From Escherichia phage NHEP1: a DNA stretch of 64,000 bases. The notes beneath the pieces were generated by a model. The model ran no database searches. It worked only from the letters and a program-made list of their open reading frames with translations, and was not told the DNA's origin. The position numbers and the translations under genes are program-made. The stretch lies in the sequence record PQ511146.1; one strand, written 5' to 3'. Below, piece after piece: positions 1 through 64,000 of the stretch. Numbering within the stretch: the stretch's first letter is position 1; each line of letters starts with the position of its first letter.

Positions 1-85
1 CTCATCTTAAAGCCCCCTTTTTCGCTTAGTTGAGACTAGTTTACTTTATTGATGGCCCTGGAGTCAAGGCCATCTAAAAATAAAC

Positions 86-490
86 TTAATAAGTTTTCAG
101 TACTTTACCGTCCAACCTGTCAAGCTGGATCTCAATAGCTGCAGAAAACCTATTGTACACCACGTCGCCCATGGAATCCAACCAGTCTATGACGTTATAC
201 ACCTGCTCTTTGTTCTTGCAGGTCCGGATCCGTTTCATGATGTAAGCCGGATCAATATTGGTACTTTCGTTGGTGTTCCCCTGTACCTGATTTGCCGTAT
301 TAGTTACATCTTTAATGGCCTTTACCACCACCTGGAAGGGCTTTAAGGTGCCTTTTGCGTTCATCTCACGCACTTTTGCGGCGCGGTTGTTATAGGTTAC
401 ACAACGGCGGCAAATGTTCACTAAGTGCATGTCAATAATTTTTTCATCGTTTGCCAGTTCGTTCATGATGCGGCGTACGTTCTTATTCAT
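86..490 (-). CDS. hypothetical protein (134 aa)
   Basis: ATG with AAGGA SD about 8 nt upstream; no recognisable motif. Confidence 0.6.
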   Translation of the reverse strand: MNKNVRRIMNELANDEKIIDMHLVNICRRCVTYNNRAAKVREMNAKGTLKPFQVVVKAIKDVTNTANQVQGNTNESTNIDPAYIMKRIRTCKNKEQVYNVIDWLDSMGDVVYNRFSAAIEIQLDRLDGKVLKTY

Positions 491-510
491 GATCTTTTTC
501 CTTTGTGTTG

Positions 511-533
511 GCGGGAAACATTCCCGCCTTTTG
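511..533. promoter_or_regulatory. GC-rich hairpin GGCGGGAA-aca-TTCCCGCC in 5'UTR of gene 86..490
   Basis: 8-bp inverted repeat seen in sequence; followed by T-rich tract on plus strand. Confidence 0.3.
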
Positions 534-538
534 TGATT

Positions 539-566
539 AGTTTACTTGAATTTTGCAGCGTGTCAA
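539..566 (-). promoter_or_regulatory. sigma70-like promoter (TTGACA-16-TAAACT)
   Basis: -35 consensus hexamer with acceptable -10 upstream of gene 86..490. Confidence 0.3.
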
Positions 567-572
567 CAATTT

Positions 573-971
573 TTATTCGTGGGCGCATGTTACAATGTGC
601 TTTTTATAGCCCAGGTGGTTAGCAAGTGCCGACAAAAACTCTTCTTCATAGATCCAGCCGTTGGCAGTGATCCCCATAGCATTTAATGCGCTCTCAAGTG
701 CTGCATTAGCTTTATCGTAACCGTGACCGCTCGCCTTCCCGCCAGTATAACCGTACTTATTGTTCTTGTTGTCGTGAATCCAAAAAACACAGTATTGAGT
801 GTTCCCGCTGGCGGCGGCATAATACCGGATCTCAGCTACTTCGTGCAAATTATTGTCATCGTCCAGGCCCACCAGATTATAAGCCTTGTAAAATCCACGA
901 TCACGGCGGCAGTTCTTGACATCAGAAAAAGAAAAGTCCGCATTATCAAAATTAAAGGTAGTGGTTTTCAT
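573..971 (-). CDS. hypothetical protein (132 aa)
   Basis: ATG with AAGAGGA SD 7 nt upstream. Confidence 0.6.
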   Translation of the reverse strand: MKTTTFNFDNADFSFSDVKNCRRDRGFYKAYNLVGLDDDNNLHEVAEIRYYAAASGNTQYCVFWIHDNKNNKYGYTGGKASGHGYDKANAALESALNAMGITANGWIYEEEFLSALANHLGYKKHIVTCAHE

Positions 972-1003
972 GATTTTATCCTCTTAGTGTCTTTTGTGCT
1001 TTT

Positions 1004-1032
1004 AGTGTATTTGGTGTCAGAATGTATGTCAA
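1004..1032 (-). promoter_or_regulatory. sigma70-like promoter (TTGACA-17-TACACT)
   Basis: consensus -35 with weak -10 upstream of gene 573..971. Confidence 0.3.
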
Positions 1033-1035
1033 TAC

Positions 1036-1233
1036 TTATTTTTTATTAAACCAGTGGTTGATCTGGCCTTTTGTCAGGGCGCAACGATTAAGCTGTTGCC
1101 GGGTGTAGCTCTGACCGCGACGGAATTTATAAAGGCCTTGCCCGTTGTTGATGGTTACGTCCACCTGGCAAATCATTTGATCGGTGACGGCCTGGCGAGT
1201 GTTGCGACGTACTTTAATTCCGTAGGCGTTCAT
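1036..1233 (-). CDS. hypothetical small basic protein (65 aa)
   Basis: ATG with GAGAGGA SD; R/K/Q-rich. Confidence 0.55.
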   Translation of the reverse strand: MNAYGIKVRRNTRQAVTDQMICQVDVTINNGQGLYKFRRGQSYTRQQLNRCALTKGQINHWFNKK

Positions 1234-1285
1234 GATTTTTATCCTCTCTGTTAATTAGTGTGGTGTTGTTCACCTTGCGAGGATA

Positions 1286-1313
1286 AGAATAACAGAACTA
1301 TCCGAGCTGTCAA
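1286..1313 (-). promoter_or_regulatory. sigma70-like promoter (TTGACA-16-TATTCT)
   Basis: consensus -35 upstream of gene 1036..1233. Confidence 0.3.
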
Positions 1314-1633
1314 CCATTAGTTAGAATTATTTTTTGGGCAGAATTCTCCAGCCGCCGCCACTGCCAGGTTAACCATCATTTTTTCGTACTCTTCTTTATG
1401 TTCCAACGCTCCCGCCATAGCCTTTTCAACCAGGGCGATAGCCTCAGCGTCATTAATCGCTACATTTTCCAGGGGGGATCCTATTACCTTTCATTTTTGT
1501 ACCTCTTCTTCAGTTGTTGCCTACCCTGCATAGGCCCACCAGGTTTGCAAGCCTTCATTCTCCCCTACCTGGTCAGTTAGGTCCTGCCAGGCTGGCCCCG
1601 CCAGGTTGCAACGGTTAGCGCATCAGGTTAGAA

Positions 1634-1647
1634 TTTTTTTTTTTTTT
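1634..1647 (+). repeat. homopolymeric T14 tract
   Basis: 14 consecutive T seen in sequence, immediately upstream of a TTGACA hexamer (possible UP element). Confidence 0.9.
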
Positions 1648-1654
1648 GAAAGTG

Positions 1655-1683
1655 TTGACAGCGGCCCCGCCAGGTGGCACAAT
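1655..1683 (+). promoter_or_regulatory. candidate plus-strand promoter (TTGACA-17-CACAAT) with upstream T-tract
   Basis: consensus -35, weak -10; no downstream ORF, would drive a non-coding transcript. Confidence 0.3.
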
Positions 1684-1754
1684 ATACCTATCGAAAGGAC
1701 GGCAGGCACCGGTGACGGGGGAGACAACCACCGGGGATGGGCGCTGCATAAAAT

Positions 1755-1773
1755 GAGAACGGTTATCATTATC
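1755..1773. promoter_or_regulatory. Fur-box-like site (GATAATGATAACCGTTCTC on minus strand)
   Basis: 11/11 contiguous match to the left half of the E. coli Fur consensus GATAATGATAATCATTATC, 16/19 overall. Confidence 0.35.
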
Positions 1774-1890
1774 ATTTAAAAATTTATGCAAAAAATCCTT
1801 GCTCTCTTTGTCCTGTGTGATACTATAATAACAAGCCGGGGCAACAGGGGCCGGGAGACAATCACCGGGGGTGCCTGTTATTCTGCAAAC

Positions 1891-1907
1891 GAGAATGATT
1901 ATCATTC
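1891..1907. promoter_or_regulatory. Fur-box-like perfect palindrome GAGAATGATTATCATTC
   Basis: 7-bp inverted repeat GAATGAT/ATCATTC; 14/19 to Fur consensus. Confidence 0.35.
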
Positions 1908-2029
1908 AAAATTCTAAATGAGAACTTCTCGCATTTCATAAATTTAATTAGCATGCTAATTACCTACCGTGACAATTCTATATAAAATAATACCTCCTTA
2001 AGTATTTCCATATACAAATTTTAAAAATC

Positions 2030-2210
2030 CATTTCCGAAAACGAAAAATCGCTTTCGTTCCCAAAAATTTCAGGTCGAGCGCCGGAACGATTTCCAGAAA
2101 ATCTGATTCAGAAAACGAAAAACAGATCGAGTACTGAGAAATTTATCGAGAAAAATTTTCAGAAAATTCAATCTTTGAAATGAAAAACAGATCGAGTACT
2201 GAGAGAGATG
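2030..2210. repeat. A-tract rich array with 23-bp perfect direct repeat GAAAAACAGATCGAGTACTGAGA (2117-2139 and 2182-2204)
   Basis: direct repeats 65 bp apart plus repeated GAAAACGAAAAA motifs; iteron-like. Confidence 0.6.
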
Positions 2211-2512
2211 TGCCTAAACTTCCTGATAATGATGGGCTTATTGTTATAAAAGGCCAGAAGTAAGTTGGGAAAGTTCTGGTAGATGGGTGAGAGTGTGTGC
2301 GGAAAATCTGGAACGGTGATTTGAAGTACGGTGCGAATGATAGAATGAGTAGCGCAGCTTATCGTGCCTGTCTTGAAAAAATCCATTTTAGTTTTCGATC
2401 CATTTTCTGATTTTCTAAGAATTTTAAAATATCCGACTAGGTAAAATATCAAAAGGAGGAAATCTATTTTAGAAACCCTCCTTATACTTGATGTGCCAGG
2501 GATTTTCAAGTA

Positions 2513-2842
2513 TCAACTATCTTTGTTTTTAGGCTTGTACATGCGTAGAGGTATAGTTTTTATAACACTCCATCTCCCCAGCCCTTCCCAGTTCCAGTTG
2601 TGGGCATGGTACCCGGTTATGCATGCACTGCTGGCGTGATCATAAGCATAAGAGAACGCTATGCGTAACAAACGAGGCCAGTCTTTCCATGGTTGTGGTC
2701 CGTAAGCTTTTCTCCAACACCGACACAAACTAAATGTCTCAAGAATAGGCAGGATAACAAATCCATACACCGCCACCAGAATGGTCAGCGCAATGATTGT
2801 CAGGAATACATACCCTGCAGTTGAAATAATGATCTCTGTCAT
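2513..2842 (-). CDS. hypothetical membrane protein (109 aa)
   Basis: ATG with AGGGGA SD; hydrophobic N-terminal helix; ATGA overlap with upstream gene. Confidence 0.55.
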   Translation of the reverse strand: MTEIIISTAGYVFLTIIALTILVAVYGFVILPILETFSLCRCWRKAYGPQPWKDWPRLLRIAFSYAYDHASSACITGYHAHNWNWEGLGRWSVIKTIPLRMYKPKNKDS

Positions 2843-3036
2843 TTGTCATCCCCTTTCTTACGGATATAGATGTGAGAGCCTGCTTGTACATAAATTTCCC
2901 GACCATCTTCTGCAAAGATGTGGAATACACGGTCACCTTCGTATTCAATACGAGATATCTTCATAACGGTCTTCCCACCCGGAATGCGGATCTCATCGCC
3001 TACAGCAATGTTCCATGCAGATTTAAGCTTAAACAT
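2839..3036 (-). CDS. hypothetical protein (65 aa)
   Basis: ATG 6 nt after AAGGAGG; track start GTG at 3042 sits directly on the SD. Confidence 0.55.
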   Translation of the reverse strand: MFKLKSAWNIAVGDEIRIPGGKTVMKISRIEYEGDRVFHIFAEDGREIYVQAGSHIYIRKKGDDK

Positions 3037-3274
3037 CGTCACCCTCCTTTGGGAACTTGAACTCTGGCATAGCCATATACGCTACAACAGGGTTGTGATC
3101 AAAGTAGAACTGACCATTAATTATCCCAGTTTTTTGCACATAGTCACCAGATCCTGCAAGAACAACCTCGCAAGCTCCGAAATCTACATTGCCATTCTCG
3201 TCAGCCATGGCTACGATATACTTTCCGAGAGGCATGTTTTTAACGCCGTCTACAAATGTCCACCCTTTGTTCAT
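3029..3274 (-). CDS. hypothetical protein (81 aa)
   Basis: ATG with GGAGA SD. Confidence 0.6.
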   Translation of the reverse strand: MNKGWTFVDGVKNMPLGKYIVAMADENGNVDFGACEVVLAGSGDYVQKTGIINGQFYFDHNPVVAYMAMPEFKFPKEGDDV

Positions 3275-3294
3275 ACTTTATCTCCTGCACTTTC

Positions 3295-3627
3295 TTAAGG
3301 TAACCAGTAAACAATCTCGCCTTTCAGTTCCATACCATTACCTACATAAATTTGCCAGCCATCCATCTTAGCTGCTGCAGGAGTAAAATCTTCAGAGCCT
3401 CTAACCTCTTTCCATGAGCCATAGTCTGGCTGCCAGATATAAAATCCACCTTCTTTGTCCCATGCGCAATACACCACGTTCAACCAGTTACCCATTGCAA
3501 CAATGGTGGGCCGTGGGAATAATACATCTACAGATGCGCAGCAATATCGGGTATCTTTTAAATTGCAATCCCAAAAGATGTCTGCCAGTGTGGCGGCGAT
3601 AGCTTTACGTCTTTCTAATGTTACCAT
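3295..3627 (-). CDS. hypothetical protein (110 aa)
   Basis: ATG start; operon context. Confidence 0.55.
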   Translation of the reverse strand: MVTLERRKAIAATLADIFWDCNLKDTRYCCASVDVLFPRPTIVAMGNWLNVVYCAWDKEGGFYIWQPDYGSWKEVRGSEDFTPAAAKMDGWQIYVGNGMELKGEIVYWLP

Positions 3628-3637
3628 GGTACGATAC

Positions 3638-3829
3638 TCACTTGTTGTTAAGAAGTTCTAAAACTTTCTGTTTTACTTTATCAAGATCTGTTGATTCAAA
3701 AACTGTGCGATATCCCCAACTTTGCCCATAGGAATGACTGCAATCACCGTAACACCATTGCTCAACCTGATAGTATTCAAGGAATGGGTGCTGTCTAACT
3801 ATGATACCGTCTCGATTAAAAATTACCAT
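3638..3829 (-). CDS. hypothetical protein (63 aa)
   Basis: ATG with GAGAGGGA SD. Confidence 0.55.
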   Translation of the reverse strand: MVIFNRDGIIVRQHPFLEYYQVEQWCYGDCSHSYGQSWGYRTVFESTDLDKVKQKVLELLNNK

Positions 3830-3860
3830 AATTTATCCCTCTCTGCTAGTTTATGTTTAT

Positions 3861-3888
3861 ATTATATACCGCAGTTTTCAGATGTCAA
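3861..3888 (-). promoter_or_regulatory. sigma70-like promoter (TTGACA-16-TATAAT)
   Basis: both hexamers consensus; intergenic, upstream of gene 3638..3829. Confidence 0.5.
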
Positions 3889-3892
3889 CCTT

Positions 3893-4087
3893 TTACAGGT
3901 TACTCCAGTATACTCGGCATTTACACTTCGGGCAATGAGGTTCTTTTATGTAATAACCGTCAGTCTTTGGAACACTTTTTGGTGCAGTTTTAAGATTGTA
4001 CCGAGTAAAGCAACGGAAGCAGGTTACCTCTCCTACCTGTTGATCGTTTATCCACTCGCCAGAGTAAAGCTCTTTCTTGTTTCTCAT
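3893..4087 (-). CDS. zinc-ribbon protein (64 aa)
   Basis: ATG with GGGGAGA SD; CxxC...CxxC; track GTG extension to 4144 is less likely. Confidence 0.5.
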   Translation of the reverse strand: MRNKKELYSGEWINDQQVGEVTCFRCFTRYNLKTAPKSVPKTDGYYIKEPHCPKCKCRVYWSNL

Positions 4088-4089
4088 AA

Positions 4090-4284
4090 TTATCTCCCCA
4101 AGCCTCTGCAATCTTCTACCAGAATCTCCAGCCAGAAAGCACACGGGAACACTTTGATGATTGAATCTTCACTCGGCTCGGAAGTTCTTTTTCCGTAGGG
4201 CAGGTAGAAATACCCTCCTGCAGATTCAAACATGGCTCCTTCTGTTGTATCTATCACAGCTAGAATTAAGATTTTAGTCTCCAT
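4090..4284 (-). CDS. hypothetical protein (64 aa)
   Basis: ATG with GGGGAG SD. Confidence 0.5.
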   Translation of the reverse strand: METKILILAVIDTTEGAMFESAGGYFYLPYGKRTSEPSEDSIIKVFPCAFWLEILVEDCRGLGR

Positions 4285-4313
4285 AGTGCTCCCCTGTCTT
4301 AATCGTTGTGGTG

Positions 4314-4342
4314 ACTATACCACCTTAAAATATAGCTGTCAA
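4314..4342 (-). promoter_or_regulatory. sigma70-like promoter (TTGACA-17-TATAGT)
   Basis: consensus -35 and 5/6 -10 upstream of gene 4090..4284. Confidence 0.5.
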
Positions 4343-4797
4343 CACTCTTTGTACTCCACCACGATAATATCTATATCAAAAGTGGCAAGGTTAATAATGT
4401 CCTCTACATGTTCCCACTTCAAACCGCCTATGCCGCACCCGATCTTAGGGATGTAGAATGGTAAAATCGACCCCTCAAATACTTCATTGACTCGCTCAAA
4501 TCCTTTCAGTATTGAGAAATATTCAGCATTAGGCCCTGGGTAGAACTGAGTATACAGATTTATTCCGTAGACAATACCTCTCGGAGATAAGTGCTCCCAG
4601 CGGGAGAACGCGCCCAGTTTACTTAGGCAACCGTGCATAGTCATTTTATCAGCTTCCAATGCTTGAGGGAACTCACGGGCAATCTGTTTTGCTACACCCT
4701 TACCCATTGTGTGGAAGCAGTTACAACCGTGGATCAGGTGACCATCACCGCTCTTAAAAAGGGAGATTAAATCTCCCTCTACAGTATCAATAATCAC
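4339..4797 (-). CDS. macro-domain (ADP-ribose binding/processing) protein
   Basis: IVIIDTVEGDL...HGCNCFHTMGKGVAKQI fits macro-domain N(x5)GxGVAxxI pattern; likely GTG start at 4797 after AGGAG, overlapping upstream stop; track ATG at 4878 lacks an SD. Confidence 0.5.
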   Translation of the reverse strand: MIIDTVEGDLISLFKSGDGHLIHGCNCFHTMGKGVAKQIAREFPQALEADKMTMHGCLSKLGAFSRWEHLSPRGIVYGINLYTQFYPGPNAEYFSILKGFERVNEVFEGSILPFYIPKIGCGIGGLKWEHVEDIINLATFDIDIIVVEYKEC

Positions 4798-5212
4798 GAT
4801 ATTCCAGCTCCTCTTCCACAATTTCAAAAAACTCAGTCCAGCACTGTGGCATATTGGAGTTACCGAAGTGGCTTTCATAGTAAAGGTTTTTACCGCTCGG
4901 AAGATAAAAATCTGTTACCTCATAAAATCCACAATCGTCGCACTCTCCCTCTTCAAACTTGGCCTTAACCTTAATGCCGAGGAAGGTGAAAAGTTTATGG
5001 ATATCTTCGGTCTCGAACTCCCAATTAATGTTGTTTTCCGCATCGGTGTAAAACTGGATCAGTAGGCCATCATCCATTTTTCCAAAATATTCTGTGAAGT
5101 AGCTTCCTTCCCAGAAGTCTTTGTGACAAATAATATCCATGCGCTTGCCCATAATAAAGGTGTGGGCGTTTCGTGCATCGTCACGAATCAGTTTTGGCAT
5201 TTCATAAATCAT
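4787..5212 (-). CDS. hypothetical protein (141 aa)
   Basis: ATG start; operon context. Confidence 0.6.
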   Translation of the reverse strand: MIYEMPKLIRDDARNAHTFIMGKRMDIICHKDFWEGSYFTEYFGKMDDGLLIQFYTDAENNINWEFETEDIHKLFTFLGIKVKAKFEEGECDDCGFYEVTDFYLPSGKNLYYESHFGNSNMPQCWTEFFEIVEEELEYRDY

Positions 5213-5277
5213 CGTAGTTCTCCAGGATCAATAGGTGGTGCTACAGGAAGATCATAAAACATGGCGATCACATTCTC

Positions 5278-5475
5278 TTACGCAGGGATTGCTTCAAACA
5301 GGCCGTTATCGATACCATCCTTCAAGTAAAGATTATACTCTATGTCAGTATCTGTGTAAAGGGCAGCATCTAGCATTCTATCTGTTAGTCCATCCATTGG
5401 GTGGAGAAACCACCACCCACGCCAGTCAAAGTAACAACCTGGTGCATCTTCTCTCACACGGATTCGATAAATCAT
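5278..5475 (-). CDS. hypothetical protein (65 aa)
   Basis: ATG with AGGAGG SD. Confidence 0.45.
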   Translation of the reverse strand: MIYRIRVREDAPGCYFDWRGWWFLHPMDGLTDRMLDAALYTDTDIEYNLYLKDGIDNGLFEAIPA

Positions 5476-5571
5476 GGGCAGTGGCCTCCTGTTAGTTACA
5501 CATCCCAGTTTTCTTCGTTCATTACATCCTCCAGCTCAACAAGGTTATAATTGCACACCTTACAACCCGTG

Positions 5572-5988
5572 TCAACAGAAAACTTCAACAAATTCTTCCA
5601 CAGTTTTAATGTCGTGGGAAAAAGGTTTGCGGCTATAACGGGCAATAGCACTGTCAACCACCGCCCGGTACTCCAAATCTTCAGAATATTTCATGAAGCA
5701 TTGCAACGTCTCTGGACAGATAGCCAGATAGCTCCACCACCCCTCTTCAGATTGGTAGTCAAATCCCATACTCTCTAGCCACGAAGCGTATACACCTGCA
5801 CCTTCCAGCCAGTGAGTATTTTCATCAAGGAACTTGTTCACAGTCATGTGAGCTTCTAAGCATTTATCCAACTCTTTTCCGTTAACCAGCCACGCACTGA
5901 CAGTGGCGCATCCAAGGTCCACAGATTGGGTTGATAGATTGTATTGGTCATAGTTCTCAGGTTTAACAATGATATCTTCTAATGTCAT
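5572..5988 (-). CDS. hypothetical protein (138 aa)
   Basis: ATG with AGAGAGGA SD 7 nt upstream. Confidence 0.6.
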   Translation of the reverse strand: MTLEDIIVKPENYDQYNLSTQSVDLGCATVSAWLVNGKELDKCLEAHMTVNKFLDENTHWLEGAGVYASWLESMGFDYQSEEGWWSYLAICPETLQCFMKYSEDLEYRAVVDSAIARYSRKPFSHDIKTVEEFVEVFC

Positions 5989-6005
5989 TTTTCAGTCCTC
6001 TCTAT

Positions 6006-6035
6006 ACAAAAATGCCCCACCCTTTCGGGCAGGGC
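6006..6035 (-). terminator. rho-independent terminator (GCCCUGCCC-GAAA-GGGUGGGGC + U-run)
   Basis: 9-bp stem with GNRA tetraloop followed by AUUUUUG on minus strand, just downstream of gene 6051..7277. Confidence 0.6.
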
Positions 6036-6050
6036 TATGTTGACTAGATG

Positions 6051-7277
6051 TTAAAAAGGTATGTCATCATCAAAGGCGTACTGTGCCGGATTCTGATCCA
6101 TCGGGTCGTCTTCCGCATCATCTACAGGAGGAGCGTCTACAGTGTTTTGCTGTGGGGCGGCTTCCTGTTTGGCAGCTTGAGGCTCTTGATGGTCAGTGAC
6201 TCCAGCACCGTTCTTGATCCAATCATACAACGGTTCAGCAAGATTAGTCAAGACATCTTTTGCCTCTGCAGTAATTGCTACTGCAAAATCATCAACTTTC
6301 GTTTTCTTGTCAATACGGCGACAAGCGTTCAATACCGCATTACCAACACTGGCACCTACTTCATCTTCAGTTCGGTTAGTGGCTTGAGCGTACTCTTTCT
6401 TAAGCTCGATGGTGACCACGTGCAGTGTTTTAGCCACATCTAAAGGACTGTCAATCTTAAACCCGCGATCCAGGATGATCTGCAATGCATTGATACTGTG
6501 CCCTGTCTCTACACCGATGGGGTCGTAAGAGGATTTACGCTTACCACCAGAACCTTGTGTACCGTTCTCTGCTTTAGGCGGGTAGGCCTTGAAGCCGCTG
6601 ATAATATTCCCGGTGTCTTTGTCAACAATAGCTGCAACACGACCACCTACCACCAGGTCTTTAAGCTGCTCATCAGAGACAACCATAGCACCTTCACCAA
6701 TCTTGTGATCATTGACAGTAACCACGTTGCCAACAATCTGAGTCACATCGCCATAGATGCGTAAAACGTCCTGATTGGCATTCTGCTGAGGTTTCTGCTT
6801 CTGGCCTTGTGATTGTGCACCTTGTTGCTGTTTTTGCTGCTGAGTCGCTGCTGGAGCCTCTCCTGCACCCAGCTTGACCATCTTAGCCAGGGAGCCTTTG
6901 TAATAGATCTTACCGTTATGCTCGTTTGCCTTCAAAGGGATATTTACGATCCATCCTGGCGTTACAGTTTCCCACTTGTCATCAATTTTAACAGAGACAG
7001 AGTCTTGATGACCCGGTTTAAGCAGCTTATCACCCATACTGATCCAAACTTCTTCACCACCTTGAAGCAGGTTATCAGAGGAATCCAGTTCAGAAATCAG
7101 TAAAGAGATGGTGTGGCTGGATTCAATTTTCTTACCTTGCCACACAGTGGTTTTAATACCTGTTGTAGGATCAGCACCTTTGATAGGCTTGATGCTGACA
7201 CGTTTAATCATGCCGTGAGCCAGTAAAACAGTTTCACGCGGATTCATCGGGTTAGCGAATTGTTGAATAACGCTCAT
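6051..7277 (-). CDS. putative ssDNA-binding / replication accessory protein with SSB-type C-terminal tip
   Basis: 408 aa; Q/G-rich low-complexity linker; ends ...QYAFDDDIPF, matching the E. coli SSB tip (DDDIPF); N-terminal fold not identified. Confidence 0.45.
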   Translation of the reverse strand: MSVIQQFANPMNPRETVLLAHGMIKRVSIKPIKGADPTTGIKTTVWQGKKIESSHTISLLISELDSSDNLLQGGEEVWISMGDKLLKPGHQDSVSVKIDDKWETVTPGWIVNIPLKANEHNGKIYYKGSLAKMVKLGAGEAPAATQQQKQQQGAQSQGQKQKPQQNANQDVLRIYGDVTQIVGNVVTVNDHKIGEGAMVVSDEQLKDLVVGGRVAAIVDKDTGNIISGFKAYPPKAENGTQGSGGKRKSSYDPIGVETGHSINALQIILDRGFKIDSPLDVAKTLHVVTIELKKEYAQATNRTEDEVGASVGNAVLNACRRIDKKTKVDDFAVAITAEAKDVLTNLAEPLYDWIKNGAGVTDHQEPQAAKQEAAPQQNTVDAPPVDDAEDDPMDQNPAQYAFDDDIPF

Positions 7278-7642
7278 TATTTATCTCCTTGTTCTTCGTT
7301 AGTGTTTGCCGTGTGTGCAAACCCTGCTTGAATTAATTTGTCCTGAACTTGAGCCAACAGGCCCATTGCAAAACTTGTGGTCCCAGAGAGGGCCATCAGC
7401 ATATCTCGTTGTTGAGCTACCCAACCTAAGGCATAGTCCAAACGACGATATTTTTCTTCTTCACGCAGAGCCTGGAATAATTGTTCAGCCTCTGGCTGTT
7501 GTGTAAGCTCCTGAAGTCTTCCCATGAAAGAAGAAAGCACTAGCAGAAGAGACACTTGATCTTTACTTAACCCTAAGAAAAATTCTTGAGGTTGTTCTTG
7601 CTCGTTCATCGCAACCGACGCTTGATCGTTCATTTGTTCCAT
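7277..7642 (-). CDS. hypothetical protein (121 aa)
   Basis: ATG 8 nt after GGAG; track TTG extension to 7753 covers hairpin and promoter-like sequence. Confidence 0.5.
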   Translation of the reverse strand: MEQMNDQASVAMNEQEQPQEFFLGLSKDQVSLLLVLSSFMGRLQELTQQPEAEQLFQALREEEKYRRLDYALGWVAQQRDMLMALSGTTSFAMGLLAQVQDKLIQAGFAHTANTNEEQGDK

Positions 7643-7686
7643 TATGGAATCTCCGATTTTATTTGAACAACATAGAAGGAGACACC

Positions 7687-7715
7687 ATTTTAGCATCTCC
7701 TTCTGCAAATTACAA
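7687..7715 (-). promoter_or_regulatory. candidate promoter (TTGTAA-17-TAAAAT) overlapping an inverted repeat
   Basis: hexamers derived from minus-strand reading; GAAGGAGA/TCTCCTTC inverted repeat overlaps. Confidence 0.3.
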
Positions 7716-7725
7716 CAGGTATTTG

Positions 7726-7971
7726 TTAGCCAATTACTTCGAAAGTACCCCAACTCCCGTTCAGCAGGCAGGTGATCGGATCACCATCATCGTCAATTAT
7801 TTCAAAGTTTTCAACATCCAGAATATGGTCATCGAACACAATGCTCTTATCGCCACCACCAGAAATAACAGCGTATTCCTTACCTTGTGTTAGGTTCTGG
7901 CAACCTTTGCCGCCGAAACCAACTTCAACACAACGTACTTTCTGTCCTGCGCGAGCAACTACTCCAGCCAT
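7726..7971 (-). CDS. hypothetical protein (81 aa)
   Basis: ATG start; operon context. Confidence 0.55.
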   Translation of the reverse strand: MAGVVARAGQKVRCVEVGFGGKGCQNLTQGKEYAVISGGGDKSIVFDDHILDVENFEIIDDDGDPITCLLNGSWGTFEVIG

Positions 7972-7988
7972 CTTAAGGTCTCCTGATA

Positions 7989-8291
7989 TTAATCGTCAAG
8001 TTCAAAATAGATTTTAACAGCTTCATCAAAGATTGGAATCCCGATGTTGTTGATAAGCTGCCAAACTACCATATCTTTTCCTGGATCTGGGAGAATGTCA
8101 ACCTTTCTCCATGCGCTATATATCCAGTTCGGACCGCCTTCTGCACTAACTGGTAGATTTTCACCAGCTTCTTGTAAATACTTATACAGCAAAAGGTATT
8201 CTGGGTACTCTAGAACACTGTCCTCTGTAGTATATAGCAGTTCACGGTATACTTTCAAGAATCCTGTTGGGTTGATGTTTTCAGTCTTCAT
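7989..8291 (-). CDS. hypothetical protein (100 aa)
   Basis: ATG 8 nt after AGGAGA; track start 8309 lacks an SD. Confidence 0.5.
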   Translation of the reverse strand: MKTENINPTGFLKVYRELLYTTEDSVLEYPEYLLLYKYLQEAGENLPVSAEGGPNWIYSAWRKVDILPDPGKDMVVWQLINNIGIPIFDEAVKIYFELDD

Positions 8292-8682
8292 TTGCTGCTT
8301 CTCCTGCATTCATCAGATCTGCCATAGCGTCACCAACGAAGAGGACAACCACGTCGTTGACAGCGTCAGCATCATCTTTATTGATGTTGCTGAATTTGGG
8401 GCACACTGCAATGACCATATAGACCCCGTTGCCCAACTGAACAGTGCGTGTAGTGCACATTAGTGTGGTGCTTGTGCCTTCTTTAAAGGCAAATCCTTGC
8501 AGACGTTCTTCCAGAGAGTCACCTGTGGATTTCAACAAGGCAAGATCGCCCAATGCGTAGGTAGTGTCCTCATAGGTCAGTCCAGAGGTCAATGTTGCCT
8601 TTCCATCAGAAACTATAATAACCCCATCGGCACCGTCAAGCTCAGAGGCTTCAAAGATATTAATATCCCAAATGTTTTTCAT
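8281..8682 (-). CDS. hypothetical protein (133 aa)
   Basis: ATG after GAGGAA; overlaps upstream stop. Confidence 0.55.
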   Translation of the reverse strand: MKNIWDINIFEASELDGADGVIIVSDGKATLTSGLTYEDTTYALGDLALLKSTGDSLEERLQGFAFKEGTSTTLMCTTRTVQLGNGVYMVIAVCPKFSNINKDDADAVNDVVVLFVGDAMADLMNAGEAANED

Positions 8683-8942
8683 CACGCTTCCTCGTCATCT
8701 AATGGGTTGAAGATTTCACCGAAGTATTCTAAGACTTCCAGCTCACGGGTGGTGCAGAAAACACAGTCCCCGTTGTCATCTTCGATAACGGCCTCTTTAC
8801 CAAGAACATCAACTTCAAATTCGTCGTTTAACAGAACGGAACCTGTGTAAACTTTATCTGCCGTGCAGTCCCGAAAAGCAGAGTCCTTCTCCAAGTAGTC
8901 TGGCTTAACCTTGGCTTTAATTCGTTGATATTGTTTGGTCAT
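8682..8942 (-). CDS. small protein, paralog family A (86 aa)
   Basis: ATG downstream of promoter; shares AF(R/K)DCT...DD(N/E)GD.V(F/W)CT motif with gene 9006..9260. Confidence 0.5.
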   Translation of the reverse strand: MTKQYQRIKAKVKPDYLEKDSAFRDCTADKVYTGSVLLNDEFEVDVLGKEAVIEDDNGDCVFCTTRELEVLEYFGEIFNPLDDEEA

Positions 8943-8973
8943 TGCTGTGGTCCCCTTTCGTTTTGATAGGGCC

Positions 8974-9002
8974 ATTATATTAGGCCCTATCGCTATTGTC
9001 AA
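8974..9002 (-). promoter_or_regulatory. consensus sigma70 promoter (TTGACA-17-TATAAT)
   Basis: verified through translation of the track ORF: its TTG 'start' is the -35 hexamer; spacer and -10 lie within palindrome ATAGGGCC...GGCCCTAT. Confidence 0.6.
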
Positions 9003-9005
9003 GTA

Positions 9006-9260
9006 TTAATGCTCAGGTTTTACAAAAACTACTTCGTTAACAGTGCACCAGACAGAATCCCCTTCATCATCTTTAAAGGTAAGACACTGGGCCGAGTTTT
9101 CCAACTCATCAAGTTCTTCTTGTGATAAATAGGTCCCTTCTTCCAGAAGGGCTTTTACCAGAGGGTTCTCACAAAACTCTGCTTCATAAATTGCACCGAG
9201 TGTGCAATCTTTAAAAGCTCGGTCATTTGCAACGCATTCTGGCTTCAAAGTAATTTTCAT
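9006..9260 (-). CDS. small protein, paralog family A (84 aa)
   Basis: ATG start; paralogous to gene 8682..8942. Confidence 0.55.
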   Translation of the reverse strand: MKITLKPECVANDRAFKDCTLGAIYEAEFCENPLVKALLEEGTYLSQEELDELENSAQCLTFKDDEGDSVWCTVNEVVFVKPEH

Positions 9261-9310
9261 CTTGGCGGTCTCCTTAATTATTTAAAATCAACGCTCTGTC
9301 TGTGTGGGGT

Positions 9311-9339
9311 ATCTTACATCTACCCCAACTTGTTGTCAA
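9311..9339 (-). promoter_or_regulatory. sigma70-like promoter (TTGACA-17-TAAGAT)
   Basis: consensus -35 overlapping stop of upstream gene; same -10 as the plus promoter at 29441. Confidence 0.45.
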
Positions 9340-9707
9340 CGACTATTTTCAATCATCCACCAAGGATCGAGATAAGTTTGTTGACTTTTTGCCCACTGGC
9401 AAACTTCATTGTACATCTGGATCTCTTTGTCCGTCAGTTCACGAATAGGCTCATCTATACCCTCATTTTTGTGGTAATCCCAGTCGGCATCGATTTCCCA
9501 CAACCATGACTTACGATCTTCACGTTTACGCACACAGAAGTCCCCAGGACGGCCTGCCAGTGCATTTAGGAACTCGTTCTCCGCTCGCTCCTGGAGAATA
9601 CTAAGGAGCAAAACGTTGGAGCATGACCGTAAAATATGCTTCAGCTCACAATCATCGATCTCAACTTCAATACGTTGCTTGACTGTGTGGGTACCTTTTA
9701 CTAACAT
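9336..9707 (-). CDS. hypothetical protein (123 aa)
   Basis: ATG 4 nt after GAGGAGG; track TTG start at 9734. Confidence 0.55.
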   Translation of the reverse strand: MLVKGTHTVKQRIEVEIDDCELKHILRSCSNVLLLSILQERAENEFLNALAGRPGDFCVRKREDRKSWLWEIDADWDYHKNEGIDEPIRELTDKEIQMYNEVCQWAKSQQTYLDPWWMIENSR

Positions 9708-9717
9708 TCTACCTCCT

Positions 9718-9912
9718 CTAGACGAACTCTGCAAGGGTTGTGTTGTTCACTGCACCGCAGTAGATGGAGTATCCCAACCCGTTAGGGTGTAGAAACCACG
9801 GCACACCTTGATCATCCTTCACGTATACATCTCCATTTTCCGTAAAGGGCCAATACTCTTCTCCAAGGGTAAAATACCTACTCATACCTTCAGCCAGATA
9901 CTTTACTTTCAT
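9718..9912 (-). CDS. small protein, paralog family B (64 aa)
   Basis: shares G..Y.V...D..G..WF/WY motif with the next two genes. Confidence 0.5.
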   Translation of the reverse strand: MKVKYLAEGMSRYFTLGEEYWPFTENGDVYVKDDQGVPWFLHPNGLGYSIYCGAVNNTTLAEFV

Positions 9913-10136
9913 AGATCCTCTTCAACAGCTACAAACTTGGCAAGTAGGGTGGTTCCATAGATATGATACTCACCGTTTGCCAGATGGGAGATAAACCAGG
10001 CAACACCGTCCTCGTCTTCGATCATATTGTTTCTGCGATCCTCGTCGTAATAAACCTTGTAGACCTTACCTTCTTCAAAGAATGATAGGTCTGTCATCTT
10101 CTCTTCTACAAATGTCGCTTTAACCAAAGTTGTCAT
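9909..10136 (-). CDS. small protein, paralog family B (75 aa)
   Basis: ATGA overlap with neighbours; paralog motif. Confidence 0.5.
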   Translation of the reverse strand: MTTLVKATFVEEKMTDLSFFEEGKVYKVYYDEDRRNNMIEDEDGVAWFISHLANGEYHIYGTTLLAKFVAVEEDL

Positions 10137-10417
10137 TGATCTGCCTCCTTCTTGTTGAGCCGGAACACTGCAATAATAGCATTTCCAAGATGCAGTGTCA
10201 AATCATTTCCCAGATACCATAACATTCCACGGTCATCTTTAATGAAAGGGTAACAATCCGGTGCCTTCCAGACATTATACACTTTGCCGACCTGAAAGAA
10301 ATCAGGCCCTGTTGGAATTTTAGTACCGGGCCATACTTGGGACACCTGAACGCATTCTACCTGCATAATGACAGGGATAGTCATGGAGGTAAATGTTTTT
10401 GTTGGTTCTACTACCAT
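10133..10417 (-). CDS. small protein, paralog family B (94 aa)
   Basis: ATG after GAGAGGAGA; track extension to 10507 would overlap the polymerase 3' end. Confidence 0.5.
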   Translation of the reverse strand: MVVEPTKTFTSMTIPVIMQVECVQVSQVWPGTKIPTGPDFFQVGKVYNVWKAPDCYPFIKDDRGMLWYLGNDLTLHLGNAIIAVFRLNKKEADQ

Positions 10418-10466
10418 AAAAGTCTCCTCTCTGTCTAACAACACTTCCGTGTGTTGATAGTTTACA

Positions 10467-13400
10467 TTAGTGACAATCACCCCAGTTACGACCGCACAAG
10501 TATTCACCTGTGATCTGGAACGGAACGCCCATCATTTTAGAAGCCTGCCAGAAGCAATGCACCACCATTTCGCCCACAGGGCTCCAGATAAGCTCAAGCT
10601 TTCCGTCATCATTCAAGATAGGATCGTATACCGTATTTCCATCCTTGTCAACCACTTCGTTTCCGTCCTCATCTTTGCGTGCCTTTTTGTACTTATGACC
10701 GTCGAACACATGAAGTTTAGCCTCTTGTTGGGCTTTAAATGTTTCCAGCTCTTCAATTGTGTCGAAGGTGTATACGGTTTTATACTTAGGTGTGTCAGGC
10801 ACTTGAAGCTGATATTCGTCATGGTAATAGATAATACGACGAACACCCTCATCATACCATCCACGCTTCACCATCTGGTGGTGCATGAGGATTCCGACCA
10901 AGTCGCACAACGATGCACCGCCATTTTGCTGATATGCATTAAGCAAAGAGTGTTTAGAGCGGGTCCAAATGGCATGCCCGTCAAAAGAGTAGATAAATTT
11001 CTTACCTGTTGCTTCCCAGAATTTCTCCAGATCCTCTTTACGCCCCTTAAGGCCCGGGTTGGCATCCCAGAGAGCATCAATTACTCTCTGTCCAAGTTCT
11101 GGAGAGATATCTAGCATATCTGCAACTTTATCTTTTTGTGCCCCGTACATAACCCCATATGTGACAGGCTTACCATCGTTACGGGAAATCTCCTTGCCTG
11201 CTACAGAAGAGTAAGCTTTGGCGTTATTACAGTTACCGCACACTGCCACTTTACCATTCCTTCTCACAATGATTGCTCCAGAAGGGACGGTAACGCAATA
11301 AACCAAAGAACCGCTCACCTCGACAGACTCTTTAGATAGTGTCAGCAACCCTGCTCTCTGTTTGCTACCAATCGTGATTCTGTGCTGTACGGAACGACCT
11401 TTTTTGTGAATCGCCACCGTATTATTCCGTAAACCACACTGAGTAGCCAGCGCAGACACAACCTCTACAGATTTCTTCCTGCACCCGGCCTGAGAGTAGT
11501 AGGCAACTTTTCCACCTTCGGAAGATACCCACCCGTCCCAGTTAGATAAAGAAGCTATAAACAGGTTTTTAGATTCTTTATCAAGGTCCATCAGGTTGTA
11601 GGTGAAATCCTTATTGCTGTCCAAAAACTCAAATACCCAGGACGGAACGTGGAATTGGAACCTTCTCGCCAGTAAGCCCCCTTTTGTGGTTTTCCCGCTC
11701 TGCTCTACATAACTAAGGCTTAGAGCAGAAAAAGTATCTAAAAGCGTTGCAACTTTTCTGCCCTTCCCGACCTGAATCCTGCACACGATGCTGCCGTCCT
11801 TATTTGTATGCAAGTGCCCATCATCGTGAATAGCAATAAGCAAATTAACCTGGGCAGGAGATAAGGTTGTATTCCCATAAAACTCTGCCGCATGGATAAA
11901 CCTTCTTCCTGAATTAGACCCTTTACCTGCTTTCAGGTCTTTTGCCAAATCTTCAAACAATTTATTGCTTCTGTGATCCACGGTCAGCATCCTGTGTTGA
12001 TCTGTAACCATAAAATCCACACTGCTGTTGTGGAAATGATACATATCCCCACAATAACTACGCTTAACGTAATTTAATGGAGTAACAAGGTTCATCGACG
12101 AGGTGTTGTGATCGTACTGGAACACCTGTGTTCCCGGATCAAGATCTTCAAACCTCACCCACCCTTTCTCCGTGAGAATTTGTGTATCTCCTGAATAACA
12201 GTGTGCATCGCCGTTACTTACAACATCATAATACAGACCGTTGTCAAACTCAAAGGCACCCCAGGCCCCGATGAGCTGCTCTAAGTTGGACCCGTCAATA
12301 CCGATCTCAAAGTATCCTGGAGGAACACCCCACAGACTACGCATCTCTTTACCCATAACCACTTTAGGAGATGGTTTAGGCATGTTTGCACAAATACTAT
12401 GTTTCTGTCTGGAAGTGTTTGTTAATCCAGAACTTTTAGCAGGAAGCTTGTGGTCAATCTTCAAACGTGGATGATTAAGAAGACCAGTATCAACCTTATC
12501 TTCCTTGATTGGATCAAGGACCGATCTGCGGTTTCGCAATGATAACCACAAAACGATATCTTTAGCCATCTCTCCGTTCAATTTTTCAAGATTCGGGCAC
12601 AGGTGTCCAAACGTATCTTTCAGTTGCGGAGAAGTAATAAGCGCTCTGGCTTTTCTACGTATCTTCCCAAACACTTCCTTTTTAATCCTTTCTGAGTTAG
12701 GGAAGCTTCGGAACTTATGCACAGTTGTCTGGAACTTGGCATCAGTTTTGTTCCAGAAGTTGATAATTAGATCACAATACTCTGACTCCAAAAGCTCGTC
12801 CATATATGCATATACTCGTGCATCAACATCTGCATCAGGTAAAGCTTTCTTCTTGCTGTCTTTAGTTACATCTTTAGTTCTCCACATTGTTGGGAGCCAA
12901 CCAGCACTGATCAGGTATCGCTTGATGTCGTCCTGATTGCTGATTTTCATAGGTATCTTGCAGTCAGGCATTCGCTTCTGCTGTAGGTCACTTATCGCCT
13001 GATCCATCAGCTCTTTAGGTAAAGGGTGTGGTGTAGAAGTTCCTTTGATATACCCCCTCAAGAAATCAGCCATCTTATCGGGGTCTTTACAGCCCATCTC
13101 TTCACACCATTTTATCCCCATCTTACTTACATCCCCTGTGGAGGTAAATGCTCGCTTAGGAGGAGCTTTGAACTCTAAAGCACTCATGTCCACAGGGTAG
13201 CCAAGCTTGTCTTTTAACCATTTCCAACCATTATTGGAGATTGTCCCATCTTGGTTAAACGGCTTTTCAGGGAACTTAGGCCGCTGAGACATTGATAACT
13301 CTTTTAAAGGAAGTTGTGGTTCAACACGATCAGCGATCTCTTTCATCCACGCATCGCAACGGTCACGTAAAGCAATAGCCCCATCTATGTCGAAATACAC

Positions 13401-14213
13401 CCCCTGTCGAGCCTGCAGCTCCATCAGGAAGTGCTGTAACATGCCTCGGCGTAATGCGTTCTTCCAGGTGATCTTCTTGAAGCCTTTCGGCTTCTCTTTG
13501 GCAGGATCGTACATAAAGTTCTGCATGTCAGATTTGCCGTAGAATACACCTTTTGATTCCGCTACCAACTCCTTCCAGAGCAACTCCTGGATGATAACGT
13601 CCTCGAACACACGATCCACATACTTCCACAGTGGAAGCTCACGCCAGTCATCGATTTGAACTTTCTGGTTACCAAGGGCATAGCCCCATGCCATAAGGCC
13701 ATGAGGCCCAACAGGCTGCATTTTCTTGGTAACTGGATTGAATACTGCGTCCGGACAACCTTTTGGCAAAGGGCGGTCAGGCCACAAGATTCGGCTCATC
13801 GCTAACGTATCAAACAGATTAACCGGGTGGTCGTTGATAGTCCCCATGCATTTAGGATCACGGAACATATCAAAATGAATACCGGATAATCTTTCCATCA
13901 GCATAAAGTCGTAACTGTAGCAGTTATGACAGTTCAAAGCCGTAGGTGACCAGTCTGAATTGCCTGTAAGCCAACCTTCCAACTCTGAAAAATCTGCTAT
14001 GCGAGCCTCAAAATCTGTATAAAGGGTCTTCTTTGCCAGAATGAAGTTCTTAGCTTTCTCCACATCCTCTTCAGAGTAGTGTGTGCGGTCATTTAGAGGA
14101 AGGAACAGCATAAAACGGTTCTTATTCAGCTCTTTAAACAAACCGCAGTGATAATAAAGATCTGGGTCTTCCAGCAGGCCAGAGGCCTCAAAATCGAACG
14201 ACCACATGCTCAT
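10467..14213 (-). CDS. family A DNA polymerase (3'-5' exo + pol) interrupted by an intein
   Basis: Exo I FDFEASGL; motif A IGIDGSNLEQL; motif B KPVTYGVMYG; motif C YYHDEY; AAGGAG SD; 1248-aa precursor. Confidence 0.9.
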   Translation of the reverse strand: MSMWSFDFEASGLLEDPDLYYHCGLFKELNKNRFMLFLPLNDRTHYSEEDVEKAKNFILAKKTLYTDFEARIADFSELEGWLTGNSDWSPTALNCHNCYSYDFMLMERLSGIHFDMFRDPKCMGTINDHPVNLFDTLAMSRILWPDRPLPKGCPDAVFNPVTKKMQPVGPHGLMAWGYALGNQKVQIDDWRELPLWKYVDRVFEDVIIQELLWKELVAESKGVFYGKSDMQNFMYDPAKEKPKGFKKITWKNALRRGMLQHFLMELQARQGVYFDIDGAIALRDRCDAWMKEIADRVEPQLPLKELSMSQRPKFPEKPFNQDGTISNNGWKWLKDKLGYPVDMSALEFKAPPKRAFTSTGDVSKMGIKWCEEMGCKDPDKMADFLRGYIKGTSTPHPLPKELMDQAISDLQQKRMPDCKIPMKISNQDDIKRYLISAGWLPTMWRTKDVTKDSKKKALPDADVDARVYAYMDELLESEYCDLIINFWNKTDAKFQTTVHKFRSFPNSERIKKEVFGKIRRKARALITSPQLKDTFGHLCPNLEKLNGEMAKDIVLWLSLRNRRSVLDPIKEDKVDTGLLNHPRLKIDHKLPAKSSGLTNTSRQKHSICANMPKPSPKVVMGKEMRSLWGVPPGYFEIGIDGSNLEQLIGAWGAFEFDNGLYYDVVSNGDAHCYSGDTQILTEKGWVRFEDLDPGTQVFQYDHNTSSMNLVTPLNYVKRSYCGDMYHFHNSSVDFMVTDQHRMLTVDHRSNKLFEDLAKDLKAGKGSNSGRRFIHAAEFYGNTTLSPAQVNLLIAIHDDGHLHTNKDGSIVCRIQVGKGRKVATLLDTFSALSLSYVEQSGKTTKGGLLARRFQFHVPSWVFEFLDSNKDFTYNLMDLDKESKNLFIASLSNWDGWVSSEGGKVAYYSQAGCRKKSVEVVSALATQCGLRNNTVAIHKKGRSVQHRITIGSKQRAGLLTLSKESVEVSGSLVYCVTVPSGAIIVRRNGKVAVCGNCNNAKAYSSVAGKEISRNDGKPVTYGVMYGAQKDKVADMLDISPELGQRVIDALWDANPGLKGRKEDLEKFWEATGKKFIYSFDGHAIWTRSKHSLLNAYQQNGGASLCDLVGILMHHQMVKRGWYDEGVRRIIYYHDEYQLQVPDTPKYKTVYTFDTIEELETFKAQQEAKLHVFDGHKYKKARKDEDGNEVVDKDGNTVYDPILNDDGKLELIWSPVGEMVVHCFWQASKMMGVPFQITGEYLCGRNWGDCH
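11232..12200 (-). other. intein (about 323 aa) within DNA polymerase, with LAGLIDADG-like endonuclease insert
   Basis: N-terminal CYSGDTQIL after extein ...GDAH; block B TDQH; block F VYCVTV; C-terminal ...VCGN followed by +1 Cys; LLIAIHDDGH and LFIASLSNWDGW resemble LAGLIDADG motifs. Confidence 0.7.
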
Positions 14214-14271
14214 ATACAGTTCTCCTTAAAGGGGAGGCGGTTGTACTACCCCTCCCACTCTTGGTTAAACA

Positions 14272-16350
14272 TTAAAAAGGTGTTTCGTCGTCTTCAAAAC
14301 CAGGAACGTGGTTAGAGGACGGATCATCATACTGAAGGTCTTCCTGTGTGTCAACAGGGTTAACAGCAGGGGTTATAACCTTATCAGCCACAACCTTGCC
14401 CACAGGTGTTTCTACAACTGCATGCTCCTGATCCTCAAACATAGCCTGAGGTCTCCAAACAACCTCCCCACCTTCCCCGTCTGTAAACATCTGCATTTCT
14501 TTGTCCCAGTACCAGTTGCTGGCATCATAGAACTTGCCTGTGTGGGGATCCATAACTAGAGTGTCCGCAATACCTAAGGTTTTTGCTGGGCGGTTTTTAA
14601 GACCTACCAGTCGGACACGTCCACGGGAACGATCCACCATCTCCTCTGCCTCTACCCCGACAACCACCCAGCTAAGTTGCTCCAATCCGGCACTACCGCG
14701 AAGGTTCTCTTTTCGTACAGGGTACCAGAAAGGTAACGGATTTCCATCCTTATCCTTCGGAGGTACAATCTCTGTGCGCTTCAGGTGAGCAATCACCAAG
14801 ATAAACACATTAAACTGCTTACAGAACGCGGCTAGTTGAGTCATAGCCATGTCAAGCTCTTTACGCTCATCCTTAACATTAAGCCCTGAAATCACCATAG
14901 ACAGGTGATCCAGCACAATGTAACGGCAGTGATACAGGCACACCATTTGTTTAAGCTTAGTGATCAGCTCATCTACAGGGATGGAGCCGAAATGCTTGAA
15001 CACTTTGATTTTTCCGGCCTTGGCCCAAGATTGATGAATCTCAGCGTGCTCCTGATCGGTCAGGAACTGACTGGGGTCTTCAACAAACTCTTTAACATCA
15101 AACCCCAGCTGGTTAGCGTACAGAGAGTTGATTGCTTCCTCAGGATCCTCTTCAAGGTGAATCAGGCACAGGCGATCATCCTCTTCATAATCATCAGCTT
15201 TAGGGCATGTTGGATCCATCAAGTATCTTGCAATGCAATGTTCCAGCTTCTTGGCTACAGTTGTTTTACCACCGCCAGACGGGCCTGTCAGCATCATCAA
15301 GGTGCCTTTGTGGAGTCCTTTCAGCATCTTCTGCAGTTTAGGGAACTCTGCACTGATATCTACGCCATTGGAAGTCTTCTTACGAAGAGATTCAATGGAG
15401 AAGTCTTCTAAATCAGATACAGCATCAGGCACATATTTGACTGGGTGACGGAACATGTTGACAATATCTTCCAGCTTTTTAGCCTTCAGCATGTCACGAA
15501 TATCTTTTACACCATCAGGGTCGTTTACCTCACCCGGGTATTCCACGTGGTAAACGTTATCAGCCATCAAAAATGCTGCGATATTATGTGTGGCTTCAAC
15601 ACCTTTAATAACGTGTTTTTGCTTCTCTACCTCGTTAGCTGCATCGTTGTCCATTGCAAGGACCACTGTTCCGTAGCTACGGATAAATTTCTCATTGTTC
15701 GCAAAAGTGTCTACGGCGTTTGCACACCCACAGTTAATTCCAACAAAAGGCAGGCATGGTTTTCCTGCCAGATCCCCGCCGTTGATAACTGCATCAATCC
15801 CATCCTGGACTTCTTTAGCCCACTGCTTCACCTTCGCTGGGGCTTTAGCATTGGTGAGAATTCCTTTTACTTGTATCTGATATGCAGCCTGCCACGCTGC
15901 AATAACATCTCCTTCTCCCTCACAAACGTTAATCTGCTTACGGTTGTTGGAGGATGCACACAGCTTTTGACCAAACATCTGGGAGTTGGCCTTTACTATG
16001 CCAACAACCGAGAAATGGCCCCTTTGCTCTTTAGGGATTGTCCAGTCACGCTTTTTAAAGCCAGATAGATTACCGTAGCGGTCATAATACGGAAAGTAGG
16101 TGGCAGTAACAGTTACACCATCCTCTTGGGATAGCGATGATCGTACACCAAAATATTGTGCAGCCATCAGTCCAATATTTTGTTGTGGAACAGGGACAAT
16201 TTTAGTGTTTTCTAAAACAGTCTCCACAGTTTCAACTTCTTTTTCATCACGATAGTCTCGTTTCACACTCCCCCCACTTTTATACTTAGTTGCTTTCGGG
16301 TTTGGCTCACCGAAACGGTTGTATGCAGATGCCATGAATTTACTGCCCAT
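14272..16350 (-). CDS. T7 gp4-like DNA primase-helicase
   Basis: TOPRIM-like VCEGEGDVIAAW; DnaB-type Walker A GPSGGGKTT and Walker B IVLDHL; acidic C-terminus ending DDETPF; AAGGAGAAG SD; no Cys4 zinc-binding domain seen. Confidence 0.85.
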   Translation of the reverse strand: MGSKFMASAYNRFGEPNPKATKYKSGGSVKRDYRDEKEVETVETVLENTKIVPVPQQNIGLMAAQYFGVRSSLSQEDGVTVTATYFPYYDRYGNLSGFKKRDWTIPKEQRGHFSVVGIVKANSQMFGQKLCASSNNRKQINVCEGEGDVIAAWQAAYQIQVKGILTNAKAPAKVKQWAKEVQDGIDAVINGGDLAGKPCLPFVGINCGCANAVDTFANNEKFIRSYGTVVLAMDNDAANEVEKQKHVIKGVEATHNIAAFLMADNVYHVEYPGEVNDPDGVKDIRDMLKAKKLEDIVNMFRHPVKYVPDAVSDLEDFSIESLRKKTSNGVDISAEFPKLQKMLKGLHKGTLMMLTGPSGGGKTTVAKKLEHCIARYLMDPTCPKADDYEEDDRLCLIHLEEDPEEAINSLYANQLGFDVKEFVEDPSQFLTDQEHAEIHQSWAKAGKIKVFKHFGSIPVDELITKLKQMVCLYHCRYIVLDHLSMVISGLNVKDERKELDMAMTQLAAFCKQFNVFILVIAHLKRTEIVPPKDKDGNPLPFWYPVRKENLRGSAGLEQLSWVVVGVEAEEMVDRSRGRVRLVGLKNRPAKTLGIADTLVMDPHTGKFYDASNWYWDKEMQMFTDGEGGEVVWRPQAMFEDQEHAVVETPVGKVVADKVITPAVNPVDTQEDLQYDDPSSNHVPGFEDDETPF

Positions 16351-17104
16351 TAATTCTTCTCCTTACTGCAGGCTCGTTTGCTAAGAATACAGCTCTTGCC
16401 CAGCCACGTGGTGTAAGGCTTCGAATCATCTTCGTCCTTGCACTCTTTCCACCTAGCTTAGCGTGTTGCATGGAATAACCACTAACCGCATCAACTATTT
16501 GCGGGACAGGTTTTGTGGCGGGGATTATAAATCCATTGCCTATCCAACCGCAAGTTATTTTTGGGTAGGCATCACGTGGAGCTATAAATTCAGGAAACCA
16601 TGGGTTTACATCATCCTCTGGTAAATACCCACCATAATCCGAAGGATGAAAACGGTAATCAGGTTTTCGCCACAGTGTTGACATAACTCCTACAGGGTTC
16701 TCTACATGCCACGGGCAATCGTAAATCTCTCCCAACTCTTCTGCAACCCGAGCATCTTTCACAGCATTAATTTGGATCAGAGGATCCTTAGCCAGCTTTT
16801 TCTTAAAGTGTGCAGCTCCGGATACTGCTAAATGCGTGCACGGAGGAAATGCAAGAATAAAGTCTGGAGCCGGATACATGCAAAAAGTTTCTTGAGGGAA
16901 CCATGGATCAATCCAATAATCCACATAGTGAATGTTAGGATGATCGGTTATCACCTCTACATAACTACCGTGGTCAGCACCTTCTGCATTAAAGCACAGG
17001 CACAGGTACCCAGCTTTTGCCCAGTCAATAACTGCACCACCGGACCCGTCAAATAGACTCCACACGACACCTTTGTGGTAGTGTTCTTTGTAGATAAATT
17101 TCAA
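16340..17104 (-). CDS. DNA (cytosine-5)-methyltransferase-like protein
   Basis: motif I FDGSGG, motif IV FPPC, motif VI HVENPVG; TTG start 7 nt after AGGAGA; track GTG at 17134 lies inside the terminator hairpin. Confidence 0.5.
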   Translation of the reverse strand: MKFIYKEHYHKGVVWSLFDGSGGAVIDWAKAGYLCLCFNAEGADHGSYVEVITDHPNIHYVDYWIDPWFPQETFCMYPAPDFILAFPPCTHLAVSGAAHFKKKLAKDPLIQINAVKDARVAEELGEIYDCPWHVENPVGVMSTLWRKPDYRFHPSDYGGYLPEDDVNPWFPEFIAPRDAYPKITCGWIGNGFIIPATKPVPQIVDAVSGYSMQHAKLGGKSARTKMIRSLTPRGWARAVFLANEPAVRRRINGQ

Positions 17105-17120
17105 TTTGCTGTCTCCTAAT

Positions 17121-17149
17121 GCAAAAAGCCCCACCCTTTCGGGCAGGGC
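17121..17149 (-). terminator. rho-independent terminator (same GAAA-loop hairpin as at 6014)
   Basis: GCCCUGCCC-GAAA-GGGUGGGGC + UUUUUG on minus strand downstream of gene 17156..17638. Confidence 0.55.
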
Positions 17150-17155
17150 ATAGTG

Positions 17156-17638
17156 TTAAACCCGGATACCTATTGTATACTCGGTGGATACCAATGTCAA
17201 ATCTAAATTTAAAATTTCTTGCATCTCATAGTATGCGTCCAGGGTGAGATACATTTCACCATCCTTTTCTACATACTTGTCAAGGTGTTTTAGGCACTTT
17301 GGATAGCTATCAAGGGCAGCCTTTAGGCACTCAAACTCCGTGCTGTTGATGAATCCTTCCATCTTGGCTACCCGTTCCGGAGTAACGATAGCACTGTAGT
17401 GAGATTTAGCTTCCTGAATGCAATGGGTCCAAGCATCAACTTTCTCTTCGAAAAGTCCGAAGAACTTCTTCTTGGTGAGCTTCAGATTCTTTAAGTGCTT
17501 AAGAACTCGGTTGCCGATTACAGACACATCACGAAACTTAAGGATCACTTTGTCAATATCCTCGCGGCCTATTTTCACAAAGCAGGCCTCACACATTTCA
17601 GGAGAGGCATAGCCTACTTTCCACATAAAATCTGACAT
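17156..17638 (-). CDS. hypothetical protein (160 aa)
   Basis: ATG start; operon context. Confidence 0.6.
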   Translation of the reverse strand: MSDFMWKVGYASPEMCEACFVKIGREDIDKVILKFRDVSVIGNRVLKHLKNLKLTKKKFFGLFEEKVDAWTHCIQEAKSHYSAIVTPERVAKMEGFINSTEFECLKAALDSYPKCLKHLDKYVEKDGEMYLTLDAYYEMQEILNLDLTLVSTEYTIGIRV

Positions 17639-17650
17639 AGCACTCCCTCC

Positions 17651-18049
17651 TTATTCCTGAAAAGCAACGATATCGTATGAGCTTGCAGACGAGCCGGGGG
17701 AAGAGTGACTCCAGTCTAGATCATCAGAGAAGTCAGCATACTGTGCACCACTCCGCAGTTTATATTTTACCCACTTACCTGGTGCAGGGTTTTCACCACC
17801 CTCCCATACTTCCCAACCTTCTGGCAAGCCGTTATCTTGGGAGTAACCATCAACTTCACTAGTGATCTCTGGGTTTGGCACCAAGATCCATGCAGGCTCT
17901 TCCTTCTTAGCAAGTGTCCACACAATGTATGTGTCTGAGCAGGAGCATGTCAGTAAAGTATACCCACTGTTCAGAACTTCTGCAAGCTCTTTTTCAGCAT
18001 CTTCTAATTTGGTTAGGTGGTATTGGATAATCTTCACATCTGTAATCAT
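17651..18049 (-). CDS. hypothetical protein (132 aa)
   Basis: ATG start; operon context. Confidence 0.6.
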   Translation of the reverse strand: MITDVKIIQYHLTKLEDAEKELAEVLNSGYTLLTCSCSDTYIVWTLAKKEEPAWILVPNPEITSEVDGYSQDNGLPEGWEVWEGGENPAPGKWVKYKLRSGAQYADFSDDLDWSHSSPGSSASSYDIVAFQE

Positions 18050-18351
18050 TAGAAGCCTCCTACTTCTTCAGCAAATGCTGCCGCTGTCGTCGCTGCATCC
18101 AGATAGGACTCTAGTTCACGTGCTGCACGTTTGTAAATCGAGTGGCGCAGATCGTTTGGTAACTGGTGAAAATCCACCTCTTCTCCGTTGTGGTAAACAT
18201 GCACATCAGTAATCTGTCTAAATCCATAATAATCAACATCAGAATCACGGCACTCCAGATCTGGCAACTGGACAACTGCCTGAGCCTCTACAGTGAGCAT
18301 ATCGTCAAGTTCGAAATCGATTTCAAAAGTGTATGGTTTATAACGCTTCAT
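18049..18351 (-). CDS. hypothetical protein (100 aa)
   Basis: ATG with AAGGAGAA SD. Confidence 0.55.
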   Translation of the reverse strand: MKRYKPYTFEIDFELDDMLTVEAQAVVQLPDLECRDSDVDYYGFRQITDVHVYHNGEEVDFHQLPNDLRHSIYKRAARELESYLDAATTAAAFAEEVGGF

Positions 18352-18410
18352 TATTCGGTGTTCTCCTTATCTTGTGTGAAGAGTAGACCTCTCCTTCGAT
18401 ATTTTAAATA

Positions 18411-19754
18411 TTACTCTAAATCTTCTTCTGAGTCAAGCTTATCTTTCACAGCTAAATTAGGGGCAAGTTTGTAATAGCGAAAGCCCCCACCGCCTTGCCA
18501 GTTTACAGATTTAGAAATACCACTTTGATCTTCACCATCGATCACTTTTTGCAAGCGTGGAATAATATGGGTATGACAATGATCTCCTAGCTCAACCGAG
18601 ATCCAACGTCTTTTCATCTTGTGAGCTACAGCAGCAGTAGTTCCAGAACCACCAAATGAATCCAATACTAAATCTCCTTCTCGCGTACACATTTCTAAAA
18701 TCCGCTTCAAAAGCGCTTCAGGTTTTTTTCCATTTTTGAAACTAACGCCCCCTTCATTTGCTATTCCATTCCAACTAATGTCAGTCCAAACATCAGTTAT
18801 TAGTTCAGCAGGCTGCATCTCACCGTCAATTTCCAAAAGCCTGTTGGAATAAAAGACCATTTGCCTACCATTTGCGATATAAAAGCCTTCGACATCCTCA
18901 TTTGGATGTACATAAACCTTATCCCTATCTTTCTTTGACTTCTCGATAGTTTCTTTTCTCTTTATTTTGGCACCACCGCCAATTGCAACGGATTGAAATA
19001 CACGTTCTGCATTATCAATTGCAAATTGTGCTAATTCATCATCAAATGTATCAGGCAGTTTTTTCTTGGCTTCTTTTGTATCTTTATAGCCATTGGCCTT
19101 TGCAAACGCATCGGCAATACCGCACCACGTCCAACTTTTATAATGGTCATCTGGGTTTAATAGATATTTGTTATATCCCGTATCATACTCTTTAGGTATA
19201 TAGATTTTGTTAAGTGGTTTCTTGGTACGATCTTTTGCATATACAAGCAAAAAGTTTGCTGTGGAGAAAACTGTAGTTCCTGTTGCCTTAAAGCCTGAAG
19301 GGCAATTTGTAGTCATCGATATGGTATTTAACTGATTTGCACGACCAAAAATCTCGTCCATCAAGACTTTTAAATAAGCCATTTCGCAGTCATCTAAGTG
19401 AACGAATATCACTCCATCATCGCTTAGCAGATTACGAATTATTTCTAATCTGTCCCGCATTAAGCCCAGCCAAAGGGAGTGCTCCAGGCTATCATCGTAG
19501 TGCTCAAAATCCCTTCCGGTATTGAATGGCGGGTCTATGTAAACACACTTCACTTTGCCTGCATACTCTTGCTCTAGTGCCTTCAATGCCAGTAAGTTAT
19601 CTCCAAAAATCAGTTTATTATCAAAAATATCGTTTTCGGTCACCTTTTTACTGGCGTGATAAGACTTGCTCGAATCTTCTAACAAAATGTGAGGCTCTAG
19701 CTTTTTGCGCTCGTTCTTACCTATCCAGGTAAGTTCTAATTTGGTTTTACTCAT
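18411..19754 (-). CDS. DNA N6-adenine/N4-cytosine methyltransferase (beta class)
   Basis: motif IV CVYIDPPF precedes motif I VLDSFGGSGTT; AAGGAGAG SD. Confidence 0.75.
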   Translation of the reverse strand: MSKTKLELTWIGKNERKKLEPHILLEDSSKSYHASKKVTENDIFDNKLIFGDNLLALKALEQEYAGKVKCVYIDPPFNTGRDFEHYDDSLEHSLWLGLMRDRLEIIRNLLSDDGVIFVHLDDCEMAYLKVLMDEIFGRANQLNTISMTTNCPSGFKATGTTVFSTANFLLVYAKDRTKKPLNKIYIPKEYDTGYNKYLLNPDDHYKSWTWCGIADAFAKANGYKDTKEAKKKLPDTFDDELAQFAIDNAERVFQSVAIGGGAKIKRKETIEKSKKDRDKVYVHPNEDVEGFYIANGRQMVFYSNRLLEIDGEMQPAELITDVWTDISWNGIANEGGVSFKNGKKPEALLKRILEMCTREGDLVLDSFGGSGTTAAVAHKMKRRWISVELGDHCHTHIIPRLQKVIDGEDQSGISKSVNWQGGGGFRYYKLAPNLAVKDKLDSEEDLE

Positions 19755-19780
19755 CGTTTGGTGCTCTCCTTAGTTTTTGT

Positions 19781-19798
19781 GGGGAGGAGTGCCTCCCC
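19781..19798. promoter_or_regulatory. GC hairpin GGGGAGG-AGUG-CCUCCCC in 5'UTR of methyltransferase gene
   Basis: 7-bp stem; T-run follows on the plus strand only. Confidence 0.3.
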
Positions 19799-19815
19799 TT
19801 TATACTCACATCTTA

Positions 19816-20157
19816 CTACTCAAGGTCTTCAGAGTCAAGCTCAAAAAGAATCAAACTGTGCATGCCTGCAGAGAGATCAACACACCCTGCAACAATAAGG
19901 GTTTGATAGTAAGGTTCAGCACCCTCAATATCTTCGTTAAAATCCACAACAAGGTAGTCACCTTTGTTAAAGGTGTATTTGTCCGATGTAAACGCAAAAC
20001 CTGCCCAGTCCCCTACTGCAGGATCTTTATCAGTCACCTTTGTTAGCAGTAGATCTTTTTCACGAGATCTTTTAGTAAAATCGTGAATCACAACATCCTT
20101 CTCTTCAGGAGTCGGATTGCCACACACGTAGTTAACGATATTTCTCCACAAACTCAT
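19816..20157 (-). CDS. hypothetical protein (113 aa)
   Basis: ATGA overlap with helicase gene. Confidence 0.55.
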   Translation of the reverse strand: MSLWRNIVNYVCGNPTPEEKDVVIHDFTKRSREKDLLLTKVTDKDPAVGDWAGFAFTSDKYTFNKGDYLVVDFNEDIEGAEPYYQTLIVAGCVDLSAGMHSLILFELDSEDLE

Positions 20158-21524
20158 ACGTCCCCCTTTTCTGCTCTAGTTTCAAAATCTTTCCTGACTT
20201 TCTCGTCTAAGCCAGGGAAAGTTGTATTATAAAACTCTACGACTCTCGGGTCAACAATAATATCCACCTCTCTTAATGGACGCAACAAGTTTATTCCTTG
20301 TATCGTCTTAACCCGACTCAAGGCAACATACGTCATTCCGGGAGAGAAAGCTCCGTTCTTTCCGAGGTCTAGGTTGTAACAATCTAACGTAAGTCCTTGA
20401 CTTTTATGCGATGTTACTGCGTACCCAGATTTCAAAGGAAGTTGCTCATAAGACCCGATCACAACCCTCTCTATGAACTTCTCCATCTTCCTTTCGGCAA
20501 TATTGTACCTCTGGGAAGGTTTGTACTCGTTATTCTCCCACAATCTCGGCTCAATTTCAACCTGTGTCCCGTCTTCCAGCTCAACCACCACAGACTTGGT
20601 CTTGAATTTTACCACTGTGGCGCGTGTCCCGTTGACATAGTACGGAACTTTATGTGTCGGGTCAACATCGTTTGAGGTTATCATAACCTTCATCCCTATC
20701 TTCAGCCTCATTTCCTGCTCCACAGGCAGTGTGGAGGGGAACTTACCTTTCATTTTACCAATGTAGGTCTTCTCTGGGGCCTTGATGGCATCATAGAAAC
20801 GTCTGTTCACCTCCTCTGCTTGCTTATTGGTGGCACAGATGGTCAAGGCATCTGTTGGGACACCACCATGATAGCAACGAGTGTTAAGCTCTGCTACAAC
20901 CTCTTTTATGCGACGACCTTCACGAACACAGTTCAACATTGTGGCGAAGCGAACAGATTCCTGACGGAACTGGTCTACTAATGCTATATTGTGAAGATTA
21001 AGATCCTCCCAAGATTTTGTATAGCAACACAGGTCTGTGTGGTAGAAGTTGAAGTAGGCTTCTTTCTCCATAGAAGAGACAACTGGGGGTGCTTGGTAGA
21101 AATCTCCAAACAATAGCACCTGAATGCCTCCGAAAGGTTTGTCATTTTTCCGAAGAAAGCGGAGTTTTCTATCCATCTCTATGAACTTGTCAGCACGGAT
21201 CATAGAGATTTCATCGATAATTAGGATGGTAAATGCCTTGCTTTTCAGAGGCTTTGCTGTTTTTGCCCTTATTGCTGTCCAGTCTGACTCCATGCTCACA
21301 CCTGCGGCAAGATCGAAAGTTCGGTGCGCTGTTGCTCCATTAACGTTTAAAGCGGCTACCCCTGTCGGGGCAACCGTTATGCAAGAGTCTCCATACATGG
21401 ACTGGATCATGTTGATAAGATATGTCTTCCCGGTTCCACCGGGTCCACTTACGAAGACATTCTCACCACTCATGATTGCAACAAGGGCAGCATCTGTGCC
21501 TACATCGTACTGCCCTTTTTCCAT
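20154..21524 (-). CDS. SF1B DNA helicase (Dda/RecD/Pif1-like)
   Basis: Walker A GPGGTGKT, Walker B IIDEISM, C-terminal TSHKSQGLTLD and YVALSRVK motifs. Confidence 0.85.
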   Translation of the reverse strand: MEKGQYDVGTDAALVAIMSGENVFVSGPGGTGKTYLINMIQSMYGDSCITVAPTGVAALNVNGATAHRTFDLAAGVSMESDWTAIRAKTAKPLKSKAFTILIIDEISMIRADKFIEMDRKLRFLRKNDKPFGGIQVLLFGDFYQAPPVVSSMEKEAYFNFYHTDLCCYTKSWEDLNLHNIALVDQFRQESVRFATMLNCVREGRRIKEVVAELNTRCYHGGVPTDALTICATNKQAEEVNRRFYDAIKAPEKTYIGKMKGKFPSTLPVEQEMRLKIGMKVMITSNDVDPTHKVPYYVNGTRATVVKFKTKSVVVELEDGTQVEIEPRLWENNEYKPSQRYNIAERKMEKFIERVVIGSYEQLPLKSGYAVTSHKSQGLTLDCYNLDLGKNGAFSPGMTYVALSRVKTIQGINLLRPLREVDIIVDPRVVEFYNTTFPGLDEKVRKDFETRAEKGDV

Positions 21525-22729
21525 TACGCCTCCTCGTAGATAATGTCGATAGTATTACCGTCGCGGTCAACCACGTACTCAATTGGGTCGCCATCTTTGC
21601 GTGATTCTGGAGCTACTACGATTTCGTAGCGGCATGCACGGCACTTGGCGCTGTTGTGTTGGTAAGGTACACTAACTACATCAGCAGGGTCAACCATGAC
21701 CGTCATCACAGTTCCGTAGCTCTTTGCATACTCTTTGCTGGCACAGTGCAGGCCATAAGAGCATGCAGCTTCCGGATCATCCTCTACAAAGTTACGGGGC
21801 ATGGATACAAAAGCTCCCTGGTATTGTGGGACTTTACCACTGTGCCAATCCACCCACTTGTCGCCGTTAAACTGAACCCCTTTGTAGCAAATGATTCGAC
21901 CATCTTCTGCAATCTGAATGTCGTTTGCCTGCATAAAATCGTAGAGCATGTTTACAGATTTTGCAGAAGGATTGCGTAGCAGGCGAACGAGGAATTTCAC
22001 ATAGCGGTCATCCAGTGTTCCGTCTGCATAATCTTTCTCAATTTTCTTTGCAATGGTGGATCGCATCTCTACACCGTAGTAGTAGAGCTTACCATCTTTC
22101 ATGATCAGGTTGTCTGCAAGTGTGGTGAACTCATTCTTGCGTTCCAGCCAGACAAGGATTTCACCAATTGCCTCGTCATATTCCTGAACAGAGATATGGT
22201 CGAAGACTTTCTGGTAAACTTCCTCACTTTCACTGCGGCGAATTTCAAAAATACCTTCGTTGCAGGTGATCTGGAGGAGTTCCCCGCAAATAACCACCAA
22301 AGGCTCGATGCTTCGGGTCTGTTGCTGAGACACACTGCTCACCACCTCCAGCACCGGGTCTTTTACTTCTACTAAAGGTTCTTCTGACTTGATTGCTACC
22401 CCAGTGAACCCTACACCGTGAACAACACACAGTGGATATACCACACCCCAACGTTTAACGGAACCTTCTCCTGAATCTAAGATCATGGCGTACTTACCGT
22501 TATCTTCCAGCCCATATCGAAATAAACGGGCCTCTTCACGGGTTTCAAAATCCTCACGGGTGTAGCAGACGCTGTCACGGTCAGGATCGAACAACTCTGG
22601 GGCACCTACTGCCAGTGTCCAGGTTGTGTTACCTTTCTCAATAGCGCATGTGAAACCCTTCTTCTCAAGCTCTGCACGGCGGTCACGTGCTTCTTTACGA
22701 GTTTTGAAATGTTCGTAGATGAAAATCAT
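21524..22729 (-). CDS. rIIB-like partner protein (putative) with tandem N-terminal repeats
   Basis: immediately follows the GHKL ATPase; ATG 5 nt after AGGAGA (track TTG at 22765); two about 45-aa repeats at N-terminus; assignment by synteny only. Confidence 0.4.
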   Translation of the reverse strand: MIFIYEHFKTRKEARDRRAELEKKGFTCAIEKGNTTWTLAVGAPELFDPDRDSVCYTREDFETREEARLFRYGLEDNGKYAMILDSGEGSVKRWGVVYPLCVVHGVGFTGVAIKSEEPLVEVKDPVLEVVSSVSQQQTRSIEPLVVICGELLQITCNEGIFEIRRSESEEVYQKVFDHISVQEYDEAIGEILVWLERKNEFTTLADNLIMKDGKLYYYGVEMRSTIAKKIEKDYADGTLDDRYVKFLVRLLRNPSAKSVNMLYDFMQANDIQIAEDGRIICYKGVQFNGDKWVDWHSGKVPQYQGAFVSMPRNFVEDDPEAACSYGLHCASKEYAKSYGTVMTVMVDPADVVSVPYQHNSAKCRACRYEIVVAPESRKDGDPIEYVVDRDGNTIDIIYEEA

Positions 22730-22739
22730 CTTGGTCTCC

Positions 22740-24722
22740 TTATTTGATGTTATTCTTTGTATCAATCAGTTCACGGTATTCAATCATAGCAGGAGTGTCC
22801 CAATATTTCAAGCCTACATGCTTCAAAAGTGGATATTTCTTTTCCAATCTTGCAATATAGGCCTTCCCGCACTTAACCCGGTTGGCGATTAAGATTTTGG
22901 CACGATGATTTAGCTCACCGTACTTCCACGTGGTGCTACCTTCCCACTTGTGGAAATGTGGCCGATAACTTCCAAAATCCTGCATGGGGATAATTTTACC
23001 TAACTGTCTGTACAGGCTGTCATATGAAGTTTCATTTGCTGCGCGAGTTAGTAAGAATTTCCAAGCATCCTCTTTCAACAAATGTTCCACATTCTTCTCT
23101 GTAACATATTGGCAATCAGGATCAGTCCAAAGCAGACGAGATTCCGACACCAGGTACAGATCTTCCCCTTCAGGAATCTGGAGTGCCGCACGCACACGGT
23201 CATAATCTTGCTGGTAGATGTTGCTCATCTGCCCTAGCCAACAACTTCCGCGTTGGATATCCCCCTCATACGGTATGCAGTGCTTAATCTTCCTGAACTC
23301 TGCCTTAGTAATACGCTCACGCCGGAAGTAACCATCCTTCTCAAGTTTTTTAACCCAATAGCCTGGTTCGTAACGGGTTTTGGTTTCACCTTTCTTCGTA
23401 GGTCGGCGTGGAAGCTCCGATAACAATTTGACCGTATCTGCAAAAAACGGATGGTGTGCCGCCTCTTTAAACTCTTTCACCAGATCCGTGTTACGGCAAT
23501 AGAAAACGTTGCGTCCGGTAATCTCGCTTAAGTAGTTACACTTATTCCGGTTATATTTGCCGTCTCCGTCGTTAAATACTAAATAAACTCCCCGTAAGAA
23601 TTCTACCTTTCCGTAGCAGGCGTAACCTATGCGGCCTTTATTTAAGCCGCCAGCGAAGATCTCGCAGTCCCCCAAATTTCCTAGCCCTGTTTCTTCCCAG
23701 CGGTCATACATAAAATTCTTACCGAAGATGTGCCCGAACACTCCACTGTTCTTCATCATCTCGCGTGCTTCTGAGGATGTTTTTGCTGTCTCCAGTTCTG
23801 CAACAACTTCTGCTCCACGAAGGCGAATGCCTTCTTTGACAAAAGCTTCCAAACGCTCTTGGAATCCACCATCGTCGTGACCTTCTATGGTCCATTCACG
23901 CCCTGGGTTAATATTGCAATCTCCGATAGGGATCTCTACACAAATTGCAGGATAATCTATTAGTGTCTCCAGGAACTTAGAACGGTAAGGTTGGTGACCC
24001 ATTACCACACGACTCTCGTCAGAGCTGGTATAACCCTTCAGGATGGTCATCTTCCAACCATCTTTTTCATAATAATACTGCGCCTCTACTTTGTCTCCCT
24101 CCAGCATCTTGCTCGTCATCGGGTCGGTGACAGTGAACGGAAATTTTGCATAGCGCAGGCATGATGCAATAGCGGTGCGATATTTCAGAACATGCTCTTT
24201 CTTAACATGAAACTGAACTTTTACCCCGTTGTGCTCTTCAGTCTTCCGCTCACGGATCTTGGTGACATTTGGGATACCCTGGTCCAAGAACAATAGGTAT
24301 GTGCTTTCCACACCGTTGTGCACACTGATTACATCGAAAGTGTCCACCATACTGAACGGGGCCTTTGAACCAACACCTTTATTGCCTACCAGAGCGTTGC
24401 TGTTGCGCTTGGTTGACTCTCCGAGGTTCATGAAGGTGTTGCGGACCATCTCTTCTGACATGCCTAATCCAACGTCCTGCACAAAGAAGTATGGTTCAAG
24501 GTCTGTAGGAGAGTGAATGATGATCGGAACATCACCCCGTCCAGACTCAACATGGGAGTCCACAGCATTGAAGATCGGTTCACGGCAGCTTGCCAGCACC
24601 TTATCTTCATAAATCCCTTTGATGATTAGCCCAAAAGTCTCTTTGTTCAGAGAAATTGATCCCCTGGTTACCTCCATATTCCCAGTTAGCACCGCTTTAG
24701 TTTCACTGCTGTTTACAATCAT
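22740..24722 (-). CDS. GHKL-family ATPase, rIIA-like
   Basis: Bergerat-fold motifs: N-box EPIFNAVDS, G1 VQDVGLGM, G2 NKGVGSKAP; 660 aa. Confidence 0.6.
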   Translation of the reverse strand: MIVNSSETKAVLTGNMEVTRGSISLNKETFGLIIKGIYEDKVLASCREPIFNAVDSHVESGRGDVPIIIHSPTDLEPYFFVQDVGLGMSEEMVRNTFMNLGESTKRNSNALVGNKGVGSKAPFSMVDTFDVISVHNGVESTYLLFLDQGIPNVTKIRERKTEEHNGVKVQFHVKKEHVLKYRTAIASCLRYAKFPFTVTDPMTSKMLEGDKVEAQYYYEKDGWKMTILKGYTSSDESRVVMGHQPYRSKFLETLIDYPAICVEIPIGDCNINPGREWTIEGHDDGGFQERLEAFVKEGIRLRGAEVVAELETAKTSSEAREMMKNSGVFGHIFGKNFMYDRWEETGLGNLGDCEIFAGGLNKGRIGYACYGKVEFLRGVYLVFNDGDGKYNRNKCNYLSEITGRNVFYCRNTDLVKEFKEAAHHPFFADTVKLLSELPRRPTKKGETKTRYEPGYWVKKLEKDGYFRRERITKAEFRKIKHCIPYEGDIQRGSCWLGQMSNIYQQDYDRVRAALQIPEGEDLYLVSESRLLWTDPDCQYVTEKNVEHLLKEDAWKFLLTRAANETSYDSLYRQLGKIIPMQDFGSYRPHFHKWEGSTTWKYGELNHRAKILIANRVKCGKAYIARLEKKYPLLKHVGLKYWDTPAMIEYRELIDTKNNIK

Positions 24723-25219
24723 TTATTGCGCTCCTTGTAGTAGATATGACTCCCGAATTGAGCTGTCCTCTGCATCTTTTTTGCCCATTTCGGTCGTACT
24801 TTTGTTGTATGGTAGTGTGTTGCTCCGCCTGTTATATCCATAGCCATGTATGCAACATGGTTGTTATTATAGACCTTTAGAAGCATCTTTGCAAGACTTT
24901 TAGCGTGATCCCATGAATCTTTTTCTGTCACCTTAAAAGTTTTGCCGTGGTTTGTCCACGAAAACTGGTTAGGTTGGTAGACAATCTTTCTTATAGTGTC
25001 TGGGTATTTGGGGTGAGATTTCCTGTTTAGTGTGGCAAACCCAGATGCCAGCATACCCATCGTGCCATCCCCTCTAGCCTCCCTGTAGATATTGCATGCC
25101 AGAATGTTTTCCTTAGTATCCGACGGCTTGCAGGTGTGATATACTTTTTGTTTTGGTGCTGCAACAACAGGCAGCGATAAAAATGCGCTCAAAATAATAG
25201 CAAAGATCTTAGTTTTCAC
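24719..25219 (-). CDS. secreted cell-wall hydrolase (SleB/CwlJ-like, Hydrolase_2 family)
   Basis: signal peptide MKTKIFAIILSAFLSLPVVAAP; NIYREARGDG...ATLNR...IVYQPNQFSW motif; GTG start after GGAG. Confidence 0.65.
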   Translation of the reverse strand: MKTKIFAIILSAFLSLPVVAAPKQKVYHTCKPSDTKENILACNIYREARGDGTMGMLASGFATLNRKSHPKYPDTIRKIVYQPNQFSWTNHGKTFKVTEKDSWDHAKSLAKMLLKVYNNNHVAYMAMDITGGATHYHTTKVRPKWAKKMQRTAQFGSHIYYKERNK

Positions 25220-25230
25220 AATAGCTCCAA

Positions 25231-25256
25231 ATAGAAAATCCCCGCCGAAGCGGGGT
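25231..25256 (-). terminator. rho-independent terminator (CCCCGC-UUCG-GCGGGG + U-run)
   Basis: 6-bp GC stem with UUCG loop followed by AUUUUCUAUUU on minus strand. Confidence 0.55.
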
Positions 25257-25268
25257 GTGTCTTAGAAA

Positions 25269-25649
25269 TTAATCGTAGTGTGCCAAAATCTCTCCATCGT
25301 TGCAAGTCCCCTCTACGAAGTTGTGAAGATTCATGCATTCATCTTGATAGAAGAATTTACCGCTTTTCAGCCGTAGACCAAACAACTCCGCATCTCCACG
25401 ATGGCAAGCCTCTACAAGTTCATAGATTTCATACGGTAACTCTCCATCGTCATGGAAGAACCCCGCTTTATCGTTGACATAGATGAAGAAATAGTCACTG
25501 CTGTCGCAAGCGTCCAGTATTTTAAACCAGATTTCATCCACATCTTTTTCTCGGATATCGATCACACAAGTGGAGCTGCATTCGTACTCCTTCTCCGGCT
25601 CCTCGGTCAATACCACCAAGTAGTTTCCCCGCTTACCTACTTTAGCCAT
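25269..25649 (-). CDS. hypothetical protein (126 aa)
   Basis: ATG start; operon context. Confidence 0.6.
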   Translation of the reverse strand: MAKVGKRGNYLVVLTEEPEKEYECSSTCVIDIREKDVDEIWFKILDACDSSDYFFIYVNDKAGFFHDDGELPYEIYELVEACHRGDAELFGLRLKSGKFFYQDECMNLHNFVEGTCNDGEILAHYD

Positions 25650-25658
25650 ACAACCTCC

Positions 25659-26843
25659 TCAAGCTTTAGCTAAAATGGCGCTAAACTCTTCACCAAACTC
25701 TTTTACAATCTTCATCAGGTTTGGGTATGCTTTGATCAGCTGAGCGACGATCTTGTCCCTGCCTTTACCAATAAGTAAGGCATTTCCTAAGGCGTTAGGT
25801 TTCATCATCGCCATAAAGACTGAGAATACAAAGTCTCGGTTCTCATCCTTGAAATTTTCCCAAAGGAAATCAAGGAAGTTTGCCACACAGCTGACAAGAT
25901 CTTCGTCGGAGATACTTGCATTTTCCATCATATTACGAATAGCGATACAACCTTCTGACCCCAGAATCCACAAGATGTCTGGCTGCTTAGGACCTACATA
26001 TTCTTTGCAGCCTCCTGCCATAATCCGACCGATTTCTGGCAAGTTTCGTTTCTTGGTGTGGTAGGTCCAAATTTCTACCGCTGCAGTGTGACCAATTGCA
26101 CCTTGTAGAAGGACACGGGCCATAGCGTCAGAAATAATACCGCTGTCAAAATCGTGCAGGATGTCAGATGCAGCAACCCAAGATCGCGGTGTGGCAAAAG
26201 ATGGACAATTAATCTCAGCCATGGCCTCATAATTATCAATGGCTGATGGGACTCTTTTCAGATATCCAATTACAGAGGAGTGCACCCCATTAAGGAATGC
26301 ATAGTCCTCAATAAACACCTCTGCACTGCTTGTAACTTCTACAATGATAAAGCGGTTAGCTAGAGGAGCTTCGAGCGCCGAAAGAACAGCACCGTCTGTA
26401 GCACGGTTACCTGCAGCTACAAAAACAGAGCCCTTAGGAAATGCATAGGTGCCGCACTTGTGGTCGAGCATAATTTGCATTGCAACCTTCTGCAGGTAGT
26501 TATCTGCATGAGTAAGCTCGTCTAGAAAGATAATTCCGCTCCAGTCCGGATCTGCAGGCCAAAATTCTGGAATTGCAAACACTGTACGTGTAGTCCCATC
26601 CGACTCTACAGGGATAGGTAGCCCAGATAAGTCAGCAGGGTCTTTATCTGACAGTCGCACGTCAACAAGGTTGTCATCTCGCTCACCGAACATATTATCA
26701 GCGATCTGCTTCATCACCTGACTTTTACCCACACCCATTGGTCCCAAAATTAGGACAGATCGGCTATGACGTTGGGCAAACTGAATAATGGCTGGCAACT
26801 CACGGACAGTGATTTGACCACTTTCGAATACGTTTCTTGACAT
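25659..26843 (-). CDS. MoxR-like AAA+ ATPase
   Basis: Walker A GPMGVGKS, Walker B IFLDELTHAD, sensor AAGNRATD; 394 aa. Confidence 0.8.
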   Translation of the reverse strand: MSRNVFESGQITVRELPAIIQFAQRHSRSVLILGPMGVGKSQVMKQIADNMFGERDDNLVDVRLSDKDPADLSGLPIPVESDGTTRTVFAIPEFWPADPDWSGIIFLDELTHADNYLQKVAMQIMLDHKCGTYAFPKGSVFVAAGNRATDGAVLSALEAPLANRFIIVEVTSSAEVFIEDYAFLNGVHSSVIGYLKRVPSAIDNYEAMAEINCPSFATPRSWVAASDILHDFDSGIISDAMARVLLQGAIGHTAAVEIWTYHTKKRNLPEIGRIMAGGCKEYVGPKQPDILWILGSEGCIAIRNMMENASISDEDLVSCVANFLDFLWENFKDENRDFVFSVFMAMMKPNALGNALLIGKGRDKIVAQLIKAYPNLMKIVKEFGEEFSAILAKA

Positions 26844-27112
26844 TAGTAAAAGTCCTCTACTTGTGTGTAAGTGTTTTCAAAGTTTTCCAAAACAGATGTC
26901 ACATCGGATCTGTCAATATCGTACACAACTTCCCAGTTGTATGCAACCCTTTCTGCTGTTGCTTCTTCGGGACTTAACCGCCTACTGGGGTGAAAGAATG
27001 TTGGAGTGCACTTTCTTAGCTGTTTCCCGATTTTCCCATAACAATACCTGTGGATAATTTTGTCAAAATTTAACTCTTTTTCTGCACAAAGTTCATGTTT
27101 CTGGTATAGCAT
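26843..27112 (-). CDS. hypothetical protein (89 aa)
   Basis: ATG after AAAAGAG; track GTG at 27145. Confidence 0.5.
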   Translation of the reverse strand: MLYQKHELCAEKELNFDKIIHRYCYGKIGKQLRKCTPTFFHPSRRLSPEEATAERVAYNWEVVYDIDRSDVTSVLENFENTYTQVEDFY

Positions 27113-27151
27113 GTTTATTACTCTTTTAAGTGGCCTCCTTGCCACTACCTG

Positions 27152-27532
27152 CTAGAATGCAGTTCGAATCCAAACAAGGTTTTTATCTGCCCAATCATAA
27201 AGGCAAGTCATTGCACTGTTGAATTGCTCGCATGGTGGATAATCCTCTTCCATTCGGCGCATACCAGAACCTTGAGGGAAAAGACTCATTGCTGCAAACC
27301 ACGAATCGTAGTCATCCACAGTGTCGAAGTAGTATACAACATCCTCCAATTCAGGGTCGAATTTTAAATTATCAGGATCCAGCAGCTCAGGAAACTTGGC
27401 ACGTAACTTGCCAGCTACGATACTTGCCAGCTCGCTAACATGCTTGTTGTCCCAATCTACCAGTTTCCCGTCTTCATCGATGCGTCCTAGCCACTGTTCA
27501 TGGAGATCAACTGTTGTCTTCCACTGTGCCAT
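27152..27532 (-). CDS. hypothetical acidic protein (126 aa)
   Basis: ATG start; operon context. Confidence 0.6.
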   Translation of the reverse strand: MAQWKTTVDLHEQWLGRIDEDGKLVDWDNKHVSELASIVAGKLRAKFPELLDPDNLKFDPELEDVVYYFDTVDDYDSWFAAMSLFPQGSGMRRMEEDYPPCEQFNSAMTCLYDWADKNLVWIRTAF

Positions 27533-27534
27533 TA

Positions 27535-27792
27535 TCAGTCTACCTCTTCTTCCCGTTGCAGCTCAAGATACCCATAGGTCTGGATATCTTCAAGGGTGTG
27601 AAACTCCCCGTCAGCAGCCAAGGCGCGAACAACTTGGCGCAAAACTTTATGAGGGACTTCATCCAGCCCTAGATTCAGTGCAGGAAACACCTTATCTAAG
27701 TCAACAAAATAAACGAACTGTAGTTCACCAGCTTCAAAAGGTGTATCTTCAATAAACATCTTCTCGGCATTGGTCAAGATCTGCACTTTCAT
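27535..27792 (-). CDS. hypothetical protein (85 aa)
   Basis: tightly packed, 1-nt overlap. Confidence 0.55.
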   Translation of the reverse strand: MKVQILTNAEKMFIEDTPFEAGELQFVYFVDLDKVFPALNLGLDEVPHKVLRQVVRALAADGEFHTLEDIQTYGYLELQREEEVD

Positions 27793-28148
27793 TATTCTAC
27801 CCCCTCTTCTTTTTCTTCAGCATTAGTTTCAGTGCTACCCCACTCTGGAGTTTCCACCTCGATAGTAAACTCACGCACTACACGGTAATTGCCCATGAAG
27901 CGCTCCACTTCTTCAAGGCTTATGGAGAGGCCATTGGCAACCAAGTCTGCAGCACCCTTCTCTACCAGGTAGTCCAGATTGGCTTCCAAGGCTTCAGGCT
28001 CAAACCCTGTCAATGCAATCATATAACCTTCCCCTTCATCAGGGAGGGCAATACAGCCCAACTGATTTTCTTTAAAAAAGCAGTGACCATCATTATTGAT
28101 TGGGTGCTCATTGCAGTAAATAGCTGCACGATAAGTAACTTTAGACAT
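27792..28148 (-). CDS. hypothetical protein (118 aa)
   Basis: operon context. Confidence 0.55.
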   Translation of the reverse strand: MSKVTYRAAIYCNEHPINNDGHCFFKENQLGCIALPDEGEGYMIALTGFEPEALEANLDYLVEKGAADLVANGLSISLEEVERFMGNYRVVREFTIEVETPEWGSTETNAEEKEEGVE

Positions 28149-28160
28149 TGATAGGCCTCC

Positions 28161-28439
28161 TTAGGCAACTGTCATTTTACATTCTTTGAATTTTAGCACA
28201 AGACGGTGATTGTGTCTAGTGTCTAAAAAGATTTTTTCAACCATCAGGCACACGGTGTAACCGTCCATCTTATTGACAACAAAATCTCCAGGGTAAGGGA
28301 GAATGTCACCTGGACTGGGGAAACATAGCCCACTCAAGAAGGCATCGTCGGTGGTGGATTTAATGGATTTCCACACACTGTCTGCCTGAATATTTTCACC
28401 CACATAATATACACTACCACATGCCTTCATCATAGTCAA
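28161..28439 (-). CDS. hypothetical protein (92 aa)
   Basis: ATGA overlap with upstream gene. Confidence 0.55.
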   Translation of the reverse strand: MTMMKACGSVYYVGENIQADSVWKSIKSTTDDAFLSGLCFPSPGDILPYPGDFVVNKMDGYTVCLMVEKIFLDTRHNHRLVLKFKECKMTVA

Positions 28440-29335
28440 ATCTCCGCGTAAATTAAACTGGAATCAGTATACTTCTTTAGTGGGTAAATATCCTGTCCAT
28501 AGATGCCGTCATTAAACACCTCATCTACCCAAAGGCTACACTTATATCCCATCATCTCTAAAACACCCATCTCTTCTTCGGTAAACTTATCACCGCTCTT
28601 GCAAGATGTCAATACCTCATTCTGTACTCTTGCCACCTCGAAGCGGTTATTGGCAATATCGCTATTAGCGATCAAATACTCACCCAAAGGGTGTGCGGCA
28701 TTAAAGATGCACAGTGGACGGTTGACGTAATAGTCTCCAGGTGTATAAAAATTATTGAGGTCTTTCACTAGAACATTCTTATCAGTCACTTCATTCATAA
28801 CATCATGCATATCGCACATCTTTATATGTTTGAGGATTCCATCCCCCATCACAAAATAAAAACTTGCTGAAACACTTTCGGCATAGATCTTACTAGATCC
28901 GTTGTAGTTGTATTTTACTCGGATGCTAACGGGGGTTTTTCCTGTCGCGTTAGCCATCATCCAAAGAAATGGCAGCTCATACTTCTCCTCTGAGGAAACA
29001 AAAGGTGAAGTTGCCAGAGATCGGAAACCTCCAGAGAAGTTGAAAGTTACAGAACCGCTCCGGCGGTATGATACTGCGTATTCCACTTTTATATCAACAT
29101 ATCCGTTGGAGTAAGTATGCCCTCCATTATCAAGGTATGTCCACTTATCGGACCCAGATACCAACCTCCGCTCAATTACCTTCATCACTACAGGGATTAG
29201 CGGATTAGTACAAACCGATTTTGAAGTAGCTTTATCATCCAAAGCCTCGTAAATTGCAGAAAGGATATCACCTGCTGAGAGATTGGTTGTGATATCTTGT
29301 TTCCACCTGGTGCTAAAACTGTTAAGATTTGCCAT
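28436..29335 (-). CDS. hypothetical protein (299 aa), first gene of the long minus-strand operon
   Basis: ATG with AGGAGC SD directly downstream of promoter 29376..29404. Confidence 0.65.
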   Translation of the reverse strand: MANLNSFSTRWKQDITTNLSAGDILSAIYEALDDKATSKSVCTNPLIPVVMKVIERRLVSGSDKWTYLDNGGHTYSNGYVDIKVEYAVSYRRSGSVTFNFSGGFRSLATSPFVSSEEKYELPFLWMMANATGKTPVSIRVKYNYNGSSKIYAESVSASFYFVMGDGILKHIKMCDMHDVMNEVTDKNVLVKDLNNFYTPGDYYVNRPLCIFNAAHPLGEYLIANSDIANNRFEVARVQNEVLTSCKSGDKFTEEEMGVLEMMGYKCSLWVDEVFNDGIYGQDIYPLKKYTDSSLIYAEI

Positions 29336-29375
29336 GAGTAAGTGCTCCTATGTTAGTTTTCTTTTGAATGGGTGC

Positions 29376-29404
29376 ACTATATCGTGGATTTAGAGTAAAG
29401 TCAA
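29376..29404 (-). promoter_or_regulatory. sigma70-like promoter (TTGACT-17-TATAGT), divergent partner
   Basis: hexamers seen in the intergenic strand-switch region. Confidence 0.55.
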
Positions 29405-29417
29405 CACGTTTTTCAGG

Positions 29418-29446
29418 TTGACATCTTCTCAGGCACTTGGTAAGAT
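29418..29446 (+). promoter_or_regulatory. sigma70-like promoter (TTGACA-17-TAAGAT), divergent partner
   Basis: the track TTG 'start' at 29418 is the -35 hexamer; real ATG is at 29478. Confidence 0.55.
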
Positions 29447-29477
29447 TTCTCCACCCACAGAGAACAAGAGACAACTC

Positions 29478-30467
29478 ATGAATCTTGAAAAATATTATAC
29501 ACCAGAAGAGTTAGAGCGCTTGCTCAAAAAATACAGACGCAAACAGAATAACGCACGGAAACGGGATATAGAGTTCAACCTGTCATGGGAAGAATATCTC
29601 CTATTTGGTAAAAAACTTTTAGGAGAGGGAGTATGCGACTATACCCTTATACCTTTCGACATGCACACAGATGAAAACGGACTGGGAAATCCTTTCTACC
29701 CATCTCTGGAGCGGATAGATGATGAAGGTCCTTATGCGGTTGACAATTGTTGTGTGGTGGGATTGAGATGCAACTCCCTAAAGGACTGCCTGGTAGATAA
29801 AAAGACCGCAGTCTTGATTAAAGACAAAACTGATCGAAAAATTGTCCAGCAGATGATGCTCCACCTGAGCGAAGAGCGTATGGAGAAATTGAAAGGTGAT
29901 TACACTTTTGAAGATTTCATCTTGCAATATGGAACGGAAGAGGATAAACTAGCACTCTTTGACGAAGAATGGGAGGAAGATATGTCACCGATGCAGGATT
30001 TTAAAAACTTCATGGCTAATCGTGGAGCCAACAAGCACATTTCTGACATTGTAAACGAGCCTGTAGTAGAGGAGATTGGAGAGATGACGCAACAGGCTTA
30101 CGAAGAGGAAAAAGAGCCTCAAGTGGTCGAAGAAGAGCTTACAGAAGAGGTTCCTGCACTGCCTGACGATGTTGAGATTGCCAAAGCTTACACTTTCTAT
30201 TGCCAGACGTTCTACGATGCAGGTATGAAAGTTGATCTGTCATTCAGCCAGTTTAAGAGCACATACATTCGAAAATGTTGTGCTTTAACTGGTGAACGTC
30301 TCGGTGCCGGACTTAAACCCCTATTAGTTACCGACTGGAACAAAGGTTTCACCAAAGGTAACTTCATGGTAGTATCTCCAATCATGGAGAAGGCTATGAC
30401 AGACCTTATGAAGACCACTCGCATGACAATGACCGAGTTGGCTGGTATTTTCAAGCACGTTAAATAA
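29478..30467 (+). CDS. hypothetical protein, possible HNH-like nuclease (330 aa)
   Basis: ATG 8 nt after AAGAG; F.LSWEEY...C.YT and SLERIDDEG...DNCCVVGLRCNSLK resemble HNH_3 / endonuclease VII-type motifs, with R in place of the catalytic H. Confidence 0.55.
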   Translation: MNLEKYYTPEELERLLKKYRRKQNNARKRDIEFNLSWEEYLLFGKKLLGEGVCDYTLIPFDMHTDENGLGNPFYPSLERIDDEGPYAVDNCCVVGLRCNSLKDCLVDKKTAVLIKDKTDRKIVQQMMLHLSEERMEKLKGDYTFEDFILQYGTEEDKLALFDEEWEEDMSPMQDFKNFMANRGANKHISDIVNEPVVEEIGEMTQQAYEEEKEPQVVEEELTEEVPALPDDVEIAKAYTFYCQTFYDAGMKVDLSFSQFKSTYIRKCCALTGERLGAGLKPLLVTDWNKGFTKGNFMVVSPIMEKAMTDLMKTTRMTMTELAGIFKHVK

Positions 30468-30471
30468 TGAC

Positions 30472-30488
30472 AGGGGCCATTGGCCCCT
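30472..30488 (+). promoter_or_regulatory. intergenic hairpin GGGGCC-ATT-GGCCCC (possible attenuator)
   Basis: near-copy of the bidirectional terminator stem at 36187 but without a clean U-run. Confidence 0.3.
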
Positions 30489-30500
30489 TCTGGAGTTTTA

Positions 30501-31961
30501 ATGGATAGCAGAAGTTCAGAAATCATTACCGCACAAAAAGATGATGCCTTGCGAATGCTGCAGGCCGCTCGCATGTACCTTCTTGAAAAGCTGCCGTTTT
30601 ATGGCACACTGTTGTCAGGGTTGCAGTTCGTAGAAAACCACACATGGTGCTCCACTATGGCAACAGACCATAAACGCATCTACTACAGCCCTGAGTTCAT
30701 TATGGGGTTGGCAGATGAGCGTAAAACCATTCTTAAAGCATCTCTGACTGACAAGCAGTTTGAGATGGCTGAAGTTTTCTATTCCCCAAAATCTGTGAAA
30801 GAGGTGGCCTTTCTTCTGTCACATGAGGTGGGGCATATTATCTGTGATCATCTGGTCCGTGGTAAAAGCTTTGAGCCGGAACTGTTCAATATTGCTTGTG
30901 ATCACGTTATCAACACAGGTCTTGTGGTTGACTTTAGCAAGCCTCCTTGTGTTTTCTTCCCGAAGGGGAAAAGCACTGAGTTCGTAAAAGGTAAGCCTTT
31001 TGGCTTCTTAGCTAATTGCTACTGCGACATGAAGTTTCATGGATGGATTGCGGAGAACGTCTATGCAGTTCTTGATAAACAAAGAGATCAGAATGGCGGT
31101 AAAAGTAAGAACGGTAAAGGTGAGAACTCCCAAGGAGATAAACGACAAACCGATGATCACATGAGCGGGAACGGTGGCACTAGTGATGATCTTGGAAAGG
31201 CTATGGGGTATGATCAGCCGCAACCAGTAATCAGTCAATCGGATAAAGATCAGGCCATGCAGGACTCTGGTGACATGTTGGAAGCAGCAATGCAAGCTTC
31301 AGGAGGTCGTTGCCCCGAGGCGGTGCGCGAGTTTGTCAAAAACAGAGGCAAGCCTGTAATCAATTATATAGATATTATTAAGCAACGTATGTTATCTAAA
31401 AGAAAGGCTGAGTTAACCTACAGAAAACCTGGTCGCCGATCTGGGTCTTTGACCACCACAATGCGAAAAGTTGGAGCTATAAACAAGAATCAACACGTTA
31501 TTGTTCCTGGTCGTAATCCGGAAAACACTATAGATATTGTAGTGGCTTTAGACGTTTCTGGGTCGATCTCACAAAGAACTTTAAAGAAAATGTTCAATGA
31601 GATCACCGGGTTGTGCAATTTGTATAAAGAGTTTAAGGTTACGATGTTCTGTTGGTCAACCGAGGTTGGAGAGGTTAAAGTATACACTCGCGGTAACATC
31701 GATGAGATGATCAACTATGAGGTCCACTCAACATGGGGCACAACAGCCGCCTGCGTGTTCGAGTATCTTGATGCTAACATACCGAATGCAAAAGATGTCA
31801 TCGTCCTTACCGACCTCTACTTTGAGCATAACTTTGAACAAAAGGCTGTTGACAACAAGTGGAAAAAGTACGATACTTTATGGGTTCTCACCGAAGGGTA
31901 TAATAAAAATTATATCCCGAGCTTTGGGAAAACTGTGGAATTAATCGAGTACGCTAAGTAA
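30501..31961 (+). CDS. DUF2201-type putative metallopeptidase + VWA domain protein
   Basis: N-terminal TMATDHKRIYYSPEF, HEVGHIICDH (HExxH) and NIACDHVIN; C-terminal VWA with MIDAS-like DVSGS; ATG after GGAG (track TTG at 30480). Confidence 0.8.
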   Translation: MDSRSSEIITAQKDDALRMLQAARMYLLEKLPFYGTLLSGLQFVENHTWCSTMATDHKRIYYSPEFIMGLADERKTILKASLTDKQFEMAEVFYSPKSVKEVAFLLSHEVGHIICDHLVRGKSFEPELFNIACDHVINTGLVVDFSKPPCVFFPKGKSTEFVKGKPFGFLANCYCDMKFHGWIAENVYAVLDKQRDQNGGKSKNGKGENSQGDKRQTDDHMSGNGGTSDDLGKAMGYDQPQPVISQSDKDQAMQDSGDMLEAAMQASGGRCPEAVREFVKNRGKPVINYIDIIKQRMLSKRKAELTYRKPGRRSGSLTTTMRKVGAINKNQHVIVPGRNPENTIDIVVALDVSGSISQRTLKKMFNEITGLCNLYKEFKVTMFCWSTEVGEVKVYTRGNIDEMINYEVHSTWGTTAACVFEYLDANIPNAKDVIVLTDLYFEHNFEQKAVDNKWKKYDTLWVLTEGYNKNYIPSFGKTVELIEYAK

Positions 31962-31976
31962 GAGAGGATGGTATTT

Positions 31977-32234
31977 ATGGCAACAGAGGTAGTAATTAAA
32001 GCTGAACGCCCAGTTAAAAAAGCTATCAACACGTTCCCTGTAGGAACCATTGTGAGCATGATTACAGAGTCAGGCCGTGTATCTACACTGCTAATCGTGA
32101 AATCTGCATGCTCATCTTGTGTGTGGGCATACGATCTTGACGAGAAAGAACTGAAAGATTTTGTCGGGGAGCTGAAAGCAACAGAGCTTGACGCTCGTAT
32201 CGAAGTATTTGGTGAAACTATGAAGGAAGAGTAA
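31977..32234 (+). CDS. hypothetical protein (85 aa)
   Basis: second ATG, 9 nt after GAGAGG; first ATG at 31968 abuts the SD. Confidence 0.5.
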   Translation: MATEVVIKAERPVKKAINTFPVGTIVSMITESGRVSTLLIVKSACSSCVWAYDLDEKELKDFVGELKATELDARIEVFGETMKEE

Positions 32235-32497
32235 TGACTACAAAAATCACTATTGCAGAACCGAAAGCTAACACGCAACCTATCGAAAAGTTTAAATGCG
32301 GCGAGGTGGTAACATTTACACCAGATAATGAAGATGCTAAGATTTTTGCCATGGTAACAGCCGAGTGGATGTGTGACAATACCACACAGGTGCTGCGTTT
32401 TGACACCTATCTTACAGATGAAATCAGGAACGACAAGATCGTGACTGGTGTGGATACTGAGATCATTTTCTACAAGAGCTTTTTAGAGGGTTTCTGA
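32234..32497 (+). CDS. hypothetical protein (87 aa)
   Basis: TAATG overlap with upstream gene. Confidence 0.55.
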   Translation: MTTKITIAEPKANTQPIEKFKCGEVVTFTPDNEDAKIFAMVTAEWMCDNTTQVLRFDTYLTDEIRNDKIVTGVDTEIIFYKSFLEGF

Positions 32498-32498
32498 T

Positions 32499-32732
32499 AT
32501 GGCAAAAATTCGTAAATTATCCAGCAATCAGGTTGTGAAAGACTTTGAATCTGGAGAGATTCTGTATGTTCGTGATGCAGATGATGAAGGTGAAGATCTT
32601 GTTATGCTGGTAGGGCACGCTGAAGACGGATGCATCCAGGCTGTTTTTCTTGAAACAGCTGTGGTACACTGGATAGAGCTGGACCTGAAAGCACGAAAAC
32701 CTAAAGCAGAAATCATTATTTACGAAGATTGA
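32499..32732 (+). CDS. hypothetical protein (77 aa)
   Basis: ATG 8 nt after GAGGG. Confidence 0.55.
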   Translation: MAKIRKLSSNQVVKDFESGEILYVRDADDEGEDLVMLVGHAEDGCIQAVFLETAVVHWIELDLKARKPKAEIIIYED

Positions 32733-32748
32733 CAAAAAGGAGAGAGCC

Positions 32749-33198
32749 GTGTTGAGCAAACGTGAATGCGACAGCATTAGTCTGAATTCCTATAAGAAAC
32801 AATGGTTTGGGGTAGAAGTTTGCCGACTGCGGCTAGGCTCCTACTTGAACTTCGTCTATTATGAGAGTGACAGCCGTATCGTCTCTTATGAAGTGTTCTA
32901 CACTAAGAATACATTCGAGCTGAGACGTAAGGTGGATGGCGGGAGATCTACCGCCCAGAATAATTGGGAAACTATTCTACCTCCAGATGTTATAGGAAGC
33001 CCCCTGAATGTATCTGAAGATGAAAATCTTATGGTTCATGCTATGATGGGACTTGACAGCTTAGAGCTGGCGATCTATGATATGTCTATCGAAGCAGTTA
33101 AGCTGGACTACATCGAAAACACTTTAGAGGAAGGTATCAAGAAGTTTCTCGGTGAGAAATTGAAAGCCCACTTTCATAAGGAGCTATATCTGTTATGA
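32749..33198 (+). CDS. hypothetical protein (149 aa)
   Basis: GTG after AAAGGAGAGAG. Confidence 0.55.
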   Translation: MLSKRECDSISLNSYKKQWFGVEVCRLRLGSYLNFVYYESDSRIVSYEVFYTKNTFELRRKVDGGRSTAQNNWETILPPDVIGSPLNVSEDENLMVHAMMGLDSLELAIYDMSIEAVKLDYIENTLEEGIKKFLGEKLKAHFHKELYLL

Positions 33199-33440
33199 AG
33201 ACCCGTAAAGAACGTAACAAGATTTTACCTGGCGCTCTCGAACACATGATGAAGTGCAGATCTATCTGGCACTCTGCCAAGGAGGGGCAGCATGTGGTCG
33301 TGGTTAGTGATAATGCCAACCCATTCGGTGATTATGTCACCATGATGACTCCATACATCCGCGACGGTGTTGTGGAAGTGGTTCCTTATAACGGTCTGCA
33401 TGAGAGGCATTTTGAGAGCACTTTGCTAGTGGAGCTATAA
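33195..33440 (+). CDS. hypothetical protein (81 aa)
   Basis: ATGA overlap with upstream gene. Confidence 0.5.
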   Translation: MKTRKERNKILPGALEHMMKCRSIWHSAKEGQHVVVVSDNANPFGDYVTMMTPYIRDGVVEVVPYNGLHERHFESTLLVEL

Positions 33441-33442
33441 TC

Positions 33443-34009
33443 ATGGCGGTCAATGTGGCTTACAACACAGGAAAGCTTGACAGAGACATTGGGTGTCTTG
33501 TCCTTTCAGATACAGAGGAGTATTGGGGTTATGGGTTGCTGTCAGACCCACACCCGAGCAACCTTGTATCAACAGTGCTATATCGCTACGACCCTGTACC
33601 AACGGTACACGACAAAGACATTCACGACCTTCGGATCAAGTGTCTGGAAGATCTTCTGAACAATGGCTGCAACGATCTGCGGGTAGCCAAGGAGAAGCTT
33701 ACAAACATTCACAAAGAGGAAGTGATGAGCACCCTCAGTAAGAGATCAGTGCACAAAAAGATGATGCTGAACTTTGCAATGGGTATCTACATGGATGGGT
33801 ATAAGGGAGGGGATCCGATCCTCAAGCTTCGCTGCCCAACACTGTGGGAAAGAGTGGTTGACAGTAAGGACGGTACTGCCCTGCTAGAACTCCACACTGC
33901 AGGTTGGATTTGGCGGTATGTAGACGGATACCCTCTGTGGGCATGTGGGCCCGGTGAGTTTGTTGACAGACCTAGCGCGGTAGTGGATTTGCTATTGCAG
34001 TTTGAATAA
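33443..34009 (+). CDS. hypothetical protein (188 aa)
   Basis: ATG 8 nt after GGAG. Confidence 0.55.
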   Translation: MAVNVAYNTGKLDRDIGCLVLSDTEEYWGYGLLSDPHPSNLVSTVLYRYDPVPTVHDKDIHDLRIKCLEDLLNNGCNDLRVAKEKLTNIHKEEVMSTLSKRSVHKKMMLNFAMGIYMDGYKGGDPILKLRCPTLWERVVDSKDGTALLELHTAGWIWRYVDGYPLWACGPGEFVDRPSAVVDLLLQFE

Positions 34010-34065
34010 AAGGTGAGTTATAAAGCATTCATACACCTATCAACAATACAACAAGAGAGACTGAG

Positions 34066-34341
34066 ATGACGAAAGAAGAAGCTGACGTATTAGACTTTGC
34101 ACTAGAGGCTACGCAAGAGGCTCTAGTGTTAGCTTGGAAAATGAACCAACGTGCTGCAGAATGCAACCGCCGAATCAATGAGATCCTGGGTATGTCTATG
34201 TATGATTTCACCATGCATGCTGGAGAGATTCCTGAATTAACTGCTGAGATGAATGATCTTGACAATAAAATTAATATCATTCTGAAGACAGCAGAAACAA
34301 CTCACCAAACCGCCCGTAAATTTATCAACGAGAAGGTGTGA
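34066..34341 (+). CDS. hypothetical protein (91 aa)
   Basis: ATG after AAGAGAGA. Confidence 0.5.
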   Translation: MTKEEADVLDFALEATQEALVLAWKMNQRAAECNRRINEILGMSMYDFTMHAGEIPELTAEMNDLDNKINIILKTAETTHQTARKFINEKV

Positions 34342-34343
34342 AT

Positions 34344-34817
34344 ATGGACTACAGCTACTGCGGAGAAGAAGTACCTTTTAACTACAGCAATCTCGCCACG
34401 AGTAATCCATATGAGACTCGTCACGGCACACACATCATTGCTATTGACTTTGATGGAACGTTTAATGCGAGCCCTTTCATCTTCTCCCGCCTTATTAAGG
34501 ACCTGAAGAAGGAAGGGTGGACAGTCTATCTTGTGACTTTCCGATTCATCACTCAAGACAACGTGGACATCGAATACTGGCGCAAGGAGTTAGATGTTGG
34601 AGTGTTTTATACTGGAGGCGTTCAGAAGGCCGCTTATCTGGCGCAGTTTGATATCTACCCAGACATCTGGGTTGATGATTCTCCAGCTTGCATTCCGGCT
34701 AAGAATCAGTTAGAGTTTGCAATGAAGGAGATTGAGTATAAGTCTGACGCTAAGCGTAACGGATGGCCCTTTATTATTGAAGATTACCCAGATCCTGAAC
34801 CGGAGAAAGAACCATGA
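34344..34817 (+). CDS. HAD-superfamily phosphatase (putative nucleotidase)
   Basis: motif I IAIDFDGT, motif II LVTFR, motif IV IWVDDSP; ATG 7 nt after GAGAAGG. Confidence 0.55.
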   Translation: MDYSYCGEEVPFNYSNLATSNPYETRHGTHIIAIDFDGTFNASPFIFSRLIKDLKKEGWTVYLVTFRFITQDNVDIEYWRKELDVGVFYTGGVQKAAYLAQFDIYPDIWVDDSPACIPAKNQLEFAMKEIEYKSDAKRNGWPFIIEDYPDPEPEKEP

Positions 34818-34984
34818 AACGAAGATACCATTACGTGATGTGGAAGTTATATCATGGTGCTGCTAAGGCTTATCGAGCCGTGTTTGGTAATGACAATCAC
34901 TGCATTATGTTACACCTTACATCCATTGAGCATCACAATGAGTGGATTCGTGCAATCGTAATAGGTGACAAAGACTTTAAGTAA
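34814..34984 (+). CDS. small hypothetical protein (56 aa, not in ORF track)
   Basis: ATGA overlap with upstream stop suggests translational coupling; below the track length cutoff. Confidence 0.35.
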   Translation: MKRRYHYVMWKLYHGAAKAYRAVFGNDNHCIMLHLTSIEHHNEWIRAIVIGDKDFK

Positions 34985-35014
34985 AGTATGGCTTTCGAGA
35001 TGGAGACTGACTAA

Positions 35015-35398
35015 ATGTGCAAGTGTAAATCTTATAATTGGAAAGTGAAAGGTGCCAAGCATCCAAATGTTATCGTTGATGTGCCTAAAAAGCTCCGTGA
35101 CGGCAAAAAACGTGTGTGCCTTGATAAGTGCATGGCTAAACCTATCATGAGCCTATGGGCGGCAGGATTGAAGACCTTAAACTGCTGCTGTGGTCATAAC
35201 AAACGCCCACCAAGCATTATCATACCGGAGAATGCAGATCCTAAAGCATATGCCAAGATACTGACCCGCTACTACAGCACCTTCTTGATTGGAAAATGGT
35301 GCCACGATGAACTCCAGTGGTGGATAGCGTATGGCGGTCTTGGTGCTGCTTTAGGTTTCCCAGCTTTATCAGATAAATCTGTCAAGGTATCGTCGTAA
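35015..35398 (+). CDS. Cys-rich hypothetical protein (127 aa)
   Basis: ATG 8 nt after GGAGA; CxCx...CLDKC...CCCGH. Confidence 0.5.
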   Translation: MCKCKSYNWKVKGAKHPNVIVDVPKKLRDGKKRVCLDKCMAKPIMSLWAAGLKTLNCCCGHNKRPPSIIIPENADPKAYAKILTRYYSTFLIGKWCHDELQWWIAYGGLGAALGFPALSDKSVKVSS

Positions 35399-35502
35399 CC
35401 TATTTTAAGGCCTCAAACGAGGCCTATGCCTTCATAAACTACCTGCCTCTGTGTGATTACCCTTCTAAATAAAATACCCTCTCAAATTGCTTAAAATTAA
35501 GC

Positions 35503-35531
35503 TTGACATCAACACCAGATTTATATATGAT
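35503..35531 (+). promoter_or_regulatory. sigma70-like promoter (TTGACA-17-TATGAT)
   Basis: intergenic; consensus -35, 5/6 -10; the track TTG start at 35487 lies upstream of it. Confidence 0.55.
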
Positions 35532-35561
35532 TATCTCATCAACCAAGCAGAGGAGATTGTC

Positions 35562-35969
35562 ATGGATAATCTTGCGAGTGTGAACGTCGAAATTGTTAAA
35601 CTAAAGTTCTTGGGCTTTCGAGACCCTAATTCTCTAACAGCTATACTGATGGATACCCACTTCACACCTGGGAAAGAGTACACTGCCTTCCGTTATATTT
35701 GTGGAGATCACGAATCGGCCTATAGTGTGAATACAAACCTCGGCGAGGGATATTTCATCAAAGATATCACAGATCACTTGTGGGGTATGTGGGAATTGGT
35801 GGAAGAAGAGAATAAATCCCTTCCCAAAGAGATTTGGGTGCACACCTTCCACACAGGTAAGTTCGGAGGTACGGAACATAAGTCTATCCACTATGAAGAA
35901 GAAAGTGCCATCAAACAACAAGCTGTGCTTGGTGGATCTGTAGAAAAATTTGTTAAATGCGAGGACTGA
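35562..35969 (+). CDS. hypothetical protein (135 aa)
   Basis: ATG 5 nt after AGGAGA. Confidence 0.55.
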   Translation: MDNLASVNVEIVKLKFLGFRDPNSLTAILMDTHFTPGKEYTAFRYICGDHESAYSVNTNLGEGYFIKDITDHLWGMWELVEEENKSLPKEIWVHTFHTGKFGGTEHKSIHYEEESAIKQQAVLGGSVEKFVKCED

Positions 35970-35972
35970 GAA

Positions 35973-36173
35973 ATGGCTGATTTTTGTAAAGATTGCTCTG
36001 AAGAGTTGTTTGGCTTTGACTGCAAAGATTTGGAAGGTCTGATCACTGAGGATCAGTGGAAGGAAGGCTATGCAGCACCTGTTATTTGTGAAGGTTGTGG
36101 CTATACCTATGTTGACCATAAAGGTAAGCGCGTCAAGCCGTCTGAAGATGGGGCATGTTGGGAGTATTACTAA
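35973..36173 (+). CDS. zinc-ribbon protein (66 aa)
   Basis: ATG 7 nt after GAGGA; CKDC...CEGC. Confidence 0.5.
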   Translation: MADFCKDCSEELFGFDCKDLEGLITEDQWKEGYAAPVICEGCGYTYVDHKGKRVKPSEDGACWEYY

Positions 36174-36176
36174 CTA

Positions 36177-36210
36177 TAAAAAGAAAGGGGCCATTTGGCC
36201 CCTTTTTTAT
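36177..36210. terminator. bidirectional rho-independent terminator (GGGGCC-AUUU-GGCCCC flanked by A-run and U-run)
   Basis: lies between the convergent plus module (ends 36173) and minus structural operon (ends 36221). Confidence 0.7.
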
Positions 36211-36220
36211 CTACTACTTG

Positions 36221-39200
36221 TTAAAGAGAGAAAGTCGCGTAGGCTCCCAGACGATACTGCTGATCACCAGGGAACATAACACCTATAGAGGCTGTCCCTA
36301 GAATCCTGCCTTCCTTTCCAGACTCCATTCTGAACCCTACCCATCCGGAACTCCTTGCAGCCTCGATGTTGTCGCTATACCCAAAAGTGGCAAGCTCGTC
36401 AACACCAGCTCCAAACAGCAACTGAAGCTGACTTCTCGGAAGCCCTATAATTTCAGGAATATATGCACCAAAGTACACCATCTGCCCTACCTTAGGACCG
36501 CTGCCGTACTCCATCGGCTTGCTTGTAGAGAAAGTCTTCATACCAGAAGTCCCTGCCGGATTAGGGTATGCCCCGTTTGTTGCTGTGCCTATCCACATTC
36601 TCCACTGAGGTGCCATCTGTCTGACAGTGAAAGATGTTGAAGACGTTTTGCGGCCTGCATCATCCGTAACTACAAACTTTATAGTGACATTACCAGGGGC
36701 TTTAAATGTTACCAATCCTGTGGTAGCATCCACTGTTGCAATGTTAGTATTACTACTTTCCCAAGTCTTTCTAATCCCTGGCACATTGGAAGGGGTAATA
36801 GAAGGTTCCTGCATCTGCAGTTTACCGCCCACAATCCCTATGCCGTTACCTGGATTATACAACGCACCAACTTCATCTACAATGTTACCTGCCTTGAGGC
36901 TGTACTTTTTAGAGAAGTTGTAAGTGCCGTTATATGCGTGTGTCCCTGAGAAGGTTACATCTGCCTTGCCGTTGGAGATGCAAACCAAAGCATACTTCCT
37001 GTCAGGCAACTGTGCCCCAGTTTCTGGGTGAGTTTTACCCACCTGGAACACGCTCGGGTCAGTAGAGTCGTGGCTATCACTAACAGAGCTTGGACCACCC
37101 ATCAACTGTGACAAGCAATTCCTTACCCATGTCCAGTTATTGTCACTGGAGAAGTCTACAGTCAAATCAAACACAACCCACTCATTTGGCTTCCACACAG
37201 GTGTTGTGATCAACTTACCAACACCCCCACCCTGAAGAGTAGGAGATTGTTCAGTGATCAGGGCAGAGTATGCCAGAGTGCCCAACTGCATAGTCTGGCT
37301 TGCTGTCCTCACTACCTTAGAATCAGCATCTGTGAAGTTGTTGATGATCTGGAATGTGCCATAAGTGTTTTTACAGGTAATTCTGGCGTTCAGTGTGTCA
37401 ATCTTCCTCACATCTGCCATAGCAGTGTTAGACACAGAGAAGTCAGAAGCTTTAGCTGAGTTTGCTGCAACAGCCGGATCAACGTTGAGGGTTGCGTTGA
37501 ACTGGCAGGCAGGAGTAACCAGCAGCTTGTTATCACCTATTTGCTTCCATGAAACACTTTGAACAGGGAGATTCCATTTAATACCTGAGAAAACTTTAGC
37601 AACCCTTGGTCCCAGAGCTCCCGTCCTGTTGTCTTTACAGCACATGGACATAGTGATCGTTGACGGGGTGGCCTGACCAAACAATTGTTGTGCTTTTGCA
37701 GAGGACATGGTGTAGAAATTGTCCTTAACAAACTCATCAGCCGCTAACGATCCGTCAGATCTCCACCATTGCACCTGGTACCCAGTCTTATCCCAGCCAC
37801 CGACCTGCTTTAAGTCCTCCCAAGAGATTTCCAAATCTCCGGTGGTAGGGTTAATTGCCGCAGTTCCTGGTGTTCCAGATGACCATATTGGGATATCGAA
37901 CCACGCTGGTTTAACAGACTGCACTGCGTTAGGTCCTATTGCAGCAGCAAGTTGTTGACCCATCAATACGCGAGCATCTTTCACCAGACCCCACTCAATC
38001 ATAGACCCAGAGTAACCCTCTTTCTTATATGCGGATGACCCATTCAAGTGAATAAGTCTACTTGTGCCGAAGTTATGTGCTCCACCGCCGTTGTCGTCTG
38101 CAAAATTGGTTATGATTCTATCCCTGATGTTTTTCCATGCCCTGCCCCCAATCTCGTAGTCATGGTCATAACATCTTTGCAGCGTTGTCCAGCAAATGAT
38201 CGCCATCCTTCTGCCGTTACTGAAGCCAAAAGCCTGATCGTTAAGCTCTCTCCACAAATAGCAGTTAGTGGTCCACATAGCTCTGTGAATGTTGAACCAG
38301 TTTATAGACTTGGCTGAGTTATCCCACTGAGTCCCAGGTAATTCAGGCCACACTGCATTAACCAGCATGTCTTCTGTTCCTGCATCAACCAAGAACCCTC
38401 TTACCTTTTTACCCATGCCTACCCTGTCTTTTGCAATCCAACTGCCAAACAATCTCAGTTTTGGACCGTAAACAACATCTTCCGGATGCTCAAAAGAGAC
38501 ATACTTCAGATATACTGTAGGGTCACCATAGGTGCCATCACAAACAGCTTTGTGCATGTTCTCGCCAAGGTCTAGACGAAGTCCTGTTACAACTTTTGAC
38601 GTGTCGGTGAATTTGTCTGTTAAATCAAATTCATACCACCACCAACCTGCACCCAACAATACCTTCTTACAACGCTGCGCATCTGTATCAGATATTCTCT
38701 TATCTCCTGAAAAAGGTGAGTCAGCAAACTGATAGTGCAGAGCAATTTCAAAAGGATGTGTGGAGGTCCCGTTTTCTGCAAGGACTTGTTTACCTATTAA
38801 GTCACACTTAATAATCATCACAACACGTTTGTACCCATTTGTTACTGGGATCTGCATAGACATAGATGTCCCGTCCATGTTTGATCTCAGCGCAGTCATG
38901 ATGATATAAGGATCAACGGCATTACCAAGAGTTTCAGGCCCTGGAATTATCTTATACTTCTTAACCTGCCCCATGATGTAATCACTGGCGTAAGTTGCAG
39001 CCTCGAAGCAAGATCCCCCGTTAGGCAGTTCCCCTGGCCCCCAGAAAAATGCGCCATAACAGTTATAAAACCACTTGTTAGGGTCGTATTTGTTCTTGAA
39101 GGTCTGAACCTCGTTGGCCTGTTTTGTCAAGAAAACCTGCGTATCTGTAAAGATTGCAGGGTTTACTCTTGACTGTCGATTAGCATACCCGGTTTGGTTA

Positions 39201-41854
39201 AACCATTGATTGCAAGAGTAATCCCTCATATAATCGTAATCAGAGTATTTGTTTGCATCCTCGTTCCAACACATGTTGAGGTTGGTGCCGCCCATGCATA
39301 CAATATATTCTTCAACGTATTTATCACTTCGAGTGGGAATTCCTATGAACCATCTGTTAACAGGCTCGTCCCAAGCGGTACGTTCATCTTTAACGCAGAT
39401 TGCAATCCAGTCATGTGTCCCTGTTTTCTTGCACACATCCCGTTTCATACCGTAGTAGAATTCTTTGGTATTTGGCTCAGGTGCGCTTATCAGGTAGCTC
39501 CACGCTTGGTCTGCATAGGTTCCGTCAGTGCGTGGGTCGTGATCAAAGGCGTACATGATGATCCTTTCCCCGCCAAGATGTTCACCAAGAGTAACTTTGA
39601 TGTTCACATCTCCGTAACCGTTGCGAACAACATCCATATTGTCAATAGAGATGCCTCTAGGGGTGTAGGCAATTTTCAGTGAGTTATCCTCACTGGTGCC
39701 CCCAAGTGTAATCCCTATGTTGTTTGTTGTCCCGTCGGCATATCTTACTGTGGCTTCCCAGCGTATTCCGAAATATCCTGCATCATGGCTGACAATTTTC
39801 AGTGTACGAGCACCTGGGTGAGGTTTTCCAGGATCAGGCCAAGGGTCTGGGTGTTCGTGGACAGTCAACGACGTTCCGTTTTGCTCGTTAACCTGCAACA
39901 TTTTACCACCTCTGCCGTTAGGGTTGAACTCCCATACGGCCTGTGTCTGCACTAAGTTGTTGTAGGTATTTCGTCTCTGATCATAAATCTCTTGGGTAAC
40001 ATCATAAGTGACTGATCCAGCATCCATTCTGTGGAGTCGGACCATATACGATGTATCTCCTTCTACCGCAGGCTGAGTCCCATTCAGCCCGAAGTATACA
40101 GTGTCATTAACATGGAACTGTTTGTTTCTACCGACAGTATGCCACTTACCGTCAGAAGGATACGCAGGAACTATGGTGTTCCAGTTCAAGGTCCTTGTCG
40201 TGTGCGTTCTGCCTGTGCCATGCTTGTCATGATAGGTTATTTTTACAGAGTACAGGCCACGTCTGTTCACATTCCTGTTATACTGAGTAACAACAACTTC
40301 GTTGGCCCCGCCGTGGTTCCAGTTGGTGGAGAATTGGTAATTTGCATCTGTAACAACCGTACCTGCAGCATTTACCAGTTCAATCTTGTCAATAATGAAC
40401 GTAGCTCCCTCTGGCTGAGGCTTCAATTTCATCTTGACCGTGTCACCAATGTAGATATTGCTAACGCTGCTAACACCGTTAACGTCAAAAATATCATCAA
40501 CACCCCAACTATCTACTGGGACATTTTTATACCAATTCTCAGGAACCTCTGTGAACCCTTGACTATTAAGTCTGCCACCAAACAGGTTATTAGAACCTGC
40601 AAAACTTCCCCTTGGGATGCCTGACCACCAAAGTTTACCATTAACAACAGTAAAGGTCCCTAAGAAACCTTCTCTGTGAATGCCTTGGAAATAAACACTC
40701 TCTGTCCAGCTAACTGGGAGGCGTTGCTCAACGTATTTAGCCGTAGCAAGGGCCTGGTAATGAACAAAATCGGCACGGGGGTTATTGTTTGCAGATTGTG
40801 CGCCAATATCGTTGCACAGGTTTCGAGAGAAGCCACGATACTGCTTAGTACCATTGTTGAAGAAAATGCCACTTGTGCCGTACCCACGAGCCATTATCAC
40901 CTCATGGGTGTAGGTTATATTCAAAGCACGCCAGGCATCATCCCCCCAAACGTTTTGACCATAAAATACGTTAACAAGTTGTTGGTCATCAGGTCTGTGC
41001 ATTCTTTGTGTTGCAACCACTGCCCCGTTCGGACCACACATGAATCCTTTCCACTCCTCATCTGCAGGAATGCCTTTCAAATCGTTGCGAGTAATCTGAG
41101 CAGGGGGCCAAACAAGGTCGTTTCTACTGTTGTTTCTCAGAAAGTCGTATCCAGCAATCCAAAAACCTCTAGGCCCACCGAAAATAACAGAGTTGTCATG
41201 CACCTCGCAGTTGATACTTGGGTTTTTCCAAGGGCCTGTTTCAGGATTTTCTGATGTTTCACCAATCTTTACAGGAGTTGCATGCTGGTTCTTATCTACA
41301 TGTAAAGATCCGTAGGTGTTGTTACCAGACCCGTACAGGTGTAAAATGCCGTCACCCTCAGCCTCTGCCATAACCCAAACAGTGTTGTTAATACCACCCA
41401 TTACCTCGATAAGGCGCTCTGGGTGGGTGTCAAGGTGCAATCCTTGAACAATCTGTTCCGGAAGAGGTGTCCACTCGTTTACGCAAACATCGTTACCACC
41501 TGCCGCAGTGGATCCGATAAGACCTGCAGTGCAACCGATGTAGAAAAACTGGTTATCAAAAGTCCGGATCACAAACGCACGGTCTGCTCTCCACACATGA
41601 TCAACATTCCAGGCCGTCTCGCTCGGGTAGTTTATAGGGTTACGATCCCCAGTGCGACACTCCCCGAACTTGTTATAGCCAGTAATATTAAGCTGACCGT
41701 CGTCAAAAAGTATAGCTAAGCTATTTACATAAGCTACTGTAGTGCTTGTACCGTCACTGTTGTCTATTGGGTATGACAGAACAGCAAGTTCCTTAACTCC
41801 ACCCCTCTTATCGAGGAAATGACGACCAAGTTTTAGCAAAGGGATTGGAAGCAT
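36221..41854 (-). CDS. giant tail fibre / adhesin-like structural protein (1877 aa)
   Basis: ATG 6 nt after GGAG; Big_2-like Ig segment near C-terminus; RCC1-like glycine-rich repeats near N-terminus; last gene of structural operon. Confidence 0.7.
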   Translation of the reverse strand: MLPIPLLKLGRHFLDKRGGVKELAVLSYPIDNSDGTSTTVAYVNSLAILFDDGQLNITGYNKFGECRTGDRNPINYPSETAWNVDHVWRADRAFVIRTFDNQFFYIGCTAGLIGSTAAGGNDVCVNEWTPLPEQIVQGLHLDTHPERLIEVMGGINNTVWVMAEAEGDGILHLYGSGNNTYGSLHVDKNQHATPVKIGETSENPETGPWKNPSINCEVHDNSVIFGGPRGFWIAGYDFLRNNSRNDLVWPPAQITRNDLKGIPADEEWKGFMCGPNGAVVATQRMHRPDDQQLVNVFYGQNVWGDDAWRALNITYTHEVIMARGYGTSGIFFNNGTKQYRGFSRNLCNDIGAQSANNNPRADFVHYQALATAKYVEQRLPVSWTESVYFQGIHREGFLGTFTVVNGKLWWSGIPRGSFAGSNNLFGGRLNSQGFTEVPENWYKNVPVDSWGVDDIFDVNGVSSVSNIYIGDTVKMKLKPQPEGATFIIDKIELVNAAGTVVTDANYQFSTNWNHGGANEVVVTQYNRNVNRRGLYSVKITYHDKHGTGRTHTTRTLNWNTIVPAYPSDGKWHTVGRNKQFHVNDTVYFGLNGTQPAVEGDTSYMVRLHRMDAGSVTYDVTQEIYDQRRNTYNNLVQTQAVWEFNPNGRGGKMLQVNEQNGTSLTVHEHPDPWPDPGKPHPGARTLKIVSHDAGYFGIRWEATVRYADGTTNNIGITLGGTSEDNSLKIAYTPRGISIDNMDVVRNGYGDVNIKVTLGEHLGGERIIMYAFDHDPRTDGTYADQAWSYLISAPEPNTKEFYYGMKRDVCKKTGTHDWIAICVKDERTAWDEPVNRWFIGIPTRSDKYVEEYIVCMGGTNLNMCWNEDANKYSDYDYMRDYSCNQWFNQTGYANRQSRVNPAIFTDTQVFLTKQANEVQTFKNKYDPNKWFYNCYGAFFWGPGELPNGGSCFEAATYASDYIMGQVKKYKIIPGPETLGNAVDPYIIMTALRSNMDGTSMSMQIPVTNGYKRVVMIIKCDLIGKQVLAENGTSTHPFEIALHYQFADSPFSGDKRISDTDAQRCKKVLLGAGWWWYEFDLTDKFTDTSKVVTGLRLDLGENMHKAVCDGTYGDPTVYLKYVSFEHPEDVVYGPKLRLFGSWIAKDRVGMGKKVRGFLVDAGTEDMLVNAVWPELPGTQWDNSAKSINWFNIHRAMWTTNCYLWRELNDQAFGFSNGRRMAIICWTTLQRCYDHDYEIGGRAWKNIRDRIITNFADDNGGGAHNFGTSRLIHLNGSSAYKKEGYSGSMIEWGLVKDARVLMGQQLAAAIGPNAVQSVKPAWFDIPIWSSGTPGTAAINPTTGDLEISWEDLKQVGGWDKTGYQVQWWRSDGSLAADEFVKDNFYTMSSAKAQQLFGQATPSTITMSMCCKDNRTGALGPRVAKVFSGIKWNLPVQSVSWKQIGDNKLLVTPACQFNATLNVDPAVAANSAKASDFSVSNTAMADVRKIDTLNARITCKNTYGTFQIINNFTDADSKVVRTASQTMQLGTLAYSALITEQSPTLQGGGVGKLITTPVWKPNEWVVFDLTVDFSSDNNWTWVRNCLSQLMGGPSSVSDSHDSTDPSVFQVGKTHPETGAQLPDRKYALVCISNGKADVTFSGTHAYNGTYNFSKKYSLKAGNIVDEVGALYNPGNGIGIVGGKLQMQEPSITPSNVPGIRKTWESSNTNIATVDATTGLVTFKAPGNVTIKFVVTDDAGRKTSSTSFTVRQMAPQWRMWIGTATNGAYPNPAGTSGMKTFSTSKPMEYGSGPKVGQMVYFGAYIPEIIGLPRSQLQLLFGAGVDELATFGYSDNIEAARSSGWVGFRMESGKEGRILGTASIGVMFPGDQQYRLGAYATFSL

Positions 41855-41902
41855 TGTGTTCTCCAGATAAGAAAACCGCCCCGTCAGGAGCGGTCAGATA
41901 TA

Positions 41903-43648
41903 TTAACGTTGTGCAATAACCACATCCACAATATCACCAACACCACAATATGTCAATTGTAGCAAGGTGACACTGTTGGCTTTGTTGTTAATAACAGGAG
42001 TAGCCGACAGTATGGCATATTTATCGTGTAAGGTCACGTTGTGGCCTACAGCATCCTGAATGACATAGATGATTGCAGTGAACGGGTAAGGTTTATCTTC
42101 AGCCGATGTTCCAGGCCATTGCCCTATTGTAAAATCCCCTTTCGCGTGGACAACATACATATTGGCCTGCCCGTTAGGTGTCCATGTCCCACTAGATGCG
42201 TCAGCCTCCTCTAAGTCAAACTCCACCTTCCCTGCATGGAAAGCAGGGGCAGTAATAGTTTTACCAGCTTCAATTTCTTGAGAGGTGGTTATCTTGCCAC
42301 TGGAGTTAATGCCATTACAGACAAAGTTGACATTAGAGAAGTCTGGCAGCCACCCAGTCACTGTACCTGATATTTCAAGGTTGTGAAGGTAGGTGGTGCC
42401 CGTCCCTGCTGCGTTTAAACTAACATCTCCATTTACCTGCAAGTTTCTGGTAACGTTGCAGTTTTCAGAGTTTGCAGTTGTTGCAGTTAGAGTGGTGGTT
42501 GTCAGCTCGGTAATTGCACCTTTGTTGGCTGTAAGCCCTTCTCCTTCAAAAGTGGCACGCTCATTCACCCTCAGAGTATTTAAAGATATGTTCTGGACAG
42601 ATGCTGTGCCACGAATGACTATAGATCCGCCAACCTCTAAATCTCCATTGATCAGTGCATCTCCCGTGCTTTCAATATAGCTAGGGTAGATCATGGTGCC
42701 ATCTACAGAGTAGGTTATCCCTGTAACGGTGCCTGTCACCTCAAGGTTCTTAACCCTGGTGGTCCCATCAACCTGCAATGTCGGTTCGGTGGCTGCCTTC
42801 ATGGCATTACCGCGAATGTACACGTAGTCAAAAAAGTTATTACCTAGACCATCAAAATGCACATCGTTGTTATTAGCCACTGGTTTCCCAGAAGTTATAG
42901 TGTCAGCTATAGCTCTGTGAGTTGATACTTCATGAGGTTGCAGCTCTGTGCTTCTCCAGTCTGCATGCTTAGGATCGCTCCACGCAAAGGTTAGTGTAGA
43001 AGTATTTGCAGTAAGGATTAGGTTCCTGAAGCGTGCAGTAGAATCTGCTCCATTAACAGGCCCGTGTAAGGTAAGGGTGCCCCCAACTATGGTGTTGGCA
43101 AGTTCTGTAAGACCTTTTACCACCAAAGATCCTACAGTAACTTTCATCCCCTCCATGGCTTTAAATATGCTATCCACATAGTCAACAACAAACTCTGTGT
43201 TTGCTATAGATTCGGACTTATCGTCCATTGGAGGTGTAGGTACTCTCGGGTCACCTTCGAACCTTGGACTGTTAAGTTTTGCGTAGTATTTTGCCATTAC
43301 TGCAGAATCGGTATATAATCTCCAGTTCGGAGATCGTGAAGGATCTGCTGGCATCCTAACCGGGTTAGATTTTGATGCTGCTGGGGCGTACCACCACTGA
43401 GTGCCTGTATCCCCTTTAAACTCATACAACTGGTTAAAAACTGTTGTGGATGCACCATACGCCCAAGGGATTGGTGGCGTTTTAAAATAAAGGGTGTCAA
43501 GCATGGCTTTTCGTACCGTAGGGATGGTGGTCCCATCCTCTACGACAACTTCATCCACAGCGTTACCGTTGACAATCAAGTGCAAACGTTCAGAATCAAC
43601 AATTACTTGATCTACCGCCTGCTCAAAGCTTGTCATGTCTTGCGCCAT
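41903..43648 (-). CDS. tail fibre/spike protein (581 aa)
   Basis: beta-rich repetitive sequence typical of fibre shafts; position in tail module. Confidence 0.6.
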   Translation of the reverse strand: MAQDMTSFEQAVDQVIVDSERLHLIVNGNAVDEVVVEDGTTIPTVRKAMLDTLYFKTPPIPWAYGASTTVFNQLYEFKGDTGTQWWYAPAASKSNPVRMPADPSRSPNWRLYTDSAVMAKYYAKLNSPRFEGDPRVPTPPMDDKSESIANTEFVVDYVDSIFKAMEGMKVTVGSLVVKGLTELANTIVGGTLTLHGPVNGADSTARFRNLILTANTSTLTFAWSDPKHADWRSTELQPHEVSTHRAIADTITSGKPVANNNDVHFDGLGNNFFDYVYIRGNAMKAATEPTLQVDGTTRVKNLEVTGTVTGITYSVDGTMIYPSYIESTGDALINGDLEVGGSIVIRGTASVQNISLNTLRVNERATFEGEGLTANKGAITELTTTTLTATTANSENCNVTRNLQVNGDVSLNAAGTGTTYLHNLEISGTVTGWLPDFSNVNFVCNGINSSGKITTSQEIEAGKTITAPAFHAGKVEFDLEEADASSGTWTPNGQANMYVVHAKGDFTIGQWPGTSAEDKPYPFTAIIYVIQDAVGHNVTLHDKYAILSATPVINNKANSVTLLQLTYCGVGDIVDVVIAQR

Positions 43649-43657
43649 GATTTCTCC

Positions 43658-43924
43658 TTAAGCTTTTTGCTCTTCGTTTTTAACGTGGTCAGGGTGCTGG
43701 CAACCCCACCGGAGCGAGATGAATTTGCTAATAAGCTGGGGGCAAGCTACCGAAGGTGCGTATATCCACGCATACCATTCAGGAAGCGTATCATTGTACC
43801 CCATATGAATAAACACCCCAGTCATCACTGCCATGCCTATGTTTGACCATAGCTTAGATTGGGACACTTTCGTAGGGTCATCAGATGCCGCAACCAACCC
43901 CCATAAAAACTGAGTTAATTTCAT
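43658..43924 (-). CDS. small membrane protein (88 aa)
   Basis: hydrophobic segments; function not assigned. Confidence 0.45.
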   Translation of the reverse strand: MKLTQFLWGLVAASDDPTKVSQSKLWSNIGMAVMTGVFIHMGYNDTLPEWYAWIYAPSVACPQLISKFISLRWGCQHPDHVKNEEQKA

Positions 43925-43933
43925 TTACCCTCT

Positions 43934-44977
43934 TTAAGCATAAGATATGGTGATCCATTGACCGTTTACAAATTTTTGAATAGCACCAGTCCAATAGTCA
44001 CCTTGATACGGGTGTTTATAGGCGTAATTGCCGGAGCACATTACATGCCCAGGGTATACTCTTGATTCTCTGTAGGTGGTTCTGAAACGGTTTGCTATCC
44101 TTACATCTTCAACACCCCTACTAGGCATAGGGATAGTAAGGTTACCACTGCTATCTGCGCTACTACCATTTACCCTGCGGACCACGTTTCTCCCACCAAC
44201 TGTTGCATATTGACCCCTGGCGGTTTTATCGTTACAATCTACTCTTCCACCTATTTGAGCGCTGCCGCAGGATTGTTGTCCATTAACAGTGGCTCTTGGT
44301 ATCGTTACCGCATTGGCATTTGCAGAGGAGCTTTTTGCATCATTGCATTCAAGATTTCCTTGGATAGCCAGTCTTGCACGGTTGGCAGTTATAGCATTGA
44401 GCTTCATAGCCGAAAACACAGGCTGCCCACCAGAAGGTTGAAATCTCCAACGGAAACCGTCTATTTGGTGAGAAGGATCATCAAGGTCTGTGCCGTCAGC
44501 GCCACCGATGTTGTCCATAATCCAGAAATCCATCATCGTCTTGTCTGGAGTTATGGTGGTGTATATCGCCGCATTGTCTGTTGACGCAGATGCAAACTCA
44601 ATTCTTTGAAGACCTAAAGTTTGAGTCTGGATCATTGTGTCTCCAGTCTTGTCAACATAAAGGTCATCCATTTCTTCAGGCGAGTATACATTGAGAACTT
44701 GACGTGCAGCAGCTTTGTCTGGAACGTCTGCCAGATTATTAGTGACCCTTAAGAATCTATTATCCCATCCAGGGACAACATCTTCTGTTAAATGCTTTAG
44801 CCACGCAGAGAGCATGTGGAGTTCAAAGTTAACAACTTCACATGCTATCCTTTGTGTCACATCCCAACCTTTCAATCTCTCTTCTTTGTTCGGTTGAGAT
44901 TTGTTCAACTCTCCTGTATTTTCAAGCACAACATCCTGATTGGCCCAAATATCGAGAGGGATAACTGGTTTAGTCAT
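43934..44977 (-). CDS. tail fibre protein, paralog 1
   Basis: ATG 5 nt after AGGAGA; N- and C-terminal similarity (...VNGQWIT.SYA) to gene 45993..47033. Confidence 0.65.
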   Translation of the reverse strand: MTKPVIPLDIWANQDVVLENTGELNKSQPNKEERLKGWDVTQRIACEVVNFELHMLSAWLKHLTEDVVPGWDNRFLRVTNNLADVPDKAAARQVLNVYSPEEMDDLYVDKTGDTMIQTQTLGLQRIEFASASTDNAAIYTTITPDKTMMDFWIMDNIGGADGTDLDDPSHQIDGFRWRFQPSGGQPVFSAMKLNAITANRARLAIQGNLECNDAKSSSANANAVTIPRATVNGQQSCGSAQIGGRVDCNDKTARGQYATVGGRNVVRRVNGSSADSSGNLTIPMPSRGVEDVRIANRFRTTYRESRVYPGHVMCSGNYAYKHPYQGDYWTGAIQKFVNGQWITISYA

Positions 44978-45036
44978 CACGTTCTCCTGAGAAAATTCCT
45001 TAAGGACTATTTTAACACTTTAGAGAACAAAATGCA

Positions 45037-45058
45037 AGAACGGCATCCTTGCCGTTCT
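45037..45058 (-). terminator. putative terminator hairpin (9-bp stem, AGGA loop, U-rich tail)
   Basis: AGAACGGCA-ucc-UGCCGUUCU followed by UGCAUUUUGUUCUCU on minus strand. Confidence 0.45.
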
Positions 45059-45067
45059 GACCTTTGT

Positions 45068-45382
45068 TTACCTTTTACTATGCTCTACAAGCATGTGTAA
45101 AATCTTTTGTACATCAGCTCTGATACCGGAGACATCTGTCCTGACATCTTGCTTAAGGTCGTTAATATCGGCCTCTAGCTTACTTAGCCGGGTCTCAATA
45201 ATGGAATCAAGTCTATCTTTTGTAACCATGCTATTTTTCACTAAAATGAGGTCTTTCTCCAGCTCATCCAGCCTCTTGGAAATGCCTTTCCATTTGGTGT
45301 GCCACTGGTTGAAAGCCCATACACAGATCGGGACAACGGTACCCATGCAGATACCGTACAGTGCCGCCAAATCCAACTCCAC
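45068..45382 (-). CDS. small membrane protein (104 aa)
   Basis: GTG 4 nt after AAGAGGAGG; N-terminal TM helix then coiled coil. Confidence 0.5.
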   Translation of the reverse strand: MELDLAALYGICMGTVVPICVWAFNQWHTKWKGISKRLDELEKDLILVKNSMVTKDRLDSIIETRLSKLEADINDLKQDVRTDVSGIRADVQKILHMLVEHSKR

Positions 45383-45393
45383 AACACCTCCTC

Positions 45394-45978
45394 TTAGAGG
45401 GTAGGTCGTTCCGGGAAGAAAATGTCAGGGGCTTTAGATGTATCTATTTCAAGAAGTTTTACCCTGTACATTTTCAAATCTCTGATGTTGCGTTTTTGGT
45501 CATCAGTGAGATCGTATTCAAGGTCAATCATGTCTTGATAGGCACCAATTCTAGCAGTAGCCCAAGCAAGTTCTGTCTCTATGACACCCTCTGCCTGTTG
45601 AACAAAGAATTCATTGTCTGTGACAAATTCATCACCAACTAAACGCAAAGCGTCGTGGTGGAGCATAATGTTTTCTGGTACCTCTTCTTTTTTGGCGATA
45701 ACCACACGAAGACCTGGAGCAGGCCACAAGGCATCGGGTTCTTCTGTAGATGTCTTAAGAATACCCTTCTCGTCAACAAGTAGGAAGATACAACCCGGAT
45801 TTTCTTGTCGTAATGCTCGTGATTGCACATACCAATCGCCATCATCATTACGTAAAAAATATCCAGTGTATGCCGTGTAATCCTCAACCTCCTGAGGAGT
45901 CAACTCCTTGGTCTCCTTGTTGGTGTAGTATTCGCCAGATCCCGGCTGGTAAAGCTTAAACTCTTGAAGTATTTTCAT
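45394..45978 (-). CDS. tail fibre assembly (chaperone) protein
   Basis: about 190 aa directly downstream of a fibre gene; C-terminal pattern ...W...YR..L..ID..APDIFFPERP typical of Tfa proteins. Confidence 0.55.
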   Translation of the reverse strand: MKILQEFKLYQPGSGEYYTNKETKELTPQEVEDYTAYTGYFLRNDDGDWYVQSRALRQENPGCIFLLVDEKGILKTSTEEPDALWPAPGLRVVIAKKEEVPENIMLHHDALRLVGDEFVTDNEFFVQQAEGVIETELAWATARIGAYQDMIDLEYDLTDDQKRNIRDLKMYRVKLLEIDTSKAPDIFFPERPTL

Positions 45979-45992
45979 GCTAGTCCTCCGAT

Positions 45993-47033
45993 CTACGCAT
46001 AATTAACAGTGATCCATTGACCATTTACAAGTTTTTGTAAAGGACCTGCCCAGTAGGTTGAACCACGCATCTCTTTTTTATCACCAAAATGCCAACCTGT
46101 GACAACGTAGCCGTTGCGAACTGGAGATTCAGAAACACCATCAACAAGTCTTGCACCGATTCTGATATCCTGTACCCCTGTCTGCGGGATGGTGATCGTT
46201 ACATCGCCGTTACCGTTAGCCGTCACTCCATTCACAGAGCGCACCACATTTCTGTTACCGACAACACAGTGCTGGCTTCTTACAACCATACTGTCACAAC
46301 TTGCGCCGCCATTAACATATACTGACCCAGCCGTCAACTGACTAGCTACATTGCAGTTGGTGAATGTTGCTGTGCTGCTAATGGTGAGGTTATTACATCG
46401 CATGTTATCAACAACTTCAACATTGCCCACCACTTTCAACAACGCACGATTAGCCGTGATCGCGTTCAGGTACATCAGAGTGAACTCTGGGTTAATGTCC
46501 GGCTGAGTTGGCTGGAATCTCCAACGGAACGCATCTACTGTAGATGTACCACCATCATCGAACGCCCCAATATTATCACTTAACCCAAAGTCAAGAGTTG
46601 TCTTATCTGGGCCAATAGTTGTCTCTATCCAAGCCTTATCTGTCTCGGCAGCTTTAAAGTTGATACGTTGCAAACCCAATGGGCCTGTCATTGTATCACC
46701 TGTAACTTTTACATACCTGGCGTCTGCCTCTTCCTTAGTAATAATCCCAAGGTTTCTACGGGCAACAGGGATGTTTAAAAGATCACTCAAGTTATTATCA
46801 CGTACCAGATAACGCCCTTCTTGAGCGGGGATCTGCTCGTCAGCAATGTATTTTGCCCAAGTTCCGAGCATATTGAAAATATAGTTAAGTTCTTCACAGG
46901 ATGGCTTTTGACCAAGATCCCAACCTTTTCTCCACAAATCATCAATCGGGCGTAGCCTGTTCTGTCTGTGGGTGTTAGGCAGAACCTGATCCTCCTCTGC
47001 CCAAATCTCTAATGGAAAACTAGGTTTTGACAT
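45993..47033 (-). CDS. tail fibre protein, paralog 2
   Basis: paralog of gene 43934..44977; AGGAGA SD. Confidence 0.65.
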   Translation of the reverse strand: MSKPSFPLEIWAEEDQVLPNTHRQNRLRPIDDLWRKGWDLGQKPSCEELNYIFNMLGTWAKYIADEQIPAQEGRYLVRDNNLSDLLNIPVARRNLGIITKEEADARYVKVTGDTMTGPLGLQRINFKAAETDKAWIETTIGPDKTTLDFGLSDNIGAFDDGGTSTVDAFRWRFQPTQPDINPEFTLMYLNAITANRALLKVVGNVEVVDNMRCNNLTISSTATFTNCNVASQLTAGSVYVNGGASCDSMVVRSQHCVVGNRNVVRSVNGVTANGNGDVTITIPQTGVQDIRIGARLVDGVSESPVRNGYVVTGWHFGDKKEMRGSTYWAGPLQKLVNGQWITVNYA

Positions 47034-47045
47034 TTTATCTCCTGA

Positions 47046-49118
47046 TTATGAGAAGTCTGGCGGAACAACATCTTCTACATACCCTTTCAGAGCAACCTGT
47101 CCCATATGCAGAACAGTAGAATCTCTGGCGGTAACAGTGATGCTGTCAGACATTACTTGCGGGTATGCCCACACATACTGTTTTACCTCAGGGTATCTAT
47201 ACTCTATGGTTGCCATGTTTCCGCAGATACATCTCCATAAAAATTCTTGGTAATTCCTGGTTGGGTCGTAGCCATATACCGGAGCAAGCTCTTTGCTAGG
47301 AACGAACCCTGCAAGGTATTGTATTTCAGACGGTTGCCAACCTAACTTAACGATAGGTATGTTTACAGACTCTTTTGCCTTTTCAATACCGCCCTGCATC
47401 ACCCAATCGTAGCACTCGGTGCAGAAGAAATCAAGAGCGCCTGCTTCCTTTTTATATTGGTCGGCAAGGTTCAGTTTTTGCGTAAGCTCGGTTTCCATAA
47501 TGGTCGGGAAAAACAGCAAAGCTGTCATCTGAGCCGATGCAGCATGTGCTTTTATTGCCTTTGAAATAGCTGCAATACGAGCTCCAAGCTTACCACGACA
47601 AAATGCTACATACTTGTCATAAACACCGCCAGTTTTAGGATCGTCAATAGTCCCAATGTCTAGTGCATATTCACCAGTCTCATCATAAAACGCCTGCTTT
47701 GTAGGGTAGTCATAAATACAAGGCTTACGAGTATCGGTATTGAACCACCACCACGGTTCACCAATCTGCATAATCACTGGCAGGTTGTTTCTCATAGCGG
47801 CTGATGCAAAATTCTTAAATACTGCAGTAAGGAAATTCATACCCTCTTCAATGGTTGGAGACAGGAGGTAACTACAAGGCGTATAGCCTGTTTTAGCATA
47901 GTTATCGTTCCAGTCTCTCTGGGTCCATTCCAACGGACAGGCATCGCTATAAAGCTCAAAGCTTACAGACTGCATAACGTCGAAGTCATGTCGTTTGGCA
48001 TTGTACATAAAATCATCATGCCATTTATAAGCTGCAGCGTTTAGAGCTCCTGTTTTGTTTATAGACCATTGGGTTCCTGACCATGTGTAGTCATAATAAT
48101 GGCTCATACCAACATAATGGTTTATGGTTCCTGTATAGCCCAGACGCTTGATATTACTCAACACCCTTAAAGGGGATACGTTCCACATATCGTCATATGC
48201 TGTGCAGATCCCAACATCGTGTTCTTTCACCTGAATATTGTTAAGTTGCATCATTTTCCAGCCTGTGTCCGGCTGAAGAAGATCTAGACGCAACTCACAC
48301 TCTACATTTTCCGTTCTCGGGTCTGTGCTATTACCTACCCAATCTTTAGGCATAAGTGGTATTAGAATCCTTCTCACCTGCCGGGGATCAACACCCATCA
48401 TGTTGTTGTTCTGGTCCATCCCGACGCAGTCCTCGAAATCAATATGAATTTCTGCAACATTCTTATCCTCTGAGATGCTGACAGCATATTGAGCTAAAGG
48501 AACATAGATGATTGTACCATCAACAAGGTCTACAGTCATAATCATCTTTTCAGGGGTGGAGAAGTTGCTGGCATTGGTTATTGACATTCTGAACCAAAGC
48601 TTGGTGTTTCTCATCTCGTAGTGATCATCAAATCCAATGCCGAAATGGTCATACTTGTCAACTGTTTCCCAAATGCACCCAGCCATGCCCCCATATGTTC
48701 TTGACACTAAACGATTAATACAGCAGTTATTATCCGCAACAATACAGGTGCTTTCAGTCTGCTGTGTGGTTGTAACCCAGTATCTTGGGTGAAACATTCT
48801 CTCCTCAACGGTATCCCAAGATATTCTGTCAAGATTTTCATCTGAAACTATTGTACATTTCGCTCTTTGTGTTCCAATCATAACCCCTTGGGAGTTTGAT
48901 GAAAACTCCATAAAGAAGCTCCTTGGCAACCTGTTTGGCAATTTGTCAACAATTTCTACAGGGATCTCGATACTGGTTGCCCCAACCGGGATAGTTACAT
49001 CGCCCTCAACATGATCATAATCCCTACCCGGAACTGCAGTATCCTGAACTGTGCGGTAATGAAACCGTGCAGCCATTGTAGAGTAATCACGGTAAGGTTT
49101 AAAAACAGCTGTTGCCAT
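47046..49118 (-). CDS. tail/baseplate-associated structural protein (690 aa)
   Basis: large ORF inside the structural operon; no diagnostic motif. Confidence 0.6.
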   Translation of the reverse strand: MATAVFKPYRDYSTMAARFHYRTVQDTAVPGRDYDHVEGDVTIPVGATSIEIPVEIVDKLPNRLPRSFFMEFSSNSQGVMIGTQRAKCTIVSDENLDRISWDTVEERMFHPRYWVTTTQQTESTCIVADNNCCINRLVSRTYGGMAGCIWETVDKYDHFGIGFDDHYEMRNTKLWFRMSITNASNFSTPEKMIMTVDLVDGTIIYVPLAQYAVSISEDKNVAEIHIDFEDCVGMDQNNNMMGVDPRQVRRILIPLMPKDWVGNSTDPRTENVECELRLDLLQPDTGWKMMQLNNIQVKEHDVGICTAYDDMWNVSPLRVLSNIKRLGYTGTINHYVGMSHYYDYTWSGTQWSINKTGALNAAAYKWHDDFMYNAKRHDFDVMQSVSFELYSDACPLEWTQRDWNDNYAKTGYTPCSYLLSPTIEEGMNFLTAVFKNFASAAMRNNLPVIMQIGEPWWWFNTDTRKPCIYDYPTKQAFYDETGEYALDIGTIDDPKTGGVYDKYVAFCRGKLGARIAAISKAIKAHAASAQMTALLFFPTIMETELTQKLNLADQYKKEAGALDFFCTECYDWVMQGGIEKAKESVNIPIVKLGWQPSEIQYLAGFVPSKELAPVYGYDPTRNYQEFLWRCICGNMATIEYRYPEVKQYVWAYPQVMSDSITVTARDSTVLHMGQVALKGYVEDVVPPDFS

Positions 49119-49804
49119 TAACCCTCCTGTCTAGTTGCGTTTACTGTAATACTTTCACAATAAATGGTTGTAGTGTCCCAATCAGGTCTTACGTCAGGAA
49201 CATATAACAAAGTAGCCAGCCCACCAACCCCGAACTGATTTTCTTCCCACACTGATCCAAAGCCGAGAGCTGTAGAGTCCCCTTCAAAACCAAAAGCTTG
49301 CCCTTGCGACTCCGTAAGACGCAAATGACAAGGCAATGGCAGCATATCCAAGATCTGGTCGATAGACTGCAATATGTCAAAGCAAGTTTTTCTAATGTTT
49401 ATGTCAAACCTGAAATTGTCACCTTTCCACGTATCGAAATTATCTCTTCCGAACAACTGTCGTAAGGTGGAGATGACATCTTCGCGAGTACCACCTCTTG
49501 ATGATGCTGCCTGCTGAATAATCAGTGTAGCACGAAAATCCGCATCTGAAAGCCCATTCCGAAGAATACCAAGTTGATTACCAACTTCGTCAAGGTATCT
49601 TCCGCTGGCATTGTTAAGCAGTCTTCCTTCAGCCAAACCTACCAGCATCTTATCAACATTCTCCAACCTTTTAAGGTACACGGTTAAGAATGTGACTAAA
49701 TTAACCTTCTCAGCCAGAAAATCTCCAGGTAGGTAGTCAAGACCCCCCTGAACAAAATCTGGCAGAGTGTGGATGTGGTTGACATCCGACTTAATCTCTG
49801 CCAT
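49118..49804 (-). CDS. structural protein, possibly baseplate gpI-like (228 aa)
   Basis: size and position after a J-type baseplate-like gene; tentative. Confidence 0.45.
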   Translation of the reverse strand: MAEIKSDVNHIHTLPDFVQGGLDYLPGDFLAEKVNLVTFLTVYLKRLENVDKMLVGLAEGRLLNNASGRYLDEVGNQLGILRNGLSDADFRATLIIQQAASSRGGTREDVISTLRQLFGRDNFDTWKGDNFRFDINIRKTCFDILQSIDQILDMLPLPCHLRLTESQGQAFGFEGDSTALGFGSVWEENQFGVGGLATLLYVPDVRPDWDTTTIYCESITVNATRQEG

Positions 49805-49815
49805 ATCTCGCCGCC

Positions 49816-51306
49816 TTAAATAGTTTGTTGGAAAGTTATATTACTTTCGTCGAGGTCAAACACCTCGGTCATGTTTGCAACAATATCGTTTGTAGTGTAA
49901 GCTTCGTCAGAGGCTCCTACAGGTTTAACTTGAATTACCAATCTGTTAAATCTGCCTATCGACACAGCAGCGGATGCAGCACCTACCAATTGGATATTGT
50001 ACAACGTATCGGCGACATCCAAGCCGTTAACAACCTGTAAAAGAGCCTCTACAATGGCATCTTTTTCGGTTGTGGAAAGCGCAGCACCTGAGTAGGTAAT
50101 TCTTACATCTAGGCGGTAGGTATTTGCCTTGGAGTAATAAATCCTTTCAGTCTGACCGTCTGATGTGGTAATATCGTAGAAGATATTCCCATAAGTTCTG
50201 TTTGTGCAAGCTATGGTTTGATACAGTGCCTGACAGATATCCTCTGTTGCACCACCAAACACCACCACTTGAAACTTATAAGGTGGTATACCTTTCGCAT
50301 CCGTTTTATCGGTGTTGTTGGAGAACACTCTTACTTTCTCAACACCTTTCACCTCGCTTACAGCGCTAAGGATTGCAGGACGGGTAGCTTTAGATGTCAG
50401 CTGTTTAGTGCTGGAAGCTCTTAAGCGATACTCAGAGTCTTTCTCAACATCCCTACCCTCATTGAATCTTTCTCGGTTGGTAAGCTTGATAAATCCACTG
50501 GGAGTAGGTGACATTGTTGTCACGGTTTCTGCCTCTCTTGACAGCTCACCAGCCTCGTTAGCGATAACATCTAGGGTGATAGTTCTTTCCCCTACAATCG
50601 GGGATACTCTGAAATCTACCCTGCTATTAAGTCCAACTTGATCAAGATTCGAATTGTACCCTATCCACAACGTCCCTGTCAACATATCTATCTGAATTAG
50701 ATCATCATTCAGCAGGGTTGTATTATCGACAATGAATTGCTTAATCTCGCCGTAAAAGCTTGGCAAATCAGAAGAGTCCAGAGCCTTATCTGTTAAAACC
50801 AGACTTTTTGTTTTGATACTTCCGTCTGTCTGGTTGGTAATTTGAAAGTTGTATTTCCCAATTCTTAGGTCTGGAGCGTTTATTCTGTGAGCAATAAGAT
50901 TTCCCGCCACCTGCACATCGTTGCTAAGAACAAAGTTGCCACTGTCCAGCGTATAAGTTTTGGAATCATAAATCATATTGTACGGCACAGTTGTGTTGAT
51001 TGTCAACTGGCAGGTACCTGATGATTTAGAACGGCCTCTTCGGTAAATACCCTGTCTTCCAAGAAGCTCATCCAGGTAAATACCTTCTGCCCCATATAGC
51101 GTCTGTGATGCGTATACAGATGCTGCCATAAGAATAAGTTGATATTCTCGCTCGTTGAAAATAGTGGTCAGCTTATCTGCAACTGAGTTACTTTGTACGT
51201 TGAAGTTTTCGCCAAAAGCACGGATCAGGCTTTGCTTAGTTTCAACGATTAGGTCATTTAGGGTTGGTATAACGAAACCAGCCTCTGTCAATCCATACTT
51301 AGCCAC
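49816..51306 (-). CDS. structural protein, possibly baseplate J-like (496 aa)
   Basis: GTG 4 nt after GGAGGAG; first gene after internal promoter; tentative family call. Confidence 0.5.
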   Translation of the reverse strand: MAKYGLTEAGFVIPTLNDLIVETKQSLIRAFGENFNVQSNSVADKLTTIFNEREYQLILMAASVYASQTLYGAEGIYLDELLGRQGIYRRGRSKSSGTCQLTINTTVPYNMIYDSKTYTLDSGNFVLSNDVQVAGNLIAHRINAPDLRIGKYNFQITNQTDGSIKTKSLVLTDKALDSSDLPSFYGEIKQFIVDNTTLLNDDLIQIDMLTGTLWIGYNSNLDQVGLNSRVDFRVSPIVGERTITLDVIANEAGELSREAETVTTMSPTPSGFIKLTNRERFNEGRDVEKDSEYRLRASSTKQLTSKATRPAILSAVSEVKGVEKVRVFSNNTDKTDAKGIPPYKFQVVVFGGATEDICQALYQTIACTNRTYGNIFYDITTSDGQTERIYYSKANTYRLDVRITYSGAALSTTEKDAIVEALLQVVNGLDVADTLYNIQLVGAASAAVSIGRFNRLVIQVKPVGASDEAYTTNDIVANMTEVFDLDESNITFQQTI

Positions 51307-51339
51307 GTCACTCCTCCGGTATGAAAATCTCTACAAGGT

Positions 51340-51368
51340 ATTTTACCAAATTTTGTAACAATAGTCAA
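51340..51368 (-). promoter_or_regulatory. sigma70-like promoter (TTGACT-17-TAAAAT) inside the structural module
   Basis: hexamers between terminator 51376..51404 and gene start 51306. Confidence 0.55.
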
Positions 51369-51375
51369 TCTGAGC

Positions 51376-51404
51376 ATAAAAATAAACCCCGCCGAAGCGG
51401 GGCT
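51376..51404 (-). terminator. rho-independent terminator (CCCCGC-UUCG-GCGGGG + U-run)
   Basis: same hairpin as at 25240 and 57198; follows the J-like gene. Confidence 0.6.
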
Positions 51405-51411
51405 TTAAAGG

Positions 51412-54400
51412 TTAGTCGTGAGACTCGTTCCAAGGTCCCTGGAAGCTTGAGTTAGAACGACTAACGATCACAGTGGGACAGGAGATTGTGACACCTGTCA
51501 CGCTAGACGTTGACCACGGTGTGTAAATCTCGATAACAATGTCTATAGTTTGTTCACCCAGACCTGTTATCCCTACCGCACACATGCCGTTGTTGTCGTT
51601 AAAATACTTCTTGCCAGCAAGGATCTGATGACCAGCTATCCATGCATTCAGCTGGGAGCTGGCAAGAGTACCATTCAGTTTAAAGAAGAATGTTACGTTC
51701 TTACCCTGACCTGAAACGTTATCTACGTATCTCCACCTCCAACGGCAAACCCTTTGCCGGGAGTTGTATACTGGAGCACAATCTCCGTAAGTCCTGTGTG
51801 CAACAATCGCACCTTCGAACTGGTTAGCACGGATAACGGAAGCTTCTACACGTCCACGGAATGTACCTCCTGTTGCATCTATGGTTCCTCTAAAGCTACC
51901 GTTGTTGGCATAAACATCCCCACGGAAGGTGCCACTGGTAGCGTTAACTGCCCCTGTGAAGTTACCTGCACTAGCGTTGATGTTACCTTTCACCCACACA
52001 TCCATAAACTGGGCGTGCCCGTTCTTGTTAATATACCAACCGTATTTGTGGTACCCGTTGCCATCGTAGTTGTTTGACGAAATTTCTTGCGCGATCTTGG
52101 CAGAAGAGATCGTGCCGTTCTCTATAAAAGCGTCTTTCAAGAACGCTTGGTTGTTCTTGATTGCGAAAGCAAGGGTTGCTGTTCCATTGCCTGGGTTGTA
52201 TACCGCAAAGTTGTTTGCGCTAACCATGAAATATGACTGAACTTGGCCTCCAGAGCCTTCCATGCCTAACTGGATACCTGCCACATACTTATTCCCTGCG
52301 GAGTCTACCTGTATTTTTGTGCCCCATTGAGCATTTACTTTGCCCTCTAAGTCGGTCACAGCCTTAGATGTTGTAGCCACTGCAGCTCTGAGTTCGGTCA
52401 CATCTCCAACATCATCAATAATCTCCTGCTTAGCAACAGCAAGTTCTTGACGAATAGCTGACGCTGTGCCATTAATAAGGTCAACAGTAGACTTATTAGT
52501 TTCAGAAATATTCGCAGACAATTCTTTCTTAGTCTGAGTCAGCTTATTATCCAACCCGTTAATGTTATTGGTGTTGGTTGTAATCTGCCCTTTAGCAGTG
52601 GTTAACTGCTCAGTCAAAGCTGCCGTTTTCTGATTCAATAGGTCAGTTGTGGCCTTGTTGGTGGTAGAAATCAACGTATTAAGATCAGACTTGGCGGTGT
52701 TTATCTTACCATCAAGCGTGGTGTAGTTTTTGGACACTGTGGCGTTGGTCTGGCTAATCTTCTGGTCAAGAGTCTCAGAAGTTCTGTTCAGCAAGTCCAC
52801 AGTGGCCTGGTTAGTGCTCAGAATGCTCGCATCCAACTCAGATCTTTGAGTATTCAACTTGCCCTCTAGGCTCTTATCACCAGCCAGATAGCCTTTTTCA
52901 ACATCTCCGATCTGCTCAGTCAACTCTCCCTGTGCAGCAACCAGTTTTTCATCCAACGCCTCTGTTTTCTTATTAAGAAGATCAGTGGTGGATTTGTTGG
53001 TTGACTCAATCAAGGATGATAGTTTAGCACTCTCATTTTGCAGGTTGTTGGTCAACTCACCTTTCGTTGCTGTCAGCTTGTTATCTAAAGCCTCAGTTTT
53101 CCGATTAAGGAGATCTGTAGTCGTTTTATTGGTTGAAACAATTAGAGAGTTCAGCTCAGAGCTTTCCTGTGCCAAAGCATCTTCCAATTCACCCCTTGTT
53201 GAAACAATCTTCTCGTCCAAAGCTTCAGTTTTCTGATTTAACAGATCGGTTGTAGCTTTGTTAGTGGTCTGTATTAGAGAAGTCAGCTTACCACTTTCTT
53301 TAGAAAGATCATCTGCAAACTTGTTCTGAGTGGCTACCAGTTTCTGGTCTAGAGTGGTAAGCGTTCCATTAACGTCCTGGAAGTTGTCGTGGGTTTCTTG
53401 GATGAATATTCCAACCCTATTCCCCAACTGAGCATACAGCTTGTCTACTCTAGAGAACTCACCTTCCATGTGGTCAAAAGCCTCGTCAACTCTACCATCC
53501 ATGTACCTGTTAAGTTCTGTGACACGATTTTCAACCTCTTCAATAGAGGAATCTAAAGTGCTCATCAACTCTTTATAAGTTTCTGTCTTTTTAAATTCAG
53601 CATCTATCTGAGGCATCAAATCTTCAATAGAGGTGTAGCAGCGTGCAGCGCATTCTATAAACTGAGAACTACCAAAAGCGTTTGTGGTTCGAATATACCA
53701 ATAATAGATCTTATCGTTCTGCAGACCTTCAGATGTCCAAGTTGAACCAACACCCATACGAGTGGCTTTTGAAGTAACGGTTGCATCACTTGTGTCTGGC
53801 AACCTTGTCATACCAGATGTCCAAAAGTCATACTGGGTGCTTACACTTGCTAAGTCCCTGCTGTGCGGAATCAAGGTGATAGCAAAGTATCCCTGCTTAA
53901 CTTCTACAGAAACCGGAGCTTCAGGTGCCTGAATGTTAAACTCGCAGTACGCTTCTGGAGATACACCACCTTTATAAGATGTTGCAACCACGGTTGCTGT
54001 GTATGACCCTTTGGTCAATCCTTCTACACGGACAAACTGCTCTACTGTTTGTGCTGTCCAAATAATTTCTCCGTTCTTTCTTACCTGCACAATATTTTGA
54101 GCATAAGTTCCAACGTTGTCCCAAGCCAAAACACCATGAGTTACTTCCCCAGCTTGAAGAACAGAGTATCTGAAGTTTTGCGGTTGAGCTACGCCGGACG
54201 GGGATATCGGAATATCCACATCGCCAGAATCCGGAAGTTGCCCTGTGGCATCATTCCACTCTTTAGCATCTTGACGGAGTTTTACCTTGACACCGCCCTT
54301 TTTGGTGAACTCCCACTCAAGAACCCTCATTTCTTGGCCCACTATACCAATACTTGGAAGGTCCATCGTAACGTAACGCCCAGGCTTAAATTTAAAACCC

Positions 54401-55557
54401 CGCATATTGCAGGTTACTTCAATAATCCTACCAGCTCTGGCACGTCTTAAGAAGATTGCAGAAACACGCTGAGCTTGATAAGGACTGGTAACAAAGCGAT
54501 AATCTATATCGATTATCTTTCTTTCTCCATCCTTCTCTATCCACTCTGGGACAAACACTGATGGAAAATCTGTTTCAGAATATCCTTTAGCCGGACTAGT
54601 GAATCTGCCAGTTATTGTGTTGGATCTTTTGTCGAAGGAGGCTTCAGGATAGATCTTAACCTCACCGCAAACACAGTCCTCACTCAGTGTCATTGTTGCC
54701 GGGCCATAGTATGCACCTACCAGCAGACCATATTTGCCAGCTACATAGCTAAGGTCTGCACCACAAGCTTTCAGCATCTCTGCCATAATGCTTGCTGGTG
54801 CTTCATCCATGTCGAACTCGCCATTAATGGTGTAACGGCGCTCACTGGTTCCGTCCGCGTTTTTTACAGCCTCGTCGCATATGTTGGCAGCTTCCTTGAA
54901 GGACTCCCAGTTGATGGTTTCGTCAGGACATTTAAGGTACGTTCTTAGATAGTCCAGAATCACCAAGGCAGCGTTGTTGGTATACACCTCTTTACTGATA
55001 CGAGGATCATAACATTTTTTACCAACCTTGACGAGTGTAACGTTTGGCAACCCAAAAGGAAACTTGTTAGGGTCAAACTTAAAGCTGGCACGTAGCCAAC
55101 TGATCCCTCTACCTATCATGTCTGGTGACCACGAAGGGCAGTGTGTGCCCATGAAAGGATCAGAGGTTTTCCTGTCGTTATGCAACTCCCACGATACCAA
55201 ATCCCCATACGAGGAAATAGGATTACCGTCGATAAGTATATCTTCTATACCTTCCAAGGGATGATTGGCAAGAACAATAGCACAATGAAGGGTTCTGTCC
55301 CTGTCCTGCTCTAAAAACGCAAGCAATCCAGATGTGCGTGTCTTCCCATATACTACAGAGCAAGGTGCAGCAGAAGATCTGAGAAGTTTTTGTCTATCTT
55401 GTTGACTTCTGTAAGATTTGTTGCCTTCGAAAATCTTATCAAGGGTTCTGGTGGTAACAGTGTTCAGGCTGTCAGCCAGAGCTGCCTTGGATGCGTTCCA
55501 GTCATAGCTCGAAGATCTTGCAGAAGCAACGATGTTATCAATCATTGCAATTGGCAT
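51412..55557 (-). CDS. lambda J-like tail tip / host-specificity protein (1381 aa)
   Basis: segments APEAPVSVEVKQGYFAITLIPH, DFWTS, YYWYIRTTNAFGSSQFIE parallel lambda gpJ as recalled from memory; GGAGG SD; internal coiled-coil repeat array. Confidence 0.65.
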   Translation of the reverse strand: MPIAMIDNIVASARSSSYDWNASKAALADSLNTVTTRTLDKIFEGNKSYRSQQDRQKLLRSSAAPCSVVYGKTRTSGLLAFLEQDRDRTLHCAIVLANHPLEGIEDILIDGNPISSYGDLVSWELHNDRKTSDPFMGTHCPSWSPDMIGRGISWLRASFKFDPNKFPFGLPNVTLVKVGKKCYDPRISKEVYTNNAALVILDYLRTYLKCPDETINWESFKEAANICDEAVKNADGTSERRYTINGEFDMDEAPASIMAEMLKACGADLSYVAGKYGLLVGAYYGPATMTLSEDCVCGEVKIYPEASFDKRSNTITGRFTSPAKGYSETDFPSVFVPEWIEKDGERKIIDIDYRFVTSPYQAQRVSAIFLRRARAGRIIEVTCNMRGFKFKPGRYVTMDLPSIGIVGQEMRVLEWEFTKKGGVKVKLRQDAKEWNDATGQLPDSGDVDIPISPSGVAQPQNFRYSVLQAGEVTHGVLAWDNVGTYAQNIVQVRKNGEIIWTAQTVEQFVRVEGLTKGSYTATVVATSYKGGVSPEAYCEFNIQAPEAPVSVEVKQGYFAITLIPHSRDLASVSTQYDFWTSGMTRLPDTSDATVTSKATRMGVGSTWTSEGLQNDKIYYWYIRTTNAFGSSQFIECAARCYTSIEDLMPQIDAEFKKTETYKELMSTLDSSIEEVENRVTELNRYMDGRVDEAFDHMEGEFSRVDKLYAQLGNRVGIFIQETHDNFQDVNGTLTTLDQKLVATQNKFADDLSKESGKLTSLIQTTNKATTDLLNQKTEALDEKIVSTRGELEDALAQESSELNSLIVSTNKTTTDLLNRKTEALDNKLTATKGELTNNLQNESAKLSSLIESTNKSTTDLLNKKTEALDEKLVAAQGELTEQIGDVEKGYLAGDKSLEGKLNTQRSELDASILSTNQATVDLLNRTSETLDQKISQTNATVSKNYTTLDGKINTAKSDLNTLISTTNKATTDLLNQKTAALTEQLTTAKGQITTNTNNINGLDNKLTQTKKELSANISETNKSTVDLINGTASAIRQELAVAKQEIIDDVGDVTELRAAVATTSKAVTDLEGKVNAQWGTKIQVDSAGNKYVAGIQLGMEGSGGQVQSYFMVSANNFAVYNPGNGTATLAFAIKNNQAFLKDAFIENGTISSAKIAQEISSNNYDGNGYHKYGWYINKNGHAQFMDVWVKGNINASAGNFTGAVNATSGTFRGDVYANNGSFRGTIDATGGTFRGRVEASVIRANQFEGAIVAHRTYGDCAPVYNSRQRVCRWRWRYVDNVSGQGKNVTFFFKLNGTLASSQLNAWIAGHQILAGKKYFNDNNGMCAVGITGLGEQTIDIVIEIYTPWSTSSVTGVTISCPTVIVSRSNSSFQGPWNESHD
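52400..53300 (-). repeat. intragenic tandem repeats encoding about 33-aa coiled-coil units (S.L.SLI..TNK.TTDLLN.KTEALD.KL)
   Basis: at least six repeat units in the translated J-like protein; bounds approximate. Confidence 0.5.
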
Positions 55558-55982
55558 TAATACCTCCAGACATCAACAACGATAGAATCTTTCATGTCGA
55601 ACATAAAGATCCCTTTATCACCTTTCGCCCAAATCTGGTTGTTCCAGAACACACCAGCGGTGAGCCCGTTCAGACCTTCGAAAATAACAATATCACCACG
55701 CTGAACCTGTTTAGGAGTATCCAGTCGAGTCAAAAAGAGATCAAAAATAGTAGGCAGATGTGTGGTTTTGAAACGAAGCATGCACCATCTCTTGCTTTCC
55801 AACTCTGTTTTATACGTTCCTTCAAAGTTAGAAAGAAAATCTGTTCCGTATTGGGCATCAACACACTTAGCCGCAAAAGTGCAGCAATCGTGGAATCCCC
55901 ATTCAAACGGGATGGTGGCTTCTTCGTCAAACACTTTCCACAATCTTTCTTGCCAGTCCACTAAACGAGGGTGTGTGCTCAT
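55557..55982 (-). CDS. tail tip-associated protein (141 aa)
   Basis: ATG 4 nt after GGGAGG (track TTG at 55994); FHDCC segment, peptidase assignment not supportable. Confidence 0.5.
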   Translation of the reverse strand: MSTHPRLVDWQERLWKVFDEEATIPFEWGFHDCCTFAAKCVDAQYGTDFLSNFEGTYKTELESKRWCMLRFKTTHLPTIFDLFLTRLDTPKQVQRGDIVIFEGLNGLTAGVFWNNQIWAKGDKGIFMFDMKDSIVVDVWRY

Positions 55983-56533
55983 TAAACCTCCCAAATGATC
56001 GGGCGGCTTGCCACCTGATCCACATATTTAAAAAATCTGTCATTATCGTTTCTTGAGCTATGGCTCTCCTCTGTGTACCGATAAGGAAAACCTCTTAACC
56101 AGCTGTTGAAGATGGAAGATATGGATATGGACAAAGCACTATTCTCCCCTGTCTGAATAGCCATGTCTGTTATAAGGCCGTCAAACAAGCCATTGGTTGT
56201 AACAGGTAAACCATTCTCCATAGCTGTGATATACAACGTGGCACGACAACCCGAATACTCCGTCTTCAGCAGATCACCTACATACTTGGGATCAAACCCG
56301 TTCAATGTTGCTACCACAGATCCGAAGTTGGTGGCATCTTTCTCAGACACAGCAGTCAATGTTGCTGATCCACCTATCCCTATAAAATGTTGCCCCTCAA
56401 TCACCACAACACCAGTTCCTGAGCACACCCTGACAGTCCCTGTTGGTAGCTCTAGCTTTGCAGCAATTAAGATCTCAACACTATCAAGCTCCAGCTTTTC
56501 AAGAAATAAATTATCTAATGGCGCTCTAATCAT
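55982..56533 (-). CDS. tail tip-associated protein (183 aa)
   Basis: ATG 8 nt after GAGGA (track TTG at 56548). Confidence 0.5.
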   Translation of the reverse strand: MIRAPLDNLFLEKLELDSVEILIAAKLELPTGTVRVCSGTGVVVIEGQHFIGIGGSATLTAVSEKDATNFGSVVATLNGFDPKYVGDLLKTEYSGCRATLYITAMENGLPVTTNGLFDGLITDMAIQTGENSALSISISSIFNSWLRGFPYRYTEESHSSRNDNDRFFKYVDQVASRPIIWEV

Positions 56534-56534
56534 C

Positions 56535-57125
56535 TTAGAAATCCTCAAAGAAGTTGATAACTATATTATCACCTTTTTGCATAGCATCGACTTTTTGCTT
56601 AATTTTATAAATATCTCTGATATGAAACCTACCCTTTGGGGATTGAGTTATTATCTTCATAGTGTCCCCTGCGGCAATAGGTTTTCTAAGTCTTGGAGAT
56701 ATGCTTATAACAGCAGACCCAACACCATCGCTGCGCACTGGAGCTGTTACCACTTTCAATTCATCGTTAACAGATATTTTATCCCCAGCTCTGGCTATGT
56801 CTCTGTTTGGCTCCCATCCGACCGTCTTCAAAAAATCGTCGTTACCAGTAGGCCCAAGGGCGATTGGCTCATTAGCTGTTACTGAGTGACCGTACGTTTT
56901 AATAAGAAAAATGTTCCCATCTTTATACACCTGATCAACAAAGCTCTTAAGCTCTAGCAGTTGTGACTCGCTGATATTGGAAACCGTCAAAGTGCCTTTC
57001 CAGTTAGGTGTGGCATAGGTCACTTTTTGCGTTTTACCTGTAAACGGACTTTTAAACGTAACAATATCTGCCAGCAGCTCCAATCTGATGTCTGGAAGGT
57101 ATCTAGGCCTTTCCCATAAAAACAT
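56535..57125 (-). CDS. tail tip-associated protein (196 aa)
   Basis: ATG 4 nt after GGAGG; first gene after terminator 57187..57217. Confidence 0.55.
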   Translation of the reverse strand: MFLWERPRYLPDIRLELLADIVTFKSPFTGKTQKVTYATPNWKGTLTVSNISESQLLELKSFVDQVYKDGNIFLIKTYGHSVTANEPIALGPTGNDDFLKTVGWEPNRDIARAGDKISVNDELKVVTAPVRSDGVGSAVISISPRLRKPIAAGDTMKIITQSPKGRFHIRDIYKIKQKVDAMQKGDNIVINFFEDF

Positions 57126-57186
57126 TGTGCCTCCAGGTTAAACAATCATGATAGTTATTTTACCAGATTTTGAGTTAATACGCAAT

Positions 57187-57217
57187 ACAAACAAAAAGCC
57201 CCCGCCGAAGCGAGGGC
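57187..57217 (-). terminator. rho-independent terminator (GCCCUCGC-UUCG-GCGGGGGC + U-run)
   Basis: hairpin and UUUUUGUUUG on minus strand after the 1272-aa fibre gene. Confidence 0.6.
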
Positions 57218-57224
57218 AAAACAG

Positions 57225-60200
57225 TTACTTCAGTTTCTCTTGCAGCCCAGTAACAACCTCTGTCAATTTTTTAACCTGTTCCTCAAGGGCGGTTATTTTA
57301 TCATCCTGTTCCCTACAAACTTGGACAAGCAAGCCTGTCACAGCTGCGTAATCCACGCTGTAGAATCTTTCCTCTGTTATCAAAGGAGTTCCATCTTGCG
57401 TGGGATCAGGAGCCTCTTTCCTTTGCACGAAAGATCCAACCGCTTCAGGTAATGCTTCCATAACCTCTTGAGCAATTACCCCTGCGTAAGGCATACCATT
57501 CTCTTTTAAAGTGTAGGTATAGCCATTCATCTTCCGGATAGCTTCTAACGCGTTAGGAATAACTTCTATGTTATCCTTCAGGTCGCGGTCAGAGTTTTGG
57601 TTCACGGATACACAGTTTACTGCACCGTTTACAGAAAGATATCTTGATTTATCCGGCAAGGTACCACAATGCCATACCCAATTTGCTTGAGAATCGTCAA
57701 GAACCTTAAACTCCAACACGTTTGGACGATTTCCTGTGCTGCCGTTGCCCCAATAGTGCATATGAGCGCTATTCGCAGGCATGTTGCCACCGTTATTAGT
57801 GACATGGCTTCCAGAAATATATACCTTTAACTCTGGGGTCGGTATTTCCCCTTCTGGGGTTGTTCCTCCATACCTGAAGCTAACACCGTTACCGCCTGTT
57901 TGGGTCCACGGTCCCCAAGTAAAGACCTGCTTCACCATATTCCCATAACGTATAAATCTATCGCCGTGATAGGTAATATACTCTTGAACACACCCATTAC
58001 CGTTATTGGCGTTATTTTGTAACACAATGAGTGTCCCGGCCTCATTTACGGGATAATGACGATCATTTGTTGCATCATTATTTGCAGGCTGATGGTAAAT
58101 ACCCTCCCACAATCCGTGATAGGTATTAAGGTCTGAAGTACCAAGGCCTTGACCCCTGTGCTGCATGGCCTTATTCCAGGGGTGATGATTACCACCTTCT
58201 ATAGACCTGGTGTATAAGTTACTTTGTCTGCCAGCAATCTGGAAAGCGTAGTTTCCTGAGAATCCTACAGATAAGCCACCTACAACCATGGTGTCTTGTG
58301 GACCGTTAACATTACCAGCTATTATTTTTGACGGGTTGTTAGGCCCGAACTGGTTGTTCCAGTCTGCACCAGTATGACATACAAAACCACCAGGAGCTGA
58401 GAAAGTACCGTCCTTGTTGAAGTTGTAGAATCTATGAGCTGTGCCTACCACATCACGAACAATAACTTGACCAGCCTCTGGGGTGGATCTGAACTCTGCC
58501 TGTCCTTGCAGTCTTGCACCATTACCACATTTAGAGGTAAAGGTGTTGTTGATCAGATCCTCTGTTCCTTCCGATGCAGCTTGGAACCCTGCGTTAGAGA
58601 ACAGTGCTTTCCTGGTGGTTTGGCTACCTGGACAAATGTAGTTAAGACCATTATACCACATCTCTACAGGAGGCATCTCTGTCTTACTCATCAGAACCAT
58701 TCTGTCAGGTGTGCCTATATAGTGCCAGCCTGCGCCACCCCCAGTATAGAACCCTGATGTTCCCTTGAACTCAGCAAGAGGTCTGGTGTTTGTTACATCA
58801 TCACCTTTAATTGCAAGACTTAAATTATCTGATGCAAGAGGGGCGCAAAACTTGACACCATCTTGGTTGTTAGTTACATTCCCTACCTGCCAGTCATTTT
58901 CTCTGGTAAATACCTCAAGAACGTTTCTGCTTGCGTAGATACTAACAGGGAAAGCACGCGCCTCAACATAGAATGCAACATACTCCTGCTTTCCTCTGGT
59001 TGGAGCTATGCACCCAAGAATTGCTTTCTCGTTTTGGTAGAAATTAATAACACCTTGGAAAGAATCCCCCCTATCCGTCCAGCCACCAGTTCTGTAGTGA
59101 CACTGCAAGGTAGCACAGTTCATAGGGTCATTTCCAGATGAAGATCTGGTGACTATAGTAATATCCGTACCTGTCGAAGGGGCGTAATACGGATCTGTTC
59201 TAACGATGATTGGGTAGTATTTCCCATCTTCCATCCCTGCGGTTCTTGGCAGTGTTAAGAAATCTTTTACACCTGCTGCTACAGGAACTCTAAACATATT
59301 CTGAGCTTCTGCCAGAGTTGTAACCCCAGTACCACCTGCTGCCTGAGGTAAAGGTTCCCACTTGGCCTTCCGGTTGTTATAAACACCCCATTCCAGAGTA
59401 CCATTACCGGATTCATCCATCCCTCCATCCCAGATTACCATTTTTGCGGCTTTCTTGGATCCCCAGAACCCTCTTTCTGCTCCTGAACTACGGATCCATT
59501 CTCCGAGTCCCCAGTTTGTCAGCTGACCAGTAAGATCCCCAACCTGCATGTATTTAGGACAGTCTAATACGCCGTCTTCGCGGAAACCTAAATATCTATG
59601 GGTTTCAGATCCTTTTGCACCTTTGTGTAGGTGGATTGTTAACCACGCCTTATTGTCGTTTCTTACCTCGGAATAGATCCTATACCCATGCTCAAGGACA
59701 CCGTCAGCACTGTATTTGTCCCCGTGAACAATGCCAGATGCCGACTTGACATCAGCAGAGCTTTGAGACAGGTAAAGGTGCCCGAAGGTAGGAGAATTCC
59801 TAGACCCAAGACCTATGTGCGATCTAAAGGTCTCATCGTTACGAGGTCTGACCATCGGCTGCCATGCAGTCCACTGGTTTGTGTTGGCCTGATAAGTTCT
59901 CAAATACCAAACATCTACGTTAGAGAATGGGTAGTATTCCTGACGACAGCCTGTGCCGCCGTTAGCATTGTTCTGCCAAACAATTAGGTGACCCGCACCA
60001 GAACCTGCAGGGTAACCATTTGCCTCAGTTGCATTAGCAGTCATCGGCTGGTAGTATACACCATCCTGATTACCAGTCAAGTTATTGATATTGAAATTTG
60101 CCTCAAGGGCTGCACGTTGCTTATAGAAAGCCCCTAAGTTAATGCGTGCACCTGCGGCATCTTTGGCCCCTGTACCACCCTGCTCTATAGCAAGAGGTTG

Positions 60201-61043
60201 CCACGAAGCTGTTTGTTGGTTCCACATACCCCAACGGCCTGTTGCATCAAGCTGCAAGTACCCTGCCGTGTTTAAATCATCTCCGGCACGGATAACTGTT
60301 CTTGTTGGGTTGTTTGCCTCCAGGCGTTTAAATTCGTCACGAAGTGCTATTCTTTTTGTTGTTGCTACACCGTTGGTTACTGCAATGGTATACATGGCTC
60401 CAGAGGTAGCGCCACGGAAAATGCCATCAACAGTTGTAGTATCACGACGAGATACCACACCGTTCAGAAATTTTTCACCAGCTGCTTCAGAAGGGTAGTT
60501 AGTAGTTCTTCCCTCTTCAATAACTGCAGGACCAACAAAGTTGACAAGGTGAATAACATCACCTACAGTATGCACTGTACCAAAATCTACCCGCTGTGCA
60601 AGTGCTTTAGCATCGTTGGCTGTCTGAACAGTAACATCCATTACATCCTGGACAGACTGCCCTTCGGCTGTCATGATCATAGATGCGCCAATGGTAGATT
60701 CTAGCTCCTCCCTTAGGGACGGGTCAGTATATACCATCCACGCAGCGTCAGTAATCCCACCGTCAGAATATGGTGAAGACAGTGCAGGGACAGTGTGTGG
60801 AAATTCGCCTTTCCAACGCAGGTATAGATCTTCCTCTTCGAAGTAGGCAAAATCCATTGGGCCGTTTAACTTACCACCTTCCTTAAAGGAGATTACATGA
60901 GAAACAGTCCCATCCACATGGACAACATCGCCAATTTTTACACGACGGGTCAGGTCTGGTTGTTGAACAACCAGGTAATCATCCTCTGTCACTGCGGTAG
61001 TGGCAGGAAGAGATTCAATTCTGACAACTTTAATATCAGCCAT
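57225..61043 (-). CDS. long tail fibre with C-terminal intramolecular chaperone (peptidase S74-like) domain
   Basis: C-terminal ...NSDRDLKDNIEVIPNALEAIRKMNGYTYTLK...AGVIAQEV...PEAV signature (about 57228-57650); AGGAGA SD. Confidence 0.7.
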   Translation of the reverse strand: MADIKVVRIESLPATTAVTEDDYLVVQQPDLTRRVKIGDVVHVDGTVSHVISFKEGGKLNGPMDFAYFEEEDLYLRWKGEFPHTVPALSSPYSDGGITDAAWMVYTDPSLREELESTIGASMIMTAEGQSVQDVMDVTVQTANDAKALAQRVDFGTVHTVGDVIHLVNFVGPAVIEEGRTTNYPSEAAGEKFLNGVVSRRDTTTVDGIFRGATSGAMYTIAVTNGVATTKRIALRDEFKRLEANNPTRTVIRAGDDLNTAGYLQLDATGRWGMWNQQTASWQPLAIEQGGTGAKDAAGARINLGAFYKQRAALEANFNINNLTGNQDGVYYQPMTANATEANGYPAGSGAGHLIVWQNNANGGTGCRQEYYPFSNVDVWYLRTYQANTNQWTAWQPMVRPRNDETFRSHIGLGSRNSPTFGHLYLSQSSADVKSASGIVHGDKYSADGVLEHGYRIYSEVRNDNKAWLTIHLHKGAKGSETHRYLGFREDGVLDCPKYMQVGDLTGQLTNWGLGEWIRSSGAERGFWGSKKAAKMVIWDGGMDESGNGTLEWGVYNNRKAKWEPLPQAAGGTGVTTLAEAQNMFRVPVAAGVKDFLTLPRTAGMEDGKYYPIIVRTDPYYAPSTGTDITIVTRSSSGNDPMNCATLQCHYRTGGWTDRGDSFQGVINFYQNEKAILGCIAPTRGKQEYVAFYVEARAFPVSIYASRNVLEVFTRENDWQVGNVTNNQDGVKFCAPLASDNLSLAIKGDDVTNTRPLAEFKGTSGFYTGGGAGWHYIGTPDRMVLMSKTEMPPVEMWYNGLNYICPGSQTTRKALFSNAGFQAASEGTEDLINNTFTSKCGNGARLQGQAEFRSTPEAGQVIVRDVVGTAHRFYNFNKDGTFSAPGGFVCHTGADWNNQFGPNNPSKIIAGNVNGPQDTMVVGGLSVGFSGNYAFQIAGRQSNLYTRSIEGGNHHPWNKAMQHRGQGLGTSDLNTYHGLWEGIYHQPANNDATNDRHYPVNEAGTLIVLQNNANNGNGCVQEYITYHGDRFIRYGNMVKQVFTWGPWTQTGGNGVSFRYGGTTPEGEIPTPELKVYISGSHVTNNGGNMPANSAHMHYWGNGSTGNRPNVLEFKVLDDSQANWVWHCGTLPDKSRYLSVNGAVNCVSVNQNSDRDLKDNIEVIPNALEAIRKMNGYTYTLKENGMPYAGVIAQEVMEALPEAVGSFVQRKEAPDPTQDGTPLITEERFYSVDYAAVTGLLVQVCREQDDKITALEEQVKKLTEVVTGLQEKLK

Positions 61044-61078
61044 TCTTTCTCCTGAAAGGGGGCAAACAGCCCCCTATG

Positions 61079-63676
61079 TTAAAGGTACAATCCACGGTAT
61101 TGAGCATAAAGTCCCAGACCGCGAAGGATTTCGCCAGAGTGATAGCCTACCGGATCAGAAACTGCCCAGCAGCCGTTTAAAACATTATCCCCGTTAATGA
61201 AGTGGTGCTTTTGCAGTAACTTCATACAGGCTTCTACAACAATATCTATTTGAGGTATTGTCTCTGAATACCCGCAAAGACCTAGCCAGCAGCAACCTGC
61301 AAGCCATTCACCTACCACCCACATCCTGTCTCCTCTGTCCTGATAAGAGTATCCTCCAGAGGTGTTAAAGTCTGTAGGTAGATTTCCTGAATGAGATGAC
61401 TGGAATCTGTTGAGGAACCATGCCCATTTCTGGCAGAACAGGAACAGTCTTTCATCAACAGGTTCTTTATGTTTCTTGAGCTCATATATTGTGCGGCACG
61501 CAGCAACAAAAGATCTTGACTGGAGCTTAGAGTTATCTACCATCTCCCACCAACCAGTCAACCCTTCATTACCTCTTTGCCATACATAACGTGAGGCAAC
61601 TGGACCCTCTGTCTTAAATGTATTATTATACCAGACTTGAGAGTCGTACAGAAAGCCTATTGTATTTGACAATCTATGGCGATCTATGTTTTCTGCACCC
61701 ATGCAGTAGACTGCTGGGTATTGCATGCCAGGGTAGGGCCAATTTGGCTTTTCCTCTAAGAGATAGTTTTCCTTATCTATCACCTTCCCAGCAGGGAACA
61801 CACCAGGAGTGTGTCTGTATGCTCCTTGCTTGTAGTTTCTGACATAGCAATCACCAACCTTGGCGGTTGATTCTGTCTTGCTTGCCATCCATACACTAAA
61901 CCAGATCAGATAAGCATCCCTATCTGCAACATAAAATTGCGGCAGCGTGTTGACGCAATACAGATCGAACAAGCCATTGCCTATCTGCCTGTCGCTCAGA
62001 CTGAAATCTACAGAGGTAATTCCTTTAGGGTTAGCAAAGAAAGGTTTAATCTCATCTTCTGTGTGATGAGGTTGTGTTGGGTCTAGTTTAAAATCGCCCA
62101 GGGTAAGAGTTTCTGTTATCCATTGCCCGTTAGTAGCATATAGATCAGCATACCATAACCAACGGTCTTTGTCAAGAAATTTGACCCTTACCATCTCATC
62201 ATCTGACCGATAAGTCACTGAGTTTAAAGAAATCTCTCTTCCAAAATTGAAAGTTACCTTGCCTCTTACTATGTTGCAACGGGTGAAGTTGTCAGAGTGG
62301 TTGTAAATGTCGGTATCATACTGCATACTGACACTCGCGCCACCGCTTACGGTAATGTTTTCCTCTTTTGGCAAGAGATACGGGTTACCGTCTTTACCAA
62401 CCACCTCCACGAAATCGGTGACCTTGGCAACTGTCTCTGTTACCTCTGACCCTCCAAAAGGGACCCCTATCCTATACTGTTTTTTGTTATTGTTGCCATC
62501 ATTAAGGATGAAATGTGGCTGAAACAGAACCCCTTCTCCTCCGAAATTCATAACAATTTCAGCATCTCTGCCTATTTTGTATGTAATCCCTTTTTGGATT
62601 ATTTCGCAAGGCTGGCGTGCGTTCATTCTAAAATTGATATATCCGTCACTATCCCTACTCATGACAGGTACTGTTCCTGCAACTAGACAGGTGCCATCTG
62701 TGAACGGAGCCTTAATCAACGTGGTCTTTCTAAACAGTTTGTCGTAGGCATTTATATCACTGAAATTAAGCAGCTTGTTGTAAGATTGCTTAAACGCTGT
62801 GTAATACTTTTCCTCACCTGTCAAGGTATAGAGTTGATAACAAGCGTCACACCACATTTCTTCCCCGTCCAACTCTGGGGCTTGATTGTCTGCAACCACG
62901 TTTATAGGATTTACAATTACAGGGGATCCAGCAGGTATCACCGATCCACCCTGCTCTTGTGGCAATCTCACACAGTAGGTTACCTTGTGGCTGCCTGTAA
63001 CACCCTTATCCTGCAGTTGGATTGTGCCGAACTCTGCAGACGTATGACCACTATCGGCTATGCTACCATTGGCCCAATAGCGGTTACCATCCCATGCTAT
63101 ATACCACTCAACCCACCAACTTAATCCAGATGTTGTCCAATTTGGGTTAGCATCTGTGCCGCCGTAAACATCAGAGTCTACAGTGTTTCTTCCTAGCACA
63201 CCGTTATACGCTTGGAATGCCTTGTCTAAGTATTCTCCCCATGTCGGGGATCCAGCTGGGATTTTTCCTCTACCATTGGTGAAAGACACCACTACATCTT
63301 TAAACCCACCATGTGATGGAACCCCATCTGTGGATAACGGGTAGTGGGACAATCTTTGCATTTTACTTTCTACTGCATATACGCCCAGAAGATGACTGTT
63401 GTAGGCTTCCCAAGCCTCTTTGGCCCTATCTAGATAAAAATCGCTTTTTGATGCCCTGTATGCCTCAATGTACCCCAGAATCAACACAGCCTGAGCTTCA
63501 TGCATTGCCCAATCATTATTTATCTTACTCCCTGACCAACCTGACGCTATAAGTCCATCCTGGTTTACCAGTTTGTTCTGCGTGGGGAGATTGGTAATGC
63601 CTGTGTTGTTATCGAGGCACTTCCTGTGCCCCTCAATCATCTGAAATACGTTATCAATGTTGTGTTGAATACGCAT
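61079..63676 (-). CDS. large tail-associated protein (865 aa), possibly a glycan-binding/degrading spike
   Basis: AGGAGC SD; aromatic/Trp-rich; no diagnostic catalytic motif. Confidence 0.55.
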   Translation of the reverse strand: MRIQHNIDNVFQMIEGHRKCLDNNTGITNLPTQNKLVNQDGLIASGWSGSKINNDWAMHEAQAVLILGYIEAYRASKSDFYLDRAKEAWEAYNSHLLGVYAVESKMQRLSHYPLSTDGVPSHGGFKDVVVSFTNGRGKIPAGSPTWGEYLDKAFQAYNGVLGRNTVDSDVYGGTDANPNWTTSGLSWWVEWYIAWDGNRYWANGSIADSGHTSAEFGTIQLQDKGVTGSHKVTYCVRLPQEQGGSVIPAGSPVIVNPINVVADNQAPELDGEEMWCDACYQLYTLTGEEKYYTAFKQSYNKLLNFSDINAYDKLFRKTTLIKAPFTDGTCLVAGTVPVMSRDSDGYINFRMNARQPCEIIQKGITYKIGRDAEIVMNFGGEGVLFQPHFILNDGNNNKKQYRIGVPFGGSEVTETVAKVTDFVEVVGKDGNPYLLPKEENITVSGGASVSMQYDTDIYNHSDNFTRCNIVRGKVTFNFGREISLNSVTYRSDDEMVRVKFLDKDRWLWYADLYATNGQWITETLTLGDFKLDPTQPHHTEDEIKPFFANPKGITSVDFSLSDRQIGNGLFDLYCVNTLPQFYVADRDAYLIWFSVWMASKTESTAKVGDCYVRNYKQGAYRHTPGVFPAGKVIDKENYLLEEKPNWPYPGMQYPAVYCMGAENIDRHRLSNTIGFLYDSQVWYNNTFKTEGPVASRYVWQRGNEGLTGWWEMVDNSKLQSRSFVAACRTIYELKKHKEPVDERLFLFCQKWAWFLNRFQSSHSGNLPTDFNTSGGYSYQDRGDRMWVVGEWLAGCCWLGLCGYSETIPQIDIVVEACMKLLQKHHFINGDNVLNGCWAVSDPVGYHSGEILRGLGLYAQYRGLYL

Positions 63677-63677
63677 C

Positions 63678-63965
63678 TTAGATAGCTCCTGCTATAATCA
63701 GTGCCCCGTACCAAGTTAGCCCGTTGTCGTAGGTTTCTAACTTGAAAATATCTGTTGCACCAGCTGTAAATGTTAGGATAGGATCTCTTCCGTATGCCCA
63801 TTTAACATTATCAGGCCAATAGACTTTGTTACCGCCAGAGGTCTGAGTAATGCATACGGTTATAGTTCTCGCTACCCCTTCAAGACCTTCTGTCTGATTT
63901 TCAAAAGAGATTGTGGTATTTGAAGTTAGTCGAACTTTAAAAGTGTCCGCAACTTCAAGATCCAT
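63678..63965 (-). CDS. hypothetical structural protein, possibly 5'-truncated by window edge
   Basis: no SD before the ATG at 63965 and the frame stays open upstream to 64000. Confidence 0.4.
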   Translation of the reverse strand: MDLEVADTFKVRLTSNTTISFENQTEGLEGVARTITVCITQTSGGNKVYWPDNVKWAYGRDPILTFTAGATDIFKLETYDNGLTWYGALIIAGAI

Positions 63966-64000
63966 ATCAAGCTGACCACCAATAGATCCGTAATCAACTA

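Follow-up and report, generated by a model that had tools for sequence, protein, structure and literature searches.

Two orphan DNA methyltransferase (MTase) genes of different classes lie close together in the genome of Escherichia phage NHEP1 (record PQ511146.1), and they probably serve to send out phage progeny with pre-modified DNA, one encoding a captured type III Mod and the other a minimal C5-cytosine enzyme. According to this explanation, which rests on sequence and structure comparison, both enzymes would be produced during replication, such that progeny DNA would already be modified on leaving every host. The 447-aa enzyme would retain the NTD dimerisation region, the MTase core and the target-recognition domain (TRD) of its source, end just before the CTD, which is the Res-contacting domain in EcoP15I, and place its mark on the short asymmetric site that one particular type III R-M system of E. 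coli also uses. As a consequence of this shared mark, phage DNA would enter cells carrying the cognate system already protected, and the missing CTD would mean that the phage Mod could not arm the host Res. The 254-aa enzyme would represent a minimal C5-MTase catalytic domain with almost no recognition domain, most likely directed at a short or relaxed target, where it would form 5-methylcytosine.

The presence of such a pair is in itself ordinary and largely known. The analyzed window (the whole stretch of 64,000 nucleotides, GC content 44.5%) belongs to a Vequintavirus (rV5/FV3-like coliphage) with 97.6% identity to phage S127 BCL3, and public genomes already list the two genes, one as an adenine or type III methylase, the other as a "Dcm-like C5 cytosine methyltransferase". 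Neither a methylome nor enzymology for the 254-aa or the 447-aa protein was found in the literature searched.

Two methyltransferase genes among replication genes

All genes at this locus are carried by the minus strand. The two MTase genes are surrounded by the following features:

14272..16350, minus strand: DnaB-like primase/helicase, directly downstream of the C5-like gene (PF03796, PF13481; annotated DNA primase/helicase)
17128..17149, minus strand: terminator-like hairpin between the two MTase genes, 9 bp stem with 7 GC pairs, then TTTTTGCATT
17156..17638, minus strand: 160-aa ORF, function not assigned (phrog_12900, E 8e-113; no Pfam/NCBIfam match)
17651..18049, minus strand: 132-aa ORF, function not assigned (phrog_11995, E 7e-83; no Pfam match)
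18049..18351, minus strand: 100-aa ORF, function not assigned (phrog_4240, E 3e-32; no Pfam match)
20154..21524, minus strand: PIF1/Dda-like helicase, upstream of the Mod-like gene (PF05970, E 1e-33; phrog_325)

Both MTase genes are significant gene-level matches and not chance motifs, and exactly three small ORFs separate them, as the first-pass annotation had counted. The 160-aa ORF among these has no relation to the gene that precedes the C5-like gene in a lambdoid prophage. Profile scans (Pfam, NCBIfam, PHROGs) of the ORFs from 16340 to 22765 revealed no nuclease domain, and within ~20 kb on each side in the closest annotated phage record no restriction endonuclease is named and no adjacent res gene is present. 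This bears out the earlier description of two orphan genes of different classes in a phage without a nuclease partner.

The same annotation had placed the pair in a "replication operon". Replication genes (DNA polymerase, primase/helicase and PIF1-like helicase) do flank the locus, and the 3' end of the C5-like gene extends 11 nt into the start of the primase/helicase gene. A single operon is doubtful, however, because a strong predicted terminator lies between the MTase genes. The hairpin (17149-17128) starts 7 nt past the stop of the 160-aa ORF, and its counterpart in phage Murica bears a terminator annotation. The mechanically called C5-like ORF (16340-17134, 264 aa) begins at a GTG at 17134. 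Since this GTG lies inside the hairpin, AGGAG is found 8 nt upstream of a TTG at 17104 and the 254-aa form is the version called in homologues and GenBank records, the TTG is the likely start.

A type III Mod ending before the Res-contacting domain

The larger of the two genes comprises the following features:

18411..19754, minus strand: orphan type III Mod-like beta-class amino-methyltransferase, 447 aa, without Mod CTD (PF01555, E 5e-44)
19524..19535, minus strand: motif IV DPPF, aa 74-77 (predicted catalytic)
18639..18656, minus strand: motif I FGGSGT, aa 367-372 (predicted SAM binding)
18425..19767, minus strand: DNA homology block to an E. coli chromosomal type III mod (93.9% over 1,344 nt, TRD included)

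Motif IV precedes motif I with the TRD in between, the order that defines the beta-class core and that had been noted at first reading. Assignment to type III is clear from the PADLOC model MTase_III PDLC03636 (E 3e-205, model positions 2-445 of 575; best type II model E 1e-39), and the best PDB matches are the type III Mods 6k0w and 4zcf. The predicted product would by default be m6A, with m4C possible: type III Mods making m4C carry the same DPPY/F motif, by which the two are not separable (PMC8259958), and the earlier hedge "N6A/N4C" was apt.

In comparison to the 567-aa E. coli Mod P0271, the phage protein shows 95% amino-acid identity over aa 1-443 and then stops at a position corresponding to approximately residue 525 of EcoP15I, thus lacking the Mod CTD. 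In EcoP15I, residue 516 closes the MTase domain and residues 539-644 form the Res-contacting CTD; the dimer is held together by the NTD and MTase domains, and Mod2 is active as a methylase on its own. No sequence similarity to this CTD could be detected in the C-terminal part of the E. coli Mod, and the role of that part in Res binding is therefore assigned by analogy only. The GC content of the Mod-like gene (39.3%) is low against that of the whole window.

A recognition domain shared with a host mod-res pair

The homology block begins 13 nt upstream of the phage ATG and breaks off 14 nt short of the stop codon. Its E. coli counterpart adjoins an intact 912-aa gene matching REase_III (E 9e-191), and the mod-res pair resides in a defence island. 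This mod allele was detected in 24 of 5,426 complete E. coli genomes, and the cognate system is rare, at 0.4-0.5% of these genomes. It occurs in some cattle, poultry and human isolates.

Identity between the window and this allele (allele A) peaks in the recognition-domain segment, reaching 96.4% over nt 376-1100. A second E. coli allele, the Res of which is 99.1% identical, has yet only ~50% identity in the same segment, while the first 135 nt of the phage gene (NTD) are 91-94% identical to both alleles. The recognition-domain module is furthermore found, with 92-95% identity, in a phage mod gene of another backbone. Judged from these alignments, the Mod recognition domain behaves as a mobile module common to phage and host alleles.

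A minimal C5-like family

The shorter gene and its motifs are located as follows:

16340..17104, minus strand: short C5-cytosine-methyltransferase-fold gene, 254 aa from TTG (start chosen by AGGAG, homologues and GenBank)
17036..17053, minus strand: motif I-like FDGSGG, aa 18-23 of the 254-aa form (predicted SAM-binding loop after strand 1)
16838..16846, minus strand: motif IV PPC, aa 87-89, with predicted catalytic Cys89 (Cys invariant in 66/66)
16694..16702, minus strand: motif VI ENP, aa 135-137, ENV equivalent with Glu135 (aligns with ENV of Dcm)

All three motifs had been recognized in the first-pass annotation, which also gave a length of about 255 aa with little room for a TRD. Congruently, only ~38 residues lie between strand 7 (aa 184-189) and R228, and there is no variable TRD between motifs VIII and IX; its place is taken by an insert (aa 150-195) that is highly conserved across the family. 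The protein has the C5-MTase catalytic-domain fold, and its motif IV, in full FPPC (aa 86-89), falls on the PC motif in alignments with DNMT3B, DNMT2 and Dcm. The family consensus of motif I is looser than in the window, S-L-[FY]-D-x-[TS]-G (LFDxTG) versus FDGSGG. In place of motifs VIII (QxRxR) and X (GNxV/GN(A/S)V), neither of which is visible by sequence, R177-D-x-Y-x-K-x-T184 and a C-terminal RSxTPRGFAxAVFxAN are conserved.

The family comprises 1,025 clusters at 50% identity, nearly all of 210-260 aa, and is distributed over unrelated phages (T1-like, RNAP-encoding podovirus-like, lambdoid) without a constant partner gene. It is remote from known C5-MTases at profile level: the window protein had no PF00145 match at E <= 0.1 and did not reach the gathering threshold, only one of 66 family members reached PF00145 (E 0.0067), and the family profile retrieved DNMT3B, DNMT2 and M.HaeIII among PDB sequences only at E 0.2-0.9. 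No tested member was found in the literature searched. Many of these phages have been propagated on K-12 MG1655. McrBC is encoded by this strain, and its presence speaks against densely placed m5C in R-mC contexts.

The 254-aa protein could alternatively not be a DNA m5C MTase at all, being inactive, acting on RNA or ssDNA (as Dnmt2 does on tRNA) or transferring another group (as CmoX does with carboxy-SAM). The absent PF00145 match and unrecognisable motifs VIII and X agree with such a role, as does an Asn at the ribose-binding acidic position of motif II (end of strand 2; Asn39 in the window and all 26 close relatives, Asp in 62 of 66 members of the wider family), and these same features count against our main explanation. 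The conservation of aa 150-195 in place of a TRD moreover suggests one fixed target instead of varied DNA sites. Nevertheless, Cys89, Glu135 and Pro137 are invariant in 66 diverse members at a mean column identity of 32% (Asn of ENP in 62 of 66), which conflicts with inactivity and disfavours the non-catalytic enzyme considered in the first reading, and the best structural matches are DNA enzymes. CmoX enzymes are marked by SPPC and a specific Arg and are usually accompanied by a phage CmoA (PMC12783734), whereas the window protein has FPPC and no CmoA is annotated within ~20 kb on each side in the closest phage record. Taken together, we regard a role other than DNA m5C formation as unlikely.

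Proposed narrow self-protection and its alternatives

Self-protection against host restriction, as originally proposed for both enzymes, finds strong support from sequence comparison for the beta-class enzyme only, a truncated copy of a host Mod (95% aa/94% nt, TRD included), and it does not stand as a general protection. The BASEL study covered six R-M systems, EcoRI, EcoRV, EcoKI, EcoCFT_I, EcoCFT_II and EcoP1_I, to which Vequintavirinae are reported as "exceptionally susceptible" (PMC8594841). Any protection would consequently be narrow. The data support for the 447-aa Mod a putative pre-emptive self-methylation against one specific host system.

One objection to this interpretation is that the cognate system is rare and the Mod-like gene is nonetheless kept in essentially all Vequintavirus genomes. 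The retention of both genes would fit a regulatory function, with marks that time replication, transcription or packaging, or that let a phage nuclease tell phage from host DNA. Dam of phage P1, for instance, marks DNA for pac cleavage. The position of both genes among replication genes, with the C5-like gene overlapping the primase/helicase start, points in the same direction, as does the fact that these phages gained no broad R-M resistance (PMC8594841). On the other hand, the Mod TRD hardly differs from its counterpart in a host restriction system, and a module shared by phage and host is the expected signature of specificity matching. In addition, ORF scans and ~20 kb on each side in the closest record contained no phage nuclease partner. 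A purely regulatory role thus appears improbable.

Still less probable is that the CTD-less Mod acts mainly as competitor or decoy, occupying sites or heterodimerising with host Mod via its NTD and MTase domains. The resulting complexes would be unable to hold Res, and restriction would be blocked directly, whether or not the sites are methylated. Removal of exactly the region that contacts Res in EcoP15I is compatible with this idea, as are the retained dimerisation and recognition parts and the close match of the NTD to both E. coli alleles. Against it, the catalytic motifs DPPF and FGGSGT are both intact, a mid-infection gene cannot shield incoming DNA, the substrate of restriction, and the Res contact itself is transferred by analogy from EcoP15I. 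Finally, the phage-only C5-like clade (210-260 aa) might constitute a distinct Cys-dependent cytosine-C5 modifier with one family-wide target or an unusual donor, a very unlikely reading suggested by the lack of a variable TRD, the conserved insert, the absence of canonical motifs VIII and X and the subfamily Asn at the SAM ribose position.

The practical value is modest. The Mod gene may serve as a readable host-range determinant: rV5-like phages, which find application in typing and biocontrol of O157/STEC and APEC, are expected to be pre-immunised against a single type III R-M system while still being highly sensitive to other R-M systems. The truncation at a domain boundary provides a neat case in which the protective half of a host defence was kept and the nuclease-recruiting part discarded, and the recognition module, found at 92-96% nt identity in host and phage mod genes of differing backbone, provides a second one. 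The minimal C5-like family is very abundant in enterobacterial phages and falls below the Pfam threshold; establishing the activity of one member would annotate thousands of genes.

Comparison with known systems

The phage Mod shares the order DPPF, TRD and FGGSGT and a homologous layout of NTD, core and TRD with the Mods of EcoP15I (PDB 4zcf) and H. pylori (6k0w). Unlike these type III Mods, it has no res, is missing ~124 C-terminal residues at the position of the Res-contacting CTD, and belongs to a lytic phage. Some type III systems consist of three genes, an additional SF2 helicase being encoded 5' of mod; of these, Eco86II (GAGCC) and BspHIV (CGCCC) form m4C (PMC8259958). Similarly, the E. 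coli and Acinetobacter loci of full-length homologues carry a large SNF2-type helicase upstream of mod-res and the same DPPY/F, but defence genes (AbiD/AbiU, or AAA_15/21 and DUF4276) part the helicase from mod. E. coli NCTC86 was absent among the near-identical mod or res matches listed.

In comparison to DNMT3A/B, M.HhaI, M.HaeIII, Dcm and the prophage CP-933R enzyme 3g7u, the 254-aa protein has ~13-17% identity and fails PF00145. It differs from canonical C5-MTases by the ~38 residues from strand 7 to the C-terminal RSxTPRGF, a conserved insert at aa 150-183, Asn for the motif II acid and the lack of QxRxR or GNxV by sequence. CmoX, a phage DNA cytosine C5-carboxymethyltransferase (PDB 8yf3; 333 aa, SPPC, Arg350, CmoA partner, often a ligase; PMC12783734), was considered as an identity and is disfavoured, given FPPC instead of SPPC and neither CmoA nor ligase annotated within ~20 kb on each side in the closest record.

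As a pair, the two genes resemble orphan methyltransferases known from other phages, which also stand alone in the vicinity of replication genes (Murphy et al. 2013, as cited in PMC12210895). Certrevirus CB7 of the same subfamily is likewise described as having an adenine methylase and a cytosine methylase, the latter with a Dnmt2 homologue as best HHpred match (PMC7344957). Nothing essential differs from these cases, and the window represents another instance.

Genomic setting of the two methyltransferase genes

The two methyltransferase genes are separated by three ORFs in a neighbourhood of replication genes, and the minus strand carries every gene of the region.

Genes and terminator-like hairpin around the two methyltransferase genes
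10467-14213, minus strand: DNA polymerase
14272-16350, minus strand: DnaB-like primase/helicase
16340-17104 (17134 for the extended ORF), minus strand: short C5-like gene
17149-17128, minus strand: terminator-like hairpin, 9-bp stem with 7 GC pairs, followed by a T-run
Between the short C5-like gene and the 447-aa methyltransferase, minus strand: three small ORFs
18411-19754, minus strand: 447-aa methyltransferase
Between the 447-aa methyltransferase and the PIF1/Dda-like helicase, minus strand: 113-aa ORF
20154-21524, minus strand: PIF1/Dda-like helicase
Listed after the PIF1/Dda-like helicase, minus strand: rIIB, then rIIA

Such a pair is nothing unusual: the genus is well sampled, and both genes are already annotated in it. 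Escherichia phage S127 BCL3 shares 97.6% identity with window 16000-20200, and more than 100 further Vequintavirus genomes (among them rV5, FV3, Murica and the BASEL phages) share 92-97%. GenBank labels the long gene "putative N6 adenine methyltransferase" or [quoted passage not shown] and the short one "Dcm-like C5 cytosine methyltransferase", and the same pair of methylase kinds is described for Certrevirus CB7 (PMC7344957). Between 16 and 22 GenBank MG0656xx "Campylobacter phage" records (H15-H20, H26-H29, H182-H187) with C. jejuni as host are also ~93% identical to E. coli Vequintavirus DNA in this region; the stated host seems questionable, unless mixed preparations were sequenced.

As an observation, the orphan pair reported by the first-pass annotation was confirmed, while its interpretation received partial support. 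All motifs stand where they had been placed: FDGSGG (aa 18-23), PPC (aa 87-89), and ENP (aa 135-137) in the short protein, and DPPF (aa 74-77) before FGGSGT (aa 367-372) in the long one. The absence of a restriction endonuclease partner likewise held, with no nuclease domain in the ORFs of 16340-22765 (Pfam, PHROGs, and NCBIfam scans) and no restriction endonuclease named in the closest phage annotation over ~20 kb on each side. A Vsr-like or other nuclease partner among the three small ORFs was rejected, as these gave no such matches in Pfam, PHROGs, or NCBIfam.

The two genes had also been assigned to a replication operon. That they form one operon is doubtful. The hairpin at 17149-17128 starts 7 nt past the stop codon of a 160-aa ORF, and the record of phage Murica has a terminator annotated at its counterpart; with a predicted terminator between them, the two methyltransferase genes may be transcribed separately. 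TTG 17104 is the most likely start codon of the short gene, yielding 254 aa, since AGGAG is found 8 nt upstream, the 3' arm of the hairpin encloses GTG 17134, and the 254-aa form is used by public records and the nearest database cluster. A near-consensus sigma-70-like site (17200-17172, minus strand; TTGACA, 17 nt, TACAAT) lies just upstream of the hairpin, not downstream, so that a transcript from there would meet the hairpin at once. The 17128-17200 arrangement could represent an attenuator, an mRNA-stabilising 5' stem, or a chance promoter match.

The DNA polymerase ORF (10467-14213, minus strand) encodes 1,248 aa in the window compared with 925 aa in its closest phage relatives, S127 BCL3 and JeffSchatz. 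The extra 323 aa start with CYSGDTQIL, end with VAVCGN followed by Cys, and match Hint_2 weakly (E 7e-5), thus probably being an intein, possibly with a homing endonuclease.

The long enzyme as a truncated host type III Mod

The 447-aa protein matches PF01555 (E 5e-44), and its closest solved structures are type III Mods (H. pylori 6k0w and EcoP15I 4zcf). The PADLOC type III methylase model PDLC03636 is matched with E 3e-205, covering only model positions 2-445 of 575. A 567-aa E. coli Mod (P0271) shows 95% identity over residues 1-443 and has another 124 residues beyond them. Between window 19767-18425 and the E. coli mod gene, nucleotide identity is 93.9%; this homologous block starts 13 nt ahead of the ATG and ends 14 nt short of the phage stop codon, with unrelated sequence past both ends. 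The phage gene has a GC content of 39.3% versus 44.5% for the window and is uniform across Vequintavirus (92-99% identity over the full length). These alignments identify the 447-aa enzyme as a host type III Mod copied without its C-terminal domain (CTD). A GC-rich hairpin (19781-19798; GGGGAGGAGTGCCTCCCC) separates the Mod-like gene from the 113-aa ORF and lies just beyond the 5' edge of the E. coli mod homology block; its terminator-like score is confined to the plus strand.

The EcoP15I Mod is composed of an NTD (14-60), an MTase domain (62-262 and 390-516), a TRD (263-384), and a CTD (539-644); its Mods dimerise via the NTD and MTase domains, Mod2 by itself is an active methylase, and the CTD of one protomer contacts Res extensively (PMC4490356). 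The alignment of the phage protein to EcoP15I extends to about residue 521-525. By analogy, the phage Mod would retain the parts for dimerisation, recognition, and methylation, and be devoid of the Res-docking part. The CTD role is an analogy here because sequence comparison detects no similarity between the last 124 residues of the E. coli Mod and the CTD of EcoP15I.

In E. coli, the P0271 gene is immediately followed by an intact gene of 912 aa that matches REase_III (E 9e-191). The surrounding island also holds a MADS1-like HTH, a DrmD-like SNF2 helicase, AbiD, and an AIPR/AbiU protein. A MADS or DISARM origin of this locus was rejected: only the HTH attains the MADS1 cut-off, and that narrowly (82 versus 80 bits), the SNF2 protein stays under the DrmD cut-offs, and PADLOC labels the mod-res pair type III. 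We therefore regard the locus as a type III mod-res pair within a defence island. The matching mod allele is present in 24 out of 5,426 complete E. coli genomes, among them APEC E16002, 2014C-3011, SMN152SH1, and CFSAN004176, and the same res in 29.

The recognition domain as a probable exchanged module

Within mod, nt 376-1100 are 96.4% identical between the window and this first E. coli allele. The flanks and res (99.1%) of a second allele (strain HCP6S3_I2) match those of the first, and its central mod segment is only ~50% identical. A contig of an unrelated phage (L020, with NrdD/G, PhoH, ClpP, and Dam) encodes a 444-aa Mod; comparing its positions 6001-7335 with window 18411-19754, the mod ends are 57-75% and the central segment 92-95% identical. 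This segment is shared at 92-95% identity among Vequintavirus, one E. coli allele, and the L020 phage, a pattern according to which the TRD behaves as a mobile module common to host and phage mod genes. The L020 comparison points to a modular exchange of the recognition domain across mod backbones. The E. coli allele is about as near to each phage sub-lineage as these are to one another, which is compatible with one or several transfers in either direction.

The short enzyme as a probable minimal C5-methyltransferase

The 254-aa protein gave no match in Pfam, NCBIfam, or PADLOC and belongs to phrog_757, named "DNA methyltransferase" (E 4e-87). Its family comprises 4,178 clusters at 90% and 1,025 at 50% identity, nearly all of 210-260 aa. 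When PDB sequences were searched with family profiles and E. coli Dcm was compared by hhalign, the matches were correctly placed but sub-significant, so that membership among the C5-methyltransferases rests on structure. The AlphaFold model (26 homologues) is confident (pLDDT 87.5, pTM 0.88), its best PDB matches in Foldseek are the DNMT3A/B catalytic domains (E 2e-5), and viral structure databases name relatives "DNA-cytosine methylase". The same fold forms one domain of two very large phage proteins in BFVD annotated as helicase/UvrB-like (A0A6J5SE15, 1,397 aa, Foldseek E 6e-10; A0A6J5NPY6, 1,126 aa, Foldseek E 3e-7); helicase fusions of it thus exist.

Compared with canonical C5-methyltransferases, only ~38 residues occupy the recognition-domain position, a strongly conserved insert (aa 150-183) has no counterpart, and QxRxR and GNxV are not recognisable. 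In this subfamily position 39 is Asn, whereas most relatives carry the SAM ribose-binding Asp there. The suggestion that the short enzyme may be non-catalytic is disfavoured: Cys89, Gly96, Glu135, Pro137, Pro154, Tyr180, Trp187, and Pro195, including the predicted catalytic Cys89 and Glu135, are invariant in 66 diverse members (mean column identity 32%), which makes an inactive relic unlikely.

A split enzyme of the M.AquI kind, completed by one of the three small ORFs, was rejected, as none of them contains a methylase domain and a weak phrog_1573 match (E 6e-4) is unconvincing. The gene also occurs in T1-like phages, RNAP-encoding podovirus-like contigs, and lambdoid prophages besides Vequintavirinae, without a constant neighbour across the phage types compared. 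In lambdoid prophages it lies two genes downstream of a T1-type Dam. Its upstream neighbour in one lambdoid prophage is unrelated to that in the window, and in other phages it stands alone among different genes, which likewise speaks against a split enzyme. The protein is best read as a minimal DNA m5C methyltransferase that is active and has a short or relaxed target, its activity, target, and purpose all being inferred.

Reach of protection and comparison with known systems

The first-pass annotation had proposed self-protection against host restriction. Vequintavirinae are reported as "exceptionally susceptible" to R-M systems in the BASEL study, in which EcoP1_I and EcoCFT_II were the type III systems tested (PMC8594841); neither host strain is among the genomes with the matching mod allele. 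Broad R-M protection is thereby ruled out, while narrow protection against the cognate type III system is compatible with the susceptibility recorded there. Literature searches yielded neither methylomes nor restriction digests of rV5-like phages. They also brought up no experiments characterising one or the other protein, and no account of the CTD loss or of a match to one particular E. coli type III allele, though absence from the literature searched is not proof of absence. Added here are the assignment of the long enzyme to a CTD-less host type III Mod, the match of its recognition domain to a rare E. coli R-M allele, and, for the short enzyme, structural support and conservation of catalytic residues.

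Most characterised type III Mods produce m6A, and a subgroup with the same DPPY/F motif makes m4C, so that the phage enzyme may form either base; in the subgroup members Eco86II and BspHIV an extra SF2 helicase gene lies 5' of mod (PMC8259958). E. coli NCTC86, the host of Eco86II, has its genome in the searched collection and is not among the mod or res matches listed. Full-length Mod homologues recur in a layout of large SNF2 (DrmD-like) helicase, variable defence cargo, and mod-res, found in two E. coli loci (L017 2919-13464 and L023 1209-11739), both opened by a MADS1-like HTH, and in one of Acinetobacter (L021 1366-10571). The cargo consists of AbiD and AIPR/AbiU in E. coli and of AAA_15/21 and DUF4276 in Acinetobacter. 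The three-gene type III group, in which no role is known for the extra helicase, is similarly laid out; the large upstream SNF2 helicase of the E. coli and Acinetobacter loci is comparable to the SF2 helicase of Eco86II and BspHIV.

Follow-up and report, generated by a model that had tools for sequence, protein, structure and literature searches.

A gp4-like primase-helicase lacking the zinc-binding domain in Escherichia phage NHEP1 and a wide clade of related phages

Escherichia phage NHEP1, an rV5/FV3-like Vequintavirus, encodes a primase-helicase of the T7 gp4 type that is devoid of the Cys4 zinc-binding domain (ZBD) normally used for template recognition. The initial annotation treated this lack as the peculiarity of a single gene; instead, it is a stable lineage trait that characterizes an entire clade of phage proteins. 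The reading that we favor somewhat over even chance, on the strength of sequence conservation, is that the protein acts as an autonomous, ZBD-independent primase-helicase built like the short gp4B form of T7. The window analyzed here is a stretch of 64,000 nt from sequence record PQ511146.1, and the gene is complete within it:

14272..16350, minus strand: entire gene of the gp4-like primase-helicase without a ZBD; 692 aa and a stop codon; identified by PHROG_239, hhalign and Foldseek.

The earlier proposal of a gp4-like primase-helicase with TOPRIM-like and DnaB-like motifs but no Cys4 ribbon is borne out on each point by profile and structure comparisons. The protein matches PHROG_239 ("DNA primase/helicase") with an E-value of 3.5e-158, the match beginning at position 86 of the 801 profile positions, and hhalign aligns its residues 53-599 with residues 80-534 of T7 gp4 (probability 99.9, E 4.8e-35), leaving T7 residues 1-79 without a counterpart. 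Alignment with T7 gp4 had been suggested at the outset as a check on the missing ribbon; it begins at T7 residue 80 and reveals no divergent but intact ZBD. Foldseek searches with the AF2 model, which has a pLDDT of ~90 across residues 40-305 and is good in the helicase part, recover ZBD-deleted T7 gp4 structures as the best matches (5ikn, 6n9x, 1q57; E ~1e-30), with alignments spanning roughly 570-590 columns. At the nucleotide level, the gene is 98.7% identical to the "DNA replicative helicase/primase" of phage ECP32, and a search with it recovered 113 phage records at a coverage of at least 80% and 80-99% identity. Annotated records among the matches listed carry a primase/helicase or AAA-ATPase CDS of the same span. 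The RefSeq label for the protein is only "AAA family ATPase."

The N-terminal region is free of Cys altogether, and not merely of Cys pairs: none occurs in residues 1-130, the first being residue 131, and H112 is the sole His before that point. An HMM of the gp4-type ZBD scores the protein at -0.2 bits vs 19-43 bits for untrained positive controls. A divergent ZBD within residues 1-130 is thus ruled out by the lack of Cys, by this score, and by the disorder of residues 1-37 in the AF2 model. The region immediately upstream of the start codon is equally informative:

16359..16365, minus strand: translation start context, in which a TAA codon (16365-16363) overlaps the motif AAGGAG (16364-16359); read from the sequence.

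AAGGAG constitutes a Shine-Dalgarno sequence 8 nt upstream of the ATG at 16350, and the TAA lies in frame 12 nt upstream of the start; therefore, there is no hidden N-terminal extension able to carry a zinc ribbon. Given this lack of upstream coding capacity, the ZBD-less form is the sole product of the gene. The preceding gene (16340..17134), annotated in relatives as a Dcm-type methyltransferase, overlaps the start of the primase-helicase by 11 nt.

The same architecture recurs widely. Equally short, Cys-poor N-termini, defined as fewer than 70 residues before the core of the RNA-polymerase domain (RPD) with 0-2 Cys among them, are seen in 84 of the 100 evaluable clusters at 50% identity, so that the absence can be neither chance nor a sequencing artefact. 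These relatives include ICP1 and phages of Acinetobacter and Vibrio; as a whole, the ZBD-less clade reaches down to ~25% identity with the query and spans phages of Escherichia, Vibrio, Acinetobacter, Aeromonas, and Shewanella. More distant relatives, namely T7, Pakpunavirus, and the phi92-like phages, keep the C4 ribbon, and its presence in the latter two groups suggests a loss of the ZBD on the branch that gave rise to the rV5/ICP1 group. A neighbor-joining tree places the ZBD-bearing forms mostly in basal positions and brings most ZBD-less forms together in a single large group, although this tree is crude, its branches being long and star-like and its sampling skewed toward the query, and gives a mere hint as to the direction of loss.

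What stands in the place of the ribbon is a short tail:

16240..16350, minus strand: N-terminal tail, residues 1-37; disordered, Cys-free and rich in Lys, Arg and Tyr, occupying the place of the T7 ZBD and linker.

This segment has a pLDDT below 50 in the AF2 model and falls outside the hhalign alignment with T7 gp4. Across 89 ZBD-less representatives, the corresponding tails have a median length of 20 aa and a Cys content of 0.2%, and are enriched in Lys plus Arg (21% vs 13% in the rest of the protein) and in Tyr (9.3% vs 3.8%).

The tail is followed by the domain that in T7 synthesizes primers, with the following components:

15946..16239, minus strand: N-terminal subdomain of the RNA-polymerase domain, residues 38-135; pLDDT ~90; placed by the T7 alignment.
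15436..15945, minus strand: TOPRIM subdomain, residues 136-305, with the metal-binding residues E144 (EGEGD), D234/D236 (DNDAA) and D283 (KDIRD).
15760..15888, minus strand: helical-hairpin insertion of ~35 aa, residues ~155-197; Lys-rich, inside the TOPRIM subdomain, facing a gap in T7 (hhalign).

Toprim and primase models of Pfam and NCBIfam fall below threshold on this protein, and the primase domain is therefore divergent. Nevertheless, its N-terminal subdomain displays a conserved ETVxxV lead-in and the basic residues K99, R101, K107, and K120. In the alignment, K99, R101, K120, and F126-G127 correspond to T7 K122, R124, K137, and F142-G143, and K107 likewise matches a basic residue of T7; K99, K107, H112, F126, G127, and Q128 are invariant among 34 close homologues. 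Likewise, E144, D234, D236, and D283 correspond to T7 E157, D207, D209, and D237, and these four, together with G145, are invariant in the 34 close homologues and in 40 diverse ZBD-less ones. The hairpin insertion is a more local feature. The AF2 model has helices at 146-166 and 172-189 in this region, and the spacing between E144 and G208 amounts to 63-68 residues in the query, ICP1, and P0121 vs 26-38 in all other representatives (medians of 33 for ZBD-less and 31.5 for long-N forms). Hence, the insertion is ruled out as a general compensation for the loss of the ZBD, being confined to the rV5/ICP1/P0121 subclade.

The C-terminal half and the neighboring gene complete the picture of a replicative enzyme:

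15361..15435, minus strand: region aligned with the T7 gp4 linker (hhalign); low pLDDT at residues 309-325.
14431..15360, minus strand: SF4 (DnaB/gp4d-type) helicase domain, residues 331-640; from Pfam, phmmer and the T7 alignment.
14275..14430, minus strand: acidic C-terminal tail, residues 641-692, ending in ...FEDDETPF; disordered, pLDDT <50.
10467..14213, minus strand: family-A DNA polymerase gene with an intein, the downstream partner.

The helicase domain is recognized by Pfam (DnaB_C, E 3.8e-13; AAA_25, E 1.6e-15) and by a phmmer match to the T7 gp4 helicase (E 1e-15). Its Walker A motif GPSGGGKT (K362), E400, the Walker B D481, H522, and the Arg finger R587 align with T7 K318, E343, D424, H465, and R522, and all five are invariant in the same 34 close and 40 diverse ZBD-less homologues. 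The C-terminal tail is as persistent: nearly all homologues end in an acidic stretch with a terminal Phe, mostly as Pro-Phe, and F692 is nearly invariant. By analogy with the corresponding tail of T7 gp4, it is likely to be a polymerase-docking element. The order primase-helicase followed by PolA is also observed in ICP1, Phab24, Pakpunavirus, and the phi92-like phages.

Taken over 150 representatives, the TOPRIM acidic residues and the helicase catalytic residues are near-universal. The invariance of the former along with the helicase motifs in the ZBD-less group argues for a live primase, although the acidic residues could have been kept for another metal-dependent role. The rest of the replication apparatus points in the same direction. 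With the complete genome of phage FV3 (92-96% nucleotide identity to the window) as a stand-in for the remainder of the genome, a separate primase was sought and none was found: the RefSeq annotation of FV3 has no second primase, a PHROGs scan of seven hypothetical, non-structural proteins with lengths of 188 aa or more yielded no primase family, and neither did a Pfam scan of the largest hypothetical protein (408 aa). Thus, of the two options raised in the initial annotation, a different mode of template recognition is the one best compatible with the evidence, namely the invariant primase residues and the lack of any other primase detectable in FV3. The FV3 genome also encodes a DNA ligase and an exonuclease, which is consistent with the processing of Okazaki fragments.

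We accordingly picture the gene product as the replicative primase-helicase of the phage, comprising the TOPRIM RNA-polymerase domain, linker, SF4 ring helicase, and acidic tail. The ring would move 5'-3' along the lagging-strand template, while the TOPRIM domains atop it would make RNA primers unaided. The usual tasks of the ZBD, i.e., selection of the template site, retention of the short primer, and its transfer to the polymerase, might then be taken over by the basic cleft and the Lys/Arg/Tyr-rich N-terminal tail, joined in the rV5/ICP1 subclade by the Lys-rich helical insertion, as their composition and position suggest. The specificity for priming sites would probably be relaxed or different, and the acidic tail with its terminal Phe would tether the adjacent family-A polymerase as in T7. 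More tentatively, and with rather less confidence than we place in the autonomy of the NHEP1 enzyme, this proposal may be extended to a broad array of phages that takes in Vequintavirinae and ICP1 as well as many myophages of Vibrio, Acinetobacter, Aeromonas, and Shewanella. Lagging-strand synthesis in all of these might be primed by a ZBD-free DnaG/TOPRIM-type primase in which a short, disordered, Lys/Arg/Tyr-rich N-terminal peptide stands in for the ribbon and holds template, initiating nucleotide, and primer, with a contribution from the Lys-rich insertion in the rV5/ICP1 group and a relaxed or novel specificity.

The principal rival, which we consider unlikely though deserving of serious attention, holds that the protein is a helicase only. 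Its TOPRIM domain would serve as a structural, DNA-loading, or polymerase-contact module, and primers would come from host DnaG, RNA-polymerase transcripts, or recombination intermediates. Several observations favor this scenario: the 56-kDa form of T7 gp4 is a full helicase without template-directed priming (PMC2910064), loading of the T7 hexamer onto DNA depends on residues in its primase domain (PMC9198812), and human Twinkle has an N-terminal domain that binds DNA but shows no primase activity (PMC9860392). Moreover, the phage encodes a Pif1-like helicase, a RuvC-like resolvase, endonuclease VII, and an exonuclease, a complement that would fit recombination-driven replication. However, the metal-binding Glu and Asp residues and those of the basic cleft are invariant down to ~25% identity, which is unexpected of a purely structural domain. 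Host DnaG, for its part, is normally recruited via DnaB rather than by a gp4-type ring, and the presence of five host genera in the clade makes reliance on a common host factor less likely. The contrast with metazoan Twinkle is also instructive, as its primase domain was altered in sequence upon losing activity (PMC3610141); degenerate catalytic residues of this type are not encountered in the NHEP1 protein.

A second rival, to which we assign a low probability, is a two-piece primase, in which a separate zinc protein of the phage or host provides the ZBD function in trans. Such an arrangement has precedents: the zinc-finger (ZFD) and RPD parts of the Arabidopsis primase complement one another when expressed separately (PMC10557236), the T7 ZBDs act in trans between subunits (PMC2910064), and in some jumbo phages a primase-type Zn ribbon exists as a protein of its own next to a DnaG Toprim protein (PMC7824862). 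The candidates in NHEP1 and its relatives comprise a C4-ribbon protein of FV3 (see below) and two mini-proteins of the window:

3896..4168, minus strand: Cys4 mini-protein; match to PF23903.
35970..36170, plus strand: Cys4 mini-protein; match to phrog_2210.

The earlier suggestion that priming may rely on one of these small zinc-ribbon proteins found no support. An HMM of the gp4 ZBD, run against 6087 stop-to-stop ORFs of at least 20 aa from the window, the whole FV3 genome, and the ICP1 locus, yielded no match, the best score being 8.9 bits (E 0.37) vs 19-43 bits for the controls; for DnaG-type (zf-CHC2) ribbons, the Pfam check was limited to Cys-rich candidates. Both mini-proteins belong to families unrelated to primase ribbons. 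Their homologues are found in T4-like, Felix O1-like, and T5-like phages, with no ICP1, other Vibrio-phage, or Acinetobacter-phage record among the top organisms and sampled rows. As judged from these homologues, the small zinc-ribbon proteins of the window show no co-variation with the ZBD-less clade; both the families to which they belong and their phyletic distribution argue against a role as ZBD surrogates. The remaining candidate, a DnaQ-like exonuclease with a C-terminal C4 ribbon, is encoded in FV3 by a gene lying outside the window, but it is also present in Pakpunavirus and phi92-like phages, whose type of primase-helicase keeps the ZBD. Nor is there a conserved Cys-rich gene beside the orthologues in rV5-like phages, ICP1, or Phab24; the genes directly upstream in ICP1 and Acinetobacter phage Phab24 encode proteins with at most one Cys each. 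A structurally unrelated or host-encoded partner, beyond the reach of sequence analysis, may nonetheless contribute.

Finally, an artefact, be it a wrong start, a frameshift, or an assembly error concealing a normal ZBD, has nothing in its favor and is ruled out to near certainty by the strong Shine-Dalgarno sequence, the in-frame TAA, the 11-nt overlap with the preceding gene, the 113 matching records, and the 84 short-N clusters.

To our knowledge, in every TOPRIM (DnaG/gp4) primase studied, the ZBD selects the priming site, stabilizes the primer, and aids its transfer to the polymerase. In the present case, the ZBD-less form is the only one in an entire lineage of phage replisomes, with a strictly conserved catalytic center and neither another primase nor a gp4-type ZBD detectable in FV3. 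If priming by the unaided enzyme is true, it would represent a minimal, ZBD-independent mechanism, possibly of low sequence bias and useful for primase-based amplification, and would run counter to the working rule that template-directed TOPRIM priming is impossible without the ZBD. It would also change how primases are recognized in phage genomes, given that RefSeq labels this protein merely as an AAA family ATPase. If, on the other hand, the protein does not prime, these phages need an unconventional source of primers, which would be equally worth knowing. Among the phages concerned are rV5-like phages employed in therapy and ICP1, a cholera phage with a replisome that PLE satellites hijack.

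One of the closest known systems is the 63-kDa gp4A of T7. The NHEP1 protein has in common with it the linker between a TOPRIM RNA-polymerase domain and an SF4 helicase, both domains with every catalytic residue in alignment, as well as the acidic C-terminal tail ending in Phe and the adjacent gene for a family-A DNA polymerase. However, T7 gp4A has a Cys4 ribbon (C17, C20, C36, C39) and linker that are essential for template-directed priming, whereas the NHEP1 protein, at an identity of ~22-27%, has a 37-aa Cys-free disordered tail and a ~35-aa insertion in TOPRIM. In domain content, it is essentially equal to the 56-kDa gp4B, which arises from an internal start at Met64 and likewise lacks the ZBD. 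Yet gp4B is produced together with full-length gp4A and is deficient in priming: in T7, the only phage member of the family to have been studied closely, it is active as a helicase and synthesizes only random dinucleotides, and these slowly (PMC2910064). In contrast, the ZBD-less form of NHEP1 is not an internal-start isoform of a longer product and is the only primase candidate, as gauged from the FV3 genome. Metazoan Twinkle is another gp4-like protein able to operate with no functional zinc finger (Foldseek E ~1e-19), but it has lost primase activity through changes in the sequence of the primase domain (PMC3610141, PMC9860392), whereas the phage clade keeps the catalytic residues. The characterized gp4-type primases are only those of T7, Arabidopsis Twinkle, and Dictyostelium Twinkle; the first two carry the zinc domain (PMC10557236, PMC6299598), and the third is reported to have all the gp4 residues essential for primase activity. 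No precedent for an active ZBD-less primase of the gp4 type was found in the literature, and TtDnaG2 is ruled out as one, since it has a ZBD. The split primases of jumbo phages differ in that there is no separate gp4-type Zn-ribbon gene in the window, the FV3 genome, or the ICP1 locus. Pakpunavirus and the phi92-like phages (Justusliebigvirus) are similar myophages with a primase-helicase next to PolA, but at ~21-23% identity their proteins keep a canonical N-terminal C4 ribbon of the form CPxC...CxxC. The true orthologues are those of ICP1 (ORF57, named a T7-like helicase-primase in the literature; PMC7145576), Acinetobacter phage Phab24, Vibrio phage PWH3a-P1, and Shewanella phage 1/4. Their identity to the NHEP1 protein is 37-48%, and they have the same short, Cys-free N-terminus and the order of primase-helicase followed by PolA. 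ICP1 has the TOPRIM insertion too. These myophage proteins differ from that of NHEP1 by sequence divergence only.

The product of the gene at 14272..16350 is a gp4-like primase-helicase with a domain content like that of the T7 56-kDa gp4B, the short form without the N-terminal Cys4 zinc-binding domain (ZBD).

14272..16350, minus strand: primase-helicase gene, a single ORF of 692 aa
Residues 1-37 of its product: N-terminal tail, predicted to be disordered

PHROG_239 ('DNA primase/helicase') matches with an E-value of 3.5e-158 from profile position 86 of 801, and the family's N-terminal columns are thus absent from the protein. A profile of 34 homologues matches T7 gp4 with a probability of 99.9 (E = 4.8e-35), query residues 53-599 corresponding to T7 80-534; T7 residues 1-79, which span the ZBD and linker and reach into the RNA-polymerase (TOPRIM) domain (RPD), are left unmatched. 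Pfam recovers the helicase part only (DnaB_C and AAA_25). The AlphaFold2 model (mean pLDDT 77.9) reaches about 90 across residues 40-305 and is good in the helicase, with residues 640-692 predicted to be disordered like the N-terminal tail. Its best PDB matches are the ZBD-less T7 gp4 structures 5ikn, 6n9x, and 1q57 (~E 1e-30, roughly 570-590 alignment columns), and Twinkle ranks next. Family, profile, and fold matches thus agree with the gp4-like assignment of the initial annotation, and its remark that the first ~130 residues lack Cys pairs also holds: the first Cys is residue 131, preceded by a single His, H112.

An exhaustive phmmer search with residues 1-320 against 1.84 billion cluster representatives found 188 relatives, 100 of them with an evaluable alignment. 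Fewer than 70 residues precede the RPD core in 84 of the 100; the Cys count of these short N-termini is 0-2, and a CxxC...CxxC pattern is absent from all of them. Among the ZBD-less proteins are those of Vibrio phage ICP1 (ORF57, 48% identity), Acinetobacter phage Phab24, Vibrio phage PWH3a-P1, and Shewanella phage 1/4. The remaining 16 have 71-117 residues in this position, with a strict C4 ribbon in 10 and a C/H4 ribbon in 13. Unlike the window protein, T7, Pakpunavirus, and phi92-like phages retain the zinc ribbon. In a crude neighbor-joining tree, the ZBD-bearing members are mostly basal and most ZBD-less ones fall in one large group, a layout suggesting that the ZBD was lost in at least one major lineage.

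The TOPRIM residues E144 (EGEGD), D234/D236 (DNDAA), and D283 (KDIRD) align with T7 E157, D207/D209, and D237, and the basic K99, R101, and K120 with T7 K122, R124, and K137; these residues are invariant in the 34 homologues (lowest identity 42%). In 40 much more divergent ZBD-less homologues, whose columns average 31% identity, little beyond the two active sites stays invariant, the columns being P87, G117, E144, G145, G208, D234, D236, G250, and D283 in the primase and G361, K362, E400, D481, H522, and R587 in the helicase; a table of 150 representatives has the same pattern. Animal Twinkle, in contrast, lost primase activity via sequence changes in its primase domain (PMC3610141, PMC9860392), and the conservation seen here speaks for a primase domain that is catalytically active. 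The best supported reading, which we hold to be somewhat probable, is that of an autonomous replicative primase-helicase that would prime without a zinc ribbon. Its main caveat is that the ZBD-less form of T7 gp4 is incapable of template-directed synthesis (PMC2910064) and that none of the ZBD-less proteins in the gp4 family has been assayed (PMC10557236). That the protein is a helicase only, with a purely structural TOPRIM domain, is possible but unlikely.

Under autonomous priming, template and primer handling would have been taken over by the basic cleft and a basic, Tyr-rich tail. In 89 ZBD-less representatives, the tail was taken as the segment ahead of the conserved (K/R)ETVxxV motif. 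Its median length is 20 aa, and it has few hydrophobic residues and almost no Cys; Lys and Arg make up 21% of it versus 13% elsewhere in the protein, and Tyr is especially enriched (9.3% versus 3.8%). An insertion in the TOPRIM subdomain may also join in this handling. It is an extra Lys-rich helical hairpin of ~35 aa in the rV5/ICP1 subclade, where E144 and G208 are 63-68 residues apart versus 26-38 in other representatives; being confined to this subclade, it was rejected as a general companion of ZBD loss. Nearly all homologues end in a disordered acidic tail with a terminal Phe, mostly Pro-Phe, resembling the polymerase-binding C-terminal tail of T7 gp4.

A two-piece primase with an unrecognized partner, including an unrelated or host-encoded factor, has precedents for a ZBD acting in trans: separately expressed ZFD and RPD of Arabidopsis complement each other (PMC10557236), and stand-alone primase ribbons are known from some jumbo phages (PMC7824862). 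However, when an HMM trained on 21 gp4-type ZBDs was run on the window, the full FV3 genome, and the ICP1 locus (6087 ORFs read from stop to stop), it found none (top score 8.9 bits, E = 0.37), while ZBDs kept out of its training, including those of Pakpunavirus and phi92-like phages, scored 19-43 bits. No second primase is listed in the FV3 RefSeq annotation, and a PHROGs scan of seven hypothetical proteins (non-structural, 188 aa or longer) matched no primase family, nor did a Pfam scan of the largest. The initial annotation had named small zinc-ribbon proteins of the window as possible helpers, a proposal that gains no support from its two strict Cys4 mini-proteins, which belong to other families and show no link to the primase.

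3896..4168, minus strand: strict Cys4 mini-protein, PF23903 'phage zinc binding domain', phrog_4864
35970..36170, plus strand: strict Cys4 mini-protein, phrog_2210

Homologues of the pair are spread over T4-like, Felix O1-like, and T5-like phages (the first is also found in RB49-like T-even phages, the second also in Felix O1-like and T5-like phages), and none from ICP1, other Vibrio phages, or Acinetobacter phages appeared among the top organisms or sampled rows. Beyond the window, FV3_00093 (26244..27227 of the FV3 stretch L005) encodes a DnaQ-like 3'-5' exonuclease (phrog_403, 'DNA polymerase exonuclease subunit') that ends in a C4 zinc ribbon (CPRC...CEGC); Pakpunavirus and phi92-like phages, whose primase-helicase keeps its ZBD, have this type as well. 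Phages with T7-like polymerases carry this exonuclease widely, among them ICP1, Pakpunavirus, phiKMV-like phages, and mycobacteriophages. In ICP1 and Phab24, the genes directly preceding the primase-helicase orthologue encode at most one Cys. Just upstream in ICP1_2011_B, the 66-aa ORF56 shares KNKELI...VKAHSG...NE.ADRLA.EA..K.KEEYEK with the adjacent RNase H gene ORF55 (5264..5903 of locus L003 for both) and appears to be a copy of its C-terminal part. We regard a two-piece primase as improbable. The chance that the absence of the ZBD is an artefact is negligible: ATG 16350 is preceded at 8 nt by AAGGAG, and this well-defined start, with an in-frame TAA 12 nt upstream, makes a hidden N-terminal extension impossible.

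By Megablast, the window belongs to the Vequintavirinae (rV5/FV3-like E. coli myophages), with the FV3 counterpart at 114371-136947 and then 1-41510. The primase-helicase gene shares 98.7% identity with its counterpart in phage ECP32 and 96% with the one in FV3; relatives label it 'DNA replicative helicase/primase' and RefSeq only 'AAA family ATPase'. A PolA gene adjoins it in every context examined.

16340..17134, minus strand: Dcm-type methyltransferase gene flanking the primase-helicase gene, with an 11-nt overlap
10467..14213, minus strand: family-A DNA polymerase gene, on the other flank
11232..12200, minus strand: intein-like insertion in the polymerase gene, 323 aa (residues 672-994)

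The 264-aa methyltransferase ORF (Dcm/DNA cytosine methyltransferase by annotation of relatives) has FPPCTHLAVSG and ENP motifs and no Pfam match at E <= 0.1; its overlap with the primase-helicase start suggests translational coupling. The polymerase insertion starts with CYSGDTQIL, ends with VAVCGN (the next residue is Cys), and contains LAGLIDADG-like motifs, with only a weak Hint_2 match in Pfam; the 925-aa polymerase of phage nomo lacks it and aligns through residues 1-671 and 673-925 on its two sides. The FV3 polymerase is annotated as two pieces, FV3_00209 and FV3_00206, with an HNH endonuclease gene between them (24802..28421 of the FV3 stretch L006, i.e., FV3 124802-128421, compared with window 10808..12201), and the window intein falls in a stretch without FV3 alignment. 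The polymerase gene is thus interrupted by different selfish elements in close relatives. Many close primase-helicase homologues (P0006-P0008, P0047-P0094) are 975-1025 aa long instead of ~670-690 aa, and their uninterrupted match spans just ~80% of the query; this suggests intein-type insertions of ~300 aa in their helicase domain; the window protein has no such insertion. Some 16-19 GenBank 'Campylobacter phage' records (e.g., C15 and C7; ~135 kb) closely match this E. coli Vequintavirus, with 80-95% nucleotide identity in the primase-helicase gene and 92-96% amino-acid identity in the two Cys4 mini-proteins; they probably reflect wrong host assignment or contaminated phage preparations.

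For this protein, the rV5 genome paper goes no further than a possible helicase with gp4d/DnaB domains (PMC3606486), the ICP1 orthologue is described as a T7-like helicase-primase (PMC7145576), and ZBD-less forms go unmentioned in a global survey of viral replication proteins (PMC4889955); we found no description of the clade-wide loss in the searchable literature. A large, conserved, and apparently active lineage of ZBD-less TOPRIM primases challenges, in a way open to direct testing, the role commonly assigned to the ZBD. The domain loss is not in itself exotic, and both T7 and Twinkle are partial precedents for it.

Follow-up and report, generated by a model that had tools for sequence, protein, structure and literature searches.

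The 64,000-nt stretch of the Escherichia phage NHEP1 genome analysed here (the window; PQ511146.1) carries two adjacent genes whose layout recalls rIIA and rIIB of phage T4, and the question is whether they form an ordinary rII pair or something else in a similar arrangement. A sequence-only reading had recognized an ATPase in the 660-aa product and two repeats at the N-terminus of the 401-aa product, and had found no obvious match of the latter to canonical rIIB. We conclude that the pair is very probably the canonical rII counter-defence module of Vequintavirus, composed of a GHKL-type rIIA and its partner rIIB, the N-terminal repeats of the latter being accessory.

The window was assigned to Vequintavirus (rV5-like E. 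coli myophages), with 99.8% identity to Escherichia phage S127 BCL3 by megablast, a search in which 119 records matched, nearly all of them labelled Escherichia phage. Both genes belong to a tightly packed minus-strand string running from a cell-wall hydrolase through rIIA and rIIB to a helicase (Table 1), and the position of the hydrolase next to rIIA/rIIB is conserved in relatives. The hydrolase stop overlaps the rIIA start (ATGA), the helicase start overlaps the rIIB stop (TAATG), and the hairpin preceding the string lies at the place where a terminator is annotated in phage EdH4. The rIIA/rIIB-like arrangement proposed earlier was thus recovered, with rIIB following rIIA directly on one strand and a gap of 10 nt between the rIIA stop (22740) and the rIIB ATG (22729). 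This gap holds the rIIB Shine-Dalgarno sequence, which overlaps the rIIA stop codon and stands 6 nt ahead of the ATG. The start following AAGGAG-N6, giving 401 aa, is the one used in public records, and the alternative TTG start, giving 413 aa, is unlikely.

Table 1. Features of the rII region of phage NHEP1 (positions in the window).
Feature	Position	Strand	Basis or details
RecD/Pif1-like helicase	20154..21524	-	ORF and relatives
rIIB gene, 401 aa	21524..22729	-	phrog_609 'RIIB lysis inhibitor' match; 97% identity to EdH4 rIIB
Conserved rIIB core, aa 142-373	21611..22306	-	homologous to T4 rIIB aa ~76-306
rIIB linker, aa 103-141	22307..22423	-	variable, predicted disordered
rIIB repeat 2, aa 54-102, beta-alpha-beta-beta	22424..22570	-	AF2 E54-61 H64-78 E82-85 E94-102
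rIIB repeat 1, aa 2-43, beta-alpha-beta-beta	22601..22726	-	AF2 E2-8 H11-23 E27-32 E37-43
rIIB Shine-Dalgarno AAGGAG	22736..22741	-	read from sequence
rIIA gene, 660 aa	22740..24722	-	phrog_612 'RIIA lysis inhibitor' match; 96.7% identity to EdH4 rIIA
Predicted GHKL (Bergerat-fold) ATPase domain of rIIA, aa ~28-190	24153..24641	-	
rIIA motif III, GxxGxG (G113, G116, G118), aa 113-118	24369-24386	-	
rIIA motif II, DxGxG (D83, G85, G87), aa 83-87	24462-24476	-	
rIIA motif I, ExxxNxxD (E48, N52, D55), aa 48-55	24558-24581	-	
SleB/CwlJ-like cell-wall hydrolase, with signal peptide	24719..25219	-	ORF; annotation in relatives
Terminator-like hairpin then T-run	25240..25255	-	just upstream of the hydrolase-rIIA-rIIB-helicase string

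The first protein is a predicted GHKL ATPase of the rIIA kind. Its residues 1-658 align end to end with the phrog_612 profile (positions 1-724 of 725, E 4.5e-123), as T4 rIIA does with the same profile (E 9e-250). The Bergerat N, G1 and G2 boxes noticed from the sequence were borne out at aa 48-55, 83-87 and 113-118, and Pfam HATPase_c_3 matched aa 50-147 with 34.9 bits (cut-off 25). In a BLASTP alignment of aa 1-190 with T4 rIIA (28% identity, E 2e-21), these motifs aligned residue for residue, and a weak match to the TRAP1/Hsp90 ATPase domain (E 0.011) covered all three as well. Searches of rIIA in NCBIfam and PADLOC gave GHKL-type matches only, all of them sub-threshold. Transmembrane segments were looked for in both rIIA and rIIB, and none were predicted.

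The core of the second protein is, by homology, canonical rIIB, which contradicts the earlier impression of no obvious match. Residues 132-373 match positions 806-1043 of the phrog_609 profile (E 1.7e-61), and BLASTP aligned aa 172-371 with aa 107-304 of T4 rIIB at 36% identity (E 1e-37). Invariant residues of this core include C323, H328 and C366, its AF2 pLDDT values are mostly 80-95, and the core part of the profile matches 2877 phage records; in the PDB, no match to the core was found. While T4 rIIB covers profile positions 751-1049, the window rIIB enters only at 806, without the positions 751-805 that bear a helix-turn-helix (HTH). End-to-end alignment with canonical rIIA/rIIB, named beforehand as the mark of an ordinary pair, was therefore obtained for rIIA over its full length and for rIIB over the core only, the N-terminal ~130 aa lying outside the profile. 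The core is preceded by a linker with pLDDT of about 27-28 (aa 101-140), conserved among relatives in neither length nor sequence, and the sole hydrophobic stretch of rIIB (aa 95-113, KD 1.69) is likewise unconserved. No matches to rIIB were obtained in NCBIfam and PADLOC, and weak sequence matches to influenza M1 and YiiS were taken as chance.

The two repeats of about 45 aa at the rIIB N-terminus are real and homologous to each other, as first noticed from the sequence. Their self-alignment scored 44 as compared to 20.9 +/- 3.9 for shuffled sequences (0 of 2000 shuffles reached 44), the family alignments of repeat 1 and repeat 2 matched each other by hhalign with a probability of 93.5% (E 2.2e-7), and the HMM of each repeat detected the other one and nothing else in the window. 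Residues F8, R11, A14, R15 and W37 are family-invariant in repeat 1, and F61, R64, A67, R68, D85, R93, W94 and V96 in repeat 2. The repeats also do set this protein apart from T4 rIIB, as had been suggested, since the T4 N-terminus is an HTH (aa ~7-50; HTH_7 with 23.7 bits, HTH_28, HTH_29), whereas repeats and a 40-aa linker are present here. Several HTH matches were found in the rIIB of T4, Kuttervirus and Felixounavirus, and none in the window rIIB. The presence of the HTH thus varies within the rIIB family, and its absence is no bar to membership.

The repeat module is conserved in Vequintavirus, Mydovirus, Seunavirus, Henunavirus and a metagenomic clade. An exhaustive phmmer search of 1.84 billion representatives with aa 1-110 returned close rIIB relatives only, besides one spurious repeat protein (P0006, FISUMP-like). 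A tblastn search with the N-terminal module in 50,697 phage records gave rIIB relatives only, and word-indexed searches with aa 1-170 and with a 9-sequence profile yielded nothing beyond fragments of the query protein itself. The module thus appears to be specific to the Vequintavirinae lineage and was not found elsewhere in the databases searched. In N4-like phages, the N-terminal regions of rIIB are longer, and no domain was identified there. Across phage lineages, the rIIB N-termini look like interchangeable modules.

With respect to function, knock-down of RIIA or RIIB by CRISPRi-ART in T4, MM02, EdH4, SUSP1 and N4 lowered the EOP only on E. coli expressing RexAB (PMC11879866), and in T4, insertions in rIIA/rIIB became depleted on hosts with RexAB (10.1101/2025.11.20.689424). 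The operon of EdH4 is the same as that of NHEP1, with 388 of 401 rIIB residues identical (97%) and 96.7% identity in rIIA, and we infer from these orthologues that rIIA/rIIB of NHEP1 probably act as a counter-defence against lambda RexAB. The rII pair of phage Bas63 counters QatABCD according to PhageMaP; since Bas63 is a Felixounavirus, this result is family-level context only. rV5 and over 100 relatives already carry the rIIA/rIIB annotation. The NHEP1 pair is hence an already-known, ordinary one, annotated ever since deposition of the rV5 genome and with its Rex role shown in the near-identical EdH4, and the only unusual point in its departure from T4 is the duplicated N-terminal domain of rIIB in place of the HTH.

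Based on these comparisons, we propose a scheme in which the rII pair would allow growth on hosts whose abortive-infection systems depolarise the membrane, as lambda RexAB does. Binding and hydrolysis of ATP at the intact Bergerat site of rIIA may drive a conformational or dimerisation cycle, and the rIIB core (aa 142-373) would act together with rIIA on the cytoplasmic side of the inner membrane, where the two could prevent or neutralise channel activation. As neither protein has a conserved transmembrane segment, any membrane association would be peripheral. The N-terminal ~100 aa of rIIB would have arisen from a beta-alpha-beta-beta unit through ancient internal duplication and form a lineage-specific accessory domain, joined to the core by the disordered linker. 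Most likely, this domain tethers or targets the rIIB core to a partner and the anti-Rex activity does not reside in it, because RexAB is countered by all of the T4, N4, SUSP1 and EdH4 pairs, although their N-termini are unrelated. More tentatively, rIIB might be modular, with a conserved core, a flexible linker and interchangeable N-termini, and the module may set the tether and hence the defences countered (RexAB, QatABCD) or the sensing system (CARD/gasdermin, triggered by T6 rIIB); we consider this possible but rather doubtful.

Three other explanations have to be weighed against this scheme. The pair could be a distinct two-gene module, rIIA/rIIB-like in layout only, as might be thought because no rIIB profile extends over the first 130 aa of the 401-aa protein and because the BLASTP alignment with T4 rIIA is confined to aa 1-190. 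The strong matches of rIIA and of the rIIB core to the T4-family profiles, together with the pairwise match to T4 rIIB, refute this proposal, and dependence on Rex, the phenotype that defines rII, is seen with the EdH4 orthologues, so we give the proposal practically no credence. The second explanation concerns the repeats, which could stand in for the T4-type HTH as an RNP-like alpha/beta module that binds nucleic acid, tethering rIIB to DNA or RNA. The module indeed lies where the rIIB of T4, Kuttervirus and Felixounavirus has its HTH, and the arginine pairs R11/R15 and R64/R68, as well as R93 and the tryptophans W37 and W94, are conserved across genera. On the other hand, the module carries a net charge of about -2 to 0 in Vequintavirus and in the 405-aa clade, and of just +4 to +6 in its Mydovirus type, no nucleic-acid-binding family gave a significant match to it, and DNA binding by the T4 rIIB HTH itself is not demonstrated in the rII literature found. 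Nucleic-acid binding by the repeats is thus unlikely.

The third explanation takes the rIIB N-terminus as a genuine SPOR domain binding peptidoglycan (denuded glycan strands), which would imply a functional tie between rIIB and the SleB/CwlJ-like hydrolase, e.g., in envelope anchoring or lysis timing. It draws on the Pfam SPOR match of the isolated N-terminus (aa 8-42, 23.5 bits; gathering score 21), on the name 'SPOR domain-containing protein' in some public records, and on the syntenic secreted hydrolase adjoining the rII pair. However, full-length rIIB scores 19.3 bits, below the gathering score, the match covers only model positions 12-49 of 76, about half, and it occurs in 3 of 9 rIIB family members, while genuine E. 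coli SPOR domains reach 47-65 bits over positions 1-76. Comparison of the family profile with the SPOR domains of FtsN, DamX, DedD and RlpA by hhalign gave probabilities of 0.5-6.7%, the 4-sequence profile being thin, and a search of PDB sequences with the rIIB family profile returned no SPOR entry at E <= 10. Besides, rIIB starts directly at beta-strand 1 and has neither a signal peptide nor a conserved membrane anchor, and would therefore stay out of the periplasm. The SPOR label is therefore only marginally supported by the profile scores and a true SPOR domain is very improbable, which calls for caution, as this automatic name is now spreading in databases. We thus retain the canonical rII module with accessory N-terminal repeats, in which a single conserved rIIB core is combined with unrelated N-terminal modules by lineage while RexAB is still countered by every pair tested. 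A simple handle on the long-unsolved rII mechanism (PMC11879866, PMC10312443) would be to swap or delete this N-terminal part.

Compared with known systems, the SPOR family (PF05036; FtsN, DamX, DedD, RlpA, CwlC) likewise consists of a small, internally duplicated alpha/beta unit, and the marginal match on rIIB repeat 1 is in register with SPOR alpha1-beta2-beta3, but the rIIB score is 3-fold below that of true domains and the Arg/Trp signature of rIIB is not that of SPOR. T4 rIIA (NP_049616, 725 aa; PHROG 612) has an identical motif layout (RE..N..D, D.G.GMS, G..G.GSK.PF), its gene also lies immediately upstream of rIIB, and the Rex-dependent phenotype is seen in the EdH4 orthologue. It differs in length from the 660-aa protein, and pairwise identity is detectable over aa 1-190 only, the relation beyond aa 190 being at the profile level. 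T4 rIIB (312 aa; C-terminal part of PHROG 609) shares the ~230-aa core with its invariant MPR..V.DD....CS.GLH and VS.P motifs, and agrees with the Vequintavirus pair in gene order and Rex-dependent phenotype, while the protein studied here has an extra C-terminal tail of ~28 aa. The closest systems are the orthologues in rV5 (DQ832317), Murica and EdH4 (MK327930), annotated as 'rIIA protector / rIIB protector', which have 93-99.8% DNA identity, the same 660- and 401-aa proteins and the same gene order, the rIIB of EdH4 differing from that of NHEP1 at 13 of 401 positions.

The neighbouring minus-strand genes at 21524-24722 bear out the adjacent, rIIA/rIIB-like layout proposed in the sequence-only reading. 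The 660-aa protein is, as that reading had it, a rIIA-like GHKL ATPase: it carries the motifs E48xxxN52xxD55, D83xGxG87 and G113xxGxG118, passes the Pfam HATPase_c_3 cut-off (34.9 bits vs 25) and matches PHROG 612 ('RIIA lysis inhibitor') over its full length (aa 1-658 on positions 1-724/725, E 4.5e-123). The ATPase motifs also withstood an alignment check, pairing one to one with RELITNMIDAH, RDFGPGMS and GGFGLGSKSPF of T4 rIIA and aligning, weakly (E 0.011), with the ATP site of TRAP1/Hsp90. Because the PHROG 612 match is whole-length and T4 rIIA likewise covers this family end to end, rIIA is ordinary in the sense of the earlier reading, which had reserved the word for end-to-end alignment with the canonical proteins.

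The suggestion that the 401-aa partner may be distinct from canonical rIIB has to be abandoned. PHROG 609 ('RIIB') matches aa 132-373 (E 1.7e-61) and T4 rIIB 107-304 aligns at 36% identity (E 1e-37), so the partner holds a canonical rIIB core, which is present in 2,877 phage records (tblastn). This core is predicted with confidence (AlphaFold2, 34-sequence alignment; pLDDT mostly 80-95), and no relative of the model was detectable in the PDB. Agreement with the canonical pair extends over the whole of rIIA and the rIIB core, but not over the first ~130-140 residues of rIIB. As a separate observation, the phrog_609 family (1055 positions) matches rIIA GHKL N-termini over its first ~310 positions and rIIB over its last ~300; fused or merged rIIA-rIIB sequences seem to underlie it, and rIIA proteins match an 'RIIB' family as a result.

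The tandem repeats opening the 401-aa protein are upheld by three approaches that agree with each other: self-alignment of the N-terminus scores 44 vs 20.9 +/- 3.9 for shuffled sequences (0 of 2000 shuffles reach 44), family profiles of unit 1 and unit 2 match one another with 93.5% probability (E 2.2e-7), and the unit HMMs detect each other and nothing else within the 64-kb window. Both units are predicted to be beta-alpha-beta-beta in the same AlphaFold2 model (unit 1, E3-8 H11-22 E27-32 E37-42; unit 2, E54-61 H64-78 E82-85 E94-102), with a linker predicted to be disordered (aa 100-141, pLDDT <30), and a model of the N-terminus alone showed identical secondary structure (pLDDT 78, pTM 0.47). 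Invariant across relatives are F8, R11, A14, R15 and W37 in unit 1, and R64, A67, R68, D85, R93, W94 and V96 in unit 2. The Vequintavirus N-terminus as BLAST query matched only Vequintavirus records (117). Diverged versions of both units occur in rIIBs of Mydovirus, Seunavirus and Henunavirus and in a metagenomic 405-aa clade, and the duplication therefore predates the subfamily. An exhaustive phmmer search of 1.84 billion representatives found no such module outside rIIB relatives.

Some records name rIIB a 'SPOR domain-containing protein' (and, occasionally, rIIA an 'ATP-binding protein'). Pfam SPOR scores 19.3 bits on full-length rIIB, below the gathering score of 21, and 23.5 bits on the isolated N-terminus, both matches lying on unit 1 and limited to positions 12-49 of the 76-position model; three of nine rIIB relatives match. 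In contrast, the SPOR domains of E. coli FtsN, DamX, DedD and RlpA span the entire model at 47-65 bits, their hhalign probabilities against the rIIB N-terminal family profile are 0.5-6.7%, and this profile recovered no SPOR entry from all PDB sequences. rIIB has neither a signal peptide nor a conserved hydrophobic anchor, which makes a peptidoglycan-binding role topologically implausible, and its proximity to a secreted cell-wall hydrolase is not persuasive as support. These controls count against the SPOR label, and we regard the module as SPOR-like at most.

Features of the rII locus
Feature	Coordinates	Strand	Remarks
Terminator-like hairpin, then T-run	25240-25255		just upstream of hydrolase gene
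SleB/CwlJ-like cell-wall hydrolase	24719..25219	minus	N-terminal signal peptide; upstream of rIIA
rIIA gene	22740..24722	minus	ORF listing, 660 aa
rIIB ORF, long reading from TTG	21524..22765	minus	ORF listing, 413 aa

rIIB almost certainly begins with the ATG at 22729, as in public records, and so comprises 401 aa; AAGGAG lies 6 nt before it and overlaps the rIIA stop codon. The hydrolase stop and rIIA start overlap in ATGA, coupling the two translationally, and in TAATG the rIIB stop runs into the start codon of a gene for a RecD/Pif1-like helicase. Owing to these overlaps and close spacing and the upstream hairpin, hydrolase, rIIA, rIIB and helicase look like one tightly coupled string, an order kept in EdH4 and Mydovirus AV124. 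Elsewhere in the window, GC skew and AT skew are positive at 28000-36000 and negative outside it, consistent with a plus-strand gene block; the S127 BCL3 record annotates anti-sigma/VWA-like genes.

The 3.2-kb region has 119 phage records at >=90% identity (megablast), headed by Escherichia phage S127 BCL3 (99.8%); classified relatives are Vequintavirus, among them rV5, Murica and EdH4, and most records name the pair rIIA/rIIB ('protector' or 'lysis inhibitor'). Sixteen 'Campylobacter phage' records (MG065655, MG065646, MG065644 and others; stated host Campylobacter jejuni) carry this E. coli Vequintavirus-type locus at ~93-98% identity, and their host labels look doubtful, e.g., contaminating coliphages. 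P0010, a 498-aa protein of an ENA metagenome contig, combines a TPR-repeat protein with a stretch that matches roughly half of the window rIIB at 100% identity; a chimera made by assembly or gene calling is more probable than a real fusion. A large metagenomic clade (P0011-P0076, contigs to ~145 kb) encodes 405-424-aa rIIBs, 46-49% identical to that of the window and likewise with two N-terminal repeats, probably from unclassified Vequintavirinae-like phages.

EdH4 (MK327930, Vequintavirus murica) shares the gene arrangement, with 388 of 401 rIIB residues identical and rIIA 96.7% identical. Adler et al. knocked down RIIA or RIIB in T4, MM02, EdH4, SUSP1 and N4; this changed nothing on Rex-free E. 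coli, and plating efficiency fell on cells expressing lambda RexAB (PMC11879866). The phenotype that defines rII is thus on record for the lineage of the window phage. On RexAB hosts, T4 mutants with transposon insertions in rIIA/rIIB become depleted (10.1101/2025.11.20.689424), the Felixounavirus Bas63 pair counters QatABCD (PMC11482910), and T6 rIIB by itself triggers CARD/gasdermin defence and is toxic (PMC10312443). The PhageMaP preprint gives Bas63 rII proteins '>80% sequence homology' with T4 RIIA/B (PMC11482910), a figure we doubt, judging by another Felixounavirus: rIIB of REP12 is only 36% identical to the window core and carries an N-terminus of its own, whose helix-turn-helix match is weak and below threshold.

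In the most probable mechanism, the intact GHKL site of rIIA would drive an ATP-dependent conformational cycle, and rIIA and the rIIB core may act on the cytoplasmic membrane side against channel-type abortive infection, with the repeats as a putative tethering or targeting module on a flexible linker. That this module sets tethering and defence specificity appears rather unlikely. In T4 rIIB, PHROG 609 positions 751-805 form a helix-turn-helix (HTH_7, 23.7 bits; HTH_28, HTH_29, Sigma70_r4), whereas the match of the window rIIB starts only at 806, and the repeats and linker fill this space. No domain was detected in the long N-terminal region of the N4-like rIIB examined (EC1-UPM). Since RexAB is countered alike by rII pairs whose rIIB N-termini are unrelated to one another, the repeats can be considered accessory. 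The rIIA/rIIB pair itself offers nothing new; as a small side observation, rIIB N-termini, helix-turn-helix in T4 and repeats in EdH4, appear to be exchangeable modules attached to one conserved core.
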